Assembly (NCBI GenBank): GCA_041389825.1
Contig: JAWKRC010000007.1
Location: 125,093 to 189,092, forward strand
Direction: 5' to 3'
DNA from: Polyangiales bacterium
Lineage (GTDB): Bacteria; Myxococcota_A; Polyangia; Polyangiales; Ga0077539
Length of the DNA: 64,000 nucleotides
Shown: one piece after another, positions 1 through 64,000 of the stretch
Position numbering within the stretch: the first letter of the stretch is position 1
Layout of the letters: each line of letters starts with the position of its first letter
The notes under the pieces: generated by a model
What the model saw: only the letters and a program-made list of their open reading frames with translations
The model's database searches: none
What the model was told of the DNA's origin: nothing
Made by a program: the position numbers and the translations under genes

Positions 1-339
1 CCTCGACCATCGCGTCGACGCGCCAGAGCGGCACCCACACGAGCGTGACGGCCTCGATGTCGGCGCGGTGGCTGTCCACCGGCCGCAGGAGCCCCTCCTG
101 GATGCGCTCGCGCGCGCGCCGGGCGCCCTCCTCCTCGCTGATCCGCGGGGAGACCACGAAGGCCGCGTCGTCGGTGACGGTCACCCTCGGCCCCGGGGGC
201 GAGGCCAGGGGACCGAAGCGGAGTCGCGACGCGCCGGGCTTCATCGCGCGAACGACAGCACCCCGCCGCGGAGCGCGCAACGGCCTATGATCGCGGCGCC
301 CTGGGGTCACGACTCCGACGCTGGGTTCCGTGTCTCGCG

Positions 340-1902
340 GTGGGCGTCGCCTTCGCGGGGTGCGCGCAGGGCGAGCCCCCGACGGTGGAGGAGGACGCGG
401 CGACGGCCGACGCGGGGTCGTCGGGCGACATCGATGTCGCGCCTGCCATGGACGCGGGTTCTCCCGCGGACCTCGCGACTCGCTTCGACGCGTCCCCAGA
501 CGACCTCCCCGCGACGATGGACGCTGCCGCGCCGCGTGACGTCTCTGTCGCGGTCGACCGGCCCGCGGTCGTCGACGTCCCGCCCGCGAGGGACGTCTCT
601 GCGCCGACCGATGCGCCCGCCGCGCCGAGCGTGAGCGACTACCTCATCCAGGACGTCTGTGTCGCGACAGACGGTTCGCTCCTCGCCGACGACCCCTGGG
701 ACGGATGCCCCGCGGGCGCGGTCGCGCGGGACCTCCGCGTGGGGGAGCCCCTCCCCTACCACCGCCACGACCAGCCCGGCCCGGGCGCCCCTCGCGGCTA
801 CCAGCGCAAGGACTCGTTCCTGCGGGCCGACGGGCGCGCGGTGCACAGCTTCGACTTCGCGCCCTTCGGCGAGTTCAACCCTGACCGCGACGGCTACGAC
901 GTGAGCGAGTCCGACGGAGACTTCGTCTCCATCATCGGCACGCGCGACCCCACCGGCCTCGCGCAGACCTTCTACGGCAGCGGGTGCCGCCTCGACGACG
1001 CGTGGCTCCTCCTGCCCACCGCGGGCTTCACCGCGGCCGGGTCGCGCGTCGCCACCCTCGCCCTCGTCGGGTGGGAGCGCGCGTCGAGGGCCTTCCCCGG
1101 CCCGTGCCCCTCCCGCTACGACAGCGCGTACACCGACTGGGCGCCGCGGCGCTTCACCTTCGGCGGCGTGAACGGCGCGCCCGCGAAGGCCCTCGACGCC
1201 ATCGTGGTGAACCACTACGGCGGCCGCGACGCCGCCACCGCCGACCACATCGAGCGCTTCTACTTCACCCGCGCCTACGGCCTCACCCGCTGGGAGCGCT
1301 GGGAGAACAACCGCGGCACCGCCCGCCAGGAGGGCTGCGTCGGCGCCACCGCCGAGGGCCCCTTCCGCCGCGTCGACTGCCGCGACTGGACGCAGGTCTT
1401 CGCCGAGCCGCTGCCGTACCCGAGCGGCGCGTGGCCCACGCCCTACGCGCGATCGAACCTCCTGCGCAACCACGACTTCGGCGCGGGCACCGTCGACGCC
1501 TGGGCGCGCATCGGGGCGTCGACCAGCGGCGCGATGACCAACTGGAGCGTCATCGACGACAGCGACGGAGGCCACCACCTCGCCACGAACTGCGCGGGCG
1601 CGTGCTCGCCCGGACAGGGCCTCTACCAAGACGTCCCGCGCGGGGATCTCTCGGGCGCGTACCGCTTCGGCGCGCGGCTGTGGGCCGAGGGCGAGGGCGA
1701 CGTCGAGGTCGTGGTGTTCCAGCGAGACAGCGCCGCGCGCATCGTGCAGCGCGACGCGGTGACCGCGCGGCTGACGCGGTCTCAACAGCGGGTGCGCTCG
1801 CCGAGCTTCACCGTCGCCGCGGGCGTCACGCAGCTCCGCTTCACGGTGTACCTGAACACCTCGGCCACGGTGCACGTCGACGACGCGTGGGTCGCGCCGT
1901 GA
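340..1902 (+). CDS. secreted hypothetical protein, probable lipoprotein; C-terminal region resembles a carbohydrate-binding/jelly-roll module
   Basis: 520-aa ORF with strong GC3 bias on + strand. N-terminus has a lipobox-like VAFAGC, but the GTG start at 340 leaves too short a signal peptide, so the true start is probably upstream. Pro/Asp-rich linker, then a globular C-terminal domain (NHDFGAGTVDAW...TNCAGAC). Family assignment is inferred. Confidence 0.55.
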   Translation: MGVAFAGCAQGEPPTVEEDAATADAGSSGDIDVAPAMDAGSPADLATRFDASPDDLPATMDAAAPRDVSVAVDRPAVVDVPPARDVSAPTDAPAAPSVSDYLIQDVCVATDGSLLADDPWDGCPAGAVARDLRVGEPLPYHRHDQPGPGAPRGYQRKDSFLRADGRAVHSFDFAPFGEFNPDRDGYDVSESDGDFVSIIGTRDPTGLAQTFYGSGCRLDDAWLLLPTAGFTAAGSRVATLALVGWERASRAFPGPCPSRYDSAYTDWAPRRFTFGGVNGAPAKALDAIVVNHYGGRDAATADHIERFYFTRAYGLTRWERWENNRGTARQEGCVGATAEGPFRRVDCRDWTQVFAEPLPYPSGAWPTPYARSNLLRNHDFGAGTVDAWARIGASTSGAMTNWSVIDDSDGGHHLATNCAGACSPGQGLYQDVPRGDLSGAYRFGARLWAEGEGDVEVVVFQRDSAARIVQRDAVTARLTRSQQRVRSPSFTVAAGVTQLRFTVYLNTSATVHVDDAWVAP

Positions 1903-1905
1903 CGC

Positions 1906-2352
1906 TCACGCCTCGGCGGCGCGCTTGAGGTCGGCGGCGTACTGGTCGAACACCGGCACGAAATCCGGGAGCGAGCCCGCGATCATCGGGAGCATCAAGC
2001 CAGTGAAGACCTCGCACATCTCGAACTCGGTCTCGCCGTCGCCCTTCGGCGTGAGCGTGTAGGTCCGCACCCCGCGGAACATCGGCGCGAAGCCGTCGCT
2101 CCAGGTCATCGCCGCGTTCGCCTTCACGCCGCTCACGGTGGGGGAGAACACCCGCCCCGGCGCGGCCTTCACCTTGATCGCGAGCTTCTTGCCCTCGGCG
2201 ATCTCGCCGTCGATCGACTCCACCGTGGAGTTCCACGACGGGAAGCCCTTCGCGTCGGTGAGCAGCGCCCACACCCGCTCGGGCGCCGCGTGGATGGTCT
2301 CGGTCACCCGCACCTCGAGGCGAAAGGTCGTCCTCGTCTTCGTCGCGCTCAT
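1906..2352 (-). CDS. SRPBCC (START/AHSA1/polyketide-cyclase-like) family protein
   Basis: 148-aa ORF from internal ATG (MSATKTRTTFRLEV...) with typical SRPBCC sequence features. The longer ORF 1906..2784 adds only an Arg/Pro-rich low-complexity N-terminus that overlaps the next gene. Confidence 0.7.
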   Translation of the reverse strand: MSATKTRTTFRLEVRVTETIHAAPERVWALLTDAKGFPSWNSTVESIDGEIAEGKKLAIKVKAAPGRVFSPTVSGVKANAAMTWSDGFAPMFRGVRTYTLTPKGDGETEFEMCEVFTGLMLPMIAGSLPDFVPVFDQYAADLKRAAEA

Positions 2353-2405
2353 CGCAGCCCTCTCTGGCCGACCCCTCGTCGGTGCGGGCGATGGTAACCA
2401 GATCG

Positions 2406-2828
2406 TTACCGTTGGCAACGTTCCCGCAGCGCGCTCAAGACCGCCTCCCACGAGCGCTCGTAGGCCGGGGCGCGCACCACGAAGAGCCCCGCGCTCTCGG
2501 GCCCGGGGCCGTGCGTGACCTCGACCACGGTCTCGTCTCCGTCGGCCGTGAAGGTCACCGTCACGCGCGTCGGGTGGGCCGCGTCGGTGCCGGGGTAGAA
2601 GTCCATCTCCAGCCGGTCGGGGGGCTCCCACGCCGTCACGCGACCGAGCTCCGCCTCGCGGCCGTCGCGGGCGCGCTCGAAGAAGCGACCCGCGGCCTCG
2701 ATGAGGACCTCGCTCTCGGGGTCTCCGAGGTGACGGCGCGACGGGGGCCACCACTCCGTCGCGGCGCCCGTGAAGAGCGACCACGCGCGGTGGACGTCGC
2801 CCGCGAGGCGCACCGAGCGGCGGATCAT
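2406..2828 (-). CDS. SRPBCC/AHSA1-like (activator of Hsp90 ATPase homologue) domain protein
   Basis: 140-aa ORF; sequence is typical of AHSA1/SRPBCC proteins that are often co-encoded with ArsR regulators. Its start overlaps the ArsR stop by 4 bp (ATGA). Confidence 0.7.
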   Translation of the reverse strand: MIRRSVRLAGDVHRAWSLFTGAATEWWPPSRRHLGDPESEVLIEAAGRFFERARDGREAELGRVTAWEPPDRLEMDFYPGTDAAHPTRVTVTFTADGDETVVEVTHGPGPESAGLFVVRAPAYERSWEAVLSALRERCQR

Positions 2829-3124
2829 CGACGCGACAGCCTCTCGAGGCGCGCCAGGGCGACGTCCCAGAACTCGTCGAGGTATTCGCGCACCGCGGCG
2901 AAGCCCTGCACCCGCACGCAGTACACGTTGCGGGCGCCCTCGGCGCGAGACTCCACCAGGCCCGCGCCCTCGAGCACCCTCAAGTGCCGCGACACCGCGG
3001 GTCGGCTCACCGGAAACCGCTCGGCGATCTCTCCCACCGACAAGGGCGCGTCGCGGAGGCTCCGCAGGATCTCCCTGCGCACGGGGTTGCCGAGGGCGTC
3101 GAGCGCGTGCGCGGCGTCTTTCAT
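2825..3124 (-). CDS. ArsR/SmtB family transcriptional regulator (winged HTH)
   Basis: 99-aa ORF from internal ATG (MKDAAHALDALGNPVRREILRSL...). Motif LGNPVRRxIL...SxPAVSxHLxxLxxAGLV is diagnostic for ArsR. The longer ORF 2825..3283 adds an Arg/Cys-rich tail that runs through the divergent promoter region. Confidence 0.75.
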   Translation of the reverse strand: MKDAAHALDALGNPVRREILRSLRDAPLSVGEIAERFPVSRPAVSRHLRVLEGAGLVESRAEGARNVYCVRVQGFAAVREYLDEFWDVALARLERLSRR

Positions 3125-3126
3125 AC

Positions 3127-3146
3127 GCGTAACGCCGAGGTTACGC
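3127..3146. promoter_or_regulatory. inverted repeat gcgtaac-N6-gttacgc immediately upstream of the arsR start; candidate ArsR operator
   Basis: 7-bp perfect arms read directly from the sequence, lying in the 158-bp divergent intergenic region between arsR (-) and yceI (+). Confidence 0.3.
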
Positions 3147-3181
3147 CGCCCGACCCCGCCCCGACAAGCGCCCGCGGCCCC

Positions 3182-3200
3182 GCGCAACCCCGCGTTGCGC
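3182..3200. promoter_or_regulatory. second inverted repeat gcgcaac-N5-gttgcgc in the same divergent promoter region
   Basis: 7-bp perfect arms, near-identical in sequence to the first inverted repeat (gcgTaac vs gcgCaac). Confidence 0.3.
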
Positions 3201-3282
3201 CGCGCGCGTCTCACGCCGCCGTGACACGGGGCTATACAGGTCCTCACGACCGGGGCGCTTCCCCCGCATCTGGAGTCTACCA

Positions 3283-3951
3283 ATGCTCGCTCACCGCTCC
3301 CTCGCCGTCGCGCTCGTCCTCGCCGCCCTCGCGGGCTGCAAAGAGAGCGCGCCCGCCGCCACCACCACGGCGCCCGTCACCGCGCCCGCGACCAACACCG
3401 CCGCGAACGGCAACGCCGCGCCCGCTCCCACCGCGCCGCCTCCGGCTGGCACCACGCGGCTCGCCCTCTCGCCGGCCACCTCGCGCATCGAGTTCGTCGG
3501 CCGCAAGGTCACCGCCTCGCACGAGGGCCGCTTCGACCAGTTCACCGGCACCCTCGACCTCGACCCCGAGCACCTCGAGAACAGCCGCGTGAACGTGGTG
3601 ATCCAGATGGGCTCGGTGCAGATCGAGCCCGCGCGCCTGCGCGGCCACCTCATGTCGCCCGACCTCTTCAACGTGGCGCAGTTCCCGACGGCGACCTTCA
3701 CCACCACGTCGATCCGCCCCGGCGGCGCCGACGGCGCGACGCACACCGTCACCGGCAACCTCACGCTCCACGGGCAGACGCGCGGCGTGACCTTCCCCGC
3801 GCGCCTCGCGGTGACCCCCGCCGCGGCCACCGCCACCGCGGAGTTCACCATCAACCGCCGCGACTTCGGGATCATCTACCCCGGCATGCCCGACGACCTC
3901 ATCCGCGACGACGTCACGATCCGCCTGAACCTGAACGCGCCGCGCTCCTGA
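3283..3951 (+). CDS. YceI family periplasmic lipoprotein
   Basis: 222 aa. Signal peptide with lipobox LAGC, then an Ala/Thr/Pro linker and a YceI-like beta-barrel region (LALSPATSRIEFVGRKVTASHEGRF...TGNLTLHGQTR). Confidence 0.75.
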   Translation: MLAHRSLAVALVLAALAGCKESAPAATTTAPVTAPATNTAANGNAAPAPTAPPPAGTTRLALSPATSRIEFVGRKVTASHEGRFDQFTGTLDLDPEHLENSRVNVVIQMGSVQIEPARLRGHLMSPDLFNVAQFPTATFTTTSIRPGGADGATHTVTGNLTLHGQTRGVTFPARLAVTPAAATATAEFTINRRDFGIIYPGMPDDLIRDDVTIRLNLNAPRS

Positions 3952-3980
3952 ACCCCTCGCGCGGGCGCTACCCTCGCGCG

Positions 3981-4904
3981 ATGCGCCCGACGGCCCTCGA
4001 CCGCGCCCTCCTCGCCCTCGACGGGCTCTCCCTCGGCGACGCCTTCGGGCAGCGGGTCTTCTCGGGCCCCGATCCGCACTCTCGCGTGATCGCGCGGAGG
4101 GTCCTCCCTCGGGCGCCGTGGAGACACAGCGACGACACGGCGATGGCGTCGGTGCTCGTCGAGCACTTGCACCTTCGAGGCGCGATCGACCGCGACGCGC
4201 TCGCGCTCGACTTCGCGCGGCGGTACAGCGCCGACCCCGCGCGGGGCTACGGCGCCGTCGCCCACTGGATCCTCACGCGCGTCGGCGCGGGCCACCCGTG
4301 GAGGGACACCGCGCGCACGCCCTTTCAAGGCACGGGCTCGATGGGCAACGGCGCGGCGATGCGGGTCGCCCCCGTCGCGGCGTGGTGGGTCGACGACCTC
4401 GACGAGGCCCTGCGTGGCGCCATCGCTTCGGCCGAGGTGACGCACGCGAACCCGCAGGGGATCGCGGGCGCGGTGGCGGTGGCCGCGGCGTGCGTGTTCG
4501 CGTGGCGCGCGCGGCGCGATCCGACGGCGGTGAAGGCGGCGGAGGTGCTGCGCTTCGTGGCGGAGCGGACCCCTGACGGCGCCGTGCGCGACGGCGTGCG
4601 CGAGGCAGCGCGGAGGGTCGACGCGACGCCGTACGACGCGGCGAAGGCGCTGGGCGACGGCCGGGAGGTGACCGCGCCCGACACGGTTCCCTACGCGCTG
4701 TGGTGCGCGGCGACCGCGCTCGGAGACTTCGAGGGCGCGCAGTGGCGCTGCGCCGAGGGGCTCACCACGCCGGGCGCCGACGTCGACACGGCCTGCGCCA
4801 TCGTCGGAGGCGTCGTCGCGCTCGCGGTGGGGCGCGAGGGGCTCCCGCCGTCGTGGTTGCAGGCGCGAGAGCCGCTGTCGGTGGCGCTCGACGACGCGGG
4901 GTAG
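3981..4904 (+). CDS. ADP-ribosylglycohydrolase family protein (DraG/ARH-like)
   Basis: 307 aa. Contains SDDT and GNGAAMR motifs typical of the ADP-ribosylglycohydrolase fold. Confidence 0.7.
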   Translation: MRPTALDRALLALDGLSLGDAFGQRVFSGPDPHSRVIARRVLPRAPWRHSDDTAMASVLVEHLHLRGAIDRDALALDFARRYSADPARGYGAVAHWILTRVGAGHPWRDTARTPFQGTGSMGNGAAMRVAPVAAWWVDDLDEALRGAIASAEVTHANPQGIAGAVAVAAACVFAWRARRDPTAVKAAEVLRFVAERTPDGAVRDGVREAARRVDATPYDAAKALGDGREVTAPDTVPYALWCAATALGDFEGAQWRCAEGLTTPGADVDTACAIVGGVVALAVGREGLPPSWLQAREPLSVALDDAG

Positions 4905-4912
4905 CCGCCGCG

Positions 4913-5848
4913 TCAGGGCGCGAGCCAGGCGGCGAGGGCCGAGGCGTCTCGCTCCATCACCGCGTCGCCGACGGCGTCGGCGCCATCACGCACCACGCGC
5001 TCACGCAGCTCGGAGGCCTCGCGCTCGGTCAACGCACGCCCGAGCCTCCGCTCGCACTGCCGCTTGAGGAGCGCGAGCTCTCCCTCGGCGCGTCCCTCGG
5101 CGCGTCCCTTCTCCACTCCCCTCGACTCGGCGAGCTGGAGCGCGCCGCGCGCGTCCTGCTCGGCGACCTTGGCGCGGTCGTAGGCCTCCCACTCGGCCGC
5201 GGTGAAGGCCGCCGCGCGCGAGGCCTCCAGCGCCTTTCGCGTGGCGACCTCGTGCAGGGTCGGCGGCACCGCGTCGAGCTTCGACCCGAGCCGAAAGACG
5301 TAGGCCCACTCCTCCACGGCGCTCGTCGGCGCGCGATTCAGCGGGTACTTCGGGAGCTCCACGAAGACGTACTGCACCTGCGAGAGGCCCAGCCGCCCGC
5401 CGTGCTGCTCCTGCATGCGCCAGTGGCTCACCAGCGGCACCGGGGCTGAGCCCGGCGCGTCAGGCCACAGCTCGAAATCGCAGATCGACACGGCGATCAC
5501 GTCGTTGAGTTTGGGGTAGTCCTCGCCCCCCGCGAGCTGGCCGACGTAGGCCTTCGAGGCGTTATAGACCACGCGCTTCTCGAAGCCCGCGACGTTCAGC
5601 ACCTGCATCTCGACCACGAAGACCACGCCTCGCGCGTCGCGGCACTTCACGTCGACCACCGAGAACTTCAGCGCGTCGACCCGCGGCCGCTCCTCCTCGC
5701 GCAGGAAGGTCACCTCCGCGATCGCCCGCTCGCCCGAGAGGTTCAGGAGCGCGTTGAGCAGCGCGATGAGGATGTCTTTGTGCTCCTCGGCGCCGAACAC
5801 CTTCTTGAAGACGAAGTCGGTCTTGAGGTCCGCGAAGACGGCGCGCAT
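4913..5848 (-). CDS. Rpn family recombination-promoting nuclease / putative transposase (PD-(D/E)XK, transposase_31-like)
   Basis: Start taken at internal ATG (MRAVFADLKTDFVFKKVFG...), the canonical Rpn/YhgA N-terminus. Conserved ...VVDVKCRDARGVVFVVEMQV... nuclease core. The ORF as called (4913..5932) has a 28-aa extension. Confidence 0.7.
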   Translation of the reverse strand: MRAVFADLKTDFVFKKVFGAEEHKDILIALLNALLNLSGERAIAEVTFLREEERPRVDALKFSVVDVKCRDARGVVFVVEMQVLNVAGFEKRVVYNASKAYVGQLAGGEDYPKLNDVIAVSICDFELWPDAPGSAPVPLVSHWRMQEQHGGRLGLSQVQYVFVELPKYPLNRAPTSAVEEWAYVFRLGSKLDAVPPTLHEVATRKALEASRAAAFTAAEWEAYDRAKVAEQDARGALQLAESRGVEKGRAEGRAEGELALLKRQCERRLGRALTEREASELRERVVRDGADAVGDAVMERDASALAAWLAP

Positions 5849-5920
5849 GGCGGCCGCAGGGTAGCGTGACGACGGGAGCGGGGCAGCGCCCCCGGGCAGG
5901 GGCGCACCCTCCCACGGGTA

Positions 5921-6030
5921 GGGGTGTTTCATCCCTGCTCAGGCGAATTCCATCGGTGCCGCTGGGATGAAACATCCCTGCCCAGGGGAGTTCCATCCCT
6001 GCCCTTGGGATGAAACGTCACGGGGTCGGT
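5921..6030. repeat. cluster of three imperfect ~43-bp palindromic repeat units (ttccatcc-N9-gggatgaaac / gtttcatccc) between the Rpn gene and a divergent hypothetical gene
   Basis: Read directly: gtttcatccctgc at 5926-5938; unit b 5946-5987 (ttccatcggtgccgctgggatgaaacatccctgcccaggg); unit c 5988-6030 (ttccatccctgcccttgggatgaaacgtcac...). Each unit carries an internal 8-bp inverted repeat with a 9-nt spacer. Confidence 0.55.
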
Positions 6031-6130
6031 CGATTCCGCGGACGTCGCCGCCCTCTCGTTCTGAGTACCTGTGAGCAACACGAGGCGCACCGACGGTCGG
6101 CGCGTCCGCTGGGGCTCGGAGGATTCCATC

Positions 6131-6730
6131 ATGAGCCGCAAGCCCGCCTGTTCCGTCTCCGTCACCGCCCCCGCGCCCGCCGAGGCCGACCCCTTCGACG
6201 CCATCGAGCGACACGTCGACGCCGTCGATCAGGCCACCACGGGCCTCCAGCCCCTCGCCGCCGAGAAGCGCGCCACCACCGCGCGCGGCGTCGGCACCCT
6301 CGTCGAGCCCGCCCGCGCGCTGTGCGCCGTGCTCACCACCGCCCCGAGCGACCCGGCGAAGGTCCCGCGTCACAAGCGCCTCGTCGGGGCCTTCGATGTC
6401 ATCGCCGCGCACGACGGCGGAGACGACCCTGAGCGCTTCGAGCCCGAGGCCATCTCCGCGAAGCTCGACCGCGCCGCACGCGCGACGGCGCTCGCCGATC
6501 GCCTCGACGGCCTGGCGCGCAGGCTCCGCGACGACGCGCTCCGCACCACCGAGTCGGTCTCGCGACCGATCACCATGGCGCTCGACCTCGCCCGCACCCT
6601 CGCCCGCGGAGACTTCGCCGACGAGCTCGTCCCCGTCACCGACGCCCTCGCGGCCCTCACGGCGAAAGCCCGACGCGCGCCGAAGGCCGAGCCCGCGACG
6701 GAGCCCGAGGCCGACGCCGACGCGGAGTGA
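6131..6730 (+). CDS. hypothetical protein
   Basis: 199 aa from internal ATG (MSRKPACSVSV...) with a GAUUCC-like spacer upstream and a strong GC3 bias. No recognisable domain; Ala/Asp/Arg-rich and probably helical. Confidence 0.45.
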   Translation: MSRKPACSVSVTAPAPAEADPFDAIERHVDAVDQATTGLQPLAAEKRATTARGVGTLVEPARALCAVLTTAPSDPAKVPRHKRLVGAFDVIAAHDGGDDPERFEPEAISAKLDRAARATALADRLDGLARRLRDDALRTTESVSRPITMALDLARTLARGDFADELVPVTDALAALTAKARRAPKAEPATEPEADADAE

Positions 6731-6733
6731 ATC

Positions 6734-7663
6734 TCAGCCCTTCCCTGCGTCGCCCGCCATCACCGCGCGCGCGTGGCAGCCCTTCAGCCACGCGCCGCGG
6801 TCGGGCGCGGTCACGAAGGCCTTCAACTCCTCCGGCCCGAGCAGCAGCACGAGCGTCTGACCGTTCCGTCGCGACCAGCGTTCGATCTGCACGGTCTTGG
6901 CGAAGCCCCCGGTCGCGACGAACAGACCGAGCTGACATCGGCTATAGCGCCGTTCGAGCTTCGCCCAGAAGAGCGTGAGCTCGTCGACCCCCACCGGCTT
7001 CGACCAGTTCTTGCACTCCACCAGGATGTACTGGCTCTCGCGCTCCCAGAACGGGTCGCGGGCGTTGTTCTGGACGAGCACGTCGACCTCTTCGAGCTCG
7101 TTCTGCACGTTGCTCCGCACCGACTCGAAGCCCGGCATCGAGCGGAACAGGAGCACGAGGAGCTGCTCCAACAACCGCCCCTTCTTCTGCGGGTCCACCT
7201 CGGTCTGCGTGTCGGCCCAGGTCTGTCGAATGCTCGCCTCCAGCGCGTCGCGGTCGAGACGCGCGAGGGTCCGCTCGCGGTAGAGCTCCATCGCGTTGCG
7301 CACCTTGACCTTGAGGAACACCTCGAAGTGTTCGTCCTTCTTCAGGTAGTCGTAGGCGCCGCTGCGGAAGGCCCTCGCGATCGACTCCGCCGACGCGTAG
7401 CCCGTCGCGAGGATCACCTTCGCGTCAGGCGCGACGCTCGCGAACTGGCCGATCAGGTCAAGGCCCACGTCTGGCCCCGCGGGGCCGTTCAACCGTTGGT
7501 CGAGGAGGATCACGGCGCACCCGCGCTTCGAGAGCCGTTGCAGGGCCTCGTCGCGGCTGCGGGCGGTCTCGACGACGTAGCCCTCGTCGCCCAGAAAATC
7601 TCGGTACGTGTCGACGAAGGTCTGCTCGTCATCGACGACGAGCACCCATCCCTGCGTGGTCAT
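6734..7663 (-). CDS. response regulator with N-terminal REC domain fused to a C-terminal Mrr-like (Mrr_cat, PD-(D/E)XK) restriction-endonuclease domain
   Basis: 309 aa. REC features: VLVVDDEQ, LLDQRL (Asp acceptor) and ...DYLKK. C-terminal ...LLEQLLVLLFRSMPGFESV...EEVDVLVQN...ILVECKNW...FVATGGFAKT matches the Mrr catalytic-domain pattern (D...E.K). Translationally coupled (ATGA) to the upstream kinase. Confidence 0.75.
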   Translation of the reverse strand: MTTQGWVLVVDDEQTFVDTYRDFLGDEGYVVETARSRDEALQRLSKRGCAVILLDQRLNGPAGPDVGLDLIGQFASVAPDAKVILATGYASAESIARAFRSGAYDYLKKDEHFEVFLKVKVRNAMELYRERTLARLDRDALEASIRQTWADTQTEVDPQKKGRLLEQLLVLLFRSMPGFESVRSNVQNELEEVDVLVQNNARDPFWERESQYILVECKNWSKPVGVDELTLFWAKLERRYSRCQLGLFVATGGFAKTVQIERWSRRNGQTLVLLLGPEELKAFVTAPDRGAWLKGCHARAVMAGDAGKG

Positions 7664-8877
7664 CGCGCGCTCCTCGACTCCAACGGTACGACCAGCACGA
7701 AGCGCGCGCCGCCGAGGTCTCCCGCCTCGCAGCGGGCCTCGCCGTTCATCTCAGCGACGATGACTTCGCGCACGAGCGCGAGCCCGATGCCGTTGCCACC
7801 AGGGCGTCGGCTGAAGCCGCGCTCGAACACGAGGAGTCGGTCCTCGTCGGCGACACCGGGCCCGTCGTCGTCCACCTGAACGACGACTCGTTCGCCGCTC
7901 GCGTTCACAGTCGCAACGACCTGCACTCGCGCGATCGGTCGCTCGCTCACCTGCGCCGCGTTGCGCAACACGTTCACCAACGCGAGCACGAAACGGGAGC
8001 GGTCGCCCGACACGCGCAGACCTTCCGCCACGCTGACCGCGGCGTCGACCTGGTGGTCGCTCCGTACCGCGGCGACCGCCTCGTGGATCACCGCCGCGAG
8101 CTCGAAGACCGTGGGGAGCGCGCTCGCGAGGTTCGCGGCCTGCTCCAGCTCTCCGAGGAAGGAGAACATTCGCGACATGCCCTGCTCGACGCGCTGACGG
8201 TGTTGCGAGGCGTCGCCGTTCCCCGCTCCGGGCGGCCACGCGCGCATCAGCGCGTTGAAGCTCGCGCGCATCGGCACGAGGGCGTTGCGGAACTCGTGGA
8301 CGACCAGCCGCGTGTGCCGCTCGATCTGCGCGACGGCACCCTCGCGCTGAACGCGCTCCAGCGAAGGGAGCGCGAGGGTGATGCTCGCGGAGCGCTCCTC
8401 CTCCAAGAGGGCCGAGGCGAGCGACGAGAGCGGCGTGTCACGGCCCGCGGCGACGCCGCGGAGGAACGCGAGGGAGGGTTCGGGGACGGTCACGTAGGTG
8501 AGGGGCTCATGCGCGTGTGGGGTGATCTCAACAAGCCCCAGCGCGTCGAGGCGCATGACCCACGCCCACCCGCCGGGTGGCGCCTCTGCATCGTCTGGGT
8601 CATTCCAGAATTCGTGTGGAGGGCTCGCGCATAGCCAGTCGAGTAGCGGCCGACTGGTTCGCCATGGATCGTGGTCGCCCGCGGACTGCGCGGCCTCGAG
8701 CAACACGCAAAAGCGCCCTGCGTCCTGAGAAGGGAGTGAGAGGAAGGCATCACCAAGGCGCGTTCGCGCGCCCCCGCGACGAACGAGGCGAAGCTCGAAC
8801 GCGTACTCGACGGTGATCTCCTCCTCCACCGACGCGGGGTCCGTCAGGTACGCCCGCAGCTCCTCGACCAGCTTCAC
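7660..8877 (-). CDS. sensor histidine kinase (cytoplasmic; unknown N-terminal sensing domain + HisKA + HATPase_c)
   Basis: 405 aa. H-box RLVVHEFRNAL and a C-terminal ATP-binding region (VLRNAAQ...DDGPGV...GNGIGLALVRE). No predicted TM segment. The N-terminal ~170 aa has no assignable family. Confidence 0.75.
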   Translation of the reverse strand: MKLVEELRAYLTDPASVEEEITVEYAFELRLVRRGGARTRLGDAFLSLPSQDAGRFCVLLEAAQSAGDHDPWRTSRPLLDWLCASPPHEFWNDPDDAEAPPGGWAWVMRLDALGLVEITPHAHEPLTYVTVPEPSLAFLRGVAAGRDTPLSSLASALLEEERSASITLALPSLERVQREGAVAQIERHTRLVVHEFRNALVPMRASFNALMRAWPPGAGNGDASQHRQRVEQGMSRMFSFLGELEQAANLASALPTVFELAAVIHEAVAAVRSDHQVDAAVSVAEGLRVSGDRSRFVLALVNVLRNAAQVSERPIARVQVVATVNASGERVVVQVDDDGPGVADEDRLLVFERGFSRRPGGNGIGLALVREVIVAEMNGEARCEAGDLGGARFVLVVPLESRSAR

Positions 8878-8888
8878 GGTCTATCCCC

Positions 8889-10619
8889 TCACCCCACCGA
8901 CGCGCTCTTCTCCGCTCTCCCCACGCGCGGGCCCCACACGCTCACGGTCACGCTCCCCTTGCCCTGCACCACCCACTCGACGACGCGCGTCCCGGTGTTG
9001 CCGCGGCTCCGCAGGTAGAAGAGCGATCCTCCGTACAAGCCCCTCCCCCACCCGTCGAGGTGACCGATCACCCTCCGCGGCTCGGTCGGCGCGATCACCG
9101 TACAACCCTCCGCGCGAAGCTCGGCCACCAGGGGCTCGTTCCACGGGAGCTCCTTCGCCGACGCGATCCCGCACGACGGGAGGTAGCCGTGGTTCTGCAC
9201 CGTCGCCGTGACGTGCCACACGCCCTCGCTCACCGCGGTCACCGTGAGCTTGTCGACCTTCACCTCGGGCGCGAGCGAGGCCACGCGCATGAAGGCCGAC
9301 GACTGGTCCGCGCACACGCCGCCCAACAGGTCGTTCGGCGGGTTCCACACGCCCACCCGCGGGTCGAGGCCGCCCACCTCGACCCAGCCGAGCTGCGGGT
9401 GGTTGAAGGGCTTCCACGGGCGGACGATGCGCGAGGCGTTGTGGGCCTCGTCCCACCGCGCGAGGGCGATGAGGTCGTCGCGGGTGAGCTGGCTGTAGTG
9501 GTCGACGAAGGGCTTTCGCTTCGGGAGACCCAGTTGCTTGAACAGGTCCCAGAGCTCGCACACGTACGCGAGCGCGCCGCGCTGGTGGTACCCGAAATCC
9601 GTGAGGTCGCCGTGCAGCGGCTTGTCGGGCTCGTAGAGGAAATCCTCGAAGCCCGACACCGTGGGGTAGCCCGTACACTGCTCGTTCCACTGCGCGATCT
9701 GGCGCCAGATCGCGAGGTCGTCGGGGTTCATCTTCGCGTCGGGCTGGTGCCCCAGCGGACGGATGAACACACCCCCGAAGGTGTGCAGGTTCAGCCACGC
9801 GAAGACCTCGGGGTGGCGCACCATGAACTCCACCACGGCCCGCGCCTCGGGCTCGCTCGTCGGGTACGGCCCCGCGCCCGCCTGCTCGGGCTCGGGCCTC
9901 CAGCTCCAGGGGAAGTTCCGGTTGAGGTCGGTGTCGTTGTCCGAGAGGTAGGTCGGCGTCGGCACGTGGTCGCCGTCGAAGCCGTCGATCACGCCCTCGG
10001 GGTAGACCTTGTAGTACGGCCCCGGGTCATCGATGCGCCGCGGCACGAGCAAGCCAGGGAACTCCGTCGCCGCGACGAACTCGCCGCCCGGGTCCTCGAC
10101 GCGCATCACCATCGCGCGGCCGTCGCCGTCGACGTCGCAGCCGCGCCACCGCGCAGACCGCTTCGCGACGTGCTCCCTCGGGTTGGAGCGCACGTAGCGG
10201 CCGTCGGTGAGCACCGCCTCGGCGCCGTCGGGCGCCATGCGCGGGAGCACGTAGAACCTCACCTCGCGGAGCCTCGCCGCGGCCACGGCGCTCATCCCGC
10301 GCGGGGTTGATTCCGGGTCGAGGTGCAGGCGCAGCGCGTCTTCGGCGATGGCGAGCGCGACGCTGGAGCCCGCGAGCTCCGACGCGTGCATGTTGCCGTC
10401 GACCCACACCGAGGGCCGGGCGCGGTCGGGCTCGGGGCCGATGGTCAGGAGCCACAGGTCCCTCCCCTCGGGGCTCTTCGCGATGGACTCGCGACGCACG
10501 AGCGAGGGGAAGGCCTCGCACCACCCGAGCGTCTGCGCGTCGAGGTCGGCGTGCCGGAGGTAGCGGGTGCGAAAGCCCTTGTGGAGCCCGTCGAGCCGGG
10601 CGAGGTCCTCTGCGCTCAC
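8889..10619 (-). CDS. M14 family zinc carboxypeptidase
   Basis: 576 aa. Zn-binding HxxE ([11 protein letters not shown]), TDLNRNF, and later His ligand/catalytic region are typical of M14 peptidases. Confidence 0.75.
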
Positions 10620-10638
10620 CGCGCGATCATAGGTCGAA

Positions 10639-11937
10639 TCAGAACCACGCCGTCACGCCCAGGAGGAAGGTGTCCTGGTTGCGCGCCGTGGGGAGGCTCA
10701 ATCCCGTCATCGGGTCGGTGGGCACCGCGCCCTGGTAGAACACCTCGCCGTCGGCCTCGTCGTGGCGGTACTCCGCGCGGATCGAGAGGTGCTCCGCCGG
10801 TCGCACGTCGAGGGTCGCCGTGCCCGAGGCCACCAGCGCCGCGCCGCCCATGTCGGTGAAGACCGCCTCGGCGCCCGAGGGGCGCCACTCCTGGAGCACG
10901 TCTGCGCGGAGCGCGACGCGGAGCCACGGCGCGAGCCTGAAGCGCGCGAAGAGCGCGCCGCCGAGCCAGCCCTGCAGTCCGAAGCGGTTGGGCTCGAGCC
11001 CCGCGAAGAGGTTGGCCTGAAGGGCCACGTGACGGTTCACCGTCCACCGGCCGTAGGCGTCGAGCACGTGGCGGAAGTAGTTGCCCTCGGGCGAGCCCTC
11101 GTCGCGCTCGACGCCGGCCCAGTACTGCACCGTGAAGAAATGGTCCTCGGTGGGGTGCTCCCACGACAGGTCGACGAGGAAGCTCTTGCCCGCCGAGCTG
11201 TCGCTCACGATCTGGTCCCAGCCGTTGTAGACGCCCGCGTGCATCGTGAGCGTGGGCGAGAGGCCGATCCCCGCGCGCGCGCCGGCGATCTGAAAGGGCG
11301 ACACCGCGAAGAGGTTCGAGGTGGTCCAGTTCCAGCGCTCCCACACGCCCATGTCTTCGACGGTGAAGGGCGCGACGAACAAGCCCGCCTCGACGGAGAG
11401 CCCCTCCCGATCTCCCCTCGCGAGGAGGCCCGTGTCCCAGCGGAGCGTGACCTCCTGGAGGAGCCTCCAGAGCAGGTCGAGGTCCGCGCCGCGCGGCGGG
11501 TCGCCGAAGCTCTCGGTGAACACCCCCGTCTGGAGCGTGAGGTGCCCGCGCACGGGGCCGTGACGGAACGCCGCCCCGAGCACGACGTTCTGCAGCGACA
11601 GCAGGTCGTGGCGGTCGTCGTAGAAGCGCAGCGCCGTGACCCCGTTCGAGGGCGCGTTGAAGTTGTACGAGTAGAAGGCCTCGACGTAGCCGCAGAGCCG
11701 CACGCCCTCGGTGAAGTTCTCCGCGTCGTCGGAGCACGCCGAGGCGTCTTCCCACCGCCGCGACTCCCGCTCCTCGGGGGTGTCTTCGCGCGTCGTCGTC
11801 GTCGCGTCGCTCACGGCGGGCTGCGTCGCCTCGGCCGGTCGCGTCGCCGCCGTCTCAGCGCCCCTCTCCTGCGCGCGCGCCGCGCCCCCCATGCACAGCG
11901 CGCACAGACCCGTGACCACCGCCGCCCTTCGCCGCAT
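10639..11937 (-). CDS. outer-membrane beta-barrel (porin-like) protein with signal peptide
   Basis: 432 aa from internal ATG ([23 protein letters not shown]). Alternating amphipathic beta-strand pattern, aromatic-rich, ends ...LGVTAWF as expected for a barrel C-terminus. The longer ORF to 12213 is an upstream extension. Confidence 0.55.
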
Positions 11938-11971
11938 CGGCGGGCGATGATGCACGGGGGCCGCACCCGCT

Positions 11972-13366
11972 GTGAACCGCGTCGTGAGAGACTCCGCGGC
12001 GATGGAGCCGACGACCTCCCGACACGCCCCGTCGCCGCCCGCGCACCCCGTGCTGGGGCACCTGCTCCCCATGCGCAGCGAGCCGCTGACGTGGATCCCG
12101 AAGGTCGCGCGGGAGCACGGCGACGTCGTGCGGCTGAGCTTCCCTCGGCGCGAGGGGGTGCTGATCAACCACCCCGAGGGCGTGCGGCAGGTGATGCAGG
12201 AGAACCACCGCAACTACGACAAATCCACCCCGGGCTTCGAGGAGCTGCGCAAGCTCCTGGGCAACGGGCTCCTCACCTCCGAGGGTGACTTCTGGCTCCG
12301 CCAGCGGCGCATCGCGCAGCCCGCGTTCAGCCGGCAGCGCCTCGCGGGCTTCGCGCCCGCCATGGTCCGCGCGGCGGAGGACCTCCGCGAGCGCTGGGTC
12401 TCCGTCGCGCCCTCGCGGCCGACGGTCGACGTCGCCGACGCGATGATGGCCCTCACGCTCCGCATCGCGGGCGAGACGCTGCTCTCGACGGACCCCTCGG
12501 CGAGCGCGTCGCGCGTGGGCTCGGCCCTCGCTGAGATCCTGCATCAAGTGCGGGGCCGCATCGCGACGCCGTTCCAGTTCCTCGCGCGGCTGCCCACGGC
12601 GAGGAACAAGCGCTACGCCGAGGCGCAGGCGACCCTCGACCGCGTGGTGCGCGAGATCATCGAGGCCCGCCGCCGCGGAGAGACCCGCGCCGCGTCGCCC
12701 GACCTCCTCGCGATGCTGATGGAGGCCCGCGACGAAGACGGCAAGGGCATGAGCGACGAGCAGCTCCGCGACGAGGTGCTGACCATCTTCCTCGCGGGCC
12801 ACGAGACCACGGCCAACGCGCTCGCGTGGACCTTCCACCTCCTCTCGCTGCACCCCGGCGCGCGGCGCGCGCTCCACGACGAGCTCGACGCCGCGGTGGG
12901 CGACCGCGCGCCGACCCTCGACGACCTGCCGCAGATGCCCTACGCGCGGCGGGTGCTGCAGGAGTCGATGCGCCTGCGGCCCCCCGTGTGGTTCATCGCG
13001 CGGCGCGCCGTCGGCGACGACACGGTGATGGGGCACCGCGTGAAGGCCGGCTCGATGGTGTTCATCTCCCCTTGGGCATTGCACCGGCACCCGGCGTACT
13101 GGCCCGACCCCGACGGCTTCGACCCCGACCGCTTCCTGCCCGACGCCGTCGCGGCGCGGCCCTCGTCGGCGTACATCCCCTTCGGCGCGGGCCCGCGCAT
13201 CTGCATCGGTCAGGGCTTCGCGATGATGGAGGCCCAGCTCATCCTCGCCTCGCTCTGCCGCTCGGTGTCGCTCGAGAACCTCTCGGGCGCGCGCGTCGAG
13301 CCCGAGCCCACGGTCACGCTCCGGCCCCGCGGCGGGCTCCCCATGACCCTCCACCCGAGGCGGTGA
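11972..13366 (+). CDS. cytochrome P450
   Basis: 464 aa (alternative start at 12002, MEPTTS...). Haem-binding loop FGAGPRICIG, I-helix AGHETT, ExxR (ESMRLR). Confidence 0.8.
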   Translation: MNRVVRDSAAMEPTTSRHAPSPPAHPVLGHLLPMRSEPLTWIPKVAREHGDVVRLSFPRREGVLINHPEGVRQVMQENHRNYDKSTPGFEELRKLLGNGLLTSEGDFWLRQRRIAQPAFSRQRLAGFAPAMVRAAEDLRERWVSVAPSRPTVDVADAMMALTLRIAGETLLSTDPSASASRVGSALAEILHQVRGRIATPFQFLARLPTARNKRYAEAQATLDRVVREIIEARRRGETRAASPDLLAMLMEARDEDGKGMSDEQLRDEVLTIFLAGHETTANALAWTFHLLSLHPGARRALHDELDAAVGDRAPTLDDLPQMPYARRVLQESMRLRPPVWFIARRAVGDDTVMGHRVKAGSMVFISPWALHRHPAYWPDPDGFDPDRFLPDAVAARPSSAYIPFGAGPRICIGQGFAMMEAQLILASLCRSVSLENLSGARVEPEPTVTLRPRGGLPMTLHPRR

Positions 13367-13373
13367 CGCAGCC

Positions 13374-14912
13374 ATGGCCCGCTTCGCTCCCCTCTGCCTC
13401 GCCCTCTGCCTCGCCGCGCCGCTCGCGCGCGCGCAGGTGCGACAGCCTGACGGCACCACCATCCCCGTGGGGATGAGCCTCCAGGGCTACCTCGACCGAC
13501 GGATGGAGACGGGGCTCCAGGTCGTGCGCGACGCGGCGATCACCCCCGAGCGCTTCGTGCCGGGGTGCTCGATCCGCTTCACGGTGGTGGCGCGCGACTC
13601 GGGCTACGAGAACACCTTCGGCTGGTACAACGTCACGCCGGGCCGCGCGCCGACCGAGAGCGAGCTCTACGAGCTCGTCGGGACGACGGCGGGCGAGGGC
13701 TTCACCGCGTCGCTGTCGTTCTTGAGCGAGCCCAGGTGGACCGGCGGAGAGATCGGGTTCTTCCTCCGTACGCCGCCGGGCTACGTCTACTACTCCGAGC
13801 GCGCGTACCAGCCCGACCGCGAGGTCTCGATGGGCTTCGTGCACCTGCTCATCTACGACTCGCGCGCCACCGCCAACGCCTTCTATTTCGCGTGGGAAGA
13901 CCTCTTCAACGGCGGCGACAACGACTTTCAAGACCTCTTGATGATCGTCGACAATCTCGTGTGCGCGGGCGGCGGAGACGCCTGCGACACGGGGATGCCC
14001 GGCGCCTGCGCCCGCGGGATGCGCCAGTGCCGCAACGGCGCGCTCGCGTGCCTTCCCACCACGCAGCCGAGCGACGAGGTCTGCGACGGCATCGACAACG
14101 ACTGCGACGGGATGACCGACGAGGGCGTGACCTCGTGCGGCGCGCGGATGGTGTGCGACCGCGGCGTGTGCGTCGAGGAGTGCTCGCAGGAGCTCGGCTG
14201 CGCGTCGGGCTCGGTGTGCAGCCCGCGCGGGACGTGCGTGAGCGACGCGTGCGCGAGCGTGGAGTGCCCCGAGGGGCAGGTGTGCCGCGACGGCGCGTGC
14301 CGCTCTCCGTGCGAGGGCGTGACGTGCCCGCGGGGCCAGGTGTGCCGCGTGGGGCGGTGCGTCGACCCCTGCGCGGGGCTCACCTGCGACGGCGACCAGG
14401 TGTGCGTCGAGGGCGTGTGCCAGACGCGCTGCCCCTGCCGTCGCTGCGGCGCGGGAGAGAGCTGCTTCACCGACGGGCGGTGCCGTCCCACGTCGTGCGC
14501 GACGGTCACCTGCGGAGAGGGCTTCGCCTGCGTCGACGGGCGCTGCGTCGACACCTGCGAGGGCGCGGTGTGCCCCGGAGGCGGGGCCTGCGTGCGCGGC
14601 CGCTGCGGCGACCCGGTGGTCGACGCGGGGGCGCCCCGCGACGCGAGCGTGCCCCCGAGGGACGTCCCCTCGCTCACGGATGTCGGTGCGCCCACGGTGA
14701 TCGACGCGGGCGCGAGGGACTCGGGCCTGCGCGACGCCGCGCGGGTCTTCGACGTGAACCTGTCGCTCGAGCCCGAGCCCGGCGCGAACTGCGTGTGCGA
14801 CGCGCCGGGGGCCTCAGGGCGCGACCGGGGCGGCCCATGGTCGACCCTCGCGGCGCTCGCTCCGCTCGGGGCGATCTTCGTGTCGCGACGTCGACGTCGG
14901 GCGAGGCGCTAG
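13374..14912 (+). CDS. secreted DUF4114-domain protein with Cys-rich C(x)nC repeats and a MYXO-CTERM sorting tail
   Basis: 512 aa with a signal peptide. DUF4114-like region (FFLRTPPGYVYYSERAYQPD...DNDFQDLLM), then more than 12 short Cys-rich modules (CxxGxCVxxC...). C-terminus ...CVCDAPGASGRDRGGPWSTLAALAPLGAIFVSRRRRRARR fits the MYXO-CTERM pattern. Confidence 0.7.
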   Translation: MARFAPLCLALCLAAPLARAQVRQPDGTTIPVGMSLQGYLDRRMETGLQVVRDAAITPERFVPGCSIRFTVVARDSGYENTFGWYNVTPGRAPTESELYELVGTTAGEGFTASLSFLSEPRWTGGEIGFFLRTPPGYVYYSERAYQPDREVSMGFVHLLIYDSRATANAFYFAWEDLFNGGDNDFQDLLMIVDNLVCAGGGDACDTGMPGACARGMRQCRNGALACLPTTQPSDEVCDGIDNDCDGMTDEGVTSCGARMVCDRGVCVEECSQELGCASGSVCSPRGTCVSDACASVECPEGQVCRDGACRSPCEGVTCPRGQVCRVGRCVDPCAGLTCDGDQVCVEGVCQTRCPCRRCGAGESCFTDGRCRPTSCATVTCGEGFACVDGRCVDTCEGAVCPGGGACVRGRCGDPVVDAGAPRDASVPPRDVPSLTDVGAPTVIDAGARDSGLRDAARVFDVNLSLEPEPGANCVCDAPGASGRDRGGPWSTLAALAPLGAIFVSRRRRRARR

Positions 14913-15589
14913 GAGCGGGTGCGGGCGACGGCGCTGCGCACCCGCGCGCCGCGCTGGTCGGTCACGAGCCGGTAGCGCACGCGCACCTCACCCGCCGTGG
15001 AGCTCGCCCACCGCGCGGCCTCGGCGGCCTCGACGGCGCAGCGCCGCGCGTCGTCGCTGAGCTCGCCGCTCGCGCGGCCCCGCGGGCGGAACTCGCTCCG
15101 CGTCACGCGCCCGTCGTCGCCGAAGCCGAGGTCGAGGCTGAGCGAGCCGCTCCACCCCGCGAGGCAGCGCGACAGGCCGGGCAGCGCGGGGGCGAGCGCG
15201 GCGCGCGCGGGGTCGACGGTCGTGACCGCGACGGGGGCGGGCGCGGCGACGGGCGCGGGGGCGGAGGTCACCTCGGCGCGGGGGGGCGCGGCCTCGAACT
15301 CCACCACGGCGGCCTCGATGCGGGCGCCCATCACGGCGCGGGCGCTCGCGGCCTCGGCGCGCGTGAGGGCGTCTTGCGCGCCGAGCGTTCCGCCGCTGGC
15401 GGCGGTCACCATCACCAGCGTCGCGGCGATGGCGCCGTGCAGCGCGCCGAAGCCCTCGCGCCGCGCGGCGGGGTCGAGCAGCGCGCGCAGGTGCTCGACC
15501 TCGGCGCGGAGCTCTTCGTTCTCTCGCCGGAGCGCCTCGGTCTGGGCCAGCGCCGCGTCGCGTTCGTCACGGTAGGGCGTCGGGGCCAC
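14909..15589 (-). CDS. hypothetical protein (N-terminal coiled coil, one hydrophobic segment, C-terminal domain)
   Basis: 226 aa with good GC3 bias; no family assigned. Confidence 0.45.
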   Translation of the reverse strand: MAPTPYRDERDAALAQTEALRRENEELRAEVEHLRALLDPAARREGFGALHGAIAATLVMVTAASGGTLGAQDALTRAEAASARAVMGARIEAAVVEFEAAPPRAEVTSAPAPVAAPAPVAVTTVDPARAALAPALPGLSRCLAGWSGSLSLDLGFGDDGRVTRSEFRPRGRASGELSDDARRCAVEAAEAARWASSTAGEVRVRYRLVTDQRGARVRSAVARTRS

Positions 15590-15781
15590 GGAGCGACCTT
15601 ACACCCGCCGCGCGAGCGCGGTGCAGTGGGGCGCGATCACATTTCTGCGCCGACCCCATCGAGCTTGGATGAACGCCGACGCGAGGCGGCGCATCGATAG
15701 GGCCAGAGCGAGCGCCGCCGCCCCCTCGACCCCGGTCGAGGCGCGGGCTCGCGTTCCACACTCACCACCAGGGGACCGTCG

Positions 15782-16228
15782 ATGCTCTCCCGTCCTTCGG
15801 CGCTGCGCCGTCGCGCGCTCGCGCTCCGCTGCCTCGTCGCCGCCGCGGCCTTCTTCGCCGCCGCGCACGCCCACGCGTTGCCCACCCGCGCGAGCCTCGG
15901 CCGCGCCCGCGCCCGCGCCGCCGCGCCCGCGCCCGCGGTCTCCACCGAGGCCCGCCGCGCGCGCCTCCTCGACGCCTTCTCGCACGCGTCGACGGTGCGC
16001 CGCTGCTGGGCGCGTCAGCTCGACCGCGACCCGACCACGCCCACCCGCGTGCTGAGCGTGACCCTGAGCGTCGACGCGACGGGCCGCACGCGCGCCGTCG
16101 ACGTGCGCGACCCGCGCGCGCCCGCCCTCGCCGCGTGCATCGCGAGCGCGGCGGCGATCCTCCCCGACGTGGGCCCCGGCGCGGCCTTCGAGGCCGTCAC
16201 CACGGTCACCCTCGAGCCCGGCCGATGA
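15782..16228 (+). CDS. secreted hypothetical protein
   Basis: 148 aa. GGGGA-like RBS upstream, and a signal peptide (LRCLVAAAAFFAAAHAHA). Confidence 0.45.
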   Translation: MLSRPSALRRRALALRCLVAAAAFFAAAHAHALPTRASLGRARARAAAPAPAVSTEARRARLLDAFSHASTVRRCWARQLDRDPTTPTRVLSVTLSVDATGRTRAVDVRDPRAPALAACIASAAAILPDVGPGAAFEAVTTVTLEPGR

Positions 16229-17126
16229 GCATCCCCGCGCTCCACAGCGCGGCGTGAACGAGCAGCGCGCGCGCGGTCGCGCCGAGCAGGGGGTTGAGGT
16301 CGCGGCCCTCCTTCGTCGCCACCTCGCGGGTGAGCCGCGCGAGGGAGGGCGCGGTGAGGCAGGGGAGGAGCATCCAAGGCTGCCGCGTCGCGACCGCGGC
16401 CGCGGCGGGCACCACCACCGAGGCCGCGCAGAGCGTCGCGTACTCGCTCACGCCGAAGAAGCGCCCGAGCCGCACGACGAGGGTGCGCTTGCCCGCGCGC
16501 GCGTCGGTCTCGCGGTCGCGGAGGTTGTTCACCACCAGCACCGCCGTCGCGAGCGCGCCCACGGGCACCGCCGCGACCCACGCGAAGGCGGGCACCGCCG
16601 CGGCCCCCACCCACGCCGTCGCGACCACCGCGACGAGGCCGAAGAAGCCGAACACGAACACGTCACCGAGGCCGTTGTAACCGAGCGGGTAGGGCCCTCC
16701 CGTGTACGCGACGCCCGACGCGATGGACGCGAGGCCGATCGCCACGATGGGCCAGCCGCAGGTCGCGGTGAGGTACACGCCCGCGGCCGTGGCGAGCCCG
16801 AAGGCCACGACCATCCCGCGGCGCACCTCGTCGGGCGTGAGCAGGCCCGATTGGGTGACGCGCACCGGGCCCAGGCGCTCGGCGGTGTCGGCGCCCTTCT
16901 CGTAGTCGAAGACGTCGTTGGCGAGGTTGGTGCCGATCTGGATGCACACCGCGCCGAAGGCCGCGGCGGCGACGGGTCCGACGCGCAGGCCCGAGGTGCC
17001 GACCGCGCGCGCGGCCGCGGCGGCGCCCACCATCACCGGCGCGAGCGCGGCGGTGAGCGTCGCGGGGCGCGTCCCGAGGAGCCAGACCTTCAAACGCGAC
17101 GGGCGATCGGCGGGGACGTCGCTCAC
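16206..17126 (-). CDS. menA: 1,4-dihydroxy-2-naphthoate polyprenyltransferase (UbiA superfamily)
   Basis: GTG start ([24 protein letters not shown]...) overlaps the ubiE stop as GTGA. Polytopic membrane protein with [12 protein letters not shown] and DxxxD motifs of UbiA/MenA prenyltransferases. The longer ORF to 17228 is an Arg-rich extension. Confidence 0.75.
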
Positions 17127-17866
17127 GCGGTGGCGGCCTTGCGCTGCAAGTCGACCGCGGGCTCGGCCACGTAGAGGTGCGCGACGCCGAAGGTGAGCGC
17201 CTCGACCGAGAGCACCGAGAGGCCGCACTCGCGCATGAGCGCCGCGAAGGCCTCGGCGGGCGGGAAAGCCGCGATGGACTGTTGCAGGTAGCGGTACTCG
17301 CGGCTCCCCGAGAGCAGCGCGCCGACGCGCGGCACGACCTCGTGGACGTGGAAGCGCGCGAGCGGCCCCAGCACGCCGCCCCGCGGCTCGCTGAGTTCGA
17401 GGATCACCACGCGGCCTCCGGGCTTCGTCACGCGCGCCATCTCGCGCAGCGCCTGCGCGCGGTCGGGCACGTTGCGGATGCCGAAGGCGATGGACACCCC
17501 GTCGACCGACGCGTCGTCGAGCGCAATCGCCTGCGCGTCGCCCTCGTCGAGGCGGACGCGCGCCGCGAGCCCGAGGCGCGTCACCTTCTCGCGCCCCACC
17601 GAGAGCATCCCCGTGGAGGGGTCGAAGCCGCGCACCTCGGCGGTGGGGTAGCGGCGCGCGATGGCGACGGCGAGGTCGCCCGTGCCCGTGGCGAGGTCGG
17701 CCACGGCGCCCCCGTCGGGCACGCGCAGGGCTTCGACGGCCTTGCGCCGCCAGCGCTGGTCGATGCCCAGCGACAGCACGCGGTTGAGGAAGTCGTAGCG
17801 GCCCGCGATGGCGTCGAACATCTGCCCGCTGCCCATGCGAGCGTCGGCTCCCGTCGGCGCGCTCAC
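17123..17866 (-). CDS. ubiE: demethylmenaquinone/ubiquinone C-methyltransferase
   Basis: 247 aa. SAM-binding motif [10 protein letters not shown] and overall UbiE/MenG pattern ([17 protein letters not shown]...). Confidence 0.8.
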
Positions 17867-18814
17867 GGCCGCACCTCGGCGCCGTTGGCGACGTGGAGGC
17901 CGTGGGCCGCGGGCGCCGCGGGCTCGAGGCTCTTGCGGTTGTGCAGGCGCATGTGCCCGTGCTGGATGCCCTCAGACGCGAGCGCGCGCAGCGCCGCGAG
18001 GTTCGACGCGAGGCCCACCGACGCGAGAACCACCGAGAGCGCCCTCGCCTCGCGCACCCGCAGGATCTCGAAGGCCGCGCGCCACGCCGTCGGCCACGTC
18101 GTCACCGCCGAGCGCCTCGGCGCTCACCTCGCACCACGCCTTCACGGTGCGCCGGTCGGGCAGGTTCGACAGGATCCGGAGCCCCACCCTGCCCCCGAGC
18201 GCCTCTGCGATGGCCGGCGCGACGGCCTCGGCCACGGTGTCGACGGTGTTGGCCCCCATCGCGTCGCCCACGTCGACGTAGAGGTGCACCACCACCACGC
18301 CCTCGGCCGCGTCGAGCACGCGCACGTCGAGGTCGCGGCACCCGAGGCCCCGCTCCACCATGCGCGGGATCGACGCGTCGCCCAGCGCGAGGATCGCGCC
18401 GCGCAACGCCTCGACCTTCGCGGGCGCGCCCTCGGCGTCGGGCACCTCGTCGAGCTGCACCTGCGCGGTCATCACCGACGCCGTCGCCTCGCCGTGAAAG
18501 CCCCCCGACGCGCGCACCATGCGGGCGGCGTTGCTCGCGGCGGCCACCACCGAGGGCTCCTCGACGGCCATGGGCACGACGTGGTCGCGGCCGTTGATCG
18601 TGAAGTTCAGCGCCACCGAGAGCGGCAGGCCGCAGACGGCCACCACGTTCTCGCTCATCCGGTCGGCGACCGAGACCTCGAGCCCGCCGCCCGCGACGAG
18701 CCAGCGCAGGGCCTCTCCGTCGACGCCGGCCTCCGCCGCGAGGGCCGCGACGCGCTCTCGCACGCCGTGCTTGTAGAAGCCGCTGATGCGGCTCGTGTAC
18801 CGGGGGTCGCTCAT
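17863..18814 (-). pseudogene. class II HMG-CoA reductase, disrupted (frameshift plus ~90-aa internal deletion)
   Basis: ORF 17972..18814 encodes the N-terminal ~270 aa (ENVVAVCGLP..., VDVGDAMGANTV..., RILSNLPDRR...). The C-terminus ([43 protein letters not shown]) is in another frame (17863..18105), and the two overlap. Between the two segments the region covering the catalytic His and the NKGIMNGID motif is absent. Confidence 0.6.
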
Positions 18815-18817
18815 CGA

Positions 18818-19822
18818 CTACGCCTCCTCTGTGTCGCCGCGGGTCGCGCCGAGGGCGCGCAGGGTCTGGTCGAGCTCCGCGGGCGTGAGCGCCTGCGGGC
18901 CGTCGCTCAGCGCGCGCCCCGGGTCGTCGTGGGTCTCGATCATCACGCCCGCCGCCCCCGCCGCGAGCGCGGCCCTCGCGAGCGGCAGCACCAGGTCGCG
19001 GCGCCCCGTCGCGTGCGAGGGGTCGACCACGACGGGCAGCCCGTACACCGTCGACAGGAGCGCCACCGCCCCGAGGTCGAGGAGGTTGCGCGTCGCGTCG
19101 TCGAAGCCGCGGATGCCGCGCTCGCAGAAGATCACCCCGGGCGCGCCGTGCGAGAGCAGGTACTCGCCCGCGAGGAGCCACTCCTCTACGGTGGCCGACA
19201 TCGCGCGCTTGAGGAGCACCGGCCGGCCGCAGCGGCCGAGGGCCTTGAGCAGCGAGAAGTTCTGCATGTTGCGCGAGCCGACCTGCACCACGTCGCACCA
19301 CTCGGCGACGCGGGGCGCCTCGACCTCGCCCATGGCCTCGGTCACGACCTTGAGCCCGTGCGCGTCGCCCGCGGCGCGCAGCCAGCGCAGGCCCTCGTCG
19401 CCGTGCCCCTGGAAGGCGTACGGAGACGTGCGCGGCTTGAACGCCCCGCCGCGGAGGAACTTCGCCCCCGCCTTCGCGACCCGCGCCGCGATAGCGCGCT
19501 CGCCTGGGCCTCGCTCTCGACCGCGCACGGCCGCAGAGAACACCGGCGCGCCGCCGCCCACCTTCACGCCGCCGACGTCGACCACGAGGCCTTGCGCGTC
19601 GACGCGGGGTGCGCGCTTCGGCAGGCTCGCCACGCCCGCGACGCCCTCGTGGCGGCCACCGCCGCGGGGTCGACCCTGCGCGACGCAGGCCACCGAGAAG
19701 TGCCGCACCTTGCCCGACGCGTCGGCGAGGGGCGTGGCCCACAGCCCGCGCGCGGCGAGCTCCCGACGCACGAACTCGGCGTCGGCCCTGTCGTGTAGCG
19801 AGACGATCATCGCCGCCTCCAT
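18818..19822 (-). CDS. 3-deoxy-7-phosphoheptulonate (DAHP) synthase, type I-beta with N-terminal ferredoxin-like regulatory domain
   Basis: Start at MEAAMIVSL (19822), or MIVSL (19810). Near-colinear with Thermotoga-type DAHPS: ...FLRGGAFKPRTSPYAFQG...VVTEAMGE...VQVGSRNMQNF...LLKR...CERGIRGFDDATRN...VVVDPSH. One short internal stretch looks frame-garbled. The first 166 codons of the ORF as called are an Arg/Ser-rich artefact. Confidence 0.7.
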   Translation of the reverse strand: MEAAMIVSLHDRADAEFVRRELAARGLWATPLADASGKVRHFSVACVAQGRPRGGGRHEGVAGVASLPKRAPRVDAQGLVVDVGGVKVGGGAPVFSAAVRGRERGPGERAIAARVAKAGAKFLRGGAFKPRTSPYAFQGHGDEGLRWLRAAGDAHGLKVVTEAMGEVEAPRVAEWCDVVQVGSRNMQNFSLLKALGRCGRPVLLKRAMSATVEEWLLAGEYLLSHGAPGVIFCERGIRGFDDATRNLLDLGAVALLSTVYGLPVVVDPSHATGRRDLVLPLARAALAAGAAGVMIETHDDPGRALSDGPQALTPAELDQTLRALGATRGDTEEA

Positions 19823-19841
19823 CACTTCACCCGCTCGATCA

Positions 19842-20821
19842 TCATGTGGGCGACGCCCTCGAGCGACGCCCTCGCCCGCCCCTCGGGCAGGGCCGCGAGC
19901 ACGCGAGCGCCTCGTCGACCTTCTGCGACGCGAGCGATCGCGAGGCGTCGATGGCGCCGGTGTGCTTGAGCGCCGCGCCCACGCGCGCGGCCGAGGCCTC
20001 GTCGAGCTCCCGCGGCTCGCCCGCGACGGCGTCGGTGACCCAGCGCGCGAAGGCCGGGTCGCGCTCGACGGCGATGAGCACGGGGTGGGTGACCTTGCCT
20101 TCGCGAAGGTCGGCGAAGAGGGGCTTGCCCGTGAGGGCCGCCTCGCCCGCCACGTCGAGCACGTCATCGATGACCTGGAAGGCCACGCCCAGCGTCTGCG
20201 AAGCGCGCGAGCGACGCGCACGCCTCGAGGCGAGCCCGCCCGCCGTCGCGCCCGCGAGCGACCAGCGGAACGCACCAGTCTGCCCTCGGCCCGGCGAAAT
20301 GCGCGCACGAGGCCAGGCACGCTCTGCGAACACGCGAACTGGCGCCTCGGCCTGGATCACGACACCGCAGCAACGCCTCGTCGAAGGCGTCAACCTTCCA
20401 CGCTGAAATGCCGAAGCCTCAATCAAACCAGTGTGCCGTTCAGCGCGATGATCGCCGAAGCTGCGCAGGTGGGCGCGCCGCGGCCGGCGCTCTCGAGGTC
20501 GACGACGTCGTCGTGGAGGGCGTCGCCGAGTGCACGACTCGGCAGCGACGGCGAGGTCCTTCGCGGCGGGGTGAAGCCGCTCCCCGCGCTGGGCCGCGAG
20601 GGCGACGCAGAGCAGGCGCAGGCGCTTGCCGCCGAGAGAGACGAGGTGCCGCGCGGCGCCGTGCATGGGCGTGTCGCGGCGCTCGATGAGCGAGAGCTCG
20701 CGCTCGACGTCTTCGAGGTCGGAGAGCACCCAGCGGCGCAGGTCGCCGAGGCGCGACGAGCGCGATCGAGCTCTTCGGCGCGGGTGAGCTTCTCGAGCTG
20801 GTGGAGCGTCGCGGCGCCCAC
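19842..20821 (-). pseudogene. polyprenyl diphosphate synthase (IspB/GGPPS family), frameshifted
   Basis: The N-terminus (GGKRLRLLCVALAAQ) and C-terminus (LGVAFQVIDDVLDVAGEAALTGKPLFADLREGKVTHPVLIA) sit in the frame of ORF 19842..20729. The first Asp-rich motif region (ALHDDVVDLESAGRGAPT) sits in the frame of ORF 20423..20821. The middle of the protein is not readable in any single frame. Confidence 0.55.
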
Positions 20822-20885
20822 CTCGACAGCGGCTCAGCGGCGCTCACGCGCGCCTCCCGCGGAGCGCGCTCGCCACGCGGTTCAT

Positions 20886-21419
20886 CTACAGGAGGTCGCC
20901 GAACTCCCTGAAGTCGGCCCGCTGCGACGAGAGGAAGCCGCCGATCACCGACTCGGCCATCGCCGCGAAGGACAGGAGCCGCCCGAGCCGCTCGACCTTC
21001 GCCCGCACCTCGGCGGTCGACCCGCTCTGCCGCAGGAGCGCACGCGCGCGCTCCAGCCGCTCGCGCACGCTCCCCGCGAGGAAGCGCTCGCGCTCCTGCA
21101 CCACCTTCGAGATCATCTTCCAGAAGTCGGTCTCGGCCTCGAAGAAGTCTCTGCGCTCGCCGGGCCGCCAGACCTTGCGCACGACGCCCCACCGCTGAAG
21201 CTCCGTGAGCGTCATGCTCATGGCCCCCGTCGACACCGACAGCCGCTCGGTCAGCACCTGCGCGGGCAGCGCCTCGCCCGCGAGGTAGAGCACCGTCCAC
21301 GTCCGCCCCAGGGCCTTGCGAAAGCCCCAGTGCTCGATCACGTCTCCGATCGCGTCGGCGGCCAGGAGCTCGGCCTCTCGGGCGGGGGTCAGGTCCATCA
21401 TCGCCTCATGAAGTTTCAA
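20886..21419 (-). CDS. GbsR/MarR-family HTH transcriptional regulator
   Basis: 177 aa. WGFRKALGRTWTVLYL...LSVSTGAMSMTLTELQRWGVVRKVWRPGERRDFFEAE matches the GbsR/OpcR winged-helix pattern. Confidence 0.6.
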   Translation of the reverse strand: MKLHEAMMDLTPAREAELLAADAIGDVIEHWGFRKALGRTWTVLYLAGEALPAQVLTERLSVSTGAMSMTLTELQRWGVVRKVWRPGERRDFFEAETDFWKMISKVVQERERFLAGSVRERLERARALLRQSGSTAEVRAKVERLGRLLSFAAMAESVIGGFLSSQRADFREFGDLL

Positions 21420-21489
21420 AAACTTTTGAAGGCTCTGTAGACGCGAGGCCCCCGCCGGTCAAGGCCGCCGGCCGACCCGCCCCCCTGGC

Positions 21490-22611
21490 TCAGCGCTTCT
21501 TCAGCGGCACGTCGTCGAGGTTCACCGCCCGCGCGTAGCGCGACGCGTCGGGGTTCTCGCTCCCCTCGCTCGCCACGACCCGGTGGTTCACCCCGTCGGT
21601 CCAGTACGTGTGAAAGCCCGCCGGCGCGCCGGTGTAGACCACGCCCGTCGTCGGGTCGACCACGTCGACCACCTCACGCACGCCGTTGACCGCGCGGCGG
21701 TGCATCTCGTCGCTCGACGCCTGCTGCGCGCGCCACCCCGCCATCTGGCTCGCGGCCGCCGAGGCGTTCGCGTCGGCGCTGATCTGCGCGCGCTGCGCCG
21801 CGGCCTGGATCGCCTCCATCCCGCTCTGGTGCTGCATCCTCAGGATCGCGTTGCCCGTGGCGATGGTGTCCATCGCCATCTGGTGGCTCACCTGCCGCTG
21901 CATCGCCTGCGCCTGCTCGAAGTCCGCCGTGAACGAGAAGGTGCGCGCGATCGCGACGAGGCTCTCCTTTACCGCGGGCCACGCGTCGGCGGGGCCGAGG
22001 AGCGCGGTCACGAAGGGCACCCAGCTCGACCCCATCGCCGTGGGCATCCGAAGGCAGGTCACGTCGACGATCCCGCGTCGGCCCTGGTCGGGCAGCGCGA
22101 ACTCCACCCCCGCCATCGACGCGCCCTGCTGCTGCATCCACTCGATCCGCTGCCGCTTCTCGGGCCGCGTCTCCTCCGCGACGATCTCTCGCGTCGAGCG
22201 CGCGCGCAGCGGCTCGAAGCGCGTCGCGCCCGACTCCCGCGCGAAGCCCCGCGCGTACTCGTCGGCGAAGACCTCGGGCGGCGTGAAGGGGCGGATCACC
22301 ACCCCGGGGATCGGCATCATCCCCCACGACGGCTCGAGGAAGCTCGTCGGCATCCGCGGGTCGACCACGCGCAGCTCGGCGCCCCCGCCCGGGCTTCGCA
22401 CGCGGTACCACGGGCGCATCTCGGCCCCGGCGTGGATCACCCCGCCCTCGACCTGCCAGCCCTCGGGCGCGACCAGCGTGAAGGCGCGCGCGCGCGGCTC
22501 GGTCCATCGAACGAAGCGCGGCGCCGTCTCTCCGGCGCTCCCCTCGCGCCGGTCACCAGTGTCGGGTGGTTCCATGGGTTCTCCTCCGGTGGGATGGTGC
22601 CCGTGGGTCAT
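21490..22611 (-). CDS. hypothetical protein
   Basis: 373 aa with good GC3 bias; no family assigned. Confidence 0.45.
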   Translation of the reverse strand: MTHGHHPTGGEPMEPPDTGDRREGSAGETAPRFVRWTEPRARAFTLVAPEGWQVEGGVIHAGAEMRPWYRVRSPGGGAELRVVDPRMPTSFLEPSWGMMPIPGVVIRPFTPPEVFADEYARGFARESGATRFEPLRARSTREIVAEETRPEKRQRIEWMQQQGASMAGVEFALPDQGRRGIVDVTCLRMPTAMGSSWVPFVTALLGPADAWPAVKESLVAIARTFSFTADFEQAQAMQRQVSHQMAMDTIATGNAILRMQHQSGMEAIQAAAQRAQISADANASAAASQMAGWRAQQASSDEMHRRAVNGVREVVDVVDPTTGVVYTGAPAGFHTYWTDGVNHRVVASEGSENPDASRYARAVNLDDVPLKKR

Positions 22612-22633
22612 ACGCCTCCCGCGGGCGCGGCGC

Positions 22634-23783
22634 TCACCACGGTCGACGCGCGGCGTCGCTGTAGACCCCTCGCGCCATCAGCGACAGCGCTCCCGCGGCG
22701 CGGCGCTCGTAGATCTCCCGACGCGCGTCGATCACACCGTCGTCGTCGGGCGCGCAGCGCGCCGCGTGGTCGACCAGCGCGCACGCGAGCGCGAGCTCTC
22801 CCGCGTCGGCGAGCGCCTTCGCCCGCGTCGACACCGCGCGAGCGCCGCCCGCGAGCGCGCAGACCTCGCGCGAGAGCGCCGACGCATCCGGCGGGTGGAG
22901 CCGCGCGGGGTCGCCGTCCCACCACCCGCCGTAGAGCCTCCACACGTTTCGCACGATGAAGGCCGGCTCGTCGTAGAGCGGGCGCAGGTAGGGTCGCTCG
23001 ATGAGGCGCCGCCCAGGGAGCTCACCTCAGCCACGATGTCGTCGAGGCGCATCCCCGCCGTTCATCCTCGCGAGCGCCTCGTCGTGGAGGAACTCCAAGG
23101 GCGACGCCGTCTCGTCGAGGGCGCAGCGCACGCGCTCGCGGCCCAGATCGGCAGGCCGTGCCCAGCATCACCTCGGCGTCGAGGGCGAGCATCTCTCGCA
23201 GCGCGCGGGCCCTCCAGCAGGTAGCGCTGCACCTTCTGGGGGTTGCCGCGATTGGGCGTCGCCCAGATGGAGAGAGGTCGCCCGCTTCAGGCACCGCCGC
23301 GACGGGAGCCACACCCAGGTCCGTCGTCGGTCTCTCCGCGGGCGTGGCGCCAGCTCCCGACGCTCGTCGCCGACGGTGACCGTGAGCGCGTCGCGGCAGG
23401 TCACGTCGGGCGCGCGCAGCCGCGACTGACCACTCGACCTCGACCTGGAACTGCCGCGCGTTGATCACGCGTTGTAGCCGCCGCAGGTCATCGCGTAGCG
23501 GGCGAAGCGCGCCGAGACGGCCTCGTGGCCGTACCGTGAAGGGTCGGCCCTCGGCCTCGAAGCTCGACGCCCACGACGTGGTCGACGTGGCCGTGCGTGC
23601 TAGACCGCCTCGACGGGCGCGTCGCTCCACGCGCGCACCGCGGCGTGGCAGGGCCCGGCGAGCATCGGGCCGCCCGCGTCGACGAGGACGAGCCCGCCGC
23701 CCGCGCGCAGCATCGTGACGTTCGCGGCTCATTTGAAGAGCGTGTCCGGGCGCGACCTCTTGGGGGTCATCACCGGGAGCCAT
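22634..23783 (-). pseudogene. MBL-fold alkyl/aryl-sulfatase-like hydrolase, multiply frameshifted; 5' boundary uncertain
   Basis: A THGHVDHVVG metallo-beta-lactamase motif and an upstream VTMLRAGGGLVLVDAGGPMLAGP segment are readable only in frames other than the main ORFs. An alkyl-sulfatase dimerisation-domain-like C-terminus (GGWWDGDPARL...IYERRAAGALSLMARGVY) lies in ORF 22634..22954. Confidence 0.45.
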
Positions 23784-24256
23784 CGGCGGCTCGGCGTCGG
23801 GGTCGATGGAGCCGTCCCAATACGCGTCCGGTGCGCACGCGCGGAGTCATGACGGGAGTGTCGGCGGCGAGGGCGCCCGCCACAAGCGCCGCTGTTCATC
23901 CGAGCGGGGACGGTCCATCGTAGAAGGGCCATGAAGCCCAGCCCCCACCCCTCGGTCGTCCTCGCCCAGGCGCTGCGAGGTCGAGCGCATCCGGGCGATC
24001 GTGCGCGAGGGGATGGGGCCTCGGGCTGCGCCCCACGGCCGCGCGGGTGAAGCCCAGCATCGTCGTCGGGCCCGCTCTTCCAGAACGCCTTCACCGCTCC
24101 GGGAGTTCATGGAGGGCGTGCTCCTCGCGATCAAAGACCGCGACGACCGCGACCGCGTGACCGAGCTCGCCGTGGGCGAGCGCTGCGGGATCACCATCCC
24201 CACGCGTCGGGCCTTCGAGGGCGCGGGCTACAACGAGGTGCTCGAGCGCCAGCGAA

Positions 24257-25444
<1,188 letters not shown>

Positions 25445-25528
25445 CCGACCGCGCCTGCGGACCTTGACCCGCACCGCGCTCCCTGTGTAATGCCGCGCTC
25501 CTCCATCCACCCATCGGGAGACGGCGTG

Positions 25529-27169
25529 ATGACCCTTGATCGTAGGTTCCTTCTGGCCCTCGGCGCGGTCGCGGCGGCGGGCTGCGGCGACGCCACCACC
25601 GGCGGCAACACCGTGGTCGACAGCGGCGCGACCACCGACCGCGGCGCGGTGACCGACACCGGCAACCCCGGCACCGACGCCGGCGACATGGACTCCGGCG
25701 CGCCCACCGACGCGGGCGGCCAGACCGACGCGACGCGCTCCGACGCGCGCGCCGACGCGGGCCCGCCCTACGACCCCTGCATGGGCGCCGTCGACCTCAG
25801 CGCGATGGGCATGCGCTCGGGCGAGACCACCCGCATCACCAGCAACAACCGCATGGTCGGCGCGATGGCCCCGCTGCGCGCGCCCTGCGGCGGCACGACG
25901 GGCCACCAGGTGGTCTTCCGCTACACCCCCCGCGCCTCGACGCGCCTGCGCATCAGCACCGACAACCCCGGCACCGACAACACCCTCGACACGGTGGTGT
26001 GGGCGCAGCCCGGCCCCTCGTGCGCGTCGCTCTCCCCCGAGGGCGGCACCGCGCTCGGCTGCGACGACGACTCGGGCGGCACCTCGGCGGGCGGCGACGC
26101 GGGCGTCTCGCGCGCGTGGACCTCGTCGTTCACCACCGCGTCGGTGACGGCGGGTCAGCCCATCTACATCGTCGTGGGCGCGTGGATCTCGGGGTCGACG
26201 GGCCTCCCGCTCGACGGCCACGCCGCGCAGGGCCAGTTCGAGCTCTCGGTCACCGAGATCACCACGGTCGCCGCGGGCGGCGCGTGCGACCCGATGGGCG
26301 TGATGAACTCCTGCGCGATGGGCACCACCTGCATCACCGCGGGCTCGGCCTCGACCTGCGTGGCCGACGGCGCCGCGGGCGGCCGCTGCCGCGCGACGGG
26401 CGCGGCCTGCGACTCGGGCCTCGCGTGCAGCGGGAGCCAGACCTCGTCGTCGTCGCGCTGCCGCATGACCGTCGCGATGGGCGGCGCGTGCGACCCGATG
26501 GGCGTGATGAACGTCTGCGCCGCGGGCACCTCGTGCGTCACCGCGGGCGGGTCGTCGACCTGCCAGGCGCCGCCCTACGCCGAGAGCCCGATCGCGAGCC
26601 CGATGTTCGTCGACGCGTGCGCCATGGGCACGCGGGTGATGCTCGCGGGCAGCTCGCTCGACGACAACCACGCGATGGCGGCGATCACCATCCCGTGGTC
26701 GTTCCAGTTCTACGGCACGGGCTACACGGCGATCTGGCCGAGCACCAACGGCTACGCGGTCTTCGGCACCACCGCCCCGATGGACCGCTTCTCCGCGACG
26801 CTCCCGCTCACCACCGAGGGCCCCCTCGCGGCGCCCTTCTTCGCCGACCTCGTGCTCCGCGCGATGAACTCCGGCATCTGCACGGCGACCGTCGGCGCCG
26901 CTCCCAACCGCCGCCTCGTCGTCGAGTGGCAAGACGCGCAGGAGATCGACACCGACTCCACGCACCTCACCTTCGAGCTGATCCTCAACGAGTCGGGCAA
27001 CACCGTCGACTTCCTCTACCAGCGCCTCGACCCGACCACCGGCGCCGACGCCGCGGCGGCCAACGGCTCCGCGGCCGCCATCGGACTGCAGGGCGCGATG
27101 GGCGCCCGACCCACGGTGCACGCGGGCACCGTGTCGACCGCCGCCGGCATCCGCTTCTCTCCCCGCTGA
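25529..27169 (+). CDS. secreted hypothetical lipoprotein with Cys-containing modules
   Basis: Internal ATG (MTLDRRFLLALGAVAAAGCGD) gives a lipoprotein signal. The mature protein is Thr/Asp/Gly-rich with a repeated ACDPMGVMN(S/V)CA(M/A)GT(T/S)C motif. Confidence 0.6.
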   Translation: MTLDRRFLLALGAVAAAGCGDATTGGNTVVDSGATTDRGAVTDTGNPGTDAGDMDSGAPTDAGGQTDATRSDARADAGPPYDPCMGAVDLSAMGMRSGETTRITSNNRMVGAMAPLRAPCGGTTGHQVVFRYTPRASTRLRISTDNPGTDNTLDTVVWAQPGPSCASLSPEGGTALGCDDDSGGTSAGGDAGVSRAWTSSFTTASVTAGQPIYIVVGAWISGSTGLPLDGHAAQGQFELSVTEITTVAAGGACDPMGVMNSCAMGTTCITAGSASTCVADGAAGGRCRATGAACDSGLACSGSQTSSSSRCRMTVAMGGACDPMGVMNVCAAGTSCVTAGGSSTCQAPPYAESPIASPMFVDACAMGTRVMLAGSSLDDNHAMAAITIPWSFQFYGTGYTAIWPSTNGYAVFGTTAPMDRFSATLPLTTEGPLAAPFFADLVLRAMNSGICTATVGAAPNRRLVVEWQDAQEIDTDSTHLTFELILNESGNTVDFLYQRLDPTTGADAAAANGSAAAIGLQGAMGARPTVHAGTVSTAAGIRFSPR

Positions 27170-27271
27170 CCCCCCGCCGCCCCCTCCCGCGCCGCGGTTC
27201 TCCGTAGAGCCGCGGCGACGCCCGGCGTTATCCTCCGCGCCCGATTCTCACACGCGCGAGGAGCACCGCCG

Positions 27272-29194
<1,923 letters not shown>

Positions 29195-29312
29195 TCTGGA
29201 CGAGGGACTGACCGGGGCGTCGTCGAAGCCCAGACCCTCGCGAGCCGTCAGCGCGCGGCGCTCGCGGGGGGCTGCGCGGGTGTGGCGCTGGTGTCGTGCT
29301 CCTCGAGCTCGG

Positions 29313-29627
29313 TCAGGGTGCGGTCGAGGAGCGCGCGGGTCTCGGGACCCAAGGCCGAGGGGGTGTCCTGCGCGGCCTCGCGGGCGAGGGCGAGCCAATG
29401 ATGCTGCGGCCGCGCGCTGGAGGCGCGCCGAGGTCGCCGCGGAGGTAGAGGTACCGGGACCCGCCCGTCGCGGTCGAGGTGGGCGAGGCCGGGGTAGAGG
29501 TCTCGAGGCTGCTGAGGGCGTGCTCGTAGCGGGCGGCGTGGTAGTGCGCGTCGGCGCGGTCGAGCTGGTCGCGGTAGTTCGTGCAGCCCGCCGCGAGGGC
29601 GAGGGCGAGGAGCATCAGCGCGCGCAT
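29313..29627 (-). CDS. small putative lipoprotein (possibly frameshifted at 3' end)
   Basis: [42 protein letters not shown]... signal plus lipobox. The distal part is Pro/Arg-rich and may be out of frame. Confidence 0.3.
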
Positions 29628-30164
29628 CGGGGCGGGAGGATATCCCTTGCGGGCGCTGCGAAAGCGAGGGGGAGAAACATTGCGGCCCCGCTCCCTCGGT
29701 GCGGAGGGGCGGGGCTGGGCGAACGCTCAGGAACTCTGTGGAGGATCGAGGACGAAGCGCGGACGAAGGAAGAGGGACGAAGCGAAGAGCGTTAGGAACG
29801 AAGCTCAGGTCAAGGTCGTCGAAGCGAAGAGAAGATCACGACGGATCAAGCCAAGTGACGACGCGGCGGCGCCCGCGCCGTAAGCAGTGAACAAGCGAGC
29901 TGGCCTCGCGCGCTCCGATGTCGCCTGGGAAAGCCCTTCGGAGCGCGGTGCCGATGCGGAGTCGGCTCAAGCAACCTAAGCGGGTTCTGGGTGAGCAACG
30001 TCGGTGCCAACGCGAGAGATTGCGCGAAGCACCGGTTTTCTCGCGCAGGGCGCGGGCGCACGCGGTGCCGAACCCGGGTGGGGCCCGACATCGCGGGGGT
30101 CAGGGCTGACACGGATGTCGCGGGGTGACCGCGGCGCCCGCCGACACGCGGGGCGGGCGGTGGG

Positions 30165-30806
30165 TCAGAAGACGAAGTGCGAGGCGAGGCCGCCGATGAT
30201 GCCGGCTGCCGTCGACGCGGATGTCGACGTTGCGGTGCGGCCTGAAGTGCAGCGCGACGTGGGGGAGCGAGACGAAGGGCACGACCGGCGGAGGCTCCCG
30301 CCCGAGGTGGAGCGCGGCTCGCTGTAGCGCGTGCCGTCGGAGTAGACGTAGTGGTTGTTCGACTGGTCGCAGTAGCCGCCGCCGCTGACCGTCGTGGGGG
30401 TGCCCCCGGGGGGCGGGCGCACGCGGCAGTCGACGTAGCCCGAGCCGGTGCTGTTGGGCTCGACCTGGTTCCGGTAGAGGTCTCCGCCGACGTACGAGAT
30501 GCCGACGCCGCCGCCGTACTGGATCTCGAACCAGTCGTTGATGCGCGAGGTGTAGAGGAAGAGCGCGTTCACCCCGAGGGTCCAGAGCTGCGACTCGACG
30601 CGTTCGAGGGCGACGTCAGCCTCGCTCTTGCCGCGGATGAGCCCTGCGCTCGTGCCGAGGTCGAGGTACTGGATGCCCACCACGATGTCGAGGAGCCCGT
30701 TGCGGAAGACGTACTCCAGCGCGGGCGAGACGGTGAGCGGGCCCGACCAGTCGCCCTGCACGTGGGCGAAGATCCCACCATCCACGACGGGGTGTTCCAG
30801 AGCCAC
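30165..30806 (-). pseudogene. outer-membrane beta-barrel protein, frameshifted; extends upstream to ~31000
   Basis: The N-terminal ~160 aa of the ORF has a beta-barrel-like alternating pattern. The C-terminal residues ...AAGIIGGLASHFVF give an OMP signature ending in F. An Arg/Ser-rich stretch before that C-terminus indicates a frame error. Confidence 0.4.
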
Positions 30807-31013
30807 ACGCGCAAGTGCCGAGGGAGGCCAGGGCGCGGCCGAAGCGGGGCGGGCCGCGTGGTCGGCCTCGATGACGGCGAGCTCGCGCTGGTCGGCGTGC
30901 CCTCGTTGCGCGCGGCCAGCCGCGCCGCGGGTTCCTGGCGCGGCGGGTGCGGTTCGGAGGGTTTTGGCCGAGCCGAGGCGCTGGCGCGGCGCGGCTGGGG
31001 CGTAGCCGCCGCG

Positions 31014-31658
31014 TCAGCGAGGCAGGCGCCCGGCCGACGATGACGACGTGATGGTGATCGCGCCTTCGTGGAGGAATGGAGGCGGCGCATGACCTGCTCC
31101 GCGCGGCAACGACTCGCCGCAGGCGCGCGGCGGCGCGCGCGACCTCGACAGGGTGCGCTCTACGTTCGCGTCACCCTCGACCGCGAGCCGCGCCTCGACC
31201 GCGGCCCGGGCGCGCGCCGAGGGCAGGGAGAGCGAGCCCACGCGGCCCCGTCGCGCACGGCGGGGTCGGGGTCTGGAGAGCCGCGGCGCCACCGCGTCGA
31301 CGTCGTCGAAGCCCTCGATGAGGGTGTCGAGCGCGGCGCGGAGGAAGAACAGCCCGACGGGCCTGCGAGACGCGACCGCGCGCAGCCAGGCGTGCGCGCG
31401 GGCCGACCCGGCGAAGGCCCGCAGCGCGTGGACGGCCCGCACCTGCGCGTGGGCGTCGAGGTCGTCGGACTCGGCGAGGGCGATGAGCGCCTCGGGCGCG
31501 CCGTCGCCCCACGCGCGCACCGCCGCGGGCGAGGGCTCGGACTCCCACGCGCTCAGGGCCTCGACCATGACGGCGCGCGAGACGGTCTGCGCCGACGCGG
31601 GCGCGGCGACGAGCGCGGTCGCGGCGAAGAGGGAGGCGGTGAGGATCGTGCGACGCAT
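31014..31658 (-). CDS. secreted hypothetical protein (3' part probably out of frame)
   Basis: Signal peptide MRRTILTASLFAATALVAAPASAQT and a helical repeat-like body. The Arg-rich tail suggests a frameshift. Confidence 0.4.
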   Translation of the reverse strand: MRRTILTASLFAATALVAAPASAQTVSRAVMVEALSAWESEPSPAAVRAWGDGAPEALIALAESDDLDAHAQVRAVHALRAFAGSARAHAWLRAVASRRPVGLFFLRAALDTLIEGFDDVDAVAPRLSRPRPRRARRGRVGSLSLPSARARAAVEARLAVEGDANVERTLSRSRAPPRACGESLPRGAGHAPPPFLHEGAITITSSSSAGRLPR

Positions 31659-31854
31659 GGCGGAGGCGGTAGGCTACCACCGGCGCGCGCCGAGGAGCTT
31701 CACCGAGGAGCACGAGCACGAGGTCACGCAGCCCATCGATGTGGGCCGCGCGGGTCGCTTCGCGGAAGTCGCGGGGTGACCGTCGGCGACGGCGCGGCGC
31801 TCTCGCTCGTGAGGAAGCGCGCGGCGCTCGGAGGCCCGGCCGCGCCCCCCGCCG

Positions 31855-32706
31855 TTGCTCGTTCACGGGCTCGGTCAGAACCGCTACGCGTGGCACCGGC
31901 GCGCGCTCGATGGTGAACCACCCCGCCGACGGGCGGCTGGGACGTCTTCAACCTCGACCTGCGCGGGTCACGGCCGCTCGGGCGTCGGCGACGAGGCGCT
32001 GGTCGATCGACCGCTACGCCGACGACCTCGCGCGCGCGACGGGCGCGGTGCGCGCGCTCACCGGGGCGGTTCCGGTGCCGTCGGTCACTCGCTCGGCGGG
32101 CTGCTCCTCGCACTCGCGGCGCGCGAGCCCGAGCGCGTCGCCGCGGTCGCCTCCTTCGCGGCGCCCTACGAGTTCGGCGCGGGCAACCGCGCGCTGCGCG
32201 CCCTCCGCTGGGCCCTCGACCACGCGGGGCCGGTCTCTGAGCGGGCGCGCGCGCGCCGCCTGCCCTTCGAGCTGGTCTGGTCGCTCTTTCGCCGCGGCCG
32301 CCGCGTGTGGGACGCGCCGCGGATCCCGCTCCCGCTGCGCGCGTGGAGGCCCGGCGCCTTCGAGCCCGCCGCGCTCGACGAGTACCTCTCCCTCGCCTTC
32401 GACCGCGGGTACGTGGGCGAGCTCCTCGACCTGTCGCGCTGCGACGCCTTCGACCGCGCGCACGGCGGCGCCGCGATGCGAGAGCGCTTCGAGTCGCTCT
32501 CGCTCCCGATCCTGGTGGTGGCGGGCGAGCACGACCTCCTCGCGCCGCCCGCGTCGGTGCTCCCCGCGTATACCCGAAGCCGCTCGCCCGCGCGGCGCTA
32601 CGCGGCGCTCCCCTTCGGCCACGGCGACCTGCTGCTCGGGCGCGACGCGCCGCGGCTCACCTGGCCCACCCTCGACGCGTGGCTGGCGTCGCTGCCCGCG
32701 CCATGA
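31855..32706 (+). pseudogene. alpha/beta-hydrolase fold protein, N-terminal region frameshifted
   Basis: LVHGLGQNRYAWH and the nucleophile elbow VGHSLGG are present. Between them the reading is garbled. The expected segment (...VDRYADDLARATGAVRALTGAVPVP) is found in the frame of ORF 31739..33061. Confidence 0.5.
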
Positions 32707-32744
32707 ATTCCTGCAGCGCGCGCCGACGGCGTTAGCGTCGCGCG

Positions 32745-33722
32745 GTGCGCCCGCTGCTCGTGATCGCCGCGCTCCTCGCGCCTACGACGGCGTGGGCTCA
32801 GGCCGACCCCAGGGCGGCGGTGATCGCGCAAGCGTGCCGCCCCGACGGGAGGCTCCTGCCCGCGGCGGCGCTCGCCCTCGACGGCGGCGACGTCGACGAC
32901 GCGCGAGACCGCACGCGCGCCGCGGGCCTCTGGGCGGCGGCGGTGTTCGTCGCGACCTTCGACGGAGGCGCGACCGCCGAGGCCGAGGCGATCGCGCGCT
33001 GGGTGACGTCGTCGCGCGACCCTCGGTTCACGCCGCGCTGCGCGCTCGCGATCGGCGGTGACGGCCGCGCGGCGGTCGCGCTCGCCCCCCGCGCGCTCGA
33101 GGCCATCGGGGACGGAGAAGTTCGCCGCGTGGCGCTGCCCGCGGGCGCGATCGACCCGCGGCTCGTGGCGAGGGACGAAGCCGACGTCGTGCGTGAGCGC
33201 GCGCTCGGCGACGGGGACGTCTCCTCGTGCGACGCCCCGAGCGACTGCCAGGTGGTCGCGCGACTCGGCGACGACGTCACGGTGCTGGCGCGGTGGGGGC
33301 GCGCGGCGCGCAGCGCGGTCGACGGGCCGCTGAGCGAGCGGGAGCTCGTGGCCGACGTGAACCGGGCGCGTCGCGCGCGGGGGCTCGCGTCGCTGCGGCA
33401 CGACCCGATGCTCGCCCGCCTCGCGCGGGAGCGCGCGTCGTCGCTCGCCGACCTGGGGCGGGTCACGCACGCGGTCGCGCCCGGAGACGCGCCGACGGAG
33501 CGCGTCGCGCGCGCGGGCCTGCGCTTCGACGCCCTCGGGGAGAACGTCGCGCGGGCGCGCTCGCTGGGCGAGGCGCACGGGAGGCTCATGGCCTCGCCCT
33601 CGCACCGACGGACGTTGATGCACCCCGGCCTCGACGCGATCGGCGTCGGCGTGGCGCGGGGCGCGGCGGGGCTCTACGTGGTGGAGCTCGTCGCGGGGCG
33701 GCCCTCGATGCGAGGGCCGTGA
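32745..33722 (+). CDS. secreted CAP/SCP (cysteine-rich secretory protein / PR-1-like) domain protein
   Basis: 325 aa with a signal peptide (LLVIAALLAPTTAWAQA). The C-terminal ~130 aa has the CAP pattern (LVADVNRARRARGLASLRHDPMLARLARERASS...GENVARARSLGEAHGRLMASPSHRRTLMHPGLDAIGVGV). Confidence 0.7.
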   Translation: MRPLLVIAALLAPTTAWAQADPRAAVIAQACRPDGRLLPAAALALDGGDVDDARDRTRAAGLWAAAVFVATFDGGATAEAEAIARWVTSSRDPRFTPRCALAIGGDGRAAVALAPRALEAIGDGEVRRVALPAGAIDPRLVARDEADVVRERALGDGDVSSCDAPSDCQVVARLGDDVTVLARWGRAARSAVDGPLSERELVADVNRARRARGLASLRHDPMLARLARERASSLADLGRVTHAVAPGDAPTERVARAGLRFDALGENVARARSLGEAHGRLMASPSHRRTLMHPGLDAIGVGVARGAAGLYVVELVAGRPSMRGP

Positions 33723-33730
33723 GGGGCGCT

Positions 33731-34009
33731 TCAGCCCTGCTTGGCGACGGAGAGCTTGTGCACGGCGGCGGCGAGGCGCGAGACCTTGCGCGAGGCGGTG
33801 CGGCGGTGAAGCACGCCCTTGGCGACGGCGCTGGTGAGCGCAGAGGCCGCGGGGGTGAGCGCGCTCTTGGCGGCCTCGAGGTCGCCCGACGTGATGGCCG
33901 CGCGGACCGTCTTCACGAGCGTGCGGAACTCGCTCCGGACGCCGCGGTTGCGAAGGGTGCGCTTGATACGCTGGCGGTTGCGCTTCTCGGCCGACTTGTG
34001 GTTCGCCAC
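33731..34009 (-). CDS. rpsT: 30S ribosomal protein S20
   Basis: 92 aa; MANHKSAEKRNRQRIKRTLRNRGVRSEFRTLVKTV... is the canonical S20 sequence. Confidence 0.85.
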   Translation of the reverse strand: MANHKSAEKRNRQRIKRTLRNRGVRSEFRTLVKTVRAAITSGDLEAAKSALTPAASALTSAVAKGVLHRRTASRKVSRLAAAVHKLSVAKQG

Positions 34010-34097
34010 GAATTGTTCCTCCTGAGCCCGACCCTGCGATCGGGGGCGCGGAAACTATCCGCAGCCCGCGCGGCGGTCAAGCACCCCCCGCGACCCT

Positions 34098-37000
34098 TCA
34101 CGCGGGCGCGGGCTCGAAGCGCGTCAGCCGGCGCAGGCGCTCCTCGAACTGCTGCTCGAGCCCCGCGTCGCCCGCGGCGCGCGCGTTGAGCGCGGCCCGG
34201 CGCCACGCGCTCACCGCCGCGCGACGGTCACCCTGGAGCTCCGCGGCCTCGGCGAGCTCGGCGTCGCACTGGGCCACCAAGGCCAACGCGCCGACCGACT
34301 CGGCCACGGCGCGCGCCTCGTCGAGCGTGCCCACGCCGTCGAGCCCCGCGAGCCTGCGCGCCCGCGCGAGCCGCAGGAGCACGTCGGCGTGCTGGCGCCG
34401 GTGCGCGTCGTGCGTGAGCGGCCCGCGCATCGCGTCGCGCAGGATCGCGTCGGCCGCCGAGAGGGCGTCGACGGCCTCGCGGTGCGCGCGGTCGAGGGTC
34501 TCGAGCTCCGCGCGCATCAGCAGCAGCTCCACCGCCACGGACCGCGACCGCTGCGGCGCGCGACCGAGGCCGCGTTGTCGAGCGCGCGCAGCCCCTCGGC
34601 GCGACGCCCCCGCGCGAAGAGCGCGCGGCCGAGGGCACCCTCGAGGCGGGCCCACTCGCCCGTGCCCCGCGTCGCCACGCCGAGGCCCTCTCGCAGCACG
34701 CCCTCGGCCTCTGAGGCGTCGCCCGCGCGCACCAGGGCCTCGCCGAGCTTGCGCGCGAAGATCACCATCGCCCGCTCGGGCTCGTCGAGCTCGCCCCGCG
34801 CGAGCTCCCGCCGGGCGATCTCGAGCCCGCGGCGCAGGGCCAGCGCCGCCGCCGCGTCGTCGCCGCGCGCGAGGGCGCGGTCGCCCACGCGCTCCAACAG
34901 AAGGAGGCTGCGGAAGGCGTCGTCGCCGTGCTCGGCGTGGAGGGCGCGGACCTCGAGCGGCTGGTCTTCGGAGCCCTCGACCTGCGTGCACGCGCGGTGG
35001 AGCTCCTTGCGAAGCGTCGCGGGCGTGCCGGCGTCGATCACCTCGCGCAGGAGCGGGTGCGCCACGCGCAGGCTCGGCACCGGCCGTGAGTGGTCGAGGC
35101 TGACCCAGCCCCGCTCGTCGAGCATCGCCACGGCCGCCTCGTCGCACGGGACGCCCGCGACCTCGGCGACCTCCTGAGGGATCGCCTCGCCGAGCACCGC
35201 GAGGGCCTGGAGCACCCGGCGCGCGTTCACGGGGAGTCGCTCGACGCGCGCGCCGATGAGGTCGACCATGCGCTCGGGCGCGGTGCCGCCGCCCTCGGTG
35301 TTCCAGCGGATGAGCTGCTCGAGGTGCAGCGGGAGGATCTCGTCGGGCGGCATCCGCAGGTCGTCGAGGCCGGGCCGCGTGACCGAGAGCACCGTGCGCG
35401 CGACCTCGACGGGGATGCCCCCGAGGTGGAGGGTCTCTCCCCTCGCCCACGGGACGTGCATCCGCGGGCCGTGGGTGAACACCAGGAAGACGCCGAGGGG
35501 CACGGGGCGCGCGAGGAGGCCCGCGAGCACGCGCACCGAGGCCGCGTCCATGCGGTGGATCTGCTCGAAGACCACAAAGGCGGTGCGGCCGCGCGCGCGG
35601 AGGCCCTCGCGCAGCGCGAAGATCAGCGCGCGGACGGCGGCCTCGGCGCGGGCGCGCGCGTCGAGCTCCACCGCGCCCTCTTCGGTGAACACCTCGACGA
35701 AGCCCGCGCGCTCGGTGGGGTCGATCTCCATCCCCTCGGCGACGCGCTTGTCCATCCAGTCGACGGGGAACTCCGCCGCGCGCAGCCCGAGGAGGTCTCT
35801 CACGCAGCTCGCCACCGCCGCGTAGGGCACGCCCGCCCACGTCGGGTCTGGGCCCGTCACCACCACCAGCGTGTCGCTGTGGCGCGCGTTCTCGACCACC
35901 GTGAGCACCAGCCTCCGGCGCCCCGAGCCCTCTTCGCCCACCACCCTCAGCGGCACGAGCACGCCCGCCGAGGCCCGCGCGCGCGCGAGCTCCAGCAGGC
36001 TCAGCTCCGCCTCGCGGCCCACCAGCGGCAAGCCCGTGAAGCCCTGCCCCTGCTCGGACATCCGCGGCGGCCGCGTGCTCGCGCGGGGCGACTCGGGCTC
36101 GGTGAGCGGCAGCGCGCCCGGCCCCTCGGGGGGCGACACCTTCGCGCCGCACTCCCCGCAGAACTTCAGCCCCGGCGGCACCGACGCCCCGCACGACACG
36201 CAGGGTCGACCGACGCCCTGCGACCGCGGCGGGTCGCTCGGCGGCGTGCGCGACACGTGCGTCGCGAGCTGCAGCGCCTCAGCGAACTCGAGCCCCGTCT
36301 GGTAGCGCAGCTCGGGGTCCTTCTCGAGGCCGCGCATCAGCACCTCGATGAAGGCCTCGGGCAGCTCCGGCGCCCAGGTGCGCGGGTCGGGCGGGGATCG
36401 CCCACGTGCATCAAGAGCACCTTGCGCGGGTCTTCAGACTCGAAGGGCAGGCGCCCCGTCACGCAGTAGAACAGCACCACCGCGGCGGAGTACAGGTCAC
36501 TGCGCGGGTCGGGCGGCAGGCCGCGCGCCTGCTCGGGCGCCATGAAGTCGGGCGTGCCCGGAACGAGCCCGGGGAGGTCACGCCGGGCTTGTCGTCGCTG
36601 CGGATCTTCGCGAGGCCGAAGTCGACCATCTTCACGAAATCGCCGCCGGTGCGCAGGGGCTCGACGAGGATGTTCTCGGGCTTGATGTCGCGGTGGATGA
36701 TCCCCTGGTCGTGCGCCTCGGCGAGCGCGGCGAGCACCTGACGGATGATCTCCGCGGCGCGCTCGTGCGCGATCTGGCCTGACTCCCACACGACGCGCGC
36801 GAGGTCTTGCCCGCGCAGGAACTCCATCACGAGGAAGAGCAGCCCGTCTTCGGTGCGGCCGAAGTCGAGCACGCTCACGCAGTTGGGGTGGTTGAGCCGC
36901 GAGCACGCGCGGGCCTCGGCGTAGAAGCGCGCGACGGCGCTCTCTTCTCCCGCGAGGTGAGGGTGGATCACCTTCACCGCGAGGGTCTTGCCGAGCGAGG

Positions 37001-37193
37001 CCTGCTCCGCGCGGTACACGCGCCCCATGCCCCCCGCGCCCACCGCCTCGAGGATGAGGTACCCCCCGCCGAGCGTGCGACCGATGAGCGGATCGCCCGA
37101 CGTGGCCCGCAGCGCCGCGATGGGGAAGCCGCAGCTCGGGCAGTAGCGGTGTTCCTCCGCGACCTCGGCGCGGCAGCTCTGGCAGGTGCGCAA
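34098..37193 (-). pseudogene. large Ser/Thr protein kinase with Zn-ribbon, kinase domain, AAA/STAND-like region and TPR-like C-terminus; at least three frameshifts
   Basis: N-terminus with CPSCG zinc ribbon and kinase subdomains (GAGGMGRVYRA, HRDIKPENIL, DFGLAKI) lies in ORF 36459..37193. The activation loop to APE (GTPDFMAPEQARG...DLYSAAVVLFYCVTGRLPFE) is in the frame of ORF 36337..37212. The continuation (LMRGLEKDPELRY...LVGREAELSLLEL...) lies in 34517..36343. A TPR-like end lies in the frame of 34098..36194. Confidence 0.6.
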
Positions 37194-37258
37194 GGCTCGT
37201 GCACTCTATCAACCCTCCCGCGGCGCAGGAAAGCTGTTAGCCTGCGGTTCCGCCGCCG

Positions 37259-37981
37259 ATGCGCACGGCCCTCACCGCCCAGCTCGCGCTCGCGCTGGGC
37301 CTCGCCACCTGGGCTCAGCTCGCGCTCGTGCCCCTCCTCCTCCGCCGCGCCGGACCGTGGTCGGTCCTCACCGCGGCGGCGAGCTTCACCGCGCTCGCCG
37401 CGTCGGCGCAGCTCTCGCGCGACCCCGCCCGGCGGCCGCTCGCGCTCGGCCTCGCCGCGGGCGTGTTCCCCTGCGCGCTCGGGGTGGGCGCGCTCGCGAT
37501 GGCCCTGGGGCCCCTGCCGCGCTTCGACCTCGCGGCCCGCGCGCTCGCGGCCCTCACGGGCCTCGCGTACCTCGCCGCGGTCGCCGTCGCGTGGCGCGGC
37601 GCGGCGCCCACCGCGGCCTACGACGTCGTGCCCCTCGACGCCCCTCCGCCGCGCCGCGACGCCCCCGCGTGGAAGCCCGCCGCCCTCGCCACGCTCGCCG
37701 TGGTGGGCGCCTCGGTCGCGGTGCTCATGCCCGCGGCCCTCACCGCGCGCGGCCCGAGCACCCTCGCGGAGCGGCTCGGCGGCGACGCCCTCGCCCGGGG
37801 CCGCGCCGGGCTCGTCACCGCGGGCGGCCTCGCCCTCGCCCTGGTCATCACCCTCGGCGCCGGCGGCGCGCTCCTCCGCCGCGCGCCGATCCGCAGGGGC
37901 AACCCCGCGCGGGCCGGGATGCTCCTGCTCTGGGCGGGCGTGCTGGCGCTCATCCGTTACTGGATCGACCACTCGCGATAG
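37259..37981 (+). CDS. hypothetical polytopic membrane protein
   Basis: 240 aa, about 6 hydrophobic segments, good GC3 bias. Confidence 0.5.
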   Translation: MRTALTAQLALALGLATWAQLALVPLLLRRAGPWSVLTAAASFTALAASAQLSRDPARRPLALGLAAGVFPCALGVGALAMALGPLPRFDLAARALAALTGLAYLAAVAVAWRGAAPTAAYDVVPLDAPPPRRDAPAWKPAALATLAVVGASVAVLMPAALTARGPSTLAERLGGDALARGRAGLVTAGGLALALVITLGAGGALLRRAPIRRGNPARAGMLLLWAGVLALIRYWIDHSR

Positions 37982-38195
37982 TCTCCGCGTCGGTGACCCG
38001 CCCCTCGTTGCGCGCCGTGGCCGCCGCGGCGACCCGCTTCATCGGCCTGTGCCTCATCCTCGCCGCGCTCCTGCCGTGCTGGGAGGCGCTGCGCGCGCTC
38101 GACCGCCGCGACCTCGTGTCGGCGCTCTTCGCCGCGTGCGTCGCGTGGATCGTCGTGCAGGCCGGCGTAGAGCTCCTGCGCCCAGGGAGCGCGGA

Positions 38196-39089
38196 GTGAC
38201 CCGGGCGTGGGCCCTCGCGGCGCTCGCCCTCGCGGGCTGCTCCGACGCGCGCCCCGGGGGGCCGGTGACGCTCCCCACGCCGCGCGGGCCGGTGGTCGCG
38301 CGCGTCGACGGCGAGGCCGTGACCGCGGCCGAGGTCGAGTCCGTCGCGTCGGGTCGGGGGCTCTCCGCGCGCGACGCCCTCGATGTGGTGATCGTAGAGC
38401 GCCTCGAGGCGCGCGAGGCGCGGCGGTCGGTGGTGACGGAGCTCGAGGTCCGAGACGCGCTCTGGCGCGCGCGGGTGCAAGCGCTCCTCGCGCGCGAGAT
38501 CGAGGCGCGGGTGACGCCCGAGTCGCTCCCCGAGGCGCAGCTGCGGGCCGCCCTCGACGCGCGGCGCGCCGACCTCCTGCACGGGCCGACCCGAGACGTG
38601 ATGAATTTCGTCGCCCACGCGAGGCCGGGCTTCGACGCGCGCGCGGCCGCGGAGCGCTTCCACGCCGCGGTGGTCGCCGCGGGCGGCGCGCGCCCCACGC
38701 GGGAGCAGTTCGCCGCGGCTGCGGGGCCTCCGAGCGAAGACGCGCGCGTCGAGGCGCTCCCGCCCTTCGACGACAGCGGCCGCATGCCCAACGGCGCGAC
38801 GCTCGTCCCGGCCTTCGTCGCGGCGACGCGCGCCCTCACCGAGTCGGCGCCCCTCTCGGCCCCCTTCGAGACGAACTTCGGCTGGCACGTCGCGCTGCTG
38901 GTCGGCGTCGGGCCCGCGTCGACGATGACGTCCGCCGAGGCCGAGGCCGTCGTGCGGCGAGAGCTCGTCGCGGCCCTCCGCGCGCAGGCCGCGCGGGCGC
39001 TGGTCGAGGGGCTCCGCGCGCGCGCCCACGTGCAGGTGAGCGCCAGCAGCCTCGAGGCGCTGCGGCACATCGCGCGCGCGTCGCAGTGA
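38196..39089 (+). CDS. lipoprotein with SurA-N/parvulin-like (putative peptidyl-prolyl isomerase) features
   Basis: GTG start (VTRAWALAALALAGCSD, lipobox LAGC). ...ETNFGWHVALLVG resembles the parvulin PPIase core. The longer ORF 36807..39089 is an upstream artefact. Confidence 0.5.
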   Translation: MTRAWALAALALAGCSDARPGGPVTLPTPRGPVVARVDGEAVTAAEVESVASGRGLSARDALDVVIVERLEAREARRSVVTELEVRDALWRARVQALLAREIEARVTPESLPEAQLRAALDARRADLLHGPTRDVMNFVAHARPGFDARAAAERFHAAVVAAGGARPTREQFAAAAGPPSEDARVEALPPFDDSGRMPNGATLVPAFVAATRALTESAPLSAPFETNFGWHVALLVGVGPASTMTSAEAEAVVRRELVAALRAQAARALVEGLRARAHVQVSASSLEALRHIARASQ

Positions 39090-39700
39090 CCCCGCTGCGG
39101 CCGCGCGGGGCCGAGCGCACGGGCTTCACCGCCGCGCTCGAGGCCCTCGTGCGCGGCGCGCGAGAGGCGCTCTGCGCGGTCTTCGTCGACGCCGAGGGTG
39201 AGGCCATCGACGTCGCCACGGCCATCGACGAGTTCGACGCGAAGATCACCGGCGCCGAGATGGCGCTGCCGCTCGCGCGGGTGAGGGCCTACGCGAGGGC
39301 GCGCCGCGCCGGGGCGACCGTGGAGGTGCGCTTCTCGGGCGAGCGGCGCTCGGTGCTCGTCCGCGCGGTGGCCGAGGGCTGCGACCTGGTGCTCCTCGTC
39401 GAGGGCGCGATCACCGTCGCGCTCGCCGAGCGGGTGGCGCGCACCGCCGCGGCGCTCGCGAGCGAGGCGGGCATGGAGCCCGTCGCGGGTCGGCAGACCC
39501 TGCGCGCGGTGGAGCTCAGCGCCGACCGTCCGGGGTGGCCGAGGGCCTTCGTCGACGGGGGGGCGCGGCGCACCGTGGCGGCCGTGCTCGGGGTGCGTGA
39601 GGTCGGCACCGACGCGCACTACCTCGTGCGCACCGACGAGGGCGAGGAGGTGCTCGTCGCGCACGACCGCGAGCTGGAGCAGTGGAGGCGAGAGTCGTGA
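39086..39700 (+). CDS. hypothetical protein
   Basis: GTG start overlapping the previous stop (GTGA). 204 aa, no family assigned; the 38207..39085 part of the called ORF is a GC-frame artefact. Confidence 0.4.
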   Translation: MTPLRPRGAERTGFTAALEALVRGAREALCAVFVDAEGEAIDVATAIDEFDAKITGAEMALPLARVRAYARARRAGATVEVRFSGERRSVLVRAVAEGCDLVLLVEGAITVALAERVARTAAALASEAGMEPVAGRQTLRAVELSADRPGWPRAFVDGGARRTVAAVLGVREVGTDAHYLVRTDEGEEVLVAHDRELEQWRRES

Positions 39701-41184
39701 CGCGCGCGCGCGGCGAGGTGCTACCGTCGCGCGCCCCTGTGGAATCCACACGACCGAACGACGCGCCGCCCCTCCGCGCGGCGGCGCTCCGGTGGGAGTC
39801 GCTCCCGAGCGACCGCCGCGCCCCCACGCTGGCCTCTCTGACCGGGCTCGGCTTCAACGCGGTGGAGCTCCCGGTGGCGTGGTCCGCCCACGCGGCCACC
39901 GTCGACGGCGCGACCTTCGAGGGCGTGCTCGACCTCGCGGCGGCGGTGCGCGCCTCGCTCGACGCCGGGCTGCGCGTCGCGCTGCGCGTCGGCGCCGTCG
40001 GGCCGCTGCCCGCGTGGGTCACGCGCGACGACGCCATGGCGTCCCTCACGCGGAGGCGCACGCCGCGGCTGTCGGTCGACGGCGCGCGCCTGGTGGCCCT
40101 CCCGTCGCTGTCGTCGCGGGCGTACACGACCGCGTGCTCGGGCTTCGTGGGTCGTGTCTGCGACGCGTTAGGTCCTCTCGCCGCGCGCGTCGAGCGTTGG
40201 GTGGTCGACGCGGGCGCGGCGGCGGAGTTCCGCGGGGGGCCGTGGGACTCGGACCACCACCCCGACGCGCCGGAGGGGGTCGACGACCCGACGCAGCGCG
40301 CGCTCGACGAGGCCGGGGCGCTGGCGGCGCACCTCGACGCGCTCGCCGCGGCGCTCACCGCGCGCGGCGTCGACGCGGCGCGGGTGACGACGCAGGTGCC
40401 CGGTCGCGCGAGCCAGCACCCCGCGGTGGCGTCGCTCGCGGCGCGGTGGACCCTGGGCGTGCGCGTCCCCGGCGCGGGCGCGGGCGCGACGGCGATCTGG
40501 CGCGAGGTCGGCTCTGCGCGGGCGCCGCGCGGGCGCGCTCGCGTCCGTAGCGGCGGGCCACGCGCCGCTGTCGTCCCCCGTGCGTGATCGCCACGCGCTC
40601 GCGGCCGCCCGCGTGGCGCTCGCCGCGGGCGCGCGCGACCTGACGGTGCGCTTCGTCTACGGGGGCGACGACTGGGTCGGGGCCCTCCTCGATGCGTCGG
40701 GCCTGCCCCGGCCCGCGGCCGCGCGGTGGTCGGAGCTCTTCGCGTGGGCAGACACCCTCCCCGCGGGCGACGAGCTCGGCGAGCGCCGCGCGTTGACCGC
40801 GGACGTCCTCGCGCGCGCGCAGGCCTCCGTCGCGCGGGCTCCGGTCGCCGGGCGCGCCCTCGCGGCCATCGGCTTCGACCTCGCCGAGCTCTCGCCGATC
40901 CCCGACGTCGACGTCGTGTCTCGCTGGGTCGACGCGCGCCGCGACCGCGGGGCGCCGTGGGGCTCCGCGCCGGCGCCGACTCCGACGGAGCGCCCGGCCC
41001 CGAGGCCCAGGTCGAGCCCCAGGGTCACGCGCTCCTCCGCGCGGTGCGTCGCGGTGGCGACACGCGGTGGGTGTGCGCGGCGGCGGGCCCCTCGACGGTC
41101 GCGGTGACCCTCCCTGACATCGGTCGCTTCGAGGTCGAGCCCGACGCGGTGCTCGTCCTCGGCGAGGGAGCGGTGTCGCCGTGA
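39682..41184 (+). CDS. hypothetical protein, possibly TIM-barrel glycosidase-like; appears frameshifted around 40.5-41.0 kb
   Basis: N-terminal ...LTGLGFNAVELPVAWSAHAATVDG... resembles a GH42/GH5-type barrel start. The reading continues in two other ORFs (40580..41107, 40726..41184). Confidence 0.35.
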
Positions 41185-42200
41185 TCCGCGGCTACGACGC
41201 GCGGAGCTGGCACCGGCTGGTGACGATGGTGGCGCCGGGGCTCGTGTCGCGCCCCCCGTCCGAGCGCGCGCGCAGAGACGACACCCGCGGCGGGCTCGTG
41301 CTCGCGCTCTTCGACGACGACCTGCTCGTCCACGCCGTGCACACCACGCGCGGCCCCGTCGAGGTCGACGCGTGGGACGGCCCCTCGACGCTCACCGCGA
41401 TGATGGACGCGACGGGCGCGCGCTTCGGCGCCGCGGCGCGCGTGGGCGCGATCGAGACGCTGCTCGAGCGGCTGGGCGGGCGGGTCCACCCCGACGACGA
41501 CGTGGCCGAGGTGGTGACGACGGCGCTCGGCGCCGTGCGGGAGCTCGTCGACGACGGCGCCCTCGTGCTCCGCCCGAGCCTCCCGGGCGGCGTGCCGCTC
41601 CCCTCGGCCGACGTGCTGCGCCGCGGGTGGAACGTGCTCCTCCCGCCGGGTCAGGCGCTGGTCCTGGCCCTCTACGGCGACGGCGGCCTCGACACCTGCG
41701 CGGTGGTCTCGCGCGACGCGCGCGGCCGGCTCGTGGTCGAGGGCCCCGAGTCCCTCGCGGCCCTCACCGGCCCCCTGAGCGGTGACCCCTGGCGCGACCA
41801 CCGCCGCGTGCGCGAGGCCGTCGAGCGCGCGCGAGGCCCGCTCGCCTTCGGGCTCTTCGCCCCCACGTCGGTGGTCGAGCGACTGCTCCGCGACGAGACG
41901 CCGGGCGCGTGGGCGGGCGCCATCGCCGCGCGCGCGGTGGTCGCCGAGCCCCTCCCGGCGTGGCTCGCCATCGCGGCCGGCGCGGGGGCGGCGCGGCGCG
42001 CGGCGTCGGTGGCCCGCTCGACCCTCGGCGGCTCCCGCTGGTTCGAGCCCCTCGCCCGCAGGGTGCGCGACGCGGTCGACCGCGCCGCCGAGCTCGACCC
42101 CGCCGCGATGACCGGGCCGGAGCTCTTGCAGGCCCTGGCCTCGCTCCTGCGGGTGAGCGCGACGCGCCCCGAAGACACCCGCGACGACGACGCGGGCTGA
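41181..42200 (+). CDS. hypothetical protein
   Basis: 339 aa with good GC3 bias; start overlaps the upstream stop. Confidence 0.45.
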   Translation: MIRGYDARSWHRLVTMVAPGLVSRPPSERARRDDTRGGLVLALFDDDLLVHAVHTTRGPVEVDAWDGPSTLTAMMDATGARFGAAARVGAIETLLERLGGRVHPDDDVAEVVTTALGAVRELVDDGALVLRPSLPGGVPLPSADVLRRGWNVLLPPGQALVLALYGDGGLDTCAVVSRDARGRLVVEGPESLAALTGPLSGDPWRDHRRVREAVERARGPLAFGLFAPTSVVERLLRDETPGAWAGAIAARAVVAEPLPAWLAIAAGAGAARRAASVARSTLGGSRWFEPLARRVRDAVDRAAELDPAAMTGPELLQALASLLRVSATRPEDTRDDDAG

Positions 42201-42241
42201 TCCCCCTTGTCGTCGCGGCGCGCGGCGTAGACCATCGCCGC

Positions 42242-42631
42242 GTGCAAGCCCCTCCGTCGAACCCTCGCGGCGCGGTGACCATCGAGGTCGGCGGCCAGCG
42301 ACTCCGCCTCTCGGCCAACGCCGACCCGCAGCACCTCGAGTCGCTCGCCTCCCTCGTGAACGAGCGCGTCGAGGCCGTGTCTCGGTCCGCGCGGGGCGCG
42401 GGCACGCCCACGGTGCTCGCCCTGGTCGCGCTCGACCTCGCCGACGAGGTGCTCGCGTCCCGGCGCCGCGTCGACGACGCGAAGACCGAGGCGAACGCGC
42501 GCGTCGAGGCCGCCGAGGCCCGCGCGAAGGAGGTCGAGCGCGCCGCCCGCGACGCCGTCGCGGAGGCCCTCGTCGAGATCGACCGCGCGCTCGCCGACGA
42601 CGCCGCCGAGGCCACGCCCGCCGACGACTGA
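42242..42631 (+). CDS. ZapA-like cell-division protein
   Basis: GTG start (VQAPPSNPRGAVTIEVGGQRLRLSAN...) with a coiled-coil C-terminus, the pattern typical of ZapA. Confidence 0.5.
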   Translation: MQAPPSNPRGAVTIEVGGQRLRLSANADPQHLESLASLVNERVEAVSRSARGAGTPTVLALVALDLADEVLASRRRVDDAKTEANARVEAAEARAKEVERAARDAVAEALVEIDRALADDAAEATPADD

Positions 42632-42636
42632 CCGCG

Positions 42637-43317
42637 TCAGCCGCGCGCGCCGAAGATCGCCGTGCCGACACGCACCACCGTCGCGCCCTGCGCCACGGCG
42701 ACGTCGAGGTCGTGCGTCATCCCCATCGAGAGGTCGGGCATCCGCGCGGCGCCGCCGTTCGCGTCGCGGAGCGCTCGGAGCGCGGCGAAGTACGGCGCGG
42801 CGCCCGCGGGGTCGTCGGTGTGCGGCGGCACGGTCATCAGCCCGCGCAGACGCAGCGACGCGCAGCCCGCGAGCGCGTCGAGCACCGCGGGCAGCTCCGC
42901 GGGCGCGCAGCCCGACTTCTGCGACTCGCCGCCGACGTTGACCTGCACGAAGACGTCGACCACGCGGCCCGCGGCCGCGACGCGCCGGTCGAGCTCCGAC
43001 GCGAGGCGCGGCGAGTCGACGGTGTGCACCGTCGCGACGAAGGGCGCGATCGCCCGGGCCTTGTTCGTCTGGAGGTGGCCGATGAAATGCCAGCGCAGCC
43101 CGTCGAGGTCCGCGAGGGCGTCGCGCTTGGCGGTGAGCTCCTGCACGTAGTTCTCGCCGAAGTCGCGCTGCCCGGCGGCGTAGGCCTCGCGCACGAGCGC
43201 CGCGTCGTGCGTCTTGCTCACGGCGACGAGGGTGACCTCAGCCACGTCGCGTCCGGCGCGCGCGCACGCGGAGGCGATCATCGACCGCACCTCGGCGAGA
43301 CGCGCGGCGACGCTCAT
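42637..43317 (-). CDS. yggS: YggS-family pyridoxal-phosphate homeostasis protein
   Basis: Internal ATG (MSVAARLAEV...). ...LVAVSKTH...FGENYVQE...WHFIGHLQTNKA...VDSPRLA...VNVGGE..KSG... is the canonical YggS/PLPHP sequence. Confidence 0.8.
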   Translation of the reverse strand: MSVAARLAEVRSMIASACARAGRDVAEVTLVAVSKTHDAALVREAYAAGQRDFGENYVQELTAKRDALADLDGLRWHFIGHLQTNKARAIAPFVATVHTVDSPRLASELDRRVAAAGRVVDVFVQVNVGGESQKSGCAPAELPAVLDALAGCASLRLRGLMTVPPHTDDPAGAAPYFAALRALRDANGGAARMPDLSMGMTHDLDVAVAQGATVVRVGTAIFGARG

Positions 43318-43943
43318 CAGAGGGGGTAGCCCTCGATCGCCTCGAGCTGGAGCAGCACCTCGATCACGCGGTGCATCGGCAGCCCGACCACGTTCGAGTA
43401 GCTGCCCTCGATGCGCTCGCAGAAGGGCCCCGCGAGGCCCTGGATCGCGTAGCCGCCGGCCTTGTCGACGCCCTCTCCCGTGGCGACGTAGCGGCGCACC
43501 TCGTCTTCGGCGAGGGCGCGGAACGTCACCGCGGTGGTCTCTGCCCACGCGGGGGCGTCGAAGGCGTCTTGGCCGTGGATGACGAAGCCCGTGGTGACGT
43601 GGTGCGTGCGCCCCGAGAGGAGGCGCAGCATCCGGCGCGCGTCGTCTTCGTCTCGCGGCTTGCCGAGGAGCTCGCCGCCGATGTGCACGATGGTGTCGGC
43701 GCAGAGCACCCAGCGCCCCTCGGAGGGGATGCCGCGCTGGTGCATCGCGTAGAGCACGGCCGCGCCCTTCTGCCGCGCGAGCCGGGTCGCCATCGCGTCG
43801 GGGCGCTCGCCGGGGAGCAGCGTCTCGTCGATGTCGATGGCCACCACCTCGACCGGAACGCCGACGCGCTCGAGGAGCTCACGCCTGCGGGGCGACGCGG
43901 AGCCAAGGATGAGCGGGTTCGCGCTGGAGAGCCTCTCCTGCAT
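43317..43943 (-). CDS. maf: Maf-like nucleoside triphosphate pyrophosphatase (septum formation protein Maf)
   Basis: MQERLSSANPLILGSASPRRRELLERVGVP...LCADTIVHIGGELLGKP...GGYAIQG are Maf family motifs. 1-nt overlap with the yggS start. Confidence 0.8.
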   Translation of the reverse strand: MQERLSSANPLILGSASPRRRELLERVGVPVEVVAIDIDETLLPGERPDAMATRLARQKGAAVLYAMHQRGIPSEGRWVLCADTIVHIGGELLGKPRDEDDARRMLRLLSGRTHHVTTGFVIHGQDAFDAPAWAETTAVTFRALAEDEVRRYVATGEGVDKAGGYAIQGLAGPFCERIEGSYSNVVGLPMHRVIEVLLQLEAIEGYPL

Positions 43944-43966
43944 CGCAGGGCAATCGTGCCCCCGTT

Positions 43967-44836
43967 TCACGATTCGTCAACAGTCGCGCGCGCGGGAGAC
44001 GCGCGCAGCAGCGTGCGCGTGCGGATCTCGATGTTCACCGCGCGCCCCTGGACGCGCAGGGACACCCGCATCGTCCCTCGGGTCTCGACGCGCTGCATGA
44101 CGGCGCCGTCGAGGCGCACCTCGGTGGTGCCGCGCGAGCCGCCCGACGCGGTGAGCGGAACGCCCGCGACCTCGGCGCCGGGCCGCGACCGGATCTCGCT
44201 CACCGCCTCGATCACCGCGACCCGCGCGTCGCCCGCGCCGCGGAGCGCGCGCAGCGTGTAGGTGTTCACCATGTCGAGCTCGGTGGTGACCCCGGGCGCC
44301 GGCTGGAGGCGCATCGCGCGCCGATCGACCCACGACTGACCGACCCGCGCGGCGGTCTCGGGCAACGGCGCGCCGGTCTGTTCGAGCCCTTCGATGATGG
44401 TGCGCACGAAGGCCGCGACGGGCTCGTCGGGCTGCCCGACGACGCGCGCCCCGCGGATCGCCCCTCGGGGGTCCTGCTGGTACTCGACGCTCACCTCGCG
44501 GAGCCCGCGAACGAGCGCCCTCCGTTGCGCCTCGGGGACCGCGGCGTCGAGCGTGAGGTCGACCACGCGGAGCCGCTGGCTCGCGACCCCCTCGGGGCTC
44601 ACCGAGACGGTCTCGACCTCTTCGACCATCGTGCTGTGAGAGGTGCGCGGGCCCGGCGTCATCGACTGCTCGCTCTCGACGGCGTAGCGCACGCGCTGAC
44701 CGGCCCTCCACGTGAAGCGGAGCTGCGTCGCGGGTGTGCTCCGCGCGCTGGCCCCGCGCGTCGGCCTCGCCGGCTGCGCGCGCGCGGAGGCGGTCGCGAG
44801 CAGCGAGGCCACGAACAGCGAGGCGACGGACCTCAC
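43967..44836 (-). CDS. secreted hypothetical protein
   Basis: GTG start (VRSVASLFVASLLATASARAQP) gives a signal peptide; GTGA overlap with the pyrD stop. Confidence 0.5.
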   Translation of the reverse strand: MRSVASLFVASLLATASARAQPARPTRGASARSTPATQLRFTWRAGQRVRYAVESEQSMTPGPRTSHSTMVEEVETVSVSPEGVASQRLRVVDLTLDAAVPEAQRRALVRGLREVSVEYQQDPRGAIRGARVVGQPDEPVAAFVRTIIEGLEQTGAPLPETAARVGQSWVDRRAMRLQPAPGVTTELDMVNTYTLRALRGAGDARVAVIEAVSEIRSRPGAEVAGVPLTASGGSRGTTEVRLDGAVMQRVETRGTMRVSLRVQGRAVNIEIRTRTLLRASPARATVDES

Positions 44837-45975
44837 GGCGACGCCTCCTCGCGCGGCGGCGAGGGGAGCTCGCGCCCGACGAGCTCCGCGATCGACGCGA
44901 GGCCCTCGCGGCGCGCGCGCGCGGCGAGGCCGCGGGTGAGGTTCGCGGCGAGGGTCGGGCCCTCGTACACGAAGGCCGTGTAGACCTGCACCAGCGACGC
45001 CCCCGCGGCGAGCATCGCCCACGCGTCGTCGACGCCGCCCACCCCGCCGACGCCCACCACGGGGAACGCTCCCCTCGCCCGCGACGCCACGCGGCGCACC
45101 ACCTCGAGCGAGCGCGCGCGGAGCGGCGCGCCGGAGAGCCCCCCGTCTCCCGCCGCGCGAACGACCGACTCGGGCGTGCGCAGGCCCTCTCTGCGGGTCG
45201 TGGTGTTGGTCGCGACGACGCCGTCGAGGCGCTCGGCGCGCGCGAGCTCGACCACGGCGTCGATGTCTTCGTCGGCGAGGTCGGGCGCGATCTTCACCAG
45301 CAGCGGCGTCGCGGCGCCGGGCCCTTCACTCACGGCGGCGCGCACCGCGCGCACCACGTCGACGAGCGCGTCGACCGACTGGAGCGAGCGCAGGCCCGGG
45401 GTGTTGGGCGACGAGACGTTCACGACCATCCAGTCGGCGAGGGGCGCGAGCAGGCGCGCGCTCTCGGCGTAGTCGGCAGGGGCGTCTTCGAGCGGCGTCA
45501 CCTTCGATTTGCCGAGGTTCACCCCCACGCGCACGCGGTCGGCGCGCACCGCGGCGAGGGCCTCGCGCGCGGCCGCGGCGCCGGGGTTGTTGAAGCCCAT
45601 GCGGTTCACCACGGCGCGGTCGAGCGGCAGGCGGAACAGCCGCGGTCGGGGATTGCCCGGCTGCGCGCGCGACGTGACGGTGCCCACCTCGACGTGCGCG
45701 AAGCCGAGCGCGCCGAGGCCGTTGTAGAGCGTGGCCGACTTGTCGAAGCCGCCCGCGACGCCGATGGGAGAGCGAAAGTCCTTTCCCCAGACGCGCACGG
45801 CGAGGATCGGGTCGTCGTCGGGCGAGAGGAGCGCGCGGGTCACCGCGCGCAGCGGCGCCCATCGGTGCGCGAGGCGCAGGCCCGACGCGGCGAGGCCGTG
45901 GGCGGTCTCTGCGTCGAGGTGAAAGAGCGCGGGGCGCAGCGCGCGGCGGTAGAGCGCGCCGAGAGGGTCAGTCAT
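44833..45975 (-). CDS. pyrD: dihydroorotate dehydrogenase (quinone), class 2
   Basis: 380 aa. N-terminal membrane-association helix (LFHLDAETAHGLA), VGVNLGKSK, VVNVSSPNTPGLR and GGLSG are class 2 DHODH motifs. Confidence 0.85.
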   Translation of the reverse strand: MTDPLGALYRRALRPALFHLDAETAHGLAASGLRLAHRWAPLRAVTRALLSPDDDPILAVRVWGKDFRSPIGVAGGFDKSATLYNGLGALGFAHVEVGTVTSRAQPGNPRPRLFRLPLDRAVVNRMGFNNPGAAAAREALAAVRADRVRVGVNLGKSKVTPLEDAPADYAESARLLAPLADWMVVNVSSPNTPGLRSLQSVDALVDVVRAVRAAVSEGPGAATPLLVKIAPDLADEDIDAVVELARAERLDGVVATNTTTRREGLRTPESVVRAAGDGGLSGAPLRARSLEVVRRVASRARGAFPVVGVGGVGGVDDAWAMLAAGASLVQVYTAFVYEGPTLAANLTRGLAARARREGLASIAELVGRELPSPPREEASP

Positions 45976-47080
45976 CGCAGTCCAGCGCGCGGGTCCAGAC
46001 GGCGGTGGAGCTCGCGCCGTTGCCGTCGGGGTCGGCGTAGCCGCCGCCCAGCACGAAGCCCGTGGGCGTCGCCATCACCTCGCTCGGGTCGCACCGCAGG
46101 AACGACTCGCCGAAGTCCGCGAGGATCTCCCTGCGCGCGACGTCGACCACGGTCACCTGGCACCCGCCCAGCCCCGGCGGCTCGTGCAGCACCGCGACCC
46201 GCTCGCCCGACGCGGCCACCGCGCGCTGCGCGCCGTCGCGCACGCCTACGAACCACCCTCGTTGTGGAGCGTCGATGGGCGCGAGGTAGAGCGACGGGTC
46301 CTCCCCGCCGCGCACGAGCCCTCGCACGCGGACGCAACCTCTCGACGGGCACGCCACCAGCGCCATCTCGTCGGCGTCCTCGTCCGTCGAGGCTCGTGAG
46401 TCCCAGAGGAGCTCGGCGTCGGGGCCGAGCACCCAGCTCCGTCGCGCGGGCGCGCGGTCGCTCTCGGCGGTCACCACGTAGCGGCCGAAGTCCCACCGCG
46501 CGGTCAATCCCCGCAGGCCCTCGACGGGCGCGCCCAGGCTCCGCGACGGACCGAGCGCCGCGCCGTCAGCGCCGAGCACCGCGGCCTCGAGCGCGTAGCC
46601 CGGCGCCTGCCCCCGCGCGAGCCGCCCGGTGACCAGCAGCGCGTGCGACGCGCCTCCCGCGAGCGCCACCGCGGGCGGGCGCAGGTCACGGCGCGTCGTG
46701 CGCGACTCGTTGAGCGACGCGTCTGCGCTCACGAGCGACTCGCCGTCGACGAGAAGGTAGCGGCCGTCGACCCATGCCGCGCCGCGCGGGTCGAAGAAGC
46801 CGTCAGACGACCGCATCGATGCGCCGTCGGACACGACCCCGAGCGACGCGCCGAGGTTCACGAACAGGGCCGGTCCCCCGGGAGACCGCGCCCACGTCAG
46901 CACCCGCGCCGACCGAGCCGCGTCGACGCGCACGCGGTCGCGCACCACGCAGCGACGTCGCGCGCCGTTCACCGCGGCGTTGGGGTCAGGGCCGCCGACG
47001 CCCGCGTCGATCTTCGCGCCGCTGGAGCACGCCGCGCAGAGCGCGAGGACGACCGCGGTGGAGCGCGCGAGGGCAGTCAC
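45968..47080 (-). CDS. hypothetical lipoprotein
   Basis: Signal plus lipobox (VVLALCAACSSG); 370 aa; no family assigned. Confidence 0.5.
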   Translation of the reverse strand: MTALARSTAVVLALCAACSSGAKIDAGVGGPDPNAAVNGARRRCVVRDRVRVDAARSARVLTWARSPGGPALFVNLGASLGVVSDGASMRSSDGFFDPRGAAWVDGRYLLVDGESLVSADASLNESRTTRRDLRPPAVALAGGASHALLVTGRLARGQAPGYALEAAVLGADGAALGPSRSLGAPVEGLRGLTARWDFGRYVVTAESDRAPARRSWVLGPDAELLWDSRASTDEDADEMALVACPSRGCVRVRGLVRGGEDPSLYLAPIDAPQRGWFVGVRDGAQRAVAASGERVAVLHEPPGLGGCQVTVVDVARREILADFGESFLRCDPSEVMATPTGFVLGGGYADPDGNGASSTAVWTRALDCDD

Positions 47081-47160
47081 GGTGAGGGAAGGTACCCGAA
47101 TCCCGCGCGCGGCGCTCAGCGTGAGCGCGACGCGCGGGGAAGGGTCTGGCTACGGAGGGC

Positions 47161-49641
<2,481 letters not shown>

Positions 49642-49811
49642 TGCAGAGTTCCCCCGCGGGCGACGCCCGCCGCGCAGACCGGATCACCGCGTCGCGCGAC
49701 GATAGTCACTCCGTTTTGGGAAGGCAACGGCACGTCGCCTGCACATCCGCACCGTTCTGCGCGCAGCGGCGTGGTTTGCTCCGGCGCGGTGTCGGGCGGT
49801 AGAGATACGCC

Positions 49812-50363
49812 ATGCGGTCGACGGCGCTGGGCGATTGGACCTCCTTCGCGTGGAACCTCCCGACGCTCCTCCTGTGCGGGGCGGCGGCGGCGGTGGGCCT
49901 CCTCGCGGCGCGGTCGCTCTACCGCGACGCGCTCCCGGCGCGCGCGCGGGCGCTGCGCTGGTCGCTCGTGGGCTGGAGCGCCACGACCGCGGCGCTGCTC
50001 TCGCTCTTCGCGTGGCCGTACCTCACCGCGTTCTCGACCGTGCACGTCGAGCCCGACGGGGCGTGGCGCCTCAGCAATTACCTCGGCGTGACGGTCGCTC
50101 GCGTGCCCGCGCGCGAGCTGCGGCGCGTGCACGGCGAGGACCTCGGCGGCCTCCGCCGCGGCGCGGGTCGCCTGCGCGTGCAGCGCGCCGACGGCAGCTA
50201 CGTCGACTCGGTGCGCATCAGCGGCGCGCGCTTCGACGCCGCGTGCGCGGCGCTGGGCTACGACGACCTCTCGCTCCTGCCGTCGGTGCACGGCGTCGTG
50301 ACGGCGCCGCACGCCTGGTCGCCCCTCGGGCCGCGCCTGCCCGCGACCCTCGCCGCGAACTGA
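49812..50363 (+). CDS. hypothetical membrane protein
   Basis: 183 aa with two N-terminal TM segments. Confidence 0.45.
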   Translation: MRSTALGDWTSFAWNLPTLLLCGAAAAVGLLAARSLYRDALPARARALRWSLVGWSATTAALLSLFAWPYLTAFSTVHVEPDGAWRLSNYLGVTVARVPARELRRVHGEDLGGLRRGAGRLRVQRADGSYVDSVRISGARFDAACAALGYDDLSLLPSVHGVVTAPHAWSPLGPRLPATLAAN

Positions 50364-50918
50364 CTACGGCGCTCGCGAGAGCCGCGCGCCCTCGCTCGTC
50401 GCCTCGACGCTCAGGCCCAGCGAGGCGGCGCGGCGCGCGCACATCGCGTCGACGGGAGGAGCTCGCGAGGCGCGCACGATCACCGCGTCGTCGTCGCTCG
50501 TGACCGAGGCGCCCGGGAGGTCGAAGAGCGCGCGGAGCAGCCGCGCGGCGTCGGCGCGGTGACCGCGCACGGTGAACGGTCGCAGCGGCGCGCGGACCTC
50601 GACGCGCATCGACGCCCCCACGGCGAGGGCCACCGCCCACAGGTCGAACTCGTCTTCGCTGCGCCAGCGGCGGGCGAGCGCGCAGCGGACCAGCTCGGTC
50701 GCGCGGCGGGCTCGGAGCGTCACCGGGGAGAGCTCCTCGGCCGCGAGCCCCGCGGGGAGCGCGCGGAGGGTCGCGCGGACCTCGGCGAGGGCCACGGCCA
50801 CGAGCGACGCGAGCTCGGCGGACCACGGCCCTCGGGGCGGCGGAGACCAGCGGGCGCGGCGGCGCGCGCGGCGGGCGCGGCGGAGCGATGCGGCCAAGCG
50901 GCTCCCGGCGGAGGTCAT
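50364..50918 (-). CDS. hypothetical protein
   Basis: 184 aa from internal ATG (MTSAGSRL...) with a strong GC3 bias. Its start region overlaps, in antisense, the first ~100 nt of the called 797-aa ORF, and the true start of that GspE gene is further downstream. Confidence 0.4.
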   Translation of the reverse strand: MTSAGSRLAASLRRARRARRRARWSPPPRGPWSAELASLVAVALAEVRATLRALPAGLAAEELSPVTLRARRATELVRCALARRWRSEDEFDLWAVALAVGASMRVEVRAPLRPFTVRGHRADAARLLRALFDLPGASVTSDDDAVIVRASRAPPVDAMCARRAASLGLSVEATSEGARLSRAP

Positions 50919-51018
50919 GCGACGTCGTGCCTCGGCGCGAGGGTATAGGACAGCGCTCCGTGGCGTCGACGCGCGGCGCCGTGACCGCGCCGTCGACCTT
51001 CGGATACCGTCGCCCTCC

Positions 51019-52965
51019 ATGGACGGGCGAGACGAAGCCGGGGAGTACGGTTGGGAGGAGCGGCCGCGGTACCGACGGCTGCTCGCGGCGCTCGACGACG
51101 TGGTCGACGCCGCCGCGTCGCTGCGGCAGCTCCTGGTGAACGCGGGCGACCTCCTGCACGCGCTCCTCGACGCCGAGCGCGTCGCGGTGTGGGCCGTCGA
51201 CGTCCGCAACCAGTCGCTCTACAGCCTCGCGCGCAGCGGGGGCGAGACGGCCACGCTCCGCCTCGCGCTCGACGAGAGCTCGGTGCCCGGCTTCGCGGCC
51301 ACCACGGGTCGCACCGTGTGCCTGCGCGACGTGAGCGACCCCGCCGAGCGCGCGCGCTTCTCCCCTCGCCTGCGCCACGACCCCGCGCGGGACGTGGGCG
51401 CGGGCAACGCGGCGAAGCAGCTCCTCGTCGCGCCGATGCGCGGCGACGCGGCGGTGCTCGGCGTGATCGAGTTCGTGAACAGCCTCGACGGCAACGACTT
51501 CCAGGTCGACGACATCCGCCTCGCCGAGCAGATCGCGCGGATGATCGGCAAGAAGCTCGACGCGCTCACGCGGCCCGCCCCGCCCGCGCCGCGGCCGCCG
51601 ATCCCGTCGGCGCAGCCCACGTCGGCGCGGCCTCCGCCGATGACGGCGAGCGCGGGCCCGCAGTCGAAGGCCGTGCAGCGCCTCCTCGACCAGATCGCGC
51701 GCAACGCCCGCGACGAGTCGGCCGACGACGACGCGCTGGTCGACGACCCCGGCGAGGGCGCGCGAGAGCCCGAGGCCCTCGCGGTGCGGCTCGTGCGGCA
51801 GATCGTGATCGACGCCGAGGCCGCGCGCGCGTCGGACGTGCACATCGAGCCCGGCGCGTCGGGCAAGCCCACCAAGGTGCGCTTCCGCGTCGACGGCGAC
51901 TGCGCGGACTACGTGATGATCCCGGGCGCCTTTCACGACGCGCTGGTGGGCAGGCTCAAGGTGCTCGCCAACCTCGACCTCGCCGAGCGCCGACGGCCGC
52001 AAGACGGGCGGCTCCGCGTGCGCGGCCCCGCGGGCCCCATCGAGGTGCGCATCGCGACCTTGCCCACCGTGGGCGAGCGCGAGGACGTGACGCTGCGCCT
52101 CCTCGCGGGGTGGCGCACGGTGCCCTTGGAGGGACTGCACCTCTCCGACGCGAACCTGCGGCGCTTCTCGTCGCTCATCGCGAGCCCCTACGGGATCGTG
52201 CTGGTGACGGGGCCCACGGGTTCGGGCAAGACCACCACCCTGCACGCCGCGCTCGGGGTGCTCAACACCGCCGACCGCAAGGTGCTCACCGTCGAAGACC
52301 CCGTGGAGATCGTGCAGCCGGGGCTGCGGCAGGTGCAGGTGAACGCGCGCATCGGGCTGGGCTTCCCCGAGGCGCTGCGGGCCTTTCTCCGGTCGGACCC
52401 CGACGTGATCATGGTGGGCGAGATGCGCGACCGGGTGACGGCCACCATCGCCGTCGAGGCCTCGCTCACGGGCCACCTCGTGCTCTCGACGCTCCAGGCG
52501 AACAGCGCGATCGAGACGGTGCCTCGGCTCCTGGGCATGGACATCGACGCCTACGCCTTCGCCGACGCGCTCCGCGGGGTGGTGGCGCAGCGGCTCGTGC
52601 GGAGGCTCTGCGAGCGCTGCCGAGCGCCCTTCGCGCCGACGCCCGAGGAGTGGGCGCGCCTGTCGCGGGCCTACGGCGAGGGAGACTTCGCGCGCCTCGC
52701 GGACCGCAGCTCGATGGAGTTCTCGCTGCACCGCGCGGCGGGCTGCGCCGACTGCGGCGGCACCGGGTACAAGGGCCGCGTGGCGATCCACGAGATCCTC
52801 GTGGGCACCGACCCCGTGCAGGACCTCATCCGGCACCGGGGGACCATCGACGAGATCCGCGCGGCGGCGGCGGCCGACGGGATGACCACGATGCTTCAAG
52901 ACGGCGTCGAGAAGGTGCTCCGGGGCCTCACCGATTTCGACCAGGTGCGCGCGGCCTGCGTGTGA
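51019..52965 (+). CDS. GAF domain-containing GspE/PilB-family secretion ATPase
   Basis: Start at MDGRDEAGEY... An N-terminal GAF-like domain (...AVWAVDVRNQSLYSL...VPGFAATTGRTVCLRDV...GVIEFVNS) is followed by the full T2SS/T4P ATPase core: Walker A GPTGSGKTT, Asp box, Walker B IMVGEMRD, His box, and a tetracysteine CxxC...CxxC zinc motif. Confidence 0.8.
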   Translation: MDGRDEAGEYGWEERPRYRRLLAALDDVVDAAASLRQLLVNAGDLLHALLDAERVAVWAVDVRNQSLYSLARSGGETATLRLALDESSVPGFAATTGRTVCLRDVSDPAERARFSPRLRHDPARDVGAGNAAKQLLVAPMRGDAAVLGVIEFVNSLDGNDFQVDDIRLAEQIARMIGKKLDALTRPAPPAPRPPIPSAQPTSARPPPMTASAGPQSKAVQRLLDQIARNARDESADDDALVDDPGEGAREPEALAVRLVRQIVIDAEAARASDVHIEPGASGKPTKVRFRVDGDCADYVMIPGAFHDALVGRLKVLANLDLAERRRPQDGRLRVRGPAGPIEVRIATLPTVGEREDVTLRLLAGWRTVPLEGLHLSDANLRRFSSLIASPYGIVLVTGPTGSGKTTTLHAALGVLNTADRKVLTVEDPVEIVQPGLRQVQVNARIGLGFPEALRAFLRSDPDVIMVGEMRDRVTATIAVEASLTGHLVLSTLQANSAIETVPRLLGMDIDAYAFADALRGVVAQRLVRRLCERCRAPFAPTPEEWARLSRAYGEGDFARLADRSSMEFSLHRAAGCADCGGTGYKGRVAIHEILVGTDPVQDLIRHRGTIDEIRAAAAADGMTTMLQDGVEKVLRGLTDFDQVRAACV

Positions 52966-53022
52966 ATTCGCCCGCCCGCGGGAACAGCCCCCGCGCGCGT
53001 CGACGTTGGTACCATCGCGCGC

Positions 53023-54411
53023 GTGACCACCGCTGAGACCACCGTGATGGTCGTCGAGGACGACCGCTCGAACCTCGAGTCGCTCGAGCGCCTGCTCTCG
53101 CGCGAGGGCTACCGCGTGGTGACGGCGCCCGACGCGCGCACCGCGCTCGACCTCCTTCGGCGGCAGCGCGTGCCCGTGGTGGTCACCGACCTGATGATGC
53201 CGGGCCTGTCGGGCCTCGACCTCCTCAAGGCCATCAAGGCCGTGGCGGCCGAGACCGAGGTGATCCTGATGACGGCCTACGGCACCGTCGAGACGGCGGT
53301 CGAGGCCATGCGCGGCGGGGCCTATGACTTCGTCGAGAAGCCCCTCAAGCGCGTGCAGATCGTGAAGAGCGTCGCGAAGGCCGTCGAGCGCGCGTCGCTC
53401 GTGGCCGAGAACCGCACGCTGCGCGAGGCGCTGTCTCACCTGCGAAAGCGGGAGATCATCGGGAGCTCGCCCGCCCTCCGTCAGGTGCTCGAGGTGGCCG
53501 CGCAGGCCGCGCCCTCGATGGCCACTGTGCTGATCCTCGGCGAGTCGGGCACCGGCAAGGAGCTCCTCGCGCGCTACGTGCACTCGCGCTCGCAGCGGGG
53601 GTCGGGGCCCTTCATCGGGGTGAACTGCGCGGCGATCCCCGAGACCATCCTCGAGGCGGAGCTCTTCGGCTACGAGAAGGGCGCGTTCACTGGGGCCGTG
53701 CAGCGCCGCGAGGGGCGCTTCGCGCAGGCCAAGGGCGGCACGCTCTTCCTCGACGAGATCGGCGAGCTCAGCCCCGCGGTTCAGGTGAAGCTCCTGCGCG
53801 TGTTGCAGGAGGGGGAGTTCGAGCCCATCGGCGGCCGCACCCAGCGCGCCGACGTGCGGGTGGTGGCCGCGACCAACCGCGACCTGCAGTCCGAGGTGAG
53901 CGCGGGGCGCTTTCGCGAGGACCTCTTCTACCGCCTCAACGTCATCGCCATCACCGCCCCGCCGCTGCGCGCGCGGCCCGGCGACGTGCCGCTGCTGGTG
54001 GAGCACTTCCTCCAGGTCTTCGGCGAGCGCAACGGCAAGGGGCCCTTCACGGTCACGCCCGCCGCGATGGAGAAGCTCTCGGCGTGGACGTGGCCGGGCA
54101 ACGTGCGGGAGCTGGAGAACACCATCGAGCGCGCGGTGGTGCTCTCGCGGAGCACCACGCTCGACCTCGGGGATTTGCCCAAGCCCATCGTCGAGACCGA
54201 GCAGCCGCGGGCCGAGCTGGTCATCGCCGTGGGCACGCCGCTCGAAGAGATCGAGCGCATGGTGATCCGCGAGACGCTCCGCGCGACGGGCGGCGACAAG
54301 CGGCTCACCGCGCAGCTCCTCGGGATCGCGACGCGCACGATCTATCGCCGCCTCGCCGAGGAGCGCGACGGCGCCGTGAAGGACGGCGACGACCCCGACC
54401 TCGACGACTGA
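53023..54411 (+). CDS. sigma-54-dependent response regulator (NtrC/PilR-type: REC + AAA+ sigma-54 activator + Fis-type HTH)
   Basis: 462 aa. VMVVEDD, acceptor region [18 protein letters not shown] Walker A, GAFTGA sigma-54 contact motif, and a C-terminal HTH ([18 protein letters not shown]). Confidence 0.85.
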
Positions 54412-54440
54412 CCCTTGGCCATGTGCCAGTATCCCTCCCC

Positions 54441-56084
54441 ATGGCGAGGACGGGATTCCACTCGCGGTTCACCTTCGGCGAGCGGGGGATGTCCCCCGTC
54501 GGTCGAGTGACCCTGACCACCTTCGTGCTGGCCTTCGGCCTGCTGCTCACGGGCGCGGGCCTGCTCTTCGGCGCGCGCGCGGTGCAGTCCGCCCTCGACC
54601 CCACCGACGCGCTCTACCGCGTCGCGCGGCCCGCGCCGGCCGACGGCCCCGTGGTCCGCGGGCCGGTCACGGTCACCGCCGACACCGCGCCGCGCGCGTT
54701 GTGCCACGTGCAGCACCAGCACTACGTCTCGGGCAAGAACGGCGGGTGGCGCACCGACTGGCGCGGCAACGTCTTCCGCGGCGCCTCGGTGGAGCACCGC
54801 GGGCGCACGTACAGCCTCGAGGTCGACGGCTACCTCACCGCGTTCGAGCCGTCGCGCACGCGCGTCGCGCCCGACGGGCTGCGGCTGTGGACGCCGCGCT
54901 TCCGCTCACTCCCCGGGGGAGGCCGCGTGGTGGAGCAGTGCCTCAGCCCCGGCGAGCGCGTGTTCATCGAGGCGTGCCGACAGCCGGGCCGACCGTGGGT
55001 GCTCAGCGACTGCCCCGACTACCCGATGCGCCTCACGCAAGGCGACAACGGCTCGGGCCAGCCTCGCGTCGACGCCCGCGCCAACGCGCTCGCCGCGCAG
55101 GTGTCGGGGGGCGCGCTCGGGGTGCTCGCGCTGCTCCTGTGGGCGTGGTTCCTCGTGCGGTCGCGGCCCCTGTCCGAGGCGCTCCGCCGGCGCGCGGGCG
55201 TGCGGAAGGCGAAGTTCCCCGCGGCGGTGGTCGCCGGCGCCGTGAGCGCGCCGATCTGCTTCGCGGTCGCGCAGGGCATCGTCGTGGGCGGCGTCGACCG
55301 CGAGAGCGCGTGGGACTACTTCCAGGGCGGGTACACCTTCGGCGTCGCGGTGGTCTCCTTCGCGCTCGCGCTCGCGTACCTCGTCTACGCGCGGCGGCGC
55401 GCGCTCGACGAGGCGATCCGCCCCGTGGTCGACGCGCCGACGGTGCGCGTGTGCGACGCGCGCGGCGGCGTGGTCGAGCTCGCCGTCACCGTCCCGCCCG
55501 ACGCGCCCACCGTGGTCGGGCCCGTGAGCGGCAGGCCCCACGCGTGGGTGCGCGTCGTCGTCGACGAGGTCGTGCAGCACGGCAAGCAGATGCTCACGCA
55601 GCGCGCCGCGGCGTGGTCGTCGGCGCCGAGCGTGCCGGTGCGCGACGCGTCGGGGGTCGGCGCGCTCGAGATGAACCACGCCGAGCTCGACCTGCGCGCG
55701 CGGGTCGTGACGGTGAAGCACGGGAGCAAGCCCGAGCTCCTCGCGGCCGTGGCGCGCGTGACGGGGGCGCGGCTCCACCCGGCGTCTACACACCTGCGCT
55801 GGATCATCGAAGAGGGCTTCGTCGACCCCGGCGAGTCGCTCTACGCGCTCGGCGACTGCCGCCGCGTCGAGGACCCGAAGGCCGCGGCCTCGTACCGCGC
55901 CGACGCGACGCTCCCGGTGGTGGGCGGCCAGCGCGGCGCCGAGCTCGTCGTGCACGCCGGCGACGAGCGCTCGCTCCTCTCGTCGCTGCGCAGGGAGCGC
56001 GTGCTCCTCGACCTCGTGGGCGCGGCCTTCGTCGGGCTCGCGGCGTCGCTCGCCGCCGTGCTCGCCGCCCTCGCCTCGCGCTGA
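54441..56084 (+). CDS. hypothetical membrane protein
   Basis: 547 aa from internal ATG (MARTGFHSRF...). One N-terminal TM, a central cluster of TM helices, and a C-terminal TM. Confidence 0.5.
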   Translation: MARTGFHSRFTFGERGMSPVGRVTLTTFVLAFGLLLTGAGLLFGARAVQSALDPTDALYRVARPAPADGPVVRGPVTVTADTAPRALCHVQHQHYVSGKNGGWRTDWRGNVFRGASVEHRGRTYSLEVDGYLTAFEPSRTRVAPDGLRLWTPRFRSLPGGGRVVEQCLSPGERVFIEACRQPGRPWVLSDCPDYPMRLTQGDNGSGQPRVDARANALAAQVSGGALGVLALLLWAWFLVRSRPLSEALRRRAGVRKAKFPAAVVAGAVSAPICFAVAQGIVVGGVDRESAWDYFQGGYTFGVAVVSFALALAYLVYARRRALDEAIRPVVDAPTVRVCDARGGVVELAVTVPPDAPTVVGPVSGRPHAWVRVVVDEVVQHGKQMLTQRAAAWSSAPSVPVRDASGVGALEMNHAELDLRARVVTVKHGSKPELLAAVARVTGARLHPASTHLRWIIEEGFVDPGESLYALGDCRRVEDPKAAASYRADATLPVVGGQRGAELVVHAGDERSLLSSLRRERVLLDLVGAAFVGLAASLAAVLAALASR

Positions 56085-56088
56085 GCGC

Positions 56089-56943
56089 TCAGCCCGCCCG
56101 CAGCGACACCCAACGGAACCACCGCATCCGCGCGTGCGTCTTCGCCGCGAGCGCCGCGAGCCGCGCCGCGCACAGGAACACCACGGCCGTCGTCGTCTCG
56201 TTGCGCCCCACCAGCAGCCCGAGCGCCGTCGCCAGCGCGGGCCCCGCGGCCCCCCCGGCCGCGAAGAGCGCCGCCGCCGCCGCGGTCTGCAAGGGCCTGC
56301 GCGCCATGGCCGACCCGGCCTTGATCGCGGCGCGGTGCGCGGTCATGCCCTGGGCGACGGCGAGGGTGCGGGCCACGTCGTGCCACACCGACGCGAGCAC
56401 CGCGAGGAGCGCCGCGGGGAGCATCGCCGCGAGCGCGCGCGCGTGCGCCGACGCGCCGCTCACCGTGGCGTTCGCGGGGTCGAGCGCCCAGCGCCACGAC
56501 TGCCACGCGAGCGCGGCCGAGACCGCGAAGGCCCCGCCCGCCACCGCCGCGAGCGCGAGGAGCGTGGGCGCGCGGCGGAGCGACTCGGCCGCGGCGCGGT
56601 AGAGCCGCGGGGGTCGGGCCCCCATCGCGAGCGCGGGGAGCACGCCGCCGAAGAGCGACCACGCGAGCGCGTACGCGAGAACCAGGGCGAGCAGGGAGAC
56701 CGCGGCGACGTCGACGACGCCGCCGTGGAGGCGCGCGAGGTCGAGGAGGTAGCGGCCGTCGTCGAGCCAGAGCGCGCCCGCGCCCGCGGGGTGGCGCGCG
56801 AGCGTGGCGCGCACCGGGCCGAGCGCGACGGCGGCGAAGGCGAAGGACACCATCGCGTGCAGGGCGGTGATGGCCGCGAGCGCCGGGCCGCGGCCCTCGA
56901 GCGCGAGCACCCACGGGGCGCGGTCGCGACCCGCGCCGATCAC
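56089..56943 (-). CDS. hypothetical polytopic membrane protein
   Basis: GTG start overlaps the stop of the upstream M1 peptidase reading (GTGA). About 8 hydrophobic helices. The N-terminal 195 codons of the called ORF are artefact. Confidence 0.5.
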   Translation of the reverse strand: MIGAGRDRAPWVLALEGRGPALAAITALHAMVSFAFAAVALGPVRATLARHPAGAGALWLDDGRYLLDLARLHGGVVDVAAVSLLALVLAYALAWSLFGGVLPALAMGARPPRLYRAAAESLRRAPTLLALAAVAGGAFAVSAALAWQSWRWALDPANATVSGASAHARALAAMLPAALLAVLASVWHDVARTLAVAQGMTAHRAAIKAGSAMARRPLQTAAAAALFAAGGAAGPALATALGLLVGRNETTTAVVFLCAARLAALAAKTHARMRWFRWVSLRAG

Positions 56944-58846
56944 GGCCCCACGCTCGCGAGCACGAGGGCGACCCACCACGCGACGCGCGCCGTCAGCGAC
57001 GCGGTGTGGCCCGCGGGCTCGACGGTGCGGACGTCGTTGGTGCGGTCGGCGTCGACCTCGATGCGGCGGTCGGGGTCGAGCCGCACCACGCGCAGGGGAG
57101 CGTCGCCCGCGTAGGGGATGGTGAGCGAGGGCGAGGCGCTGTCCCAGGTGACGCGGCGCCGGCGGCCGCGGGAGTCTTCGAGCTCCACCGAGGTGGGGAG
57201 CTGGAAGGGGCCTTGCCGCTGCACCACCACGCGGCCCACCCACCGGTCGCGCTCGCGCCAGCAGTCGGCGACGGTGACGCGCTGGTCGAAGGTCCACGCG
57301 GTCTCGAGGGCGGGTCGCACGAAGCCGTCGACGAGGCGCGCGTCGAGGTTCGCGCGCAGCGCGCGGTAGAAGTCGTTGGGCGTCGGGTGCGTGAAGCGCG
57401 CGGCGTCGGCGTAGGCGCGCATCGCCGCGGCCCACGGGCCTCGCCCGCGAGGCGCTCGGCCGTGCGCAGCACCGCGGTGGTGCGGGCGTAGACGTGCGTC
57501 GCGTAGCTGCCCCACGTGGGGAACTCACCCGCGCCGAGGTCGACCGGGAGCGGCGCGCGCACGCCCCCGCTCGCGTGGCCCTCCTGCGCCCAGACGCCCA
57601 CGCCCGGCACGAGCCCGCGCGTCGCGTAGAGCGGCGCCGACGGGCCGTAGAGGTCGGCCATCACCCTCCCCGTGGCCCACTCGCACAGGCCCTCGTCGAG
57701 GAAGGGGTGGCGGTGCTCGTCGCTCGCGAGGAGCCCGTAGAAGTACTGGTGCCCGAACTCGTGCACCGTGACGTACTCCGTGAAGCGCGTGAGCGAGAGC
57801 GCGCGCCCCGCGGGGGAGTAGGGCTCGGCGTCGACGGTGATGAGCGTGGGGTACTCCATCCCGCCGGCCTCGTCGGCGCCGCGCGGGGGGATCACCGCCG
57901 TCAGCACGGGGTAGGGGTACGGCCCGAAGCGGCGCGCGAAGGCGGGCATCGCCGCGGAGAGCACGCGCGAGACGCGCTCGGCCGCCGCGCCGTCGCCGGG
58001 AGGGTGCAGCACGCGGAGCGAGACGTGGCCCACGCGCGACGCGTGCTCGACGAAGCGGGGCCAGGCCGTGAAGGCGAAGTCGTGCACGCCCTCGATGGCG
58101 AAGCGGTGCACGGTGACGGACCCGCGCGCGACGGGGGCTGACGCGACGCCCGTGGCGCCCACGACCCACCCGCGGGGCACCGTCACGCGGACGTCGTAGC
58201 GGCCGAAGTCGCTGTAGAACTCGCTGTTGGCGTGAAAGGGAAAGGTCGCCCAGCGCCCGTCGCGCTCCCGCACCGCGACCTTCGGGAACCACTGCGCCAC
58301 CATGTGGAAATCGCCGCTGTAGCCCGTGCGCGCGATCACCTCGGGCAGCGTCGCGTCCCAGCGCGCGCGCAGGCGCACGGTCTCTCCAGGGGCCACCGGG
58401 CGCGGCAGCGCCACGCGGAGCTGCGTCGCGTCGTCGGGGTAGAGGGGGTCGCCGACGCTCCCCGCGAGCAGGTCTTCGCCCGACTCGAGCCGGAGCTCCC
58501 GCAGGTCGATGCGGCCCGGGTGCGCGACCGCCGCGTGCGTGGCGCGCGAGCGCATGAACACCGACCGCTGGTCGCGGAAGGCGTTGAGGTAGAGGTGCAG
58601 CCACAGCGAGGTCGCCGGGGTCGCCGAGCGGTTCGTCCACGCGATGACGCCCGTGGCGCGCACCGCGTGGTGGGCCGCGTCGAGGGTCGCGTCGATGTCG
58701 TAGCTCGCCGTCTCGACGGGCTGCGCGCGCGCCGAGCCCGCCGCGGCCGTCACCGCGATCGCGCACGCGACCGCGGCGCCTCGTGGGCCGCGCCTCGACG
58801 CGCTCGCGCCGGGCCGCGCGACGGTGGCCTCACAGCCCGCGAACAT
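56940..58846 (-). pseudogene. M1-family (aminopeptidase N-like) zinc metallopeptidase with signal peptide, frameshifted near 57.45 kb
   Basis: Start at MFAGCEATVARPG... (signal AVACAIAVTAAAGSARAQP). HEFGHQYF zinc motif with the downstream E (LDEGLCEW). Reading breaks after ...TAVLRTAERLAG, and the C-terminal domain continues in the frame of ORF 56940..57515. Confidence 0.6.
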
Positions 58847-58970
58847 GGCCCCGTGTCTATCACACCTGCCCCTGCGACCTGCACACCGCGACGAGGGCAG
58901 ACGTCTCGCCGCGCGAACGGATATCCTGCGGCGCGCGCCCCCGCAGGGCGCAGGAGGTCCGAGGCCGCCC

Positions 58971-61900
58971 ATGCAACGCCGTCCCCTCGCCGCGCTCATC
59001 ACCGCGCTCGCCCTGGCCGCCTGCTCGGGCGGGTCTGAGATCCCCGCGACGCGAGACGCCGCCGCGACCGACATCGCGACCGACATCGCCGCCGACATCT
59101 CCCCCGACGTCACCCCCGACGCGGGCGGGTGCCGGGCCGACGACGACTGCGCCTCAGACCCGTCGGGCGCGCGCGCCTGCGACACCGCCACCGGCCGCTG
59201 CGTCGCGTGCGTTCCCGAGCGAGACACCTGCCCCGCCGACCAGCACTGCGTCGCCGCGACCCACGCCTGCTCCCCGGGGTGCCGCAGCGACGAGGGGTGC
59301 TCCACCGCGACCACGGGCGACGCCGGCGCGCCCGACGGCGGCGTCGTCTCGAACGGCCGCTGCGACACCGCCGCGCACGCCTGCGTCGACTGCGTGACCG
59401 ACGACCACTGCCCGCCGGGCCTCCTCTGCGTGGGCCACGCGTGCGTCGTGGGCTGCACCGCGACCTCGCGCTGCCCCGACGGGCAGACCTGCTGCCCGGG
59501 CGCCTCGGGCGCCATGGGCGCGTGCGTCGACCTCTCGGCGAACGCCGCCTCGTGCGGCGCGTGCGGCGCCGCGTGCTCGACCCCCAACGGGGTGCCCGCG
59601 TGCGAGCGCGGCGCGTGCGCGACGGGGCGCTGCACCGCGCCCTTCGCCGACTGCGACGGCGACGTCGCCAACGGCTGCGAGACCGACACGCTCACCGCGG
59701 TCGCGCACTGCGGCGCCTGCGGCGTCGCGTGCCCCGCGCGCGCCAACGCCACCGCGACCTGCTCGGGCTCGTCGTGCGGATTCACCTGCGACGCGGGCTT
59801 CGCCGACTGCGACGGCGACCCCGAGAACGGCTGCGAGGTCGACACGCGCACGTCGCTCCTGCACTGCGGCGCGTGCCGCGCGGCCTGCGAGGTCGCCAAC
59901 GGCACGGGGGCCTGCGCGGCGGGCGCGTGCACCGTCTCGGCGTGCAACGAGGGCTTCGGCGACTGCAACGGCGCCGTGGCCGACGGGTGCGAGACCGACA
60001 CCCGGGTCACGCCCGCGCACTGCGGCGCGTGCGGCACGGCCTGCGCGATCCCGGCGAACGCGTCGCCCGTGTGCGCGGCCTCGACCTGCGGCCTCGGCGC
60101 GTGCGACGCGGGCTTCGCCGACTGCGACATGAACCCGGCGAACGGATGCGAGGTCGACACCCGCACGACCCTCGCGAACTGCGGCGCCTGCGGCGCGGCC
60201 TGCGCGCCCTCGAACGCCACGGGCGCGTGCGTCGCCGGCGCCTGCCGCGTCGCCGCCTGCGCCGACGGCTTCGCCGACTGCGACATGGACCCGGCGAACG
60301 GATGCGAGGTCGACATCCGCGTGGCCGTGGGCGACTGCGGCCGCTGCGGAAACGCCTGCCCCACGCCCCCGTCGGGCACGCCCGCCTGCGTGGCGCGCGC
60401 CTGCGGCGTGGGGATGTGCGCCGCGGGGCGCGGCAACTGCGACGGCAGCGACGCGAACGGGTGCGAGACCGAGACCGTGACCAACGTCTCGAACTGCGGC
60501 GGCTGCGGCAACCGCTGCACCGCGCCGCCCAACGGCGCGGCCGCGTGCGTGGCGAGCGCGTGCACCCTCGGGGCCTGCAGCGCGGGCTTCGCCAACTGCG
60601 ACGGCTCGGCGTCGAACGGGTGCGAGGTCGACACCGACAACGACGCGGCGAACTGCGGCGGGTGCGGCACGGCCTGCTCCTTCGCGAACGCGACGCCGCG
60701 CTGCGCCGCGGGCCGCTGCGCGCTCGGCGCGTGCGGGTCGGGCTTCGACAACTGCGACGGGGCGAGCGCGAACGGGTGCGAGACCTCGCTCAACACCGAC
60801 CCCGACAACTGCGGGGCGTGCGGGGCGCAGTGCTCCTTCGCGAACGCGGCGGCGCGGTGCGTGGGCGGCGCGTGCGCGCTGGGCGCCTGCGCGGCGGGCT
60901 ACGGCAACTGCGACGGGAGCACGGCGAACGGCTGCGAGTCGGACCTCAACTCCGACCCGCTCGACTGCGGCGCGTGCGGCCGCGCGTGCGCGGCGGGGTC
61001 GACCTGCGAGGCGGGGCTGTGCCAGTTCGCGGGCGGCACCACCACCCTCACGGTGGGGAGCGGGACGCAGACGGTGAACACCGTGCGCGCGTCGGTGAAC
61101 TCCACGTCGGGGAGCCCGACGATCACCGTGTCGAACGTGCAGGGCACCTTCGCGCCGGGGCAGCGGGTGCTGCTGCACCAGACGATCTCGACCACGTCGG
61201 CGATCGTCGCGGGCACCTACGAGTACCGGCAGGTCACGCTGGTGAACGGGACGACGCTGACCCTCGACCGGGCGCCGTCGGCGGTCTACCGCACGAACTC
61301 CACCGACCGCGCGCAGGTCGTCGTGGTCGAGCGCTACGCGGCGGTGAACGTGGCCGCGGGGGCGACGCTCACCGCGCCGGCGTGGGACGGCAACGTCGGC
61401 GGCGTCCTCGCGGTGGACGTGGCCGGGGCCTTCGTGAACGCGGGCACCGTCACGATGAGCGGCCGGGGTCTGCGGGGCCGCGGACACGCGTGCACGTACC
61501 AGTGCGCGCGCGGCTACCAGGGAGAGGGCTCGTCGGGCTTCGGCGGGGCTGACATCACGCGCAACGGCAACGCGGGCGGCGGCGGCGGCGCGGGGCAGGA
61601 CGACGGCGCGGGTGGCGGCGGCGGCCACGGCACCGCGGGCGGCAACGGCGGCGCGGGCACCTGCGGCATCTGCCGCGAGGCCTGCCCCGTGCCGGGCGGG
61701 CTGGGCGGCGCGGTGGCGGGCACGCCGTCGCTCGCGTCGCTCGCGCTCATGGGCGGCGCGGGCGGCGAGGGCGGCGCCGACGAAGACGGCGGCAACCCCG
61801 GGATCGGCGGCGCGGGCGGGGGAATCATCCTCCTGCGCGTCACCACCCTCTCGAACACGGGCGCGATCTCGACCGACGGCGCGGGCGGCGCGGGCGGCAA

Positions 61901-62138
61901 CCAGTCCGCCTGCGGCGGCGGCGGCTGCGGCATGGGCGGCGGCGGCGGCGGCGCGGGCGGCGGCGTGCGCGTCGTGGCGATCACCTCGGCGACGCTAGGC
62001 ACCCTCGTGGCGCGCGGCGGCGGCGGCGGCGGATCGACCTGCGGCACGAGCGTCGGAGGCGCGGGCGGCGTCGGTCGGGTGAGCGTGTTCACCCCGTCGG
62101 TGTCGGGCGCGAGCACGCCGACCTTCTTCAGGGAGTGA
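58971..62138 (+). CDS. large secreted lipoprotein: ~12 tandem ~42-aa Cys-rich repeats followed by a Gly-rich (putative beta-helix) C-terminal domain
   Basis: Start MQRRPLAALITALALAACSGG (lipobox). Repeats have the form HCGACGxAC-x-N(A/G)(T/S)xxC-xxGxCxxxxC-xxGFADCDG-xxxNGCE(V/T)DTxT. The C-terminal ~300 aa is Gly-rich (GGAGGGGGHGTAGGNGGAG...GGGGGGAGGGVRVV). Confidence 0.75.
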   Translation: MQRRPLAALITALALAACSGGSEIPATRDAAATDIATDIAADISPDVTPDAGGCRADDDCASDPSGARACDTATGRCVACVPERDTCPADQHCVAATHACSPGCRSDEGCSTATTGDAGAPDGGVVSNGRCDTAAHACVDCVTDDHCPPGLLCVGHACVVGCTATSRCPDGQTCCPGASGAMGACVDLSANAASCGACGAACSTPNGVPACERGACATGRCTAPFADCDGDVANGCETDTLTAVAHCGACGVACPARANATATCSGSSCGFTCDAGFADCDGDPENGCEVDTRTSLLHCGACRAACEVANGTGACAAGACTVSACNEGFGDCNGAVADGCETDTRVTPAHCGACGTACAIPANASPVCAASTCGLGACDAGFADCDMNPANGCEVDTRTTLANCGACGAACAPSNATGACVAGACRVAACADGFADCDMDPANGCEVDIRVAVGDCGRCGNACPTPPSGTPACVARACGVGMCAAGRGNCDGSDANGCETETVTNVSNCGGCGNRCTAPPNGAAACVASACTLGACSAGFANCDGSASNGCEVDTDNDAANCGGCGTACSFANATPRCAAGRCALGACGSGFDNCDGASANGCETSLNTDPDNCGACGAQCSFANAAARCVGGACALGACAAGYGNCDGSTANGCESDLNSDPLDCGACGRACAAGSTCEAGLCQFAGGTTTLTVGSGTQTVNTVRASVNSTSGSPTITVSNVQGTFAPGQRVLLHQTISTTSAIVAGTYEYRQVTLVNGTTLTLDRAPSAVYRTNSTDRAQVVVVERYAAVNVAAGATLTAPAWDGNVGGVLAVDVAGAFVNAGTVTMSGRGLRGRGHACTYQCARGYQGEGSSGFGGADITRNGNAGGGGGAGQDDGAGGGGGHGTAGGNGGAGTCGICREACPVPGGLGGAVAGTPSLASLALMGGAGGEGGADEDGGNPGIGGAGGGIILLRVTTLSNTGAISTDGAGGAGGNQSACGGGGCGMGGGGGGAGGGVRVVAITSATLGTLVARGGGGGGSTCGTSVGGAGGVGRVSVFTPSVSGASTPTFFRE
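59500..61010 (+). repeat. tandem coding repeats (~126 nt, ~12 copies) inside the Cys-rich lipoprotein gene
   Basis: Periodic recurrence of ctgcggcgcgtgcggc...ggcttcgccgactgcgacgg...aacgg(c/a)tgcgag(g/a)tcgacac units in the nucleotide sequence. Confidence 0.6.
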
Positions 62139-62181
62139 CCGGAGAGACGCGTCGGGGCCTCGTGGAGGGGCCCCGACGCGG

Positions 62182-63336
62182 TCAGCGCTCGTTGCCGAAG
62201 GGGTCGGCGTAGCGCGGGTCGGTGAGGAACACCGGGTCGGTGAGCGACTCGAGGAAGGCGATGAGGTCGGCGCGCTCGTCGTTGGTGAGCGCGAAGCCGC
62301 GCACGAAGCCCGACTTGAAGGGGTTGGCCGAGCCGACCCCGGCGTTAGGGCCCGAGGTGATGGTGCGGCCGCCCGCGGAGTAGTGGTCGATCACGCCGTC
62401 GAGGGTCGCGATGGAGCCGTCGTGCATGTAGGGCGCGGTGACGGCGATGTTGCGGAGCGTGGGCGCGCGGAAGCGGCCCATGTCTTCGGCGACGCCGGTC
62501 TGCATGTGGAGCCCGGTGTCTCCCGCCGGGTACGCGCCGCGGCCGTCGACGTTGTAGAGGCCGGTGTTGTGGAAGGCCGTCTCGTCGAAGGCCGAGCGCG
62601 CGTGGACCACGGAGTCGGTGAGGTTGAAGCCGCCGTGGCAGTGGAAGCACTCCAGGGTCTCGGAGTTGAAGAGCGCGAAGCCGCGGAGGGCGGAGGCGGA
62701 CATCGCCGAGGCGTCGCCGCGCTGGTAGCGGTCGAAGGGTGAGTTCGCCGAGAGGAGCGAGCGCTCGAAGGCGCCGATGGCGCGCGTCACGTTGTCGACC
62801 GTGAAGGGCTCGGCCTGACCCGGGAACGCGCGGGGGAAGAGGTCGCGGTAGCGCGCGTCGGCGCGGAGCCGGTCGAGCATCACGGACTCCATCCCCGCGA
62901 GGCCGAGCTCGACGGGTCGCTCGCCGAACATGGGCAGGAGCGCCTGCTGCGGGAGCCTGCGCTGGATGGTGCTCGCCCAGGTGAGGGCGGAGCTGTAGCC
63001 CGCGTTGGCGAGGCTCATCGACGCGCGGAAATGGTGCTCGCCGGTGGAGCCCAGGGCCGTCGCGCGGCCGTCGGTGAAGGCGAGGCTCTGCCGGTGGCAC
63101 GAGCCGCAGGAGGTGGTCTCGTTGCCCGAGAGGCGTCGGTCGTAGAAGAGCCAGCGGCCGAGGCGGGCCTTGTCGACGCTCCAGGGGTCGTCAGCGGGCA
63201 CGCGCTGCGCGGGGAAGTTCGGCGGCGGCGTGATGCTGAGCTCGGGCTCGGTCCAGATCGATGACGGGTCGGGGTCGCCGCCGCAGCCCGCGACGGCGAG
63301 CGCGACGGCGGCGATGCAGGCGCGGAGGGGGTTCAT
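62182..63336 (-). CDS. di-haem cytochrome c peroxidase family enzyme (MbnH/MauG-like), lipoprotein
   Basis: Start at MNPLRACIAAVALAVAGCGG. Two haem-binding CxxCH motifs (CGSCH and CFHCH) with typical CCP spacing. Confidence 0.75.
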   Translation of the reverse strand: MNPLRACIAAVALAVAGCGGDPDPSSIWTEPELSITPPPNFPAQRVPADDPWSVDKARLGRWLFYDRRLSGNETTSCGSCHRQSLAFTDGRATALGSTGEHHFRASMSLANAGYSSALTWASTIQRRLPQQALLPMFGERPVELGLAGMESVMLDRLRADARYRDLFPRAFPGQAEPFTVDNVTRAIGAFERSLLSANSPFDRYQRGDASAMSASALRGFALFNSETLECFHCHGGFNLTDSVVHARSAFDETAFHNTGLYNVDGRGAYPAGDTGLHMQTGVAEDMGRFRAPTLRNIAVTAPYMHDGSIATLDGVIDHYSAGGRTITSGPNAGVGSANPFKSGFVRGFALTNDERADLIAFLESLTDPVFLTDPRYADPFGNER

Positions 63337-63371
63337 CGGTGGGGCTCCCGCGGGGCCTCGCGCGAGGCGGG

Positions 63372-64000
63372 TCACTCTACGCGGAAGAAGGTCTGCGCGC
63401 CTGCGGTGGAGCCGACCGTGATGCCGAGGTTCCTGAAGAGCGGCGCGCACTCGGGGTCGGTGAGCCCGCTCATGCACCCCGGCGCCATGGAGCTCGTGCC
63501 GAGGTCAGAGTCGGCCACGAGGCGCGAGAGGTCGGCCACGACGGTGTTGCTCGTCGGGTCGAAGCCCATGAGCGTGATGGTCGGGCGGTTGGGCTCGGTG
63601 CAATTCGTGACGTTGCCCATCGCGCTGCCGTCGCACCCGGTGCTCCCGAGGTGGATGTTGAACGACGGCATCAGCATCGTCCCCATCGCGTCGTCGACGC
63701 GCCCGTCGAGGCGGAGGAACTTGTACCCGCCCTGCCAGTTCCACCAGAGCGTCGAGAGGTTGAGCGGCGAGGCCGCCGTCGCGCTGTTCTGGTGGTTCTG
63801 CGCGAAGGGCACGCCGAGCGTGAAGCGCACGCCCGCCCAGGGCCCCGCCGCGCCCGCCGGGAGCGTGCCGCGCACCACGCCGTTCGTCTCGGTGGTGCCG
63901 TTGTTACAGAGGCCGGTGCGGGCTTCGTAGTCGGGCAGCGCCTCGTGCCCGTCCTGCCAGCGGCCGTCGTCGGTGAGCGTGACCGACACCTCGCTCCCGT
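63372..64000 (-). CDS. MbnP-like partner protein of the di-haem peroxidase ("metallo-mystery pair"), 5'-partial at window edge
   Basis: Lies directly upstream of, and same-strand as, the MbnH-like gene. Trp-rich (LWWNWQGGYKF) with several Cys. No signal peptide is seen from the first in-window Met, so the gene continues beyond 64000. Confidence 0.5.
   Translation of the reverse strand, partial: GSEVSVTLTDDGRWQDGHEALPDYEARTGLCNNGTTETNGVVRGTLPAGAAGPWAGVRFTLGVPFAQNHQNSATAASPLNLSTLWWNWQGGYKFLRLDGRVDDAMGTMLMPSFNIHLGSTGCDGSAMGNVTNCTEPNRPTITLMGFDPTSNTVVADLSRLVADSDLGTSSMAPGCMSGLTDPECAPLFRNLGITVGSTAGAQTFFRVE

Follow-up and report, generated by a model that had tools for sequence, protein, structure and literature searches.

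A conserved two-component cassette of Myxococcota with a predicted Mrr-like nuclease output

The window analysed here, a stretch of 64,000 nucleotides from a Polyangiales bacterium, carries at positions 6734-8877 of its reverse strand what we regard as a real signalling module of two genes; its cytoplasmic sensor kinase probably activates a DNA-cutting enzyme. The downstream gene (6734..7663) encodes a response regulator of 309 aa which, from Pfam matches, homologues and an AF2 model, consists of a receiver (REC) domain, a helical linker and an Mrr-like PD-(D/E)XK domain. The upstream gene (7660..8877; all features are on the same strand) encodes a cytoplasmic histidine kinase of 405 aa, recognized from its ORF, its HATPase_c match and its motifs; it begins with GTG, 11 nt past the stop codon of an M14 peptidase gene, and a Shine-Dalgarno-like GGGGA motif (8884..8888) can be read 6 nt upstream of this start. 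Kinase and regulator are joined by an ATGA overlap (7660..7663) that combines the TGA stop of the former with the ATG start of the latter, and the same 4-nt overlap is found in all eight annotated contigs that carry the cognate kinase. The preliminary description of this locus had proposed that a REC-Mrr_cat fusion is ATGA-coupled to a transmembrane-less kinase; the coupling is read directly in the sequence, and the fusion is borne out by two Pfam matches on the 309 aa protein (6e-18 and, rounded, 2e-9), both above the curated thresholds.

The REC domain (residues 1-125; 7289..7663) matches Response_reg (PF00072; 6e-18) over residues 7-115, scoring 65.4 bits (cut-off 30.2), and contains the full phospho-acceptor set, D11, D12, D55, T87 and K109, with D55 (codon 7499-7501) as the phospho-acceptor itself. 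An alignment of 75 sequences shows no variation at D11, D55 or K109 and conservation of at least 90 % at D12 and T87; in a smaller set of 25, all five are invariant. The nearest solved structures to this receiver are NtrC1/NtrX-type receivers. The linker that follows (residues 126-158; 7190..7288) comprises, in the AF2 secondary structure, the end of alpha5 and a helix at 138-154; its residues R129, E142, W149 and D157 are at least 90 % conserved in the 75 sequences, and its identity of 0.53 is level with that of the flanking domains. The AF2 model of the whole regulator has a pLDDT of 91.7 and a pTM of 0.86, and 211 homologues share its length and architecture.

The C-terminal domain (residues 159-309; 6737..7189) matches Mrr_cat (PF04471; 1.6e-9) over residues 163-262 with 38.3 bits against a cut-off of 21. 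Its putative catalytic residues, assigned from conservation, lie within 7010..7168: E166 (7166-7168), D194 (7082-7084), E216 (7016-7018) and K218 (7010-7012). The integrity of the catalytic triad had been raised as a point to check, and E166, D194 and E216-x-K218 are indeed intact, invariant across 75 REC-nuclease homologues and set in an alpha/beta core in the AF2 model. Their counterparts are likewise invariant in 71 proteins that carry the same domain without a REC and, the first Glu excepted, in 17 domain-only sequences; several of these 17 begin downstream of that Glu. The order of elements in the model (helix 158-174, strands 182-187, 192-198 and 212-218, helix 226-237, strand 243-250) fits the alpha-beta-beta-beta-alpha-beta core of the PD-(D/E)XK fold. 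In BFVD the domain has weak fold matches among phage proteins of the 'restriction endonuclease' kind and among Mrr proteins of type IV, and a profile search found no sequence-level relative of the domain among PDB sequences.

This nuclease domain is common to 1468 cluster representatives, in every case at the C-terminus, and is fused to a REC domain in 66 of the top 150 representatives of the clade. In the 71 carriers of non-REC length that were scanned, it occurs with NACHT, nSTAND3, HEAT, TPR, DNA methylase and deaminase domains, and 59 of these 71 give an Mrr_cat match. L041 is a NACHT + HEAT + Mrr_cat protein with an adjoining TIR gene, and the C-terminal domains of acidobacterial NACHT + HEAT proteins are 34-38 % identical to the nuclease domain in the window. 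Two further candidates (L043 and L044) were rejected as family members because they match through the receiver alone, L043 being an ordinary OmpR-type regulator.

The kinase is a cytoplasmic, transmembrane-less enzyme, probably of class I. Its CA domain (7663..8112) matches HATPase_c at residues 291-400 and contains the N, G1 and G2 boxes (N306, D337xGxG and G361xGxGL). The putative DHp helices (8113..8367), placed by motif positions and conservation, carry H194 (codon 8296-8298) in the H-box HEFRN, of which H194, E195 and R197 are invariant in the family alignment and N198 almost so. What precedes them (residues 1-170; 8368..8877) is, by alignment and blastp, a sensor remnant made up of the first helix of the family and a winged-helix-like 'sensor B'. 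The sensor had been described as belonging to no recognizable family, and this stands: profile searches returned neither a Pfam nor a PDB match for the kinase N-terminus, and Pfam searches at E<=10 with 12 sensor sequences gave only scattered single matches. The sensor is confined to the present kinase family. It is also the most variable part: its identity is 0.30-0.40, whereas the regulator reaches 0.55.

Regulator and kinase form a cassette that is conserved across Myxococcota; Pyxidicoccus fallax, Hyalangium versicolor, Sorangium and Polyangium are among its carriers. A kinase that includes this sensor lies directly upstream of the regulator in 37 of 40 loci, nearly all from Myxococcota, and among the 40 no third conserved gene, methyltransferase or other partner was found beside it; phosphotransfer from kinase to regulator is predicted from this genomic pairing and the conserved 4-nt overlap. 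Linkage of such neighbourhoods to defence islands had also been suggested as worth surveying; the neighbourhood itself proved conserved, but defence islands are not its usual location. Most copies lie among housekeeping genes, and the flanks in the window are ordinary too. Four neighbours there (the M14 peptidase gene, an Rpn/PDDEXK_2 gene, orf219 and an ADP-ribosylglycohydrolase gene) are excluded from the module because they are not conserved beside the cassette. Neither flanking repeats nor a tRNA gene were found to bound the cassette.

Clear defence neighbours occur in about four of 26 contexts, a raw count without a background rate: a Septu pair (L014/L047), a type I HsdR gene (L051), TIR + WD40 genes (L049) and TIR_2 + nSTAND1 genes (near P0327). 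An AbiEii gene and a PIN toxin-antitoxin pair are weaker examples. The TIR, nSTAND1, HsdR and AbiEii neighbours are on taxonomically unassigned metagenomic contigs and mostly accompany the most distant members of the family. When 16 loci were rescanned with PADLOC in all six frames, without bias, no real defence system turned up within 4.5 kb; the matches of this rescan were rejected as generic domains (IscS-like SspA/DndA, MotB-like ZorB and NtrC-like RtcR). PADLOC matches elsewhere to PD-T4-6, PglW and the like were dismissed as generic matches to Ser/Thr kinase domains, of a kind very numerous in myxobacteria. The cassette is patchily present, with several paralogues per genome; in one copy a DDE transposase gene occupies the place expected for the kinase, suggestive of disruption by an insertion sequence, and no full-length plasmid copy was found. 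The family tree largely tracks taxonomy within an almost wholly myxococcal distribution. The cassette thereby behaves as an old family of Myxococcota and resembles a signalling module proper to one lineage more than it does a defence gene on the move.

The closest conceptual precedent is Type 1F Shedu, predicted from 39 instances, in which an SduA/DUF4263 nuclease with an N-terminal receiver lies beside a histidine kinase (Gu et al., PMC10441436) and for which activation by phosphorylation has been proposed (PMC10441436). The preliminary description knew of no characterized REC-nuclease regulator. None that has been characterized experimentally with a REC-Mrr_cat architecture appears in the searchable literature other than the Galperin censuses of response regulators (PMC1482966, PMC3086695); the concept, however, had already been predicted in Type 1F Shedu. 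The cassette shares with that system a receiver N-terminal to a PD-(D/E)XK nuclease and an adjoining kinase, but its nuclease is of the Mrr_cat type rather than DUF4263, for which Pfam gave no match at E<=0.1, its kinase belongs to a family of its own, marked by an orphan sensor, and its distribution is essentially myxococcal. The PADLOC SduA model (PDLC00405) matches residues 7-122 of the regulator, that is, the REC part and not the nuclease; lacking the DUF4263 core, the regulator was rejected as a Shedu protein. We conclude that the REC-Mrr_cat and kinase pair is an uncharacterized, new variant of the predicted phosphorylation-gated nucleases.

Other comparisons are more partial. The receiver resembles those of NtrC1, NtrX and DctD, in which an extended alpha5 couples the receiver to its output through dimer geometry; here the output is a nuclease instead of an AAA+ sigma-54 activator with an HTH. 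With E. coli Mrr the regulator shares its best-matching catalytic family (PF04471), an intact D...ExK core and the lack of a companion methyltransferase, whereas the sequence similarity is remote and a receiver and helical linker replace the N-terminal DNA-binding domain, neither Mrr_N nor an HTH being matched by Pfam in the regulator. Avs and NLR-like STAND proteins also use an Mrr-like REase as a triggered effector (Avs2, PMC11564622; NACHT systems, Kaur et al., PMC7159879). Related domains are carried by the acidobacterial NACHT + HEAT proteins, at the C-terminus as opposed to the N-terminus in Avs2; the trigger of the cassette, unlike theirs, would be a two-component phosphorelay and not oligomerization of a STAND NTPase.

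We infer that the regulator is a nuclease and that phosphorylation controls it; the output of this self-contained module is most likely an enzyme that cuts nucleic acid, DNA being the favoured substrate. In the mechanism that we propose, the sensor would detect an intracellular cue, upon which the kinase would autophosphorylate on H194 and pass the phosphate to D55 of the regulator. The NtrC1/NtrX-like receiver could then act through the conserved helical linker on the oligomeric state or geometry of the regulator, such that the nuclease cores are switched on, a dimer being the probable active form. Phosphorylation is taken as activating in this proposal, the sequence itself being silent on activation versus inhibition. 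When the cue is absent, phosphatase activity of the kinase, predicted from its H-E-x-x-N motif, would keep a potentially toxic nuclease off, and the ATGA coupling would ensure that kinase and nuclease are co-expressed. By analogy, the most likely role of the module is that of a conflict or 'danger' effector, acting in restriction of phage or foreign DNA or in abortive infection and self-destruction, since NACHT/HEAT NLR-like proteins end in an effector of the same nuclease clade; this is the least certain step. A role in abortive infection or restriction, which the preliminary description had envisaged, is plausible. We count in favour of the proposed explanation the disrupted copy, the paralogues, the patchy spread and the variable sensor, as well as the Septu, type I restriction or TIR genes beside some copies and the analogous prediction for Type 1F Shedu; the housekeeping contexts, the negative PADLOC rescan, the missing plasmid copy and the taxonomy-like tree count against a defence reading. 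Taken as a whole (a nucleic-acid-cutting output, gating by phosphorelay and a conflict or danger role), the proposal seems to us somewhat better than an even prospect. A more specific version is tentative, and we would not expect it to hold on present evidence: a Myxococcota-specific danger-sensing pathway in which the orphan, fast-diverging sensor responds to an intracellular cue, for example a component of a phage or a signal for death during development, and the phosphorelay releases a nuclease that destroys invading or own DNA.

The same features of distribution could suit a nuclease that is still gated by phosphorylation but serves neither immunity nor suicide, being instead a physiological regulator, specific to the lineage, of how myxobacteria process their DNA. 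It could, for instance, degrade or turn over DNA in response to a signal, when starvation induces development or when cells autolyse, or act in stress-induced recombination or repair. The nearly all-myxococcal spread, the tree, the mostly housekeeping neighbours, the lack of plasmid copies and the fairly good conservation of the regulator (45-58 % identity) are what would be expected of it. We nevertheless consider it unlikely, given that the clade terminates NACHT/HEAT and other conflict-type architectures, that the cassette is scattered in its occurrence, has several paralogues and is disrupted in one copy, and that no conserved linkage to development or repair genes was found.

Two further explanations concern the nuclease domain itself. 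The regulator might be a type IV restriction enzyme like E. coli Mrr, cutting foreign modified DNA only and merely tuned by phosphorylation; Mrr_cat is its best family match, proteins with a 'type IV Mrr domain' are among its fold matches in BFVD and, as would be so for type IV enzymes, no cognate methyltransferase is conserved nearby. REC, however, takes the place of the DNA-recognition domain of Mrr, solved structures offer no sequence-level relative, and the sequence bears no sign of recognition of DNA modification, so that this seems to us quite improbable. Catalytically inactive, DNA-binding PD-(D/E)XK domains occur in other proteins. They have also been noted among Shedu N-terminal domains (PMC10441436), and this precedent would allow the regulator to be a non-cleaving transcription factor or DNA anchor. 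Invariance of the four catalytic residues in 75 members and in unrelated architectures points instead to selection for catalysis; together with the failure of Pfam to detect an HTH or other DNA-binding domain, it renders a binding-only function highly improbable.

The outputs of response regulators are nearly always DNA-binding, c-di-GMP-related or protein-interaction functions, and with a nuclease output as proposed here, two-component signalling would extend to destroying nucleic acid directly and irreversibly. Nucleases gated by a receiver are so far known from predictions alone (Shedu Type 1F), none of which has been put to the test; the cassette offers a tractable test case, with two genes, hundreds of members and a complete, conserved phospho-acceptor site. 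It also ties the nuclease effector clade of NLR-like proteins to a wholly different trigger mechanism, and the ligand of its orphan cytoplasmic sensor could reveal an internal danger or developmental signal of myxobacteria. If the danger-sensing pathway were true, it would provide the first demonstration of a two-component system with DNA cleavage as its direct output, and perhaps a switch for programmed cell death in a bacterium that is multicellular.

The copy in the window is a short-sensor variant without the N-terminal helical bundle. Its closest relatives, P0122 and P0123, are 62-63 % identical to it outside a deletion of about 110 aa, which removes the helical bundle ('sensor A') that both contain; by blastp, residues 3-403 align to residues 128-524 of P0122 and residues 1-26 also to its residues 4-33. 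For P0122, AF2 models a bundle of helices at 30-137, helix/hairpin modules at 145-265 and long helices at 294-371. The deletion could mean that the copy is decaying or deregulated, the loss of sensor A leaving the kinase blind or locked in one state and the locus perhaps unable to signal normally. Consistent with this, the kinase has a GC3 of 0.85 (0.81 in its sensor), below the 0.92 of the regulator and the 0.93-0.96 of neighbouring genes, and the NCBI annotation of the kinase extends to just 277 aa (P0121). Decay is nonetheless distinctly unlikely, as the reading frame is intact and the copy keeps the N-terminal helix of the family, every kinase box and the ATGA coupling. Short-sensor kinases recur elsewhere (415 aa beside P0078; P0134, 421 aa, 27 contigs; P0130, 406 aa), which suggests that the window kinase belongs to a natural variant class.

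The regulator gene (6734-7663, minus strand; window G+C ~74%) encodes a 309-aa protein in which Pfam places Response_reg at residues 7-115 (E 6.3e-18) and Mrr_cat at residues 163-262 (E 1.6e-9), both over their gathering scores. The existing annotation of the exact protein, in a Polyangiales MAG (P0001), is 'response regulator' only. All elements of the preliminary description, which took the protein for a receiver fused to an Mrr-like nuclease and paired with a histidine kinase, proved correct; the Mrr_cat match and the catalytic residues are both present. Homologues number 211 at E<1e-5, and nearly all are 300-320 aa proteins with REC and Mrr_cat. In a 25-sequence alignment the receiver residues D11, D12, D55, T87 and K109 and the nuclease residues E166, D194, E216 and K218 are all invariant; in a 75-sequence alignment D11, D55 and K109 remain invariant, conservation of D12 and T87 is 90% or higher, and the nuclease keeps E166, D194, E216, C217, K218 and W220 without exception. 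The linker also has highly conserved positions (L117, K120, R122, R129, E142, W149 and D157).

The AlphaFold2 model of the regulator is confident and two-domain (pLDDT 91.7, pTM 0.86), with a long receiver alpha5 helix (113-134) followed by helices 138-154 and 158-174, the latter bearing E166, and an alpha/beta nuclease core. Among solved receivers, those of the NtrC1/NtrX type come closest. By sequence the PDB contains no relative of the nuclease domain, which matches phage 'restriction endonuclease' and 'type IV Mrr' proteins only weakly by fold. The best viral fold match to the regulator model is BFVD A0A8S5LY51 (Myoviridae sp. ctrnx29), a 'response regulator protein' from a phage metagenome; its alignment covers the full length of 298 aa (E 7e-9, 21% identity), and it may represent a similarly laid-out receiver fusion carried by a phage. 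Elsewhere in the window (53029-53340, plus strand) lies a second, unrelated receiver match, 34% identical to the REC part only.

The kinase gene (7660-8877, minus strand, 405 aa) overlaps the regulator gene in an ATGA at 7660-7663, as the preliminary description had read it, and has a GTG start 6 nt past a GGGGA motif and 11 nt past the stop codon of a gene for an M14 peptidase. The product has a HATPase_c domain (Pfam, E 9e-18) and all of the kinase boxes, namely the H-box (H194, HEFRN), N, G1 and G2. No 19-residue stretch reaches transmembrane-like hydrophobicity (maximum 1.58), which bears out its description as a TM-less kinase. The sensor was likewise rightly described as having no recognisable family: the N-terminus has no match in Pfam, NCBIfam or PADLOC, a 12-sequence profile of it has none in PDB sequences or Pfam, and a sensor profile search retrieves kinases of this family only. 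True kinase orthologues are mostly 510-545 aa, and the window kinase is a short-sensor variant. It keeps the family's first helix (KLVEELRAYLxDP), and its next residues are the equivalent of ~128 in its closest relatives, P0122 and P0123, with which it shares 62-63% identity across the remainder of its length. What it lacks corresponds, in the P0122 model, to a helical bundle whose helices fall between residues 30 and 137; after this bundle come helix/hairpin, winged-helix-like modules (145-265), then the DHp helices and the CA domain. Comparable short kinases are a 415-aa kinase beside the homologue P0078, P0134 (421 aa) and P0130 (406 aa). GC3 is lower in the kinase (0.85; sensor 0.81) than in the regulator (0.92) and the neighbouring genes (0.93-0.96).

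Kinase and regulator form a two-gene cassette. A genome scan for the regulator returned 44 loci, 40 with full-length homologues; these 40 are almost all from Myxococcota (Polyangium, Sorangium, Chondromyces, Kofleriaceae, Archangium, Corallococcus, Pyxidicoccus, Hyalangium and Cystobacter). In 37 of these 40 loci tblastn matches the window kinase immediately upstream of the regulator gene, and the matches take in the sensor, since the alignments begin at ~residue 25; the neighbourhood suggested for survey is conserved. Among the three exceptions, one locus (L032) begins at a contig edge, and in an Archangium MAG (L019, 6754-7740) a DDE_Tnp_1 transposase (E 1.6e-11) stands in the place of the kinase and leaves an intact, orphaned regulator gene. 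The kinase ends 3 nt past the regulator start in all eight annotated contigs with a cognate kinase. The other neighbours in the window do not recur beside the cassette in the 40 loci (tblastn), and all-against-all clustering of flank ORFs yielded no third conserved gene, with shared flanks in closely related Polyangium genomes only. Some genomes have two or three copies, and a neighbour-joining tree resolves several paralogous lineages within both Cystobacterineae and Sorangiineae, patchy among species yet broadly in line with taxonomy. Mean pairwise identity across cognate pairs climbs along the module from sensor to nuclease, with values of 0.30 for sensor A (the N-terminal helical bundle), 0.40 for sensor B (the winged-helix-like part), 0.43 for DHp, 0.52 for CA, 0.55 for REC, 0.53 for the linker and 0.56 for the nuclease.

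A search with the nuclease domain by itself (regulator residues 140-309) found 1468 cluster representatives at E<=1e-3 (643 at E<=1e-10), in proteins of ~140-950 aa. A receiver is present on 66 of the best 150; other carriers have varied N-termini, most without a recognisable family, the recognised partners being HEAT repeats, NACHT, nSTAND3, TPR, AP2, C5 DNA methylase and deaminase. The E...ExD...ExK positions are invariant across the non-REC carriers. Since the domain is always C-terminal, behind such varied N-termini, we regard it as a portable 'effector' of different sensor or switch modules, a pattern described for Mrr-like REase domains in conflict systems (PMC11564622, PMC7159879). Two acidobacterial loci encode an NTPase, HEAT repeats and the same nuclease, and look like an NLR-type conflict system. 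In a Blastocatellia MAG (L041, 4782-10256) a 1235-aa NACHT and HEAT-repeat protein (Pfam NACHT 2.7e-9, Mrr_cat 1.4e-7) has as its last domain a nuclease 38% identical to that of the window; the ORFs after it are MerR-like (read by eye) and TIR_2/ThsB-like. The similar protein at L042 (19-2265; nuclease domain 34% identical) is cut by the contig end and has no Pfam family at E<=0.001, its architecture being read by eye.

What the analysis establishes is the components of the cassette, its conserved active sites, the coupling of its genes and the conservation of the pair. From established two-component biology, a signal would cause the kinase to autophosphorylate on H194 and transfer the phosphoryl group to D55. 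The H-E-x-x-N motif of HisKA kinases confers phosphatase activity, and such predicted activity here could be a fail-safe against a potentially lethal output. A change at the alpha4-beta5-alpha5 face would reach the nuclease by way of the conserved helical linker, with control either positive or negative; the analogies behind this proposed step are NtrC1/DctD-type receivers and the dimerisation that Gu et al. (PMC10441436) suggested for Type 1F Shedu. The latter, a receiver-fused SduA/DUF4263 nuclease beside a histidine kinase, shares the working logic of the window module and is likewise prediction only. Identity with Shedu was rejected, the DUF4263 core being undetected and the PADLOC SduA match spanning the REC part only, as was the architecture of an Mrr-type type IV enzyme, Mrr_N being absent from the regulator. 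The NLR-like proteins have an effector (nuclease) clade in common with the regulator; an NLR identity for the module was also rejected. No description of a REC-Mrr_cat family with a dedicated kinase was found in the searchable literature, the classic response-regulator censuses lying outside its scope, in agreement with the earlier statement that no characterised example was known. The module is experimentally tractable.

The suggested linkage to defence islands was not convincingly recovered. On four myxobacterial contigs the neighbours are mostly housekeeping genes, except in Pyxidicoccus fallax (L047, the same locus as L014), where a complete Septu pair (11835-14080; PtuA 2e-49, PtuB 1e-46) sits downstream, at 1-3 kb from the cassette, beyond a pseudouridine synthase gene. 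The remaining cases are metagenomic or more distant members. At L049 (1833-13379) MerR, MerT and MerB mercury-resistance genes lie upstream, and TIR (446 aa) and WD40 (752 aa) proteins are encoded downstream; a type I HsdR (E 1e-262) is near the REC-nuclease gene of L051, AbiEii near P0323, and a PIN toxin-antitoxin pair near L050. P0327, a distant REC-nuclease on a JGI contig without the family kinase, has nSTAND1-kinase-FGE-sulfatase, TIR_2 and DUF4058 proteins upstream, and downstream two GAF-domain histidine kinases, with which it is paired, and a REC-PglZ protein. A six-frame rescan of 16 loci for defence genes gave generic-domain matches only. A clear defence neighbour occurs in roughly 4 of 26 contexts, which, without a background rate, indicates neither enrichment nor depletion.

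No cassette was found on plasmids, and neither repeats nor a tRNA bound that of the window, where the flanks are ordinary (ArsR, AHSA1, YceI, ADP-ribosylglycohydrolase, Rpn-family PDDEXK_2, M14 peptidase, porin and P450). A 219-aa ORF (6071-6730, plus strand) with coding-like GC3 (0.93) converges on the regulator stop with a 3-nt gap; it has no Pfam, NCBIfam or PADLOC match and is absent beside the cassette in other genomes. Genes for an ADP-ribosylglycohydrolase (3981-4904, plus strand) and an Rpn-family recombination-promoting nuclease/putative transposase (4913-5932, minus strand) stand back to back beside the cassette, neither being conserved with it elsewhere. A 43-nt imperfect tandem duplication (5921-5963 and 5964-6006, 74%) and, overlapping it, a 30-nt inverted repeat (5909-5938 and 5961-5990, 83%) occupy the start of the Rpn-family gene and the sequence immediately upstream (5909-6006).

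Follow-up and report, generated by a model that had tools for sequence, protein, structure and literature searches.

The 64-kb stretch of Polyangiales DNA analysed here (the window) encodes a stand-alone ATPase of the PilB/GspE type that bears a GAF domain at its N-terminus, has lost the MshEN/N1 region carried by its longer relatives and is altered at two active-site positions. In our judgement, chances are about even for the most likely reading taken as a whole: a shortened member of the GAF-MshEN-T2SSE family, regulated through its GAF domain, that serves in trans a machine whose genes lie elsewhere and that has only incidental gene neighbours. Since the window has a GC content of ~74%, genes were called by their third-codon-position GC signal, which amounts to 0.97 for the ATPase gene. 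The product matches an NCBI entry (“GspE/PulE family protein [Polyangiales bacterium]”) with 100% identity; that entry comes from a MAG contig of 307 kb. The gene and its parts are as follows:

51019..52965, plus strand: GAF-T2SSE ATPase gene, the core of the finding (648 aa; Pfam GAF and T2SSE)
51124..51552, plus strand: GAF sensor domain (residues 36-178; Pfam PF01590, E 7.4e-10, 39.9 bits against a cutoff of 22.4)
51571..51768, plus strand: Pro/Ala-rich linker, where relatives carry MshEN (T2SSE_N) (alignment A1)
51772..52947, plus strand: PilB/GspE-type N2 and C-terminal ATPase core (residues 252-643; Pfam T2SSE PF00437, E 5.8e-109)
52210..52233, plus strand: Walker A motif GPTGSGKT (residues 398-405; K404), invariant in alignment A1
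52396..52443, plus strand: atypical Walker B motif with catalytic Glu468 (DPDVIMVGEMRD), then RDRVTA; V473 where canonical relatives keep Glu
52465..52509, plus strand: His box LTGHLVLSTLQANSA; H486 retained, second His replaced by Gln493 (STLQANSA)
52609..52755, plus strand: tetracysteine zinc motif (C531, C534, C576, C579), invariant in alignment A1

Judged by phmmer comparison with PDB sequences (PilF 318 bits, GspE 297, PilB 296, PilT 119), the core is nearest to the assembly ATPases PilF, GspE and PilB (~290-318 bits) and stands well above PilT. Of the features that mark the PilB/GspE clade within the PilT-like superfamily, it has Walker A, the atypical Walker B with its catalytic Glu (the region reads DPDVIMVGE468MRD and is invariant in alignment A1), the Asp box (TVEDPVE, residues 424-430, likewise invariant in A1) and the zinc cysteines, yet not both conserved His-box histidines, the second being Gln493. 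No variation occurs at the first His, at T484, in Walker A or the Asp box, at the catalytic Glu or in the zinc site. The tetracysteine motif is a hallmark of the PilB/GspE clade that PilT lacks (PMC5424180). Close orthologues give dN/dS values of 0.04-0.2 for the core, 0.3-0.5 for GAF and ~1 for the linker, by which the core is under strong purifying selection; orthologues are of even length (632-648 aa) and fall into at least 10 clusters at 57-61% identity.

An N-terminal GAF-like sensor fused to a full PilB/GspE core, as a previous sequence-only reading had described the protein, is what the Pfam GAF and T2SSE matches and a structural model with GAF topology both give. The AlphaFold model of residues 8-192 has a pLDDT of 90.7 and a pTM of 0.87; Foldseek gave 439 matches in the PDB (E<=0.001), of which the best 50 are all of the GAF fold. 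Together with the Pfam match, this identifies the N-terminal domain as GAF, not the ordinary GspE N1, and a Pfam check set up between these two options matched GAF PF01590 and found T2SSE_N/MshEN (PF05157) nowhere in the ATPase. Cyclic-nucleotide GAF domains head these matches (Lcd1-cAMP 5W10, E 3.7e-11; PDE10A; PDE5A). Such domains (Leptospira Lcd1-cAMP 5W10, PDE10A GAF-B, PDE5A, PDE2A) share the fold at a TM-score of ~0.7 (Foldseek E 1e-11 to 1e-8) and conserve an NKFDE-like N..G..F...D stretch, as does the ATPase (FVNSLDGNDFQVDD, residues 152-165, inside the GAF domain; positions N147, G151 and D158 of alignment A2 are invariant), but are only 18-24% identical to it. The GAF profile also matches many multi-GAF signalling proteins. 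We predict a GAF domain of the cyclic-nucleotide-binding type, whose ligand could be a nucleotide of this kind.

Where the ATPase has its linker, long relatives carry ~170 extra residues annotated as PF05157 (alignment A1). In a neighbour-joining (NJ) tree, the short forms are nested within the long-form Polyangiales clade; this nesting, taken with the absence of MshEN, makes the ATPase a derived variant and an atypical member of its family. In this tree MshEN/N1 is lost on two separate branches, as if the domain had disappeared twice independently. The N1/MshEN region is where GspE binds GspL and where PilB and MshE take c-di-GMP or PilZ input. Its loss would thus take away the region for GspL binding, c-di-GMP and PilZ input, and would fit motor and non-motor roles equally. 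MshE itself (V. cholerae VC0405) belongs to the same ATPase clade, and its MshEN domain is carried by the long relatives. MshEN is a c-di-GMP receptor domain with tandem RLGxx(L/V/I)(L/V/I)xxG... motifs (PMC5013675); with MshEN deleted, the c-di-GMP input route of MshE is not available to the ATPase.

The second change concerns the active site. At positions 473/493, 92 of the 120 listed family proteins read E/H, 27 combine Q with V or I, and a single one combines Q with E. The second His-box position is Gln in 28/28 listed members of a Polyangiales clade (hereafter Q-clade) and His in the 92 other relatives, and a Glu to Val/Ile exchange five residues past the catalytic Glu co-varies with the Gln in 27/28 clade members. 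In GmPilB (H420) and PaPilT (H229), the His at this position is a ligand of the gamma-phosphate (PMC5424180, PMC6858323), and the PilT H229A variant is inactive in vivo, with twitching abolished (PMC6858323). By analogy, swapping this residue for Gln may cripple turnover, an effect that would again fit non-motor and motor roles equally.

PilB/PilF proteins (G. metallireducens 5TSG/5TSH, T. thermophilus 5OIU/5IT5, M. xanthus 3JC8) share the N2 and C-terminal core (290-318 bits), Walker motifs, Asp box and zinc site; yet PilB has MshEN/GSPII N-domains where the ATPase has GAF, the ATPase gene does not lie beside pilT or pilC, and its score against the PilB model TIGR02538 (398 bits) falls short of the cutoff (675.65). 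Among NCBIfam models the best is that of GspE (TIGR02533, 426 bits), with the core and zinc motif in common with GspE/EpsE (4PHT, 1P9R, 4KSR), but the score is below the cutoff of 630, and the ATPase lacks the GspL-binding N1E domain and any gsp operon within the 64 kb. PilT/PilU resemble it in having no N1 between the N-terminus and N2, whereas overall similarity is weak (119 bits; TIGR01420 162 against a cutoff of 319) and GAF is missing from PilT.

The closest counterparts are GAF-MshEN-T2SSE proteins (~766-840 aa), annotated as “GspE/PulE family protein” or “PilB-like protein/GAF domain-containing” and found in Nitrospirota, Acidobacteriota (Vicinamibacteria, Thermoanaerobaculia), Desulfobacterota and Myxococcota. 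They are 30-55% identical to the ATPase in GAF and 52-65% in the core, and differ from it in carrying MshEN between the two; Gln493 and Val473 are traits of the ATPase and its clade. Of 8,000 scored candidates, 7,999 matched at E<=1e-20, the usual architecture among the 120 listed being GAF-MshEN-T2SSE at roughly 766 aa, and 80 genome loci came from Nitrospira (including the complete Ca. N. defluvii genome), Acidobacteriota, Desulfobacterota, Methylomirabilia and others. We found no experimental paper on the family. By sequence, the family of the ATPase is large, uncharacterised by experiment and widespread, spanning Nitrospirota, Acidobacteriota, Desulfobacterota and Myxococcota.

As a rule, genes of this family stand alone. 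No T2SS/T4P gene recurs within 10 kb among the 83 family loci examined, and when 1,241 neighbour ORFs from 88 loci were clustered, no T2SS/T4P cluster was recurrent and no cluster of any kind occurred in more than 10 loci; annotated clusters comprised ProS, RseP, CdsA, Dxr, UppS, Maf, PilZ, REC, NtrC and an MglA/B-like pair. In a Pfam census of 137 immediate neighbours, T2SSF, pilin and secretin were absent from the 25 most frequent families shown. Orphan status is thus not peculiar to this locus; genes throughout the GAF-MshEN-T2SSE family normally have it. Around the ATPase gene itself, the window contains:

49812..50363, plus strand: 183-aa two-TM protein (model pLDDT 65: TM hairpin, beta domain, helix)
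50364..50897, minus strand: 177-aa ORF, divergent from the ATPase gene and part of the indel described below (third-position GC 0.94)
53044..54411, plus strand: NtrC-type sigma-54 response regulator, a neighbour outside the ATPase unit (Pfam REC, Sigma54_activat, AAA_lid_14, HTH_8)
54441..56084, plus strand: mem547, a 547-aa five-TM protein (TM segments by hydropathy)

A Pfam scan that covered essentially every gene called in the window yielded no T2SSF/PilC, pilin, secretin, PilM/N/O or GspL, nor does the window hold pilT, pilC, pilM-Q or gsp genes, and the locus has no histidine kinase gene within 40 kb. The sequence-only reading had reported a lack of platform, pilin, secretin and cognate kinase in the flanking 10 kb, as well as the succession of ATPase, NtrC-type regulator and 547-aa membrane protein, and was right on both counts. 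The regulator carries GAFTGA (residue 213), TDLMMPG (residue 48) and the phospho-acceptor Asp, AAA+ domain and Fis-type HTH of bacterial enhancer-binding proteins. For mem547 there was no Pfam or NCBIfam family match; every named one of its 35 homologues is from Myxococcota, to which, on these matches, the family is so far confined. The minus-strand 177-aa ORF, which sits between the 183-aa gene and the ATPase gene and had gone unnoticed before, gave no Pfam or PADLOC match and no homologue in any fetched locus. In L001, L002, L004, L100 and L101, a homologue of the 183-aa protein (57% identical) is encoded upstream of the ATPase at a distance of ~2.3 kb, and the 183-aa gene also occurs in a related Polyangiales contig, L092, where the ATPase is absent. 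As the only gene that accompanies the short-form ATPase in each of its two contexts, it may encode a partner of the ATPase, if a tentative one.

Under the reading we favour, the ATPase would be a soluble, hexamer-forming member of the assembly-type PilB/GspE clade, controlled by its N-terminal GAF domain. Its Polyangiales clade altered two conserved active-site positions (the His-box His to Gln, Glu to Val/Ile), after which the lineage of the window's copy lost MshEN/N1. A ligand bound to GAF would control hexamer activity, and the output would be exerted in trans, the target being a GspF/PilC-type platform that belongs to a type IV filament machine whose genes lie elsewhere in the large genome. 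The domains, the family, the loss of MshEN, the changed motifs, the selection on the core and the unconserved neighbourhood are results of the comparison; ligand, partner and output are inferred.

A possible, if somewhat unlikely, alternative is that the Q-clade, and in particular its MshEN-less short forms, has left filament assembly and now provides a GAF-gated ATP-binding switch or slow ATPase that regulates another process, in the way that M. xanthus PilB acts on EPS production. The uniform His-box Gln with its companion exchange would point this way, as mutations in these motifs disrupt both ATP hydrolysis and the function of PilT-like ATPases (PMC5424180, PMC6858323); so would the two loss branches, the lack of recurrent machine genes beside family members at the loci examined, and the signalling-type neighbours that recur in relatives (PilZ, MglA/MglB-like pairs). 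There is also precedent for PilB as a signalling protein (PMC5544727). Against it, Gln is still able to hydrogen-bond the gamma-phosphate, the invariance of the remaining catalytic and zinc residues under strong purifying selection gives the ATPase the look of a working enzyme, and any effector would be hypothetical. A bolder version, which we consider improbable though worth stating, would make the Q-clade (GAF, Gln493, Val473, MshEN apparently lost twice) a set of unrecognised PilB-derived signalling ATPases working as GAF-ligand-gated ATP switches, possibly anchored by the 183-aa protein, and the whole stand-alone family, with its PilZ and MglA/MglB-like neighbours, a second-messenger-integrating regulator of polarity, motility or secretion.

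Very doubtful, by comparison of gene orders, is a single unit, regulatory or secretory, of GAF-ATPase, NtrC-type activator and mem547, as the sequence-only reading had proposed. The three genes share one strand, are separated by only 78 bp (ATPase-NtrC) and 29 bp (NtrC-mem547) and have no predicted terminator, so co-transcription in this particular genome is possible, and the arrangement recurs in the closest relative, L094 (NtrC 97% identical). At the other loci compared, however, the three were never found together. L092 has the order ZapA-YggS-Maf-DHODH-Lon-183aa-NtrC-mem547-296aa-M1-like without the ATPase, and blastn (window 49001-50321 = L092 7012-8365; window 52993-54413 = L092 8474-9891) delimits the difference:

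50322..52992, no strand: 2.67-kb segment present in the window and L094, with 108 bp instead in the syntenic L092 (blastn breakpoints)

The ATPase gene and the 177-aa ORF lie in this segment, together with the last part (3' end) of the 183-aa gene, and no flanking repeats were found at it. In L092, the NtrC protein is 91% identical and its ~50-bp leader is conserved up to the breakpoint with no ATPase before it. Besides, ATPase orthologues at eight loci (L001-L004, L095, L098, L100, L101) lack both neighbours, and mem547 homologues at L089-L091 have neither NtrC nor GspE alongside, so that adjacency is not kept across genomes bearing the components. Nor was a sigma-54 promoter, which the sequence-only reading had advised looking for upstream of the membrane-protein gene, matched at <=2 mismatches there or upstream of the ATPase; 13 matches occur window-wide, below the 45 expected from shuffling. 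By this comparison, the position of the ATPase beside NtrC and mem547 is a recent, lineage-specific accident of gene order, while NtrC and mem547, probably co-transcribed across their 29-bp gap, are a pair of their own within a conserved housekeeping block. The earlier idea of a ligand-gated ATPase with distant partners, away from structural genes, still reads best, stripped of its three-gene module. Hardly credible at all is a decaying, functionless pilus or secretion ATPase paralogue, for despite the domain deletion, the His-box substitution and the absence of the gene from L092, the ORF is intact with high third-position GC, orthologues are uniform in length, core dN/dS is low and all other catalytic and zinc residues are invariant.

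In practical terms, the three-gene “system” at this locus is a coincidence of gene order and should not be annotated as a unit. PilB/GspE ATPases are, to our knowledge, known almost wholly as motors encoded in pilus or secretion operons. The present analysis points to a very widespread, database-visible yet unstudied family of stand-alone, GAF-bearing versions, one subclade of which has shed the c-di-GMP/N1 domain and changed the His that contacts the gamma-phosphate. If these proteins are trans-acting, ligand-gated motors or pure signalling ATPases, they would add a regulatory layer to type IV filaments in Nitrospira, Acidobacteriota, Desulfobacterota and Myxococcota.

At about 74% GC, raw open reading frame lists for the window were swamped by spurious frames, and genes were therefore called from the third-codon-position GC signal. 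The gene order around the ATPase is as follows:

47161-49641, minus strand: Lon protease
49812-50363, plus strand: 183-aa protein with two transmembrane (TM) segments
50364-50897, minus strand: 177-aa ORF
51019-52965, plus strand: the ATPase
53044-54411, plus strand: NtrC-type regulator
54441-56084, plus strand: 547-aa protein (mem547)
56089-56979, minus strand: 296-aa membrane protein
56993-60808, minus strand: 1271-aa protein with an M1-peptidase-like region

The ATPase has a 100% identical counterpart in NCBI, named 'GspE/PulE family protein [Polyangiales bacterium]' and encoded on a 307-kb MAG contig, where its neighbours carry the locus tags R3A52_05815 and R3A52_05835. The sequence-only reading had described it as a full PilB/GspE core fused to an N-terminal GAF-like sensor, and the domain searches bear this out. 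By Pfam, residues 36-178 match GAF (39.9 bits vs a cutoff of 22.4) and residues 252-643 match T2SSE (E 5.8e-109), with no match to T2SSE_N/MshEN. The AlphaFold model of residues 8-192 (pLDDT 90.7, pTM 0.87) has GAF topology. In the PDB it is matched best by GAF domains that bind cyclic nucleotides, namely Lcd1-cAMP 5W10 (E 3.7e-11), PDE10A GAF-B and PDE5A, so the alternative of an ordinary N1/N2 domain was not upheld; the predicted structure shows a GAF domain of the cNMP-binding structural type. A search of 1.8 billion representatives with a profile of the GAF domain alone recovered this GAF type in many multi-GAF signalling proteins, and it is therefore not family-defining. The ATPase core matches the structures of PilF, GspE, PilB and EpsE about equally (288-318 bits), whereas it scores only 119 bits against PilT, and it stays under the NCBIfam equivalog cutoffs of both GspE (426 vs 630) and PilB (398 vs 675.65). 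It retains Walker A, the catalytic Glu468, the Asp box, the first His-box histidine, T484 and the tetracysteine zinc site, all of them invariant across relatives in alignment A1 (the ATPase and its relatives).

The absence of T2SS/T4P structural genes and of a histidine kinase, previously noted for the flanking 10 kb, also proved correct: Pfam, run on nearly all genes called in the 64 kb, gave no T2SSF/PilC, pilin, secretin, PilM/N/O or GspL, and the nearest histidine-kinase ATPase domain lies at 7660-8556. PADLOC defence models returned generic P-loop and AAA+ matches only. The ATPase is not an isolated oddity, because a homology search finds a large family (7,999 of the 8,000 scored candidates at E<=1e-20). 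Among the 120 relatives listed, the usual, long form measures ~766-840 aa and consists of GAF, then MshEN (T2SSE_N), then the T2SSE core. Scanning one genome per species gave 80 loci, from Nitrospira (including the complete Ca. N. defluvii genome, FP929003), Acidobacteriota, Thermoanaerobaculia, Desulfobacterota, Syntrophales, Geobacteraceae, Methylomirabilia, Rokubacteria and Myxococcota. When 1,241 ORFs from 88 loci were called and clustered, no neighbour cluster spread over more than 10 loci, and the annotated clusters reflected lineage-level housekeeping synteny (ProS, RseP, CdsA, Dxr, UppS, Maf, ABC ATPase, MutS). The few clusters of signalling neighbours comprised PilZ (9 loci), REC, NtrC-type activators (6 loci, at variable distances) and a Roadblock/MglB-like plus Ras/MglA-like pair near the family gene (7 Desulfobacterota loci). 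Among 137 immediate neighbours surveyed with Pfam, PilZ occurred 7 times, and T2SSF, pilin and secretin were absent from the 25 commonest families shown; three more long-form loci, found by exact look-up, are also orphan. As these neighbour surveys agree, orphan status is a property of the whole family, not of the window locus alone. Literature searches gave no paper describing the GAF-GspE/PilB architecture.

Two of these neighbourhoods deserve mention (L-numbers denote fetched homologous loci). The MglB-like (Roadblock/LC7) and MglA-like (Ras-like GTPase) pair lies 0.1-7 kb from the GAF-MshEN-T2SSE gene in L043, L054, L057, L064, L067, L084 and L086, directly downstream in the last. This may be a matter of synteny within the lineage, or it may connect the family with the control of polarity and motility. 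PilZ genes adjoin long forms in two phyla that are far apart. In Polyangiales the PilZ gene shares the strand of the long-form gene and lies 74 bp upstream of it (L005 9535-9927, L006 1028-1420); in Nitrospira (L017, L020-L022, L025, L045, L052), one to three convergent copies lie just downstream. This immediate proximity may point to c-di-GMP as an input of the long forms, one that the MshEN-less window ATPase would be without.

The window copy departs from the usual form in both domain content and active site. MshEN is missing from it and from about a dozen 632-670-aa relatives, and in these short forms a Pro/Ala-rich linker occupies its position (alignment A1). Among the 120 relatives listed, the 28 best matches form one clade of Polyangiales and related Myxococcota. 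In all 28, the second His-box histidine, kept in the other 92, is Gln (STLQ[AS]N), and in 27 of them the Glu five residues past the catalytic Glu is Val/Ile. Within this clade the short forms sit at two separate positions in a neighbour-joining tree of the core, computed without support values, which suggests two losses of MshEN. Counted from the catalytic Glu and the first His, Gln493 falls at the position of GmPilB H420 and PaPilT H229, a histidine that coordinates the gamma-phosphate and whose H229A mutant loses twitching (PMC5424180; PMC6858323). The alignment thus shows predicted gamma-phosphate contacts to be altered in the window ATPase.

The protein combines a complete, assembly-type core under purifying selection with the absence of N1/MshEN and a stand-alone gene. 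With confidence evenly balanced, we infer as its most likely role that of a GAF-gated hexameric ATPase: ligand binding to the GAF domain would gate the hexamer, which would act in trans on a GspF/PilC-type platform encoded elsewhere. Docking is possible without an N1 domain, as in PilT. The main rival, which we hold to be possible at a clearly lower probability, is that the clade has turned into a signalling ATPase or switch. Such a conversion would fit the active-site changes, the loss of MshEN and the PilZ and MglA/B-type neighbours of the relatives, and M. xanthus PilB, which is reported to signal to EPS (PMC5544727), offers a precedent.

Far less probable than either gated assembly or signalling is the module of ATPase, sigma-54 activator and membrane protein that the sequence-only reading had entertained. 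Its components are as described: the NtrC-type gene encodes REC, a sigma-54 AAA+ domain with GAFTGA and a Fis-type HTH (Pfam and motif), and mem547, which follows directly, has five predicted TM segments and no family match in Pfam or NCBIfam. Their association with the ATPase did not survive comparison. In L092, a related genome that decides the matter, the window order of ~41-62 kb is kept through ZapA, YggS, Maf, DHODH, 370-aa, Lon, 183-aa, NtrC and mem547, and onwards through 296-aa, M1-like, 105-aa and 200-aa genes (identities: Lon 93%, NtrC 91%, Maf 86%, 183-aa protein 64%, mem547 54%), yet both the ATPase and the 177-aa ORF are missing. The blastn breakpoints fall at 50321/50322 and 52992/52993, with 2.67 kb in the window vs 108 bp in L092; the ~50-bp NtrC leader is conserved right to the breakpoint, and no target-site-like or mobile-element repeats were found at the indel boundaries. 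Conversely, ATPase orthologues of 57-61% identity (L001-L004, L095, L098, L100, L101) have entirely different neighbours, with no NtrC or mem547 homologue beside them, and mem547 homologues in L089-L091 stand beside unrelated genes. Outside the window, the ATPase C-terminus directly precedes NtrC only in L094, the closest relative (NtrC 97% identical). The proposed sigma-54 promoter also failed to appear: a search for TGGCAC-N5-TTGC at <=2 mismatches gave no site in front of either the ATPase or the mem547 gene, and the sole nearby match (49728-49742), which precedes the 183-aa gene and has two mismatches, is no better than chance. No sigma-70 promoter or intrinsic terminator was found at 49.5-57.2 kb, a scan that is uninformative at 74% GC, nor any riboswitch or sRNA by Rfam (gathering score, whole window; E-value, 49.6-54.5 kb). 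Because L092 has NtrC and mem547 in synteny without the ATPase, the two genes are, judged by gene order, a pair of their own in a conserved housekeeping block, the ATPase being an insertion or deletion beside them and the three-gene arrangement apparently a coincidence.

As for mem547 itself, its family has 35 members, and those that are named all belong to Myxococcota. Each half of the protein has the order TM, beta-rich domain, TM, and the two halves are weakly alike (25% over 84 columns, E 0.013), and two paralogues stand in tandem at L091 6396-9545.

The one recurring neighbour of the short-form ATPase is the 183-aa gene: in L001, L002, L004, L100 and L101, a homologue of it (57% identical) precedes the ATPase by ~2.3 kb, in a context otherwise unrelated to the window. 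Since the pairing occurs in both gene contexts, the simplest inference is that the linkage is ancestral and the ATPase was lost in L092; it is not obligatory, as L092 retains the 183-aa gene alone. The model of the 183-aa protein (TM hairpin, beta-rich domain, helix) is of low confidence (pLDDT 65), and its 'bacterial PH-like' look is a tentative likeness. The protein is a weak lead for an ATPase partner. For the 177-aa ORF, neither the fetched loci nor the family libraries contain a homologue.

Pseudogenisation of the ATPase is the least probable reading, very unlikely in our view, because dN/dS among close orthologues (core 0.04-0.2, GAF domain 0.3-0.5, linker ~1) indicates a gene that is not decaying.

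Elsewhere in the window, the only zero-mismatch sigma-54 -24/-12 consensus, TGGCACCGACGTTGC (29995-30009, minus), lies upstream of small minus-strand ORFs without family match (e.g. 29313-29627). In a response regulator (6734-7663, minus), REC is joined to a catalytic domain of the Mrr restriction-endonuclease type, an unusual two-component output; its gene overlaps by 4 nt that of an HATPase_c protein (7660-8556, minus). The sole mobile-element-like gene noticed, a PDDEXK_2 transposase of the PD-(D/E)XK nuclease family (4913-5932, minus; E 1.9e-39), is far from the ATPase indel. Adjacent genes for a short Ser/Thr protein kinase (36459-37193, minus) and an AAA_16/TPR STAND-like protein (34517-36343, minus) both start with zinc ribbons. 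An MbnP-family protein (63372-63989, minus) sits beside a MauG/MbnH-type di-haem cytochrome c peroxidase (62182-63477, minus), a pairing familiar from copper-acquisition (methanobactin-associated) loci. Acetyl-CoA synthetase (27272-28264, plus; ending at 330 aa with no more than ACAS_N and the first part of AMP-binding) and HMG-CoA reductase (17972-18814, minus; profile positions 2-211 of 368 only) look truncated, which could reflect frameshifts, pseudogenes or MAG assembly errors. The 1271-aa ORF (56993-60808, minus) has an internally repetitive N-terminal stretch of 450 residues (multiple overlapping self-like tblastn matches) and a weak Peptidase_M1 match (E 8.8e-6); as the gene caller divides the orthologous region of L092 differently, giving a 633-aa M1 peptidase plus a 1057-aa gene on the opposite strand, one or other gene model must be wrong.

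In summary, the underlying architecture is already in databases, and what is new is the MshEN-less form with Gln in its His box. The family as a whole merits experimental attention.
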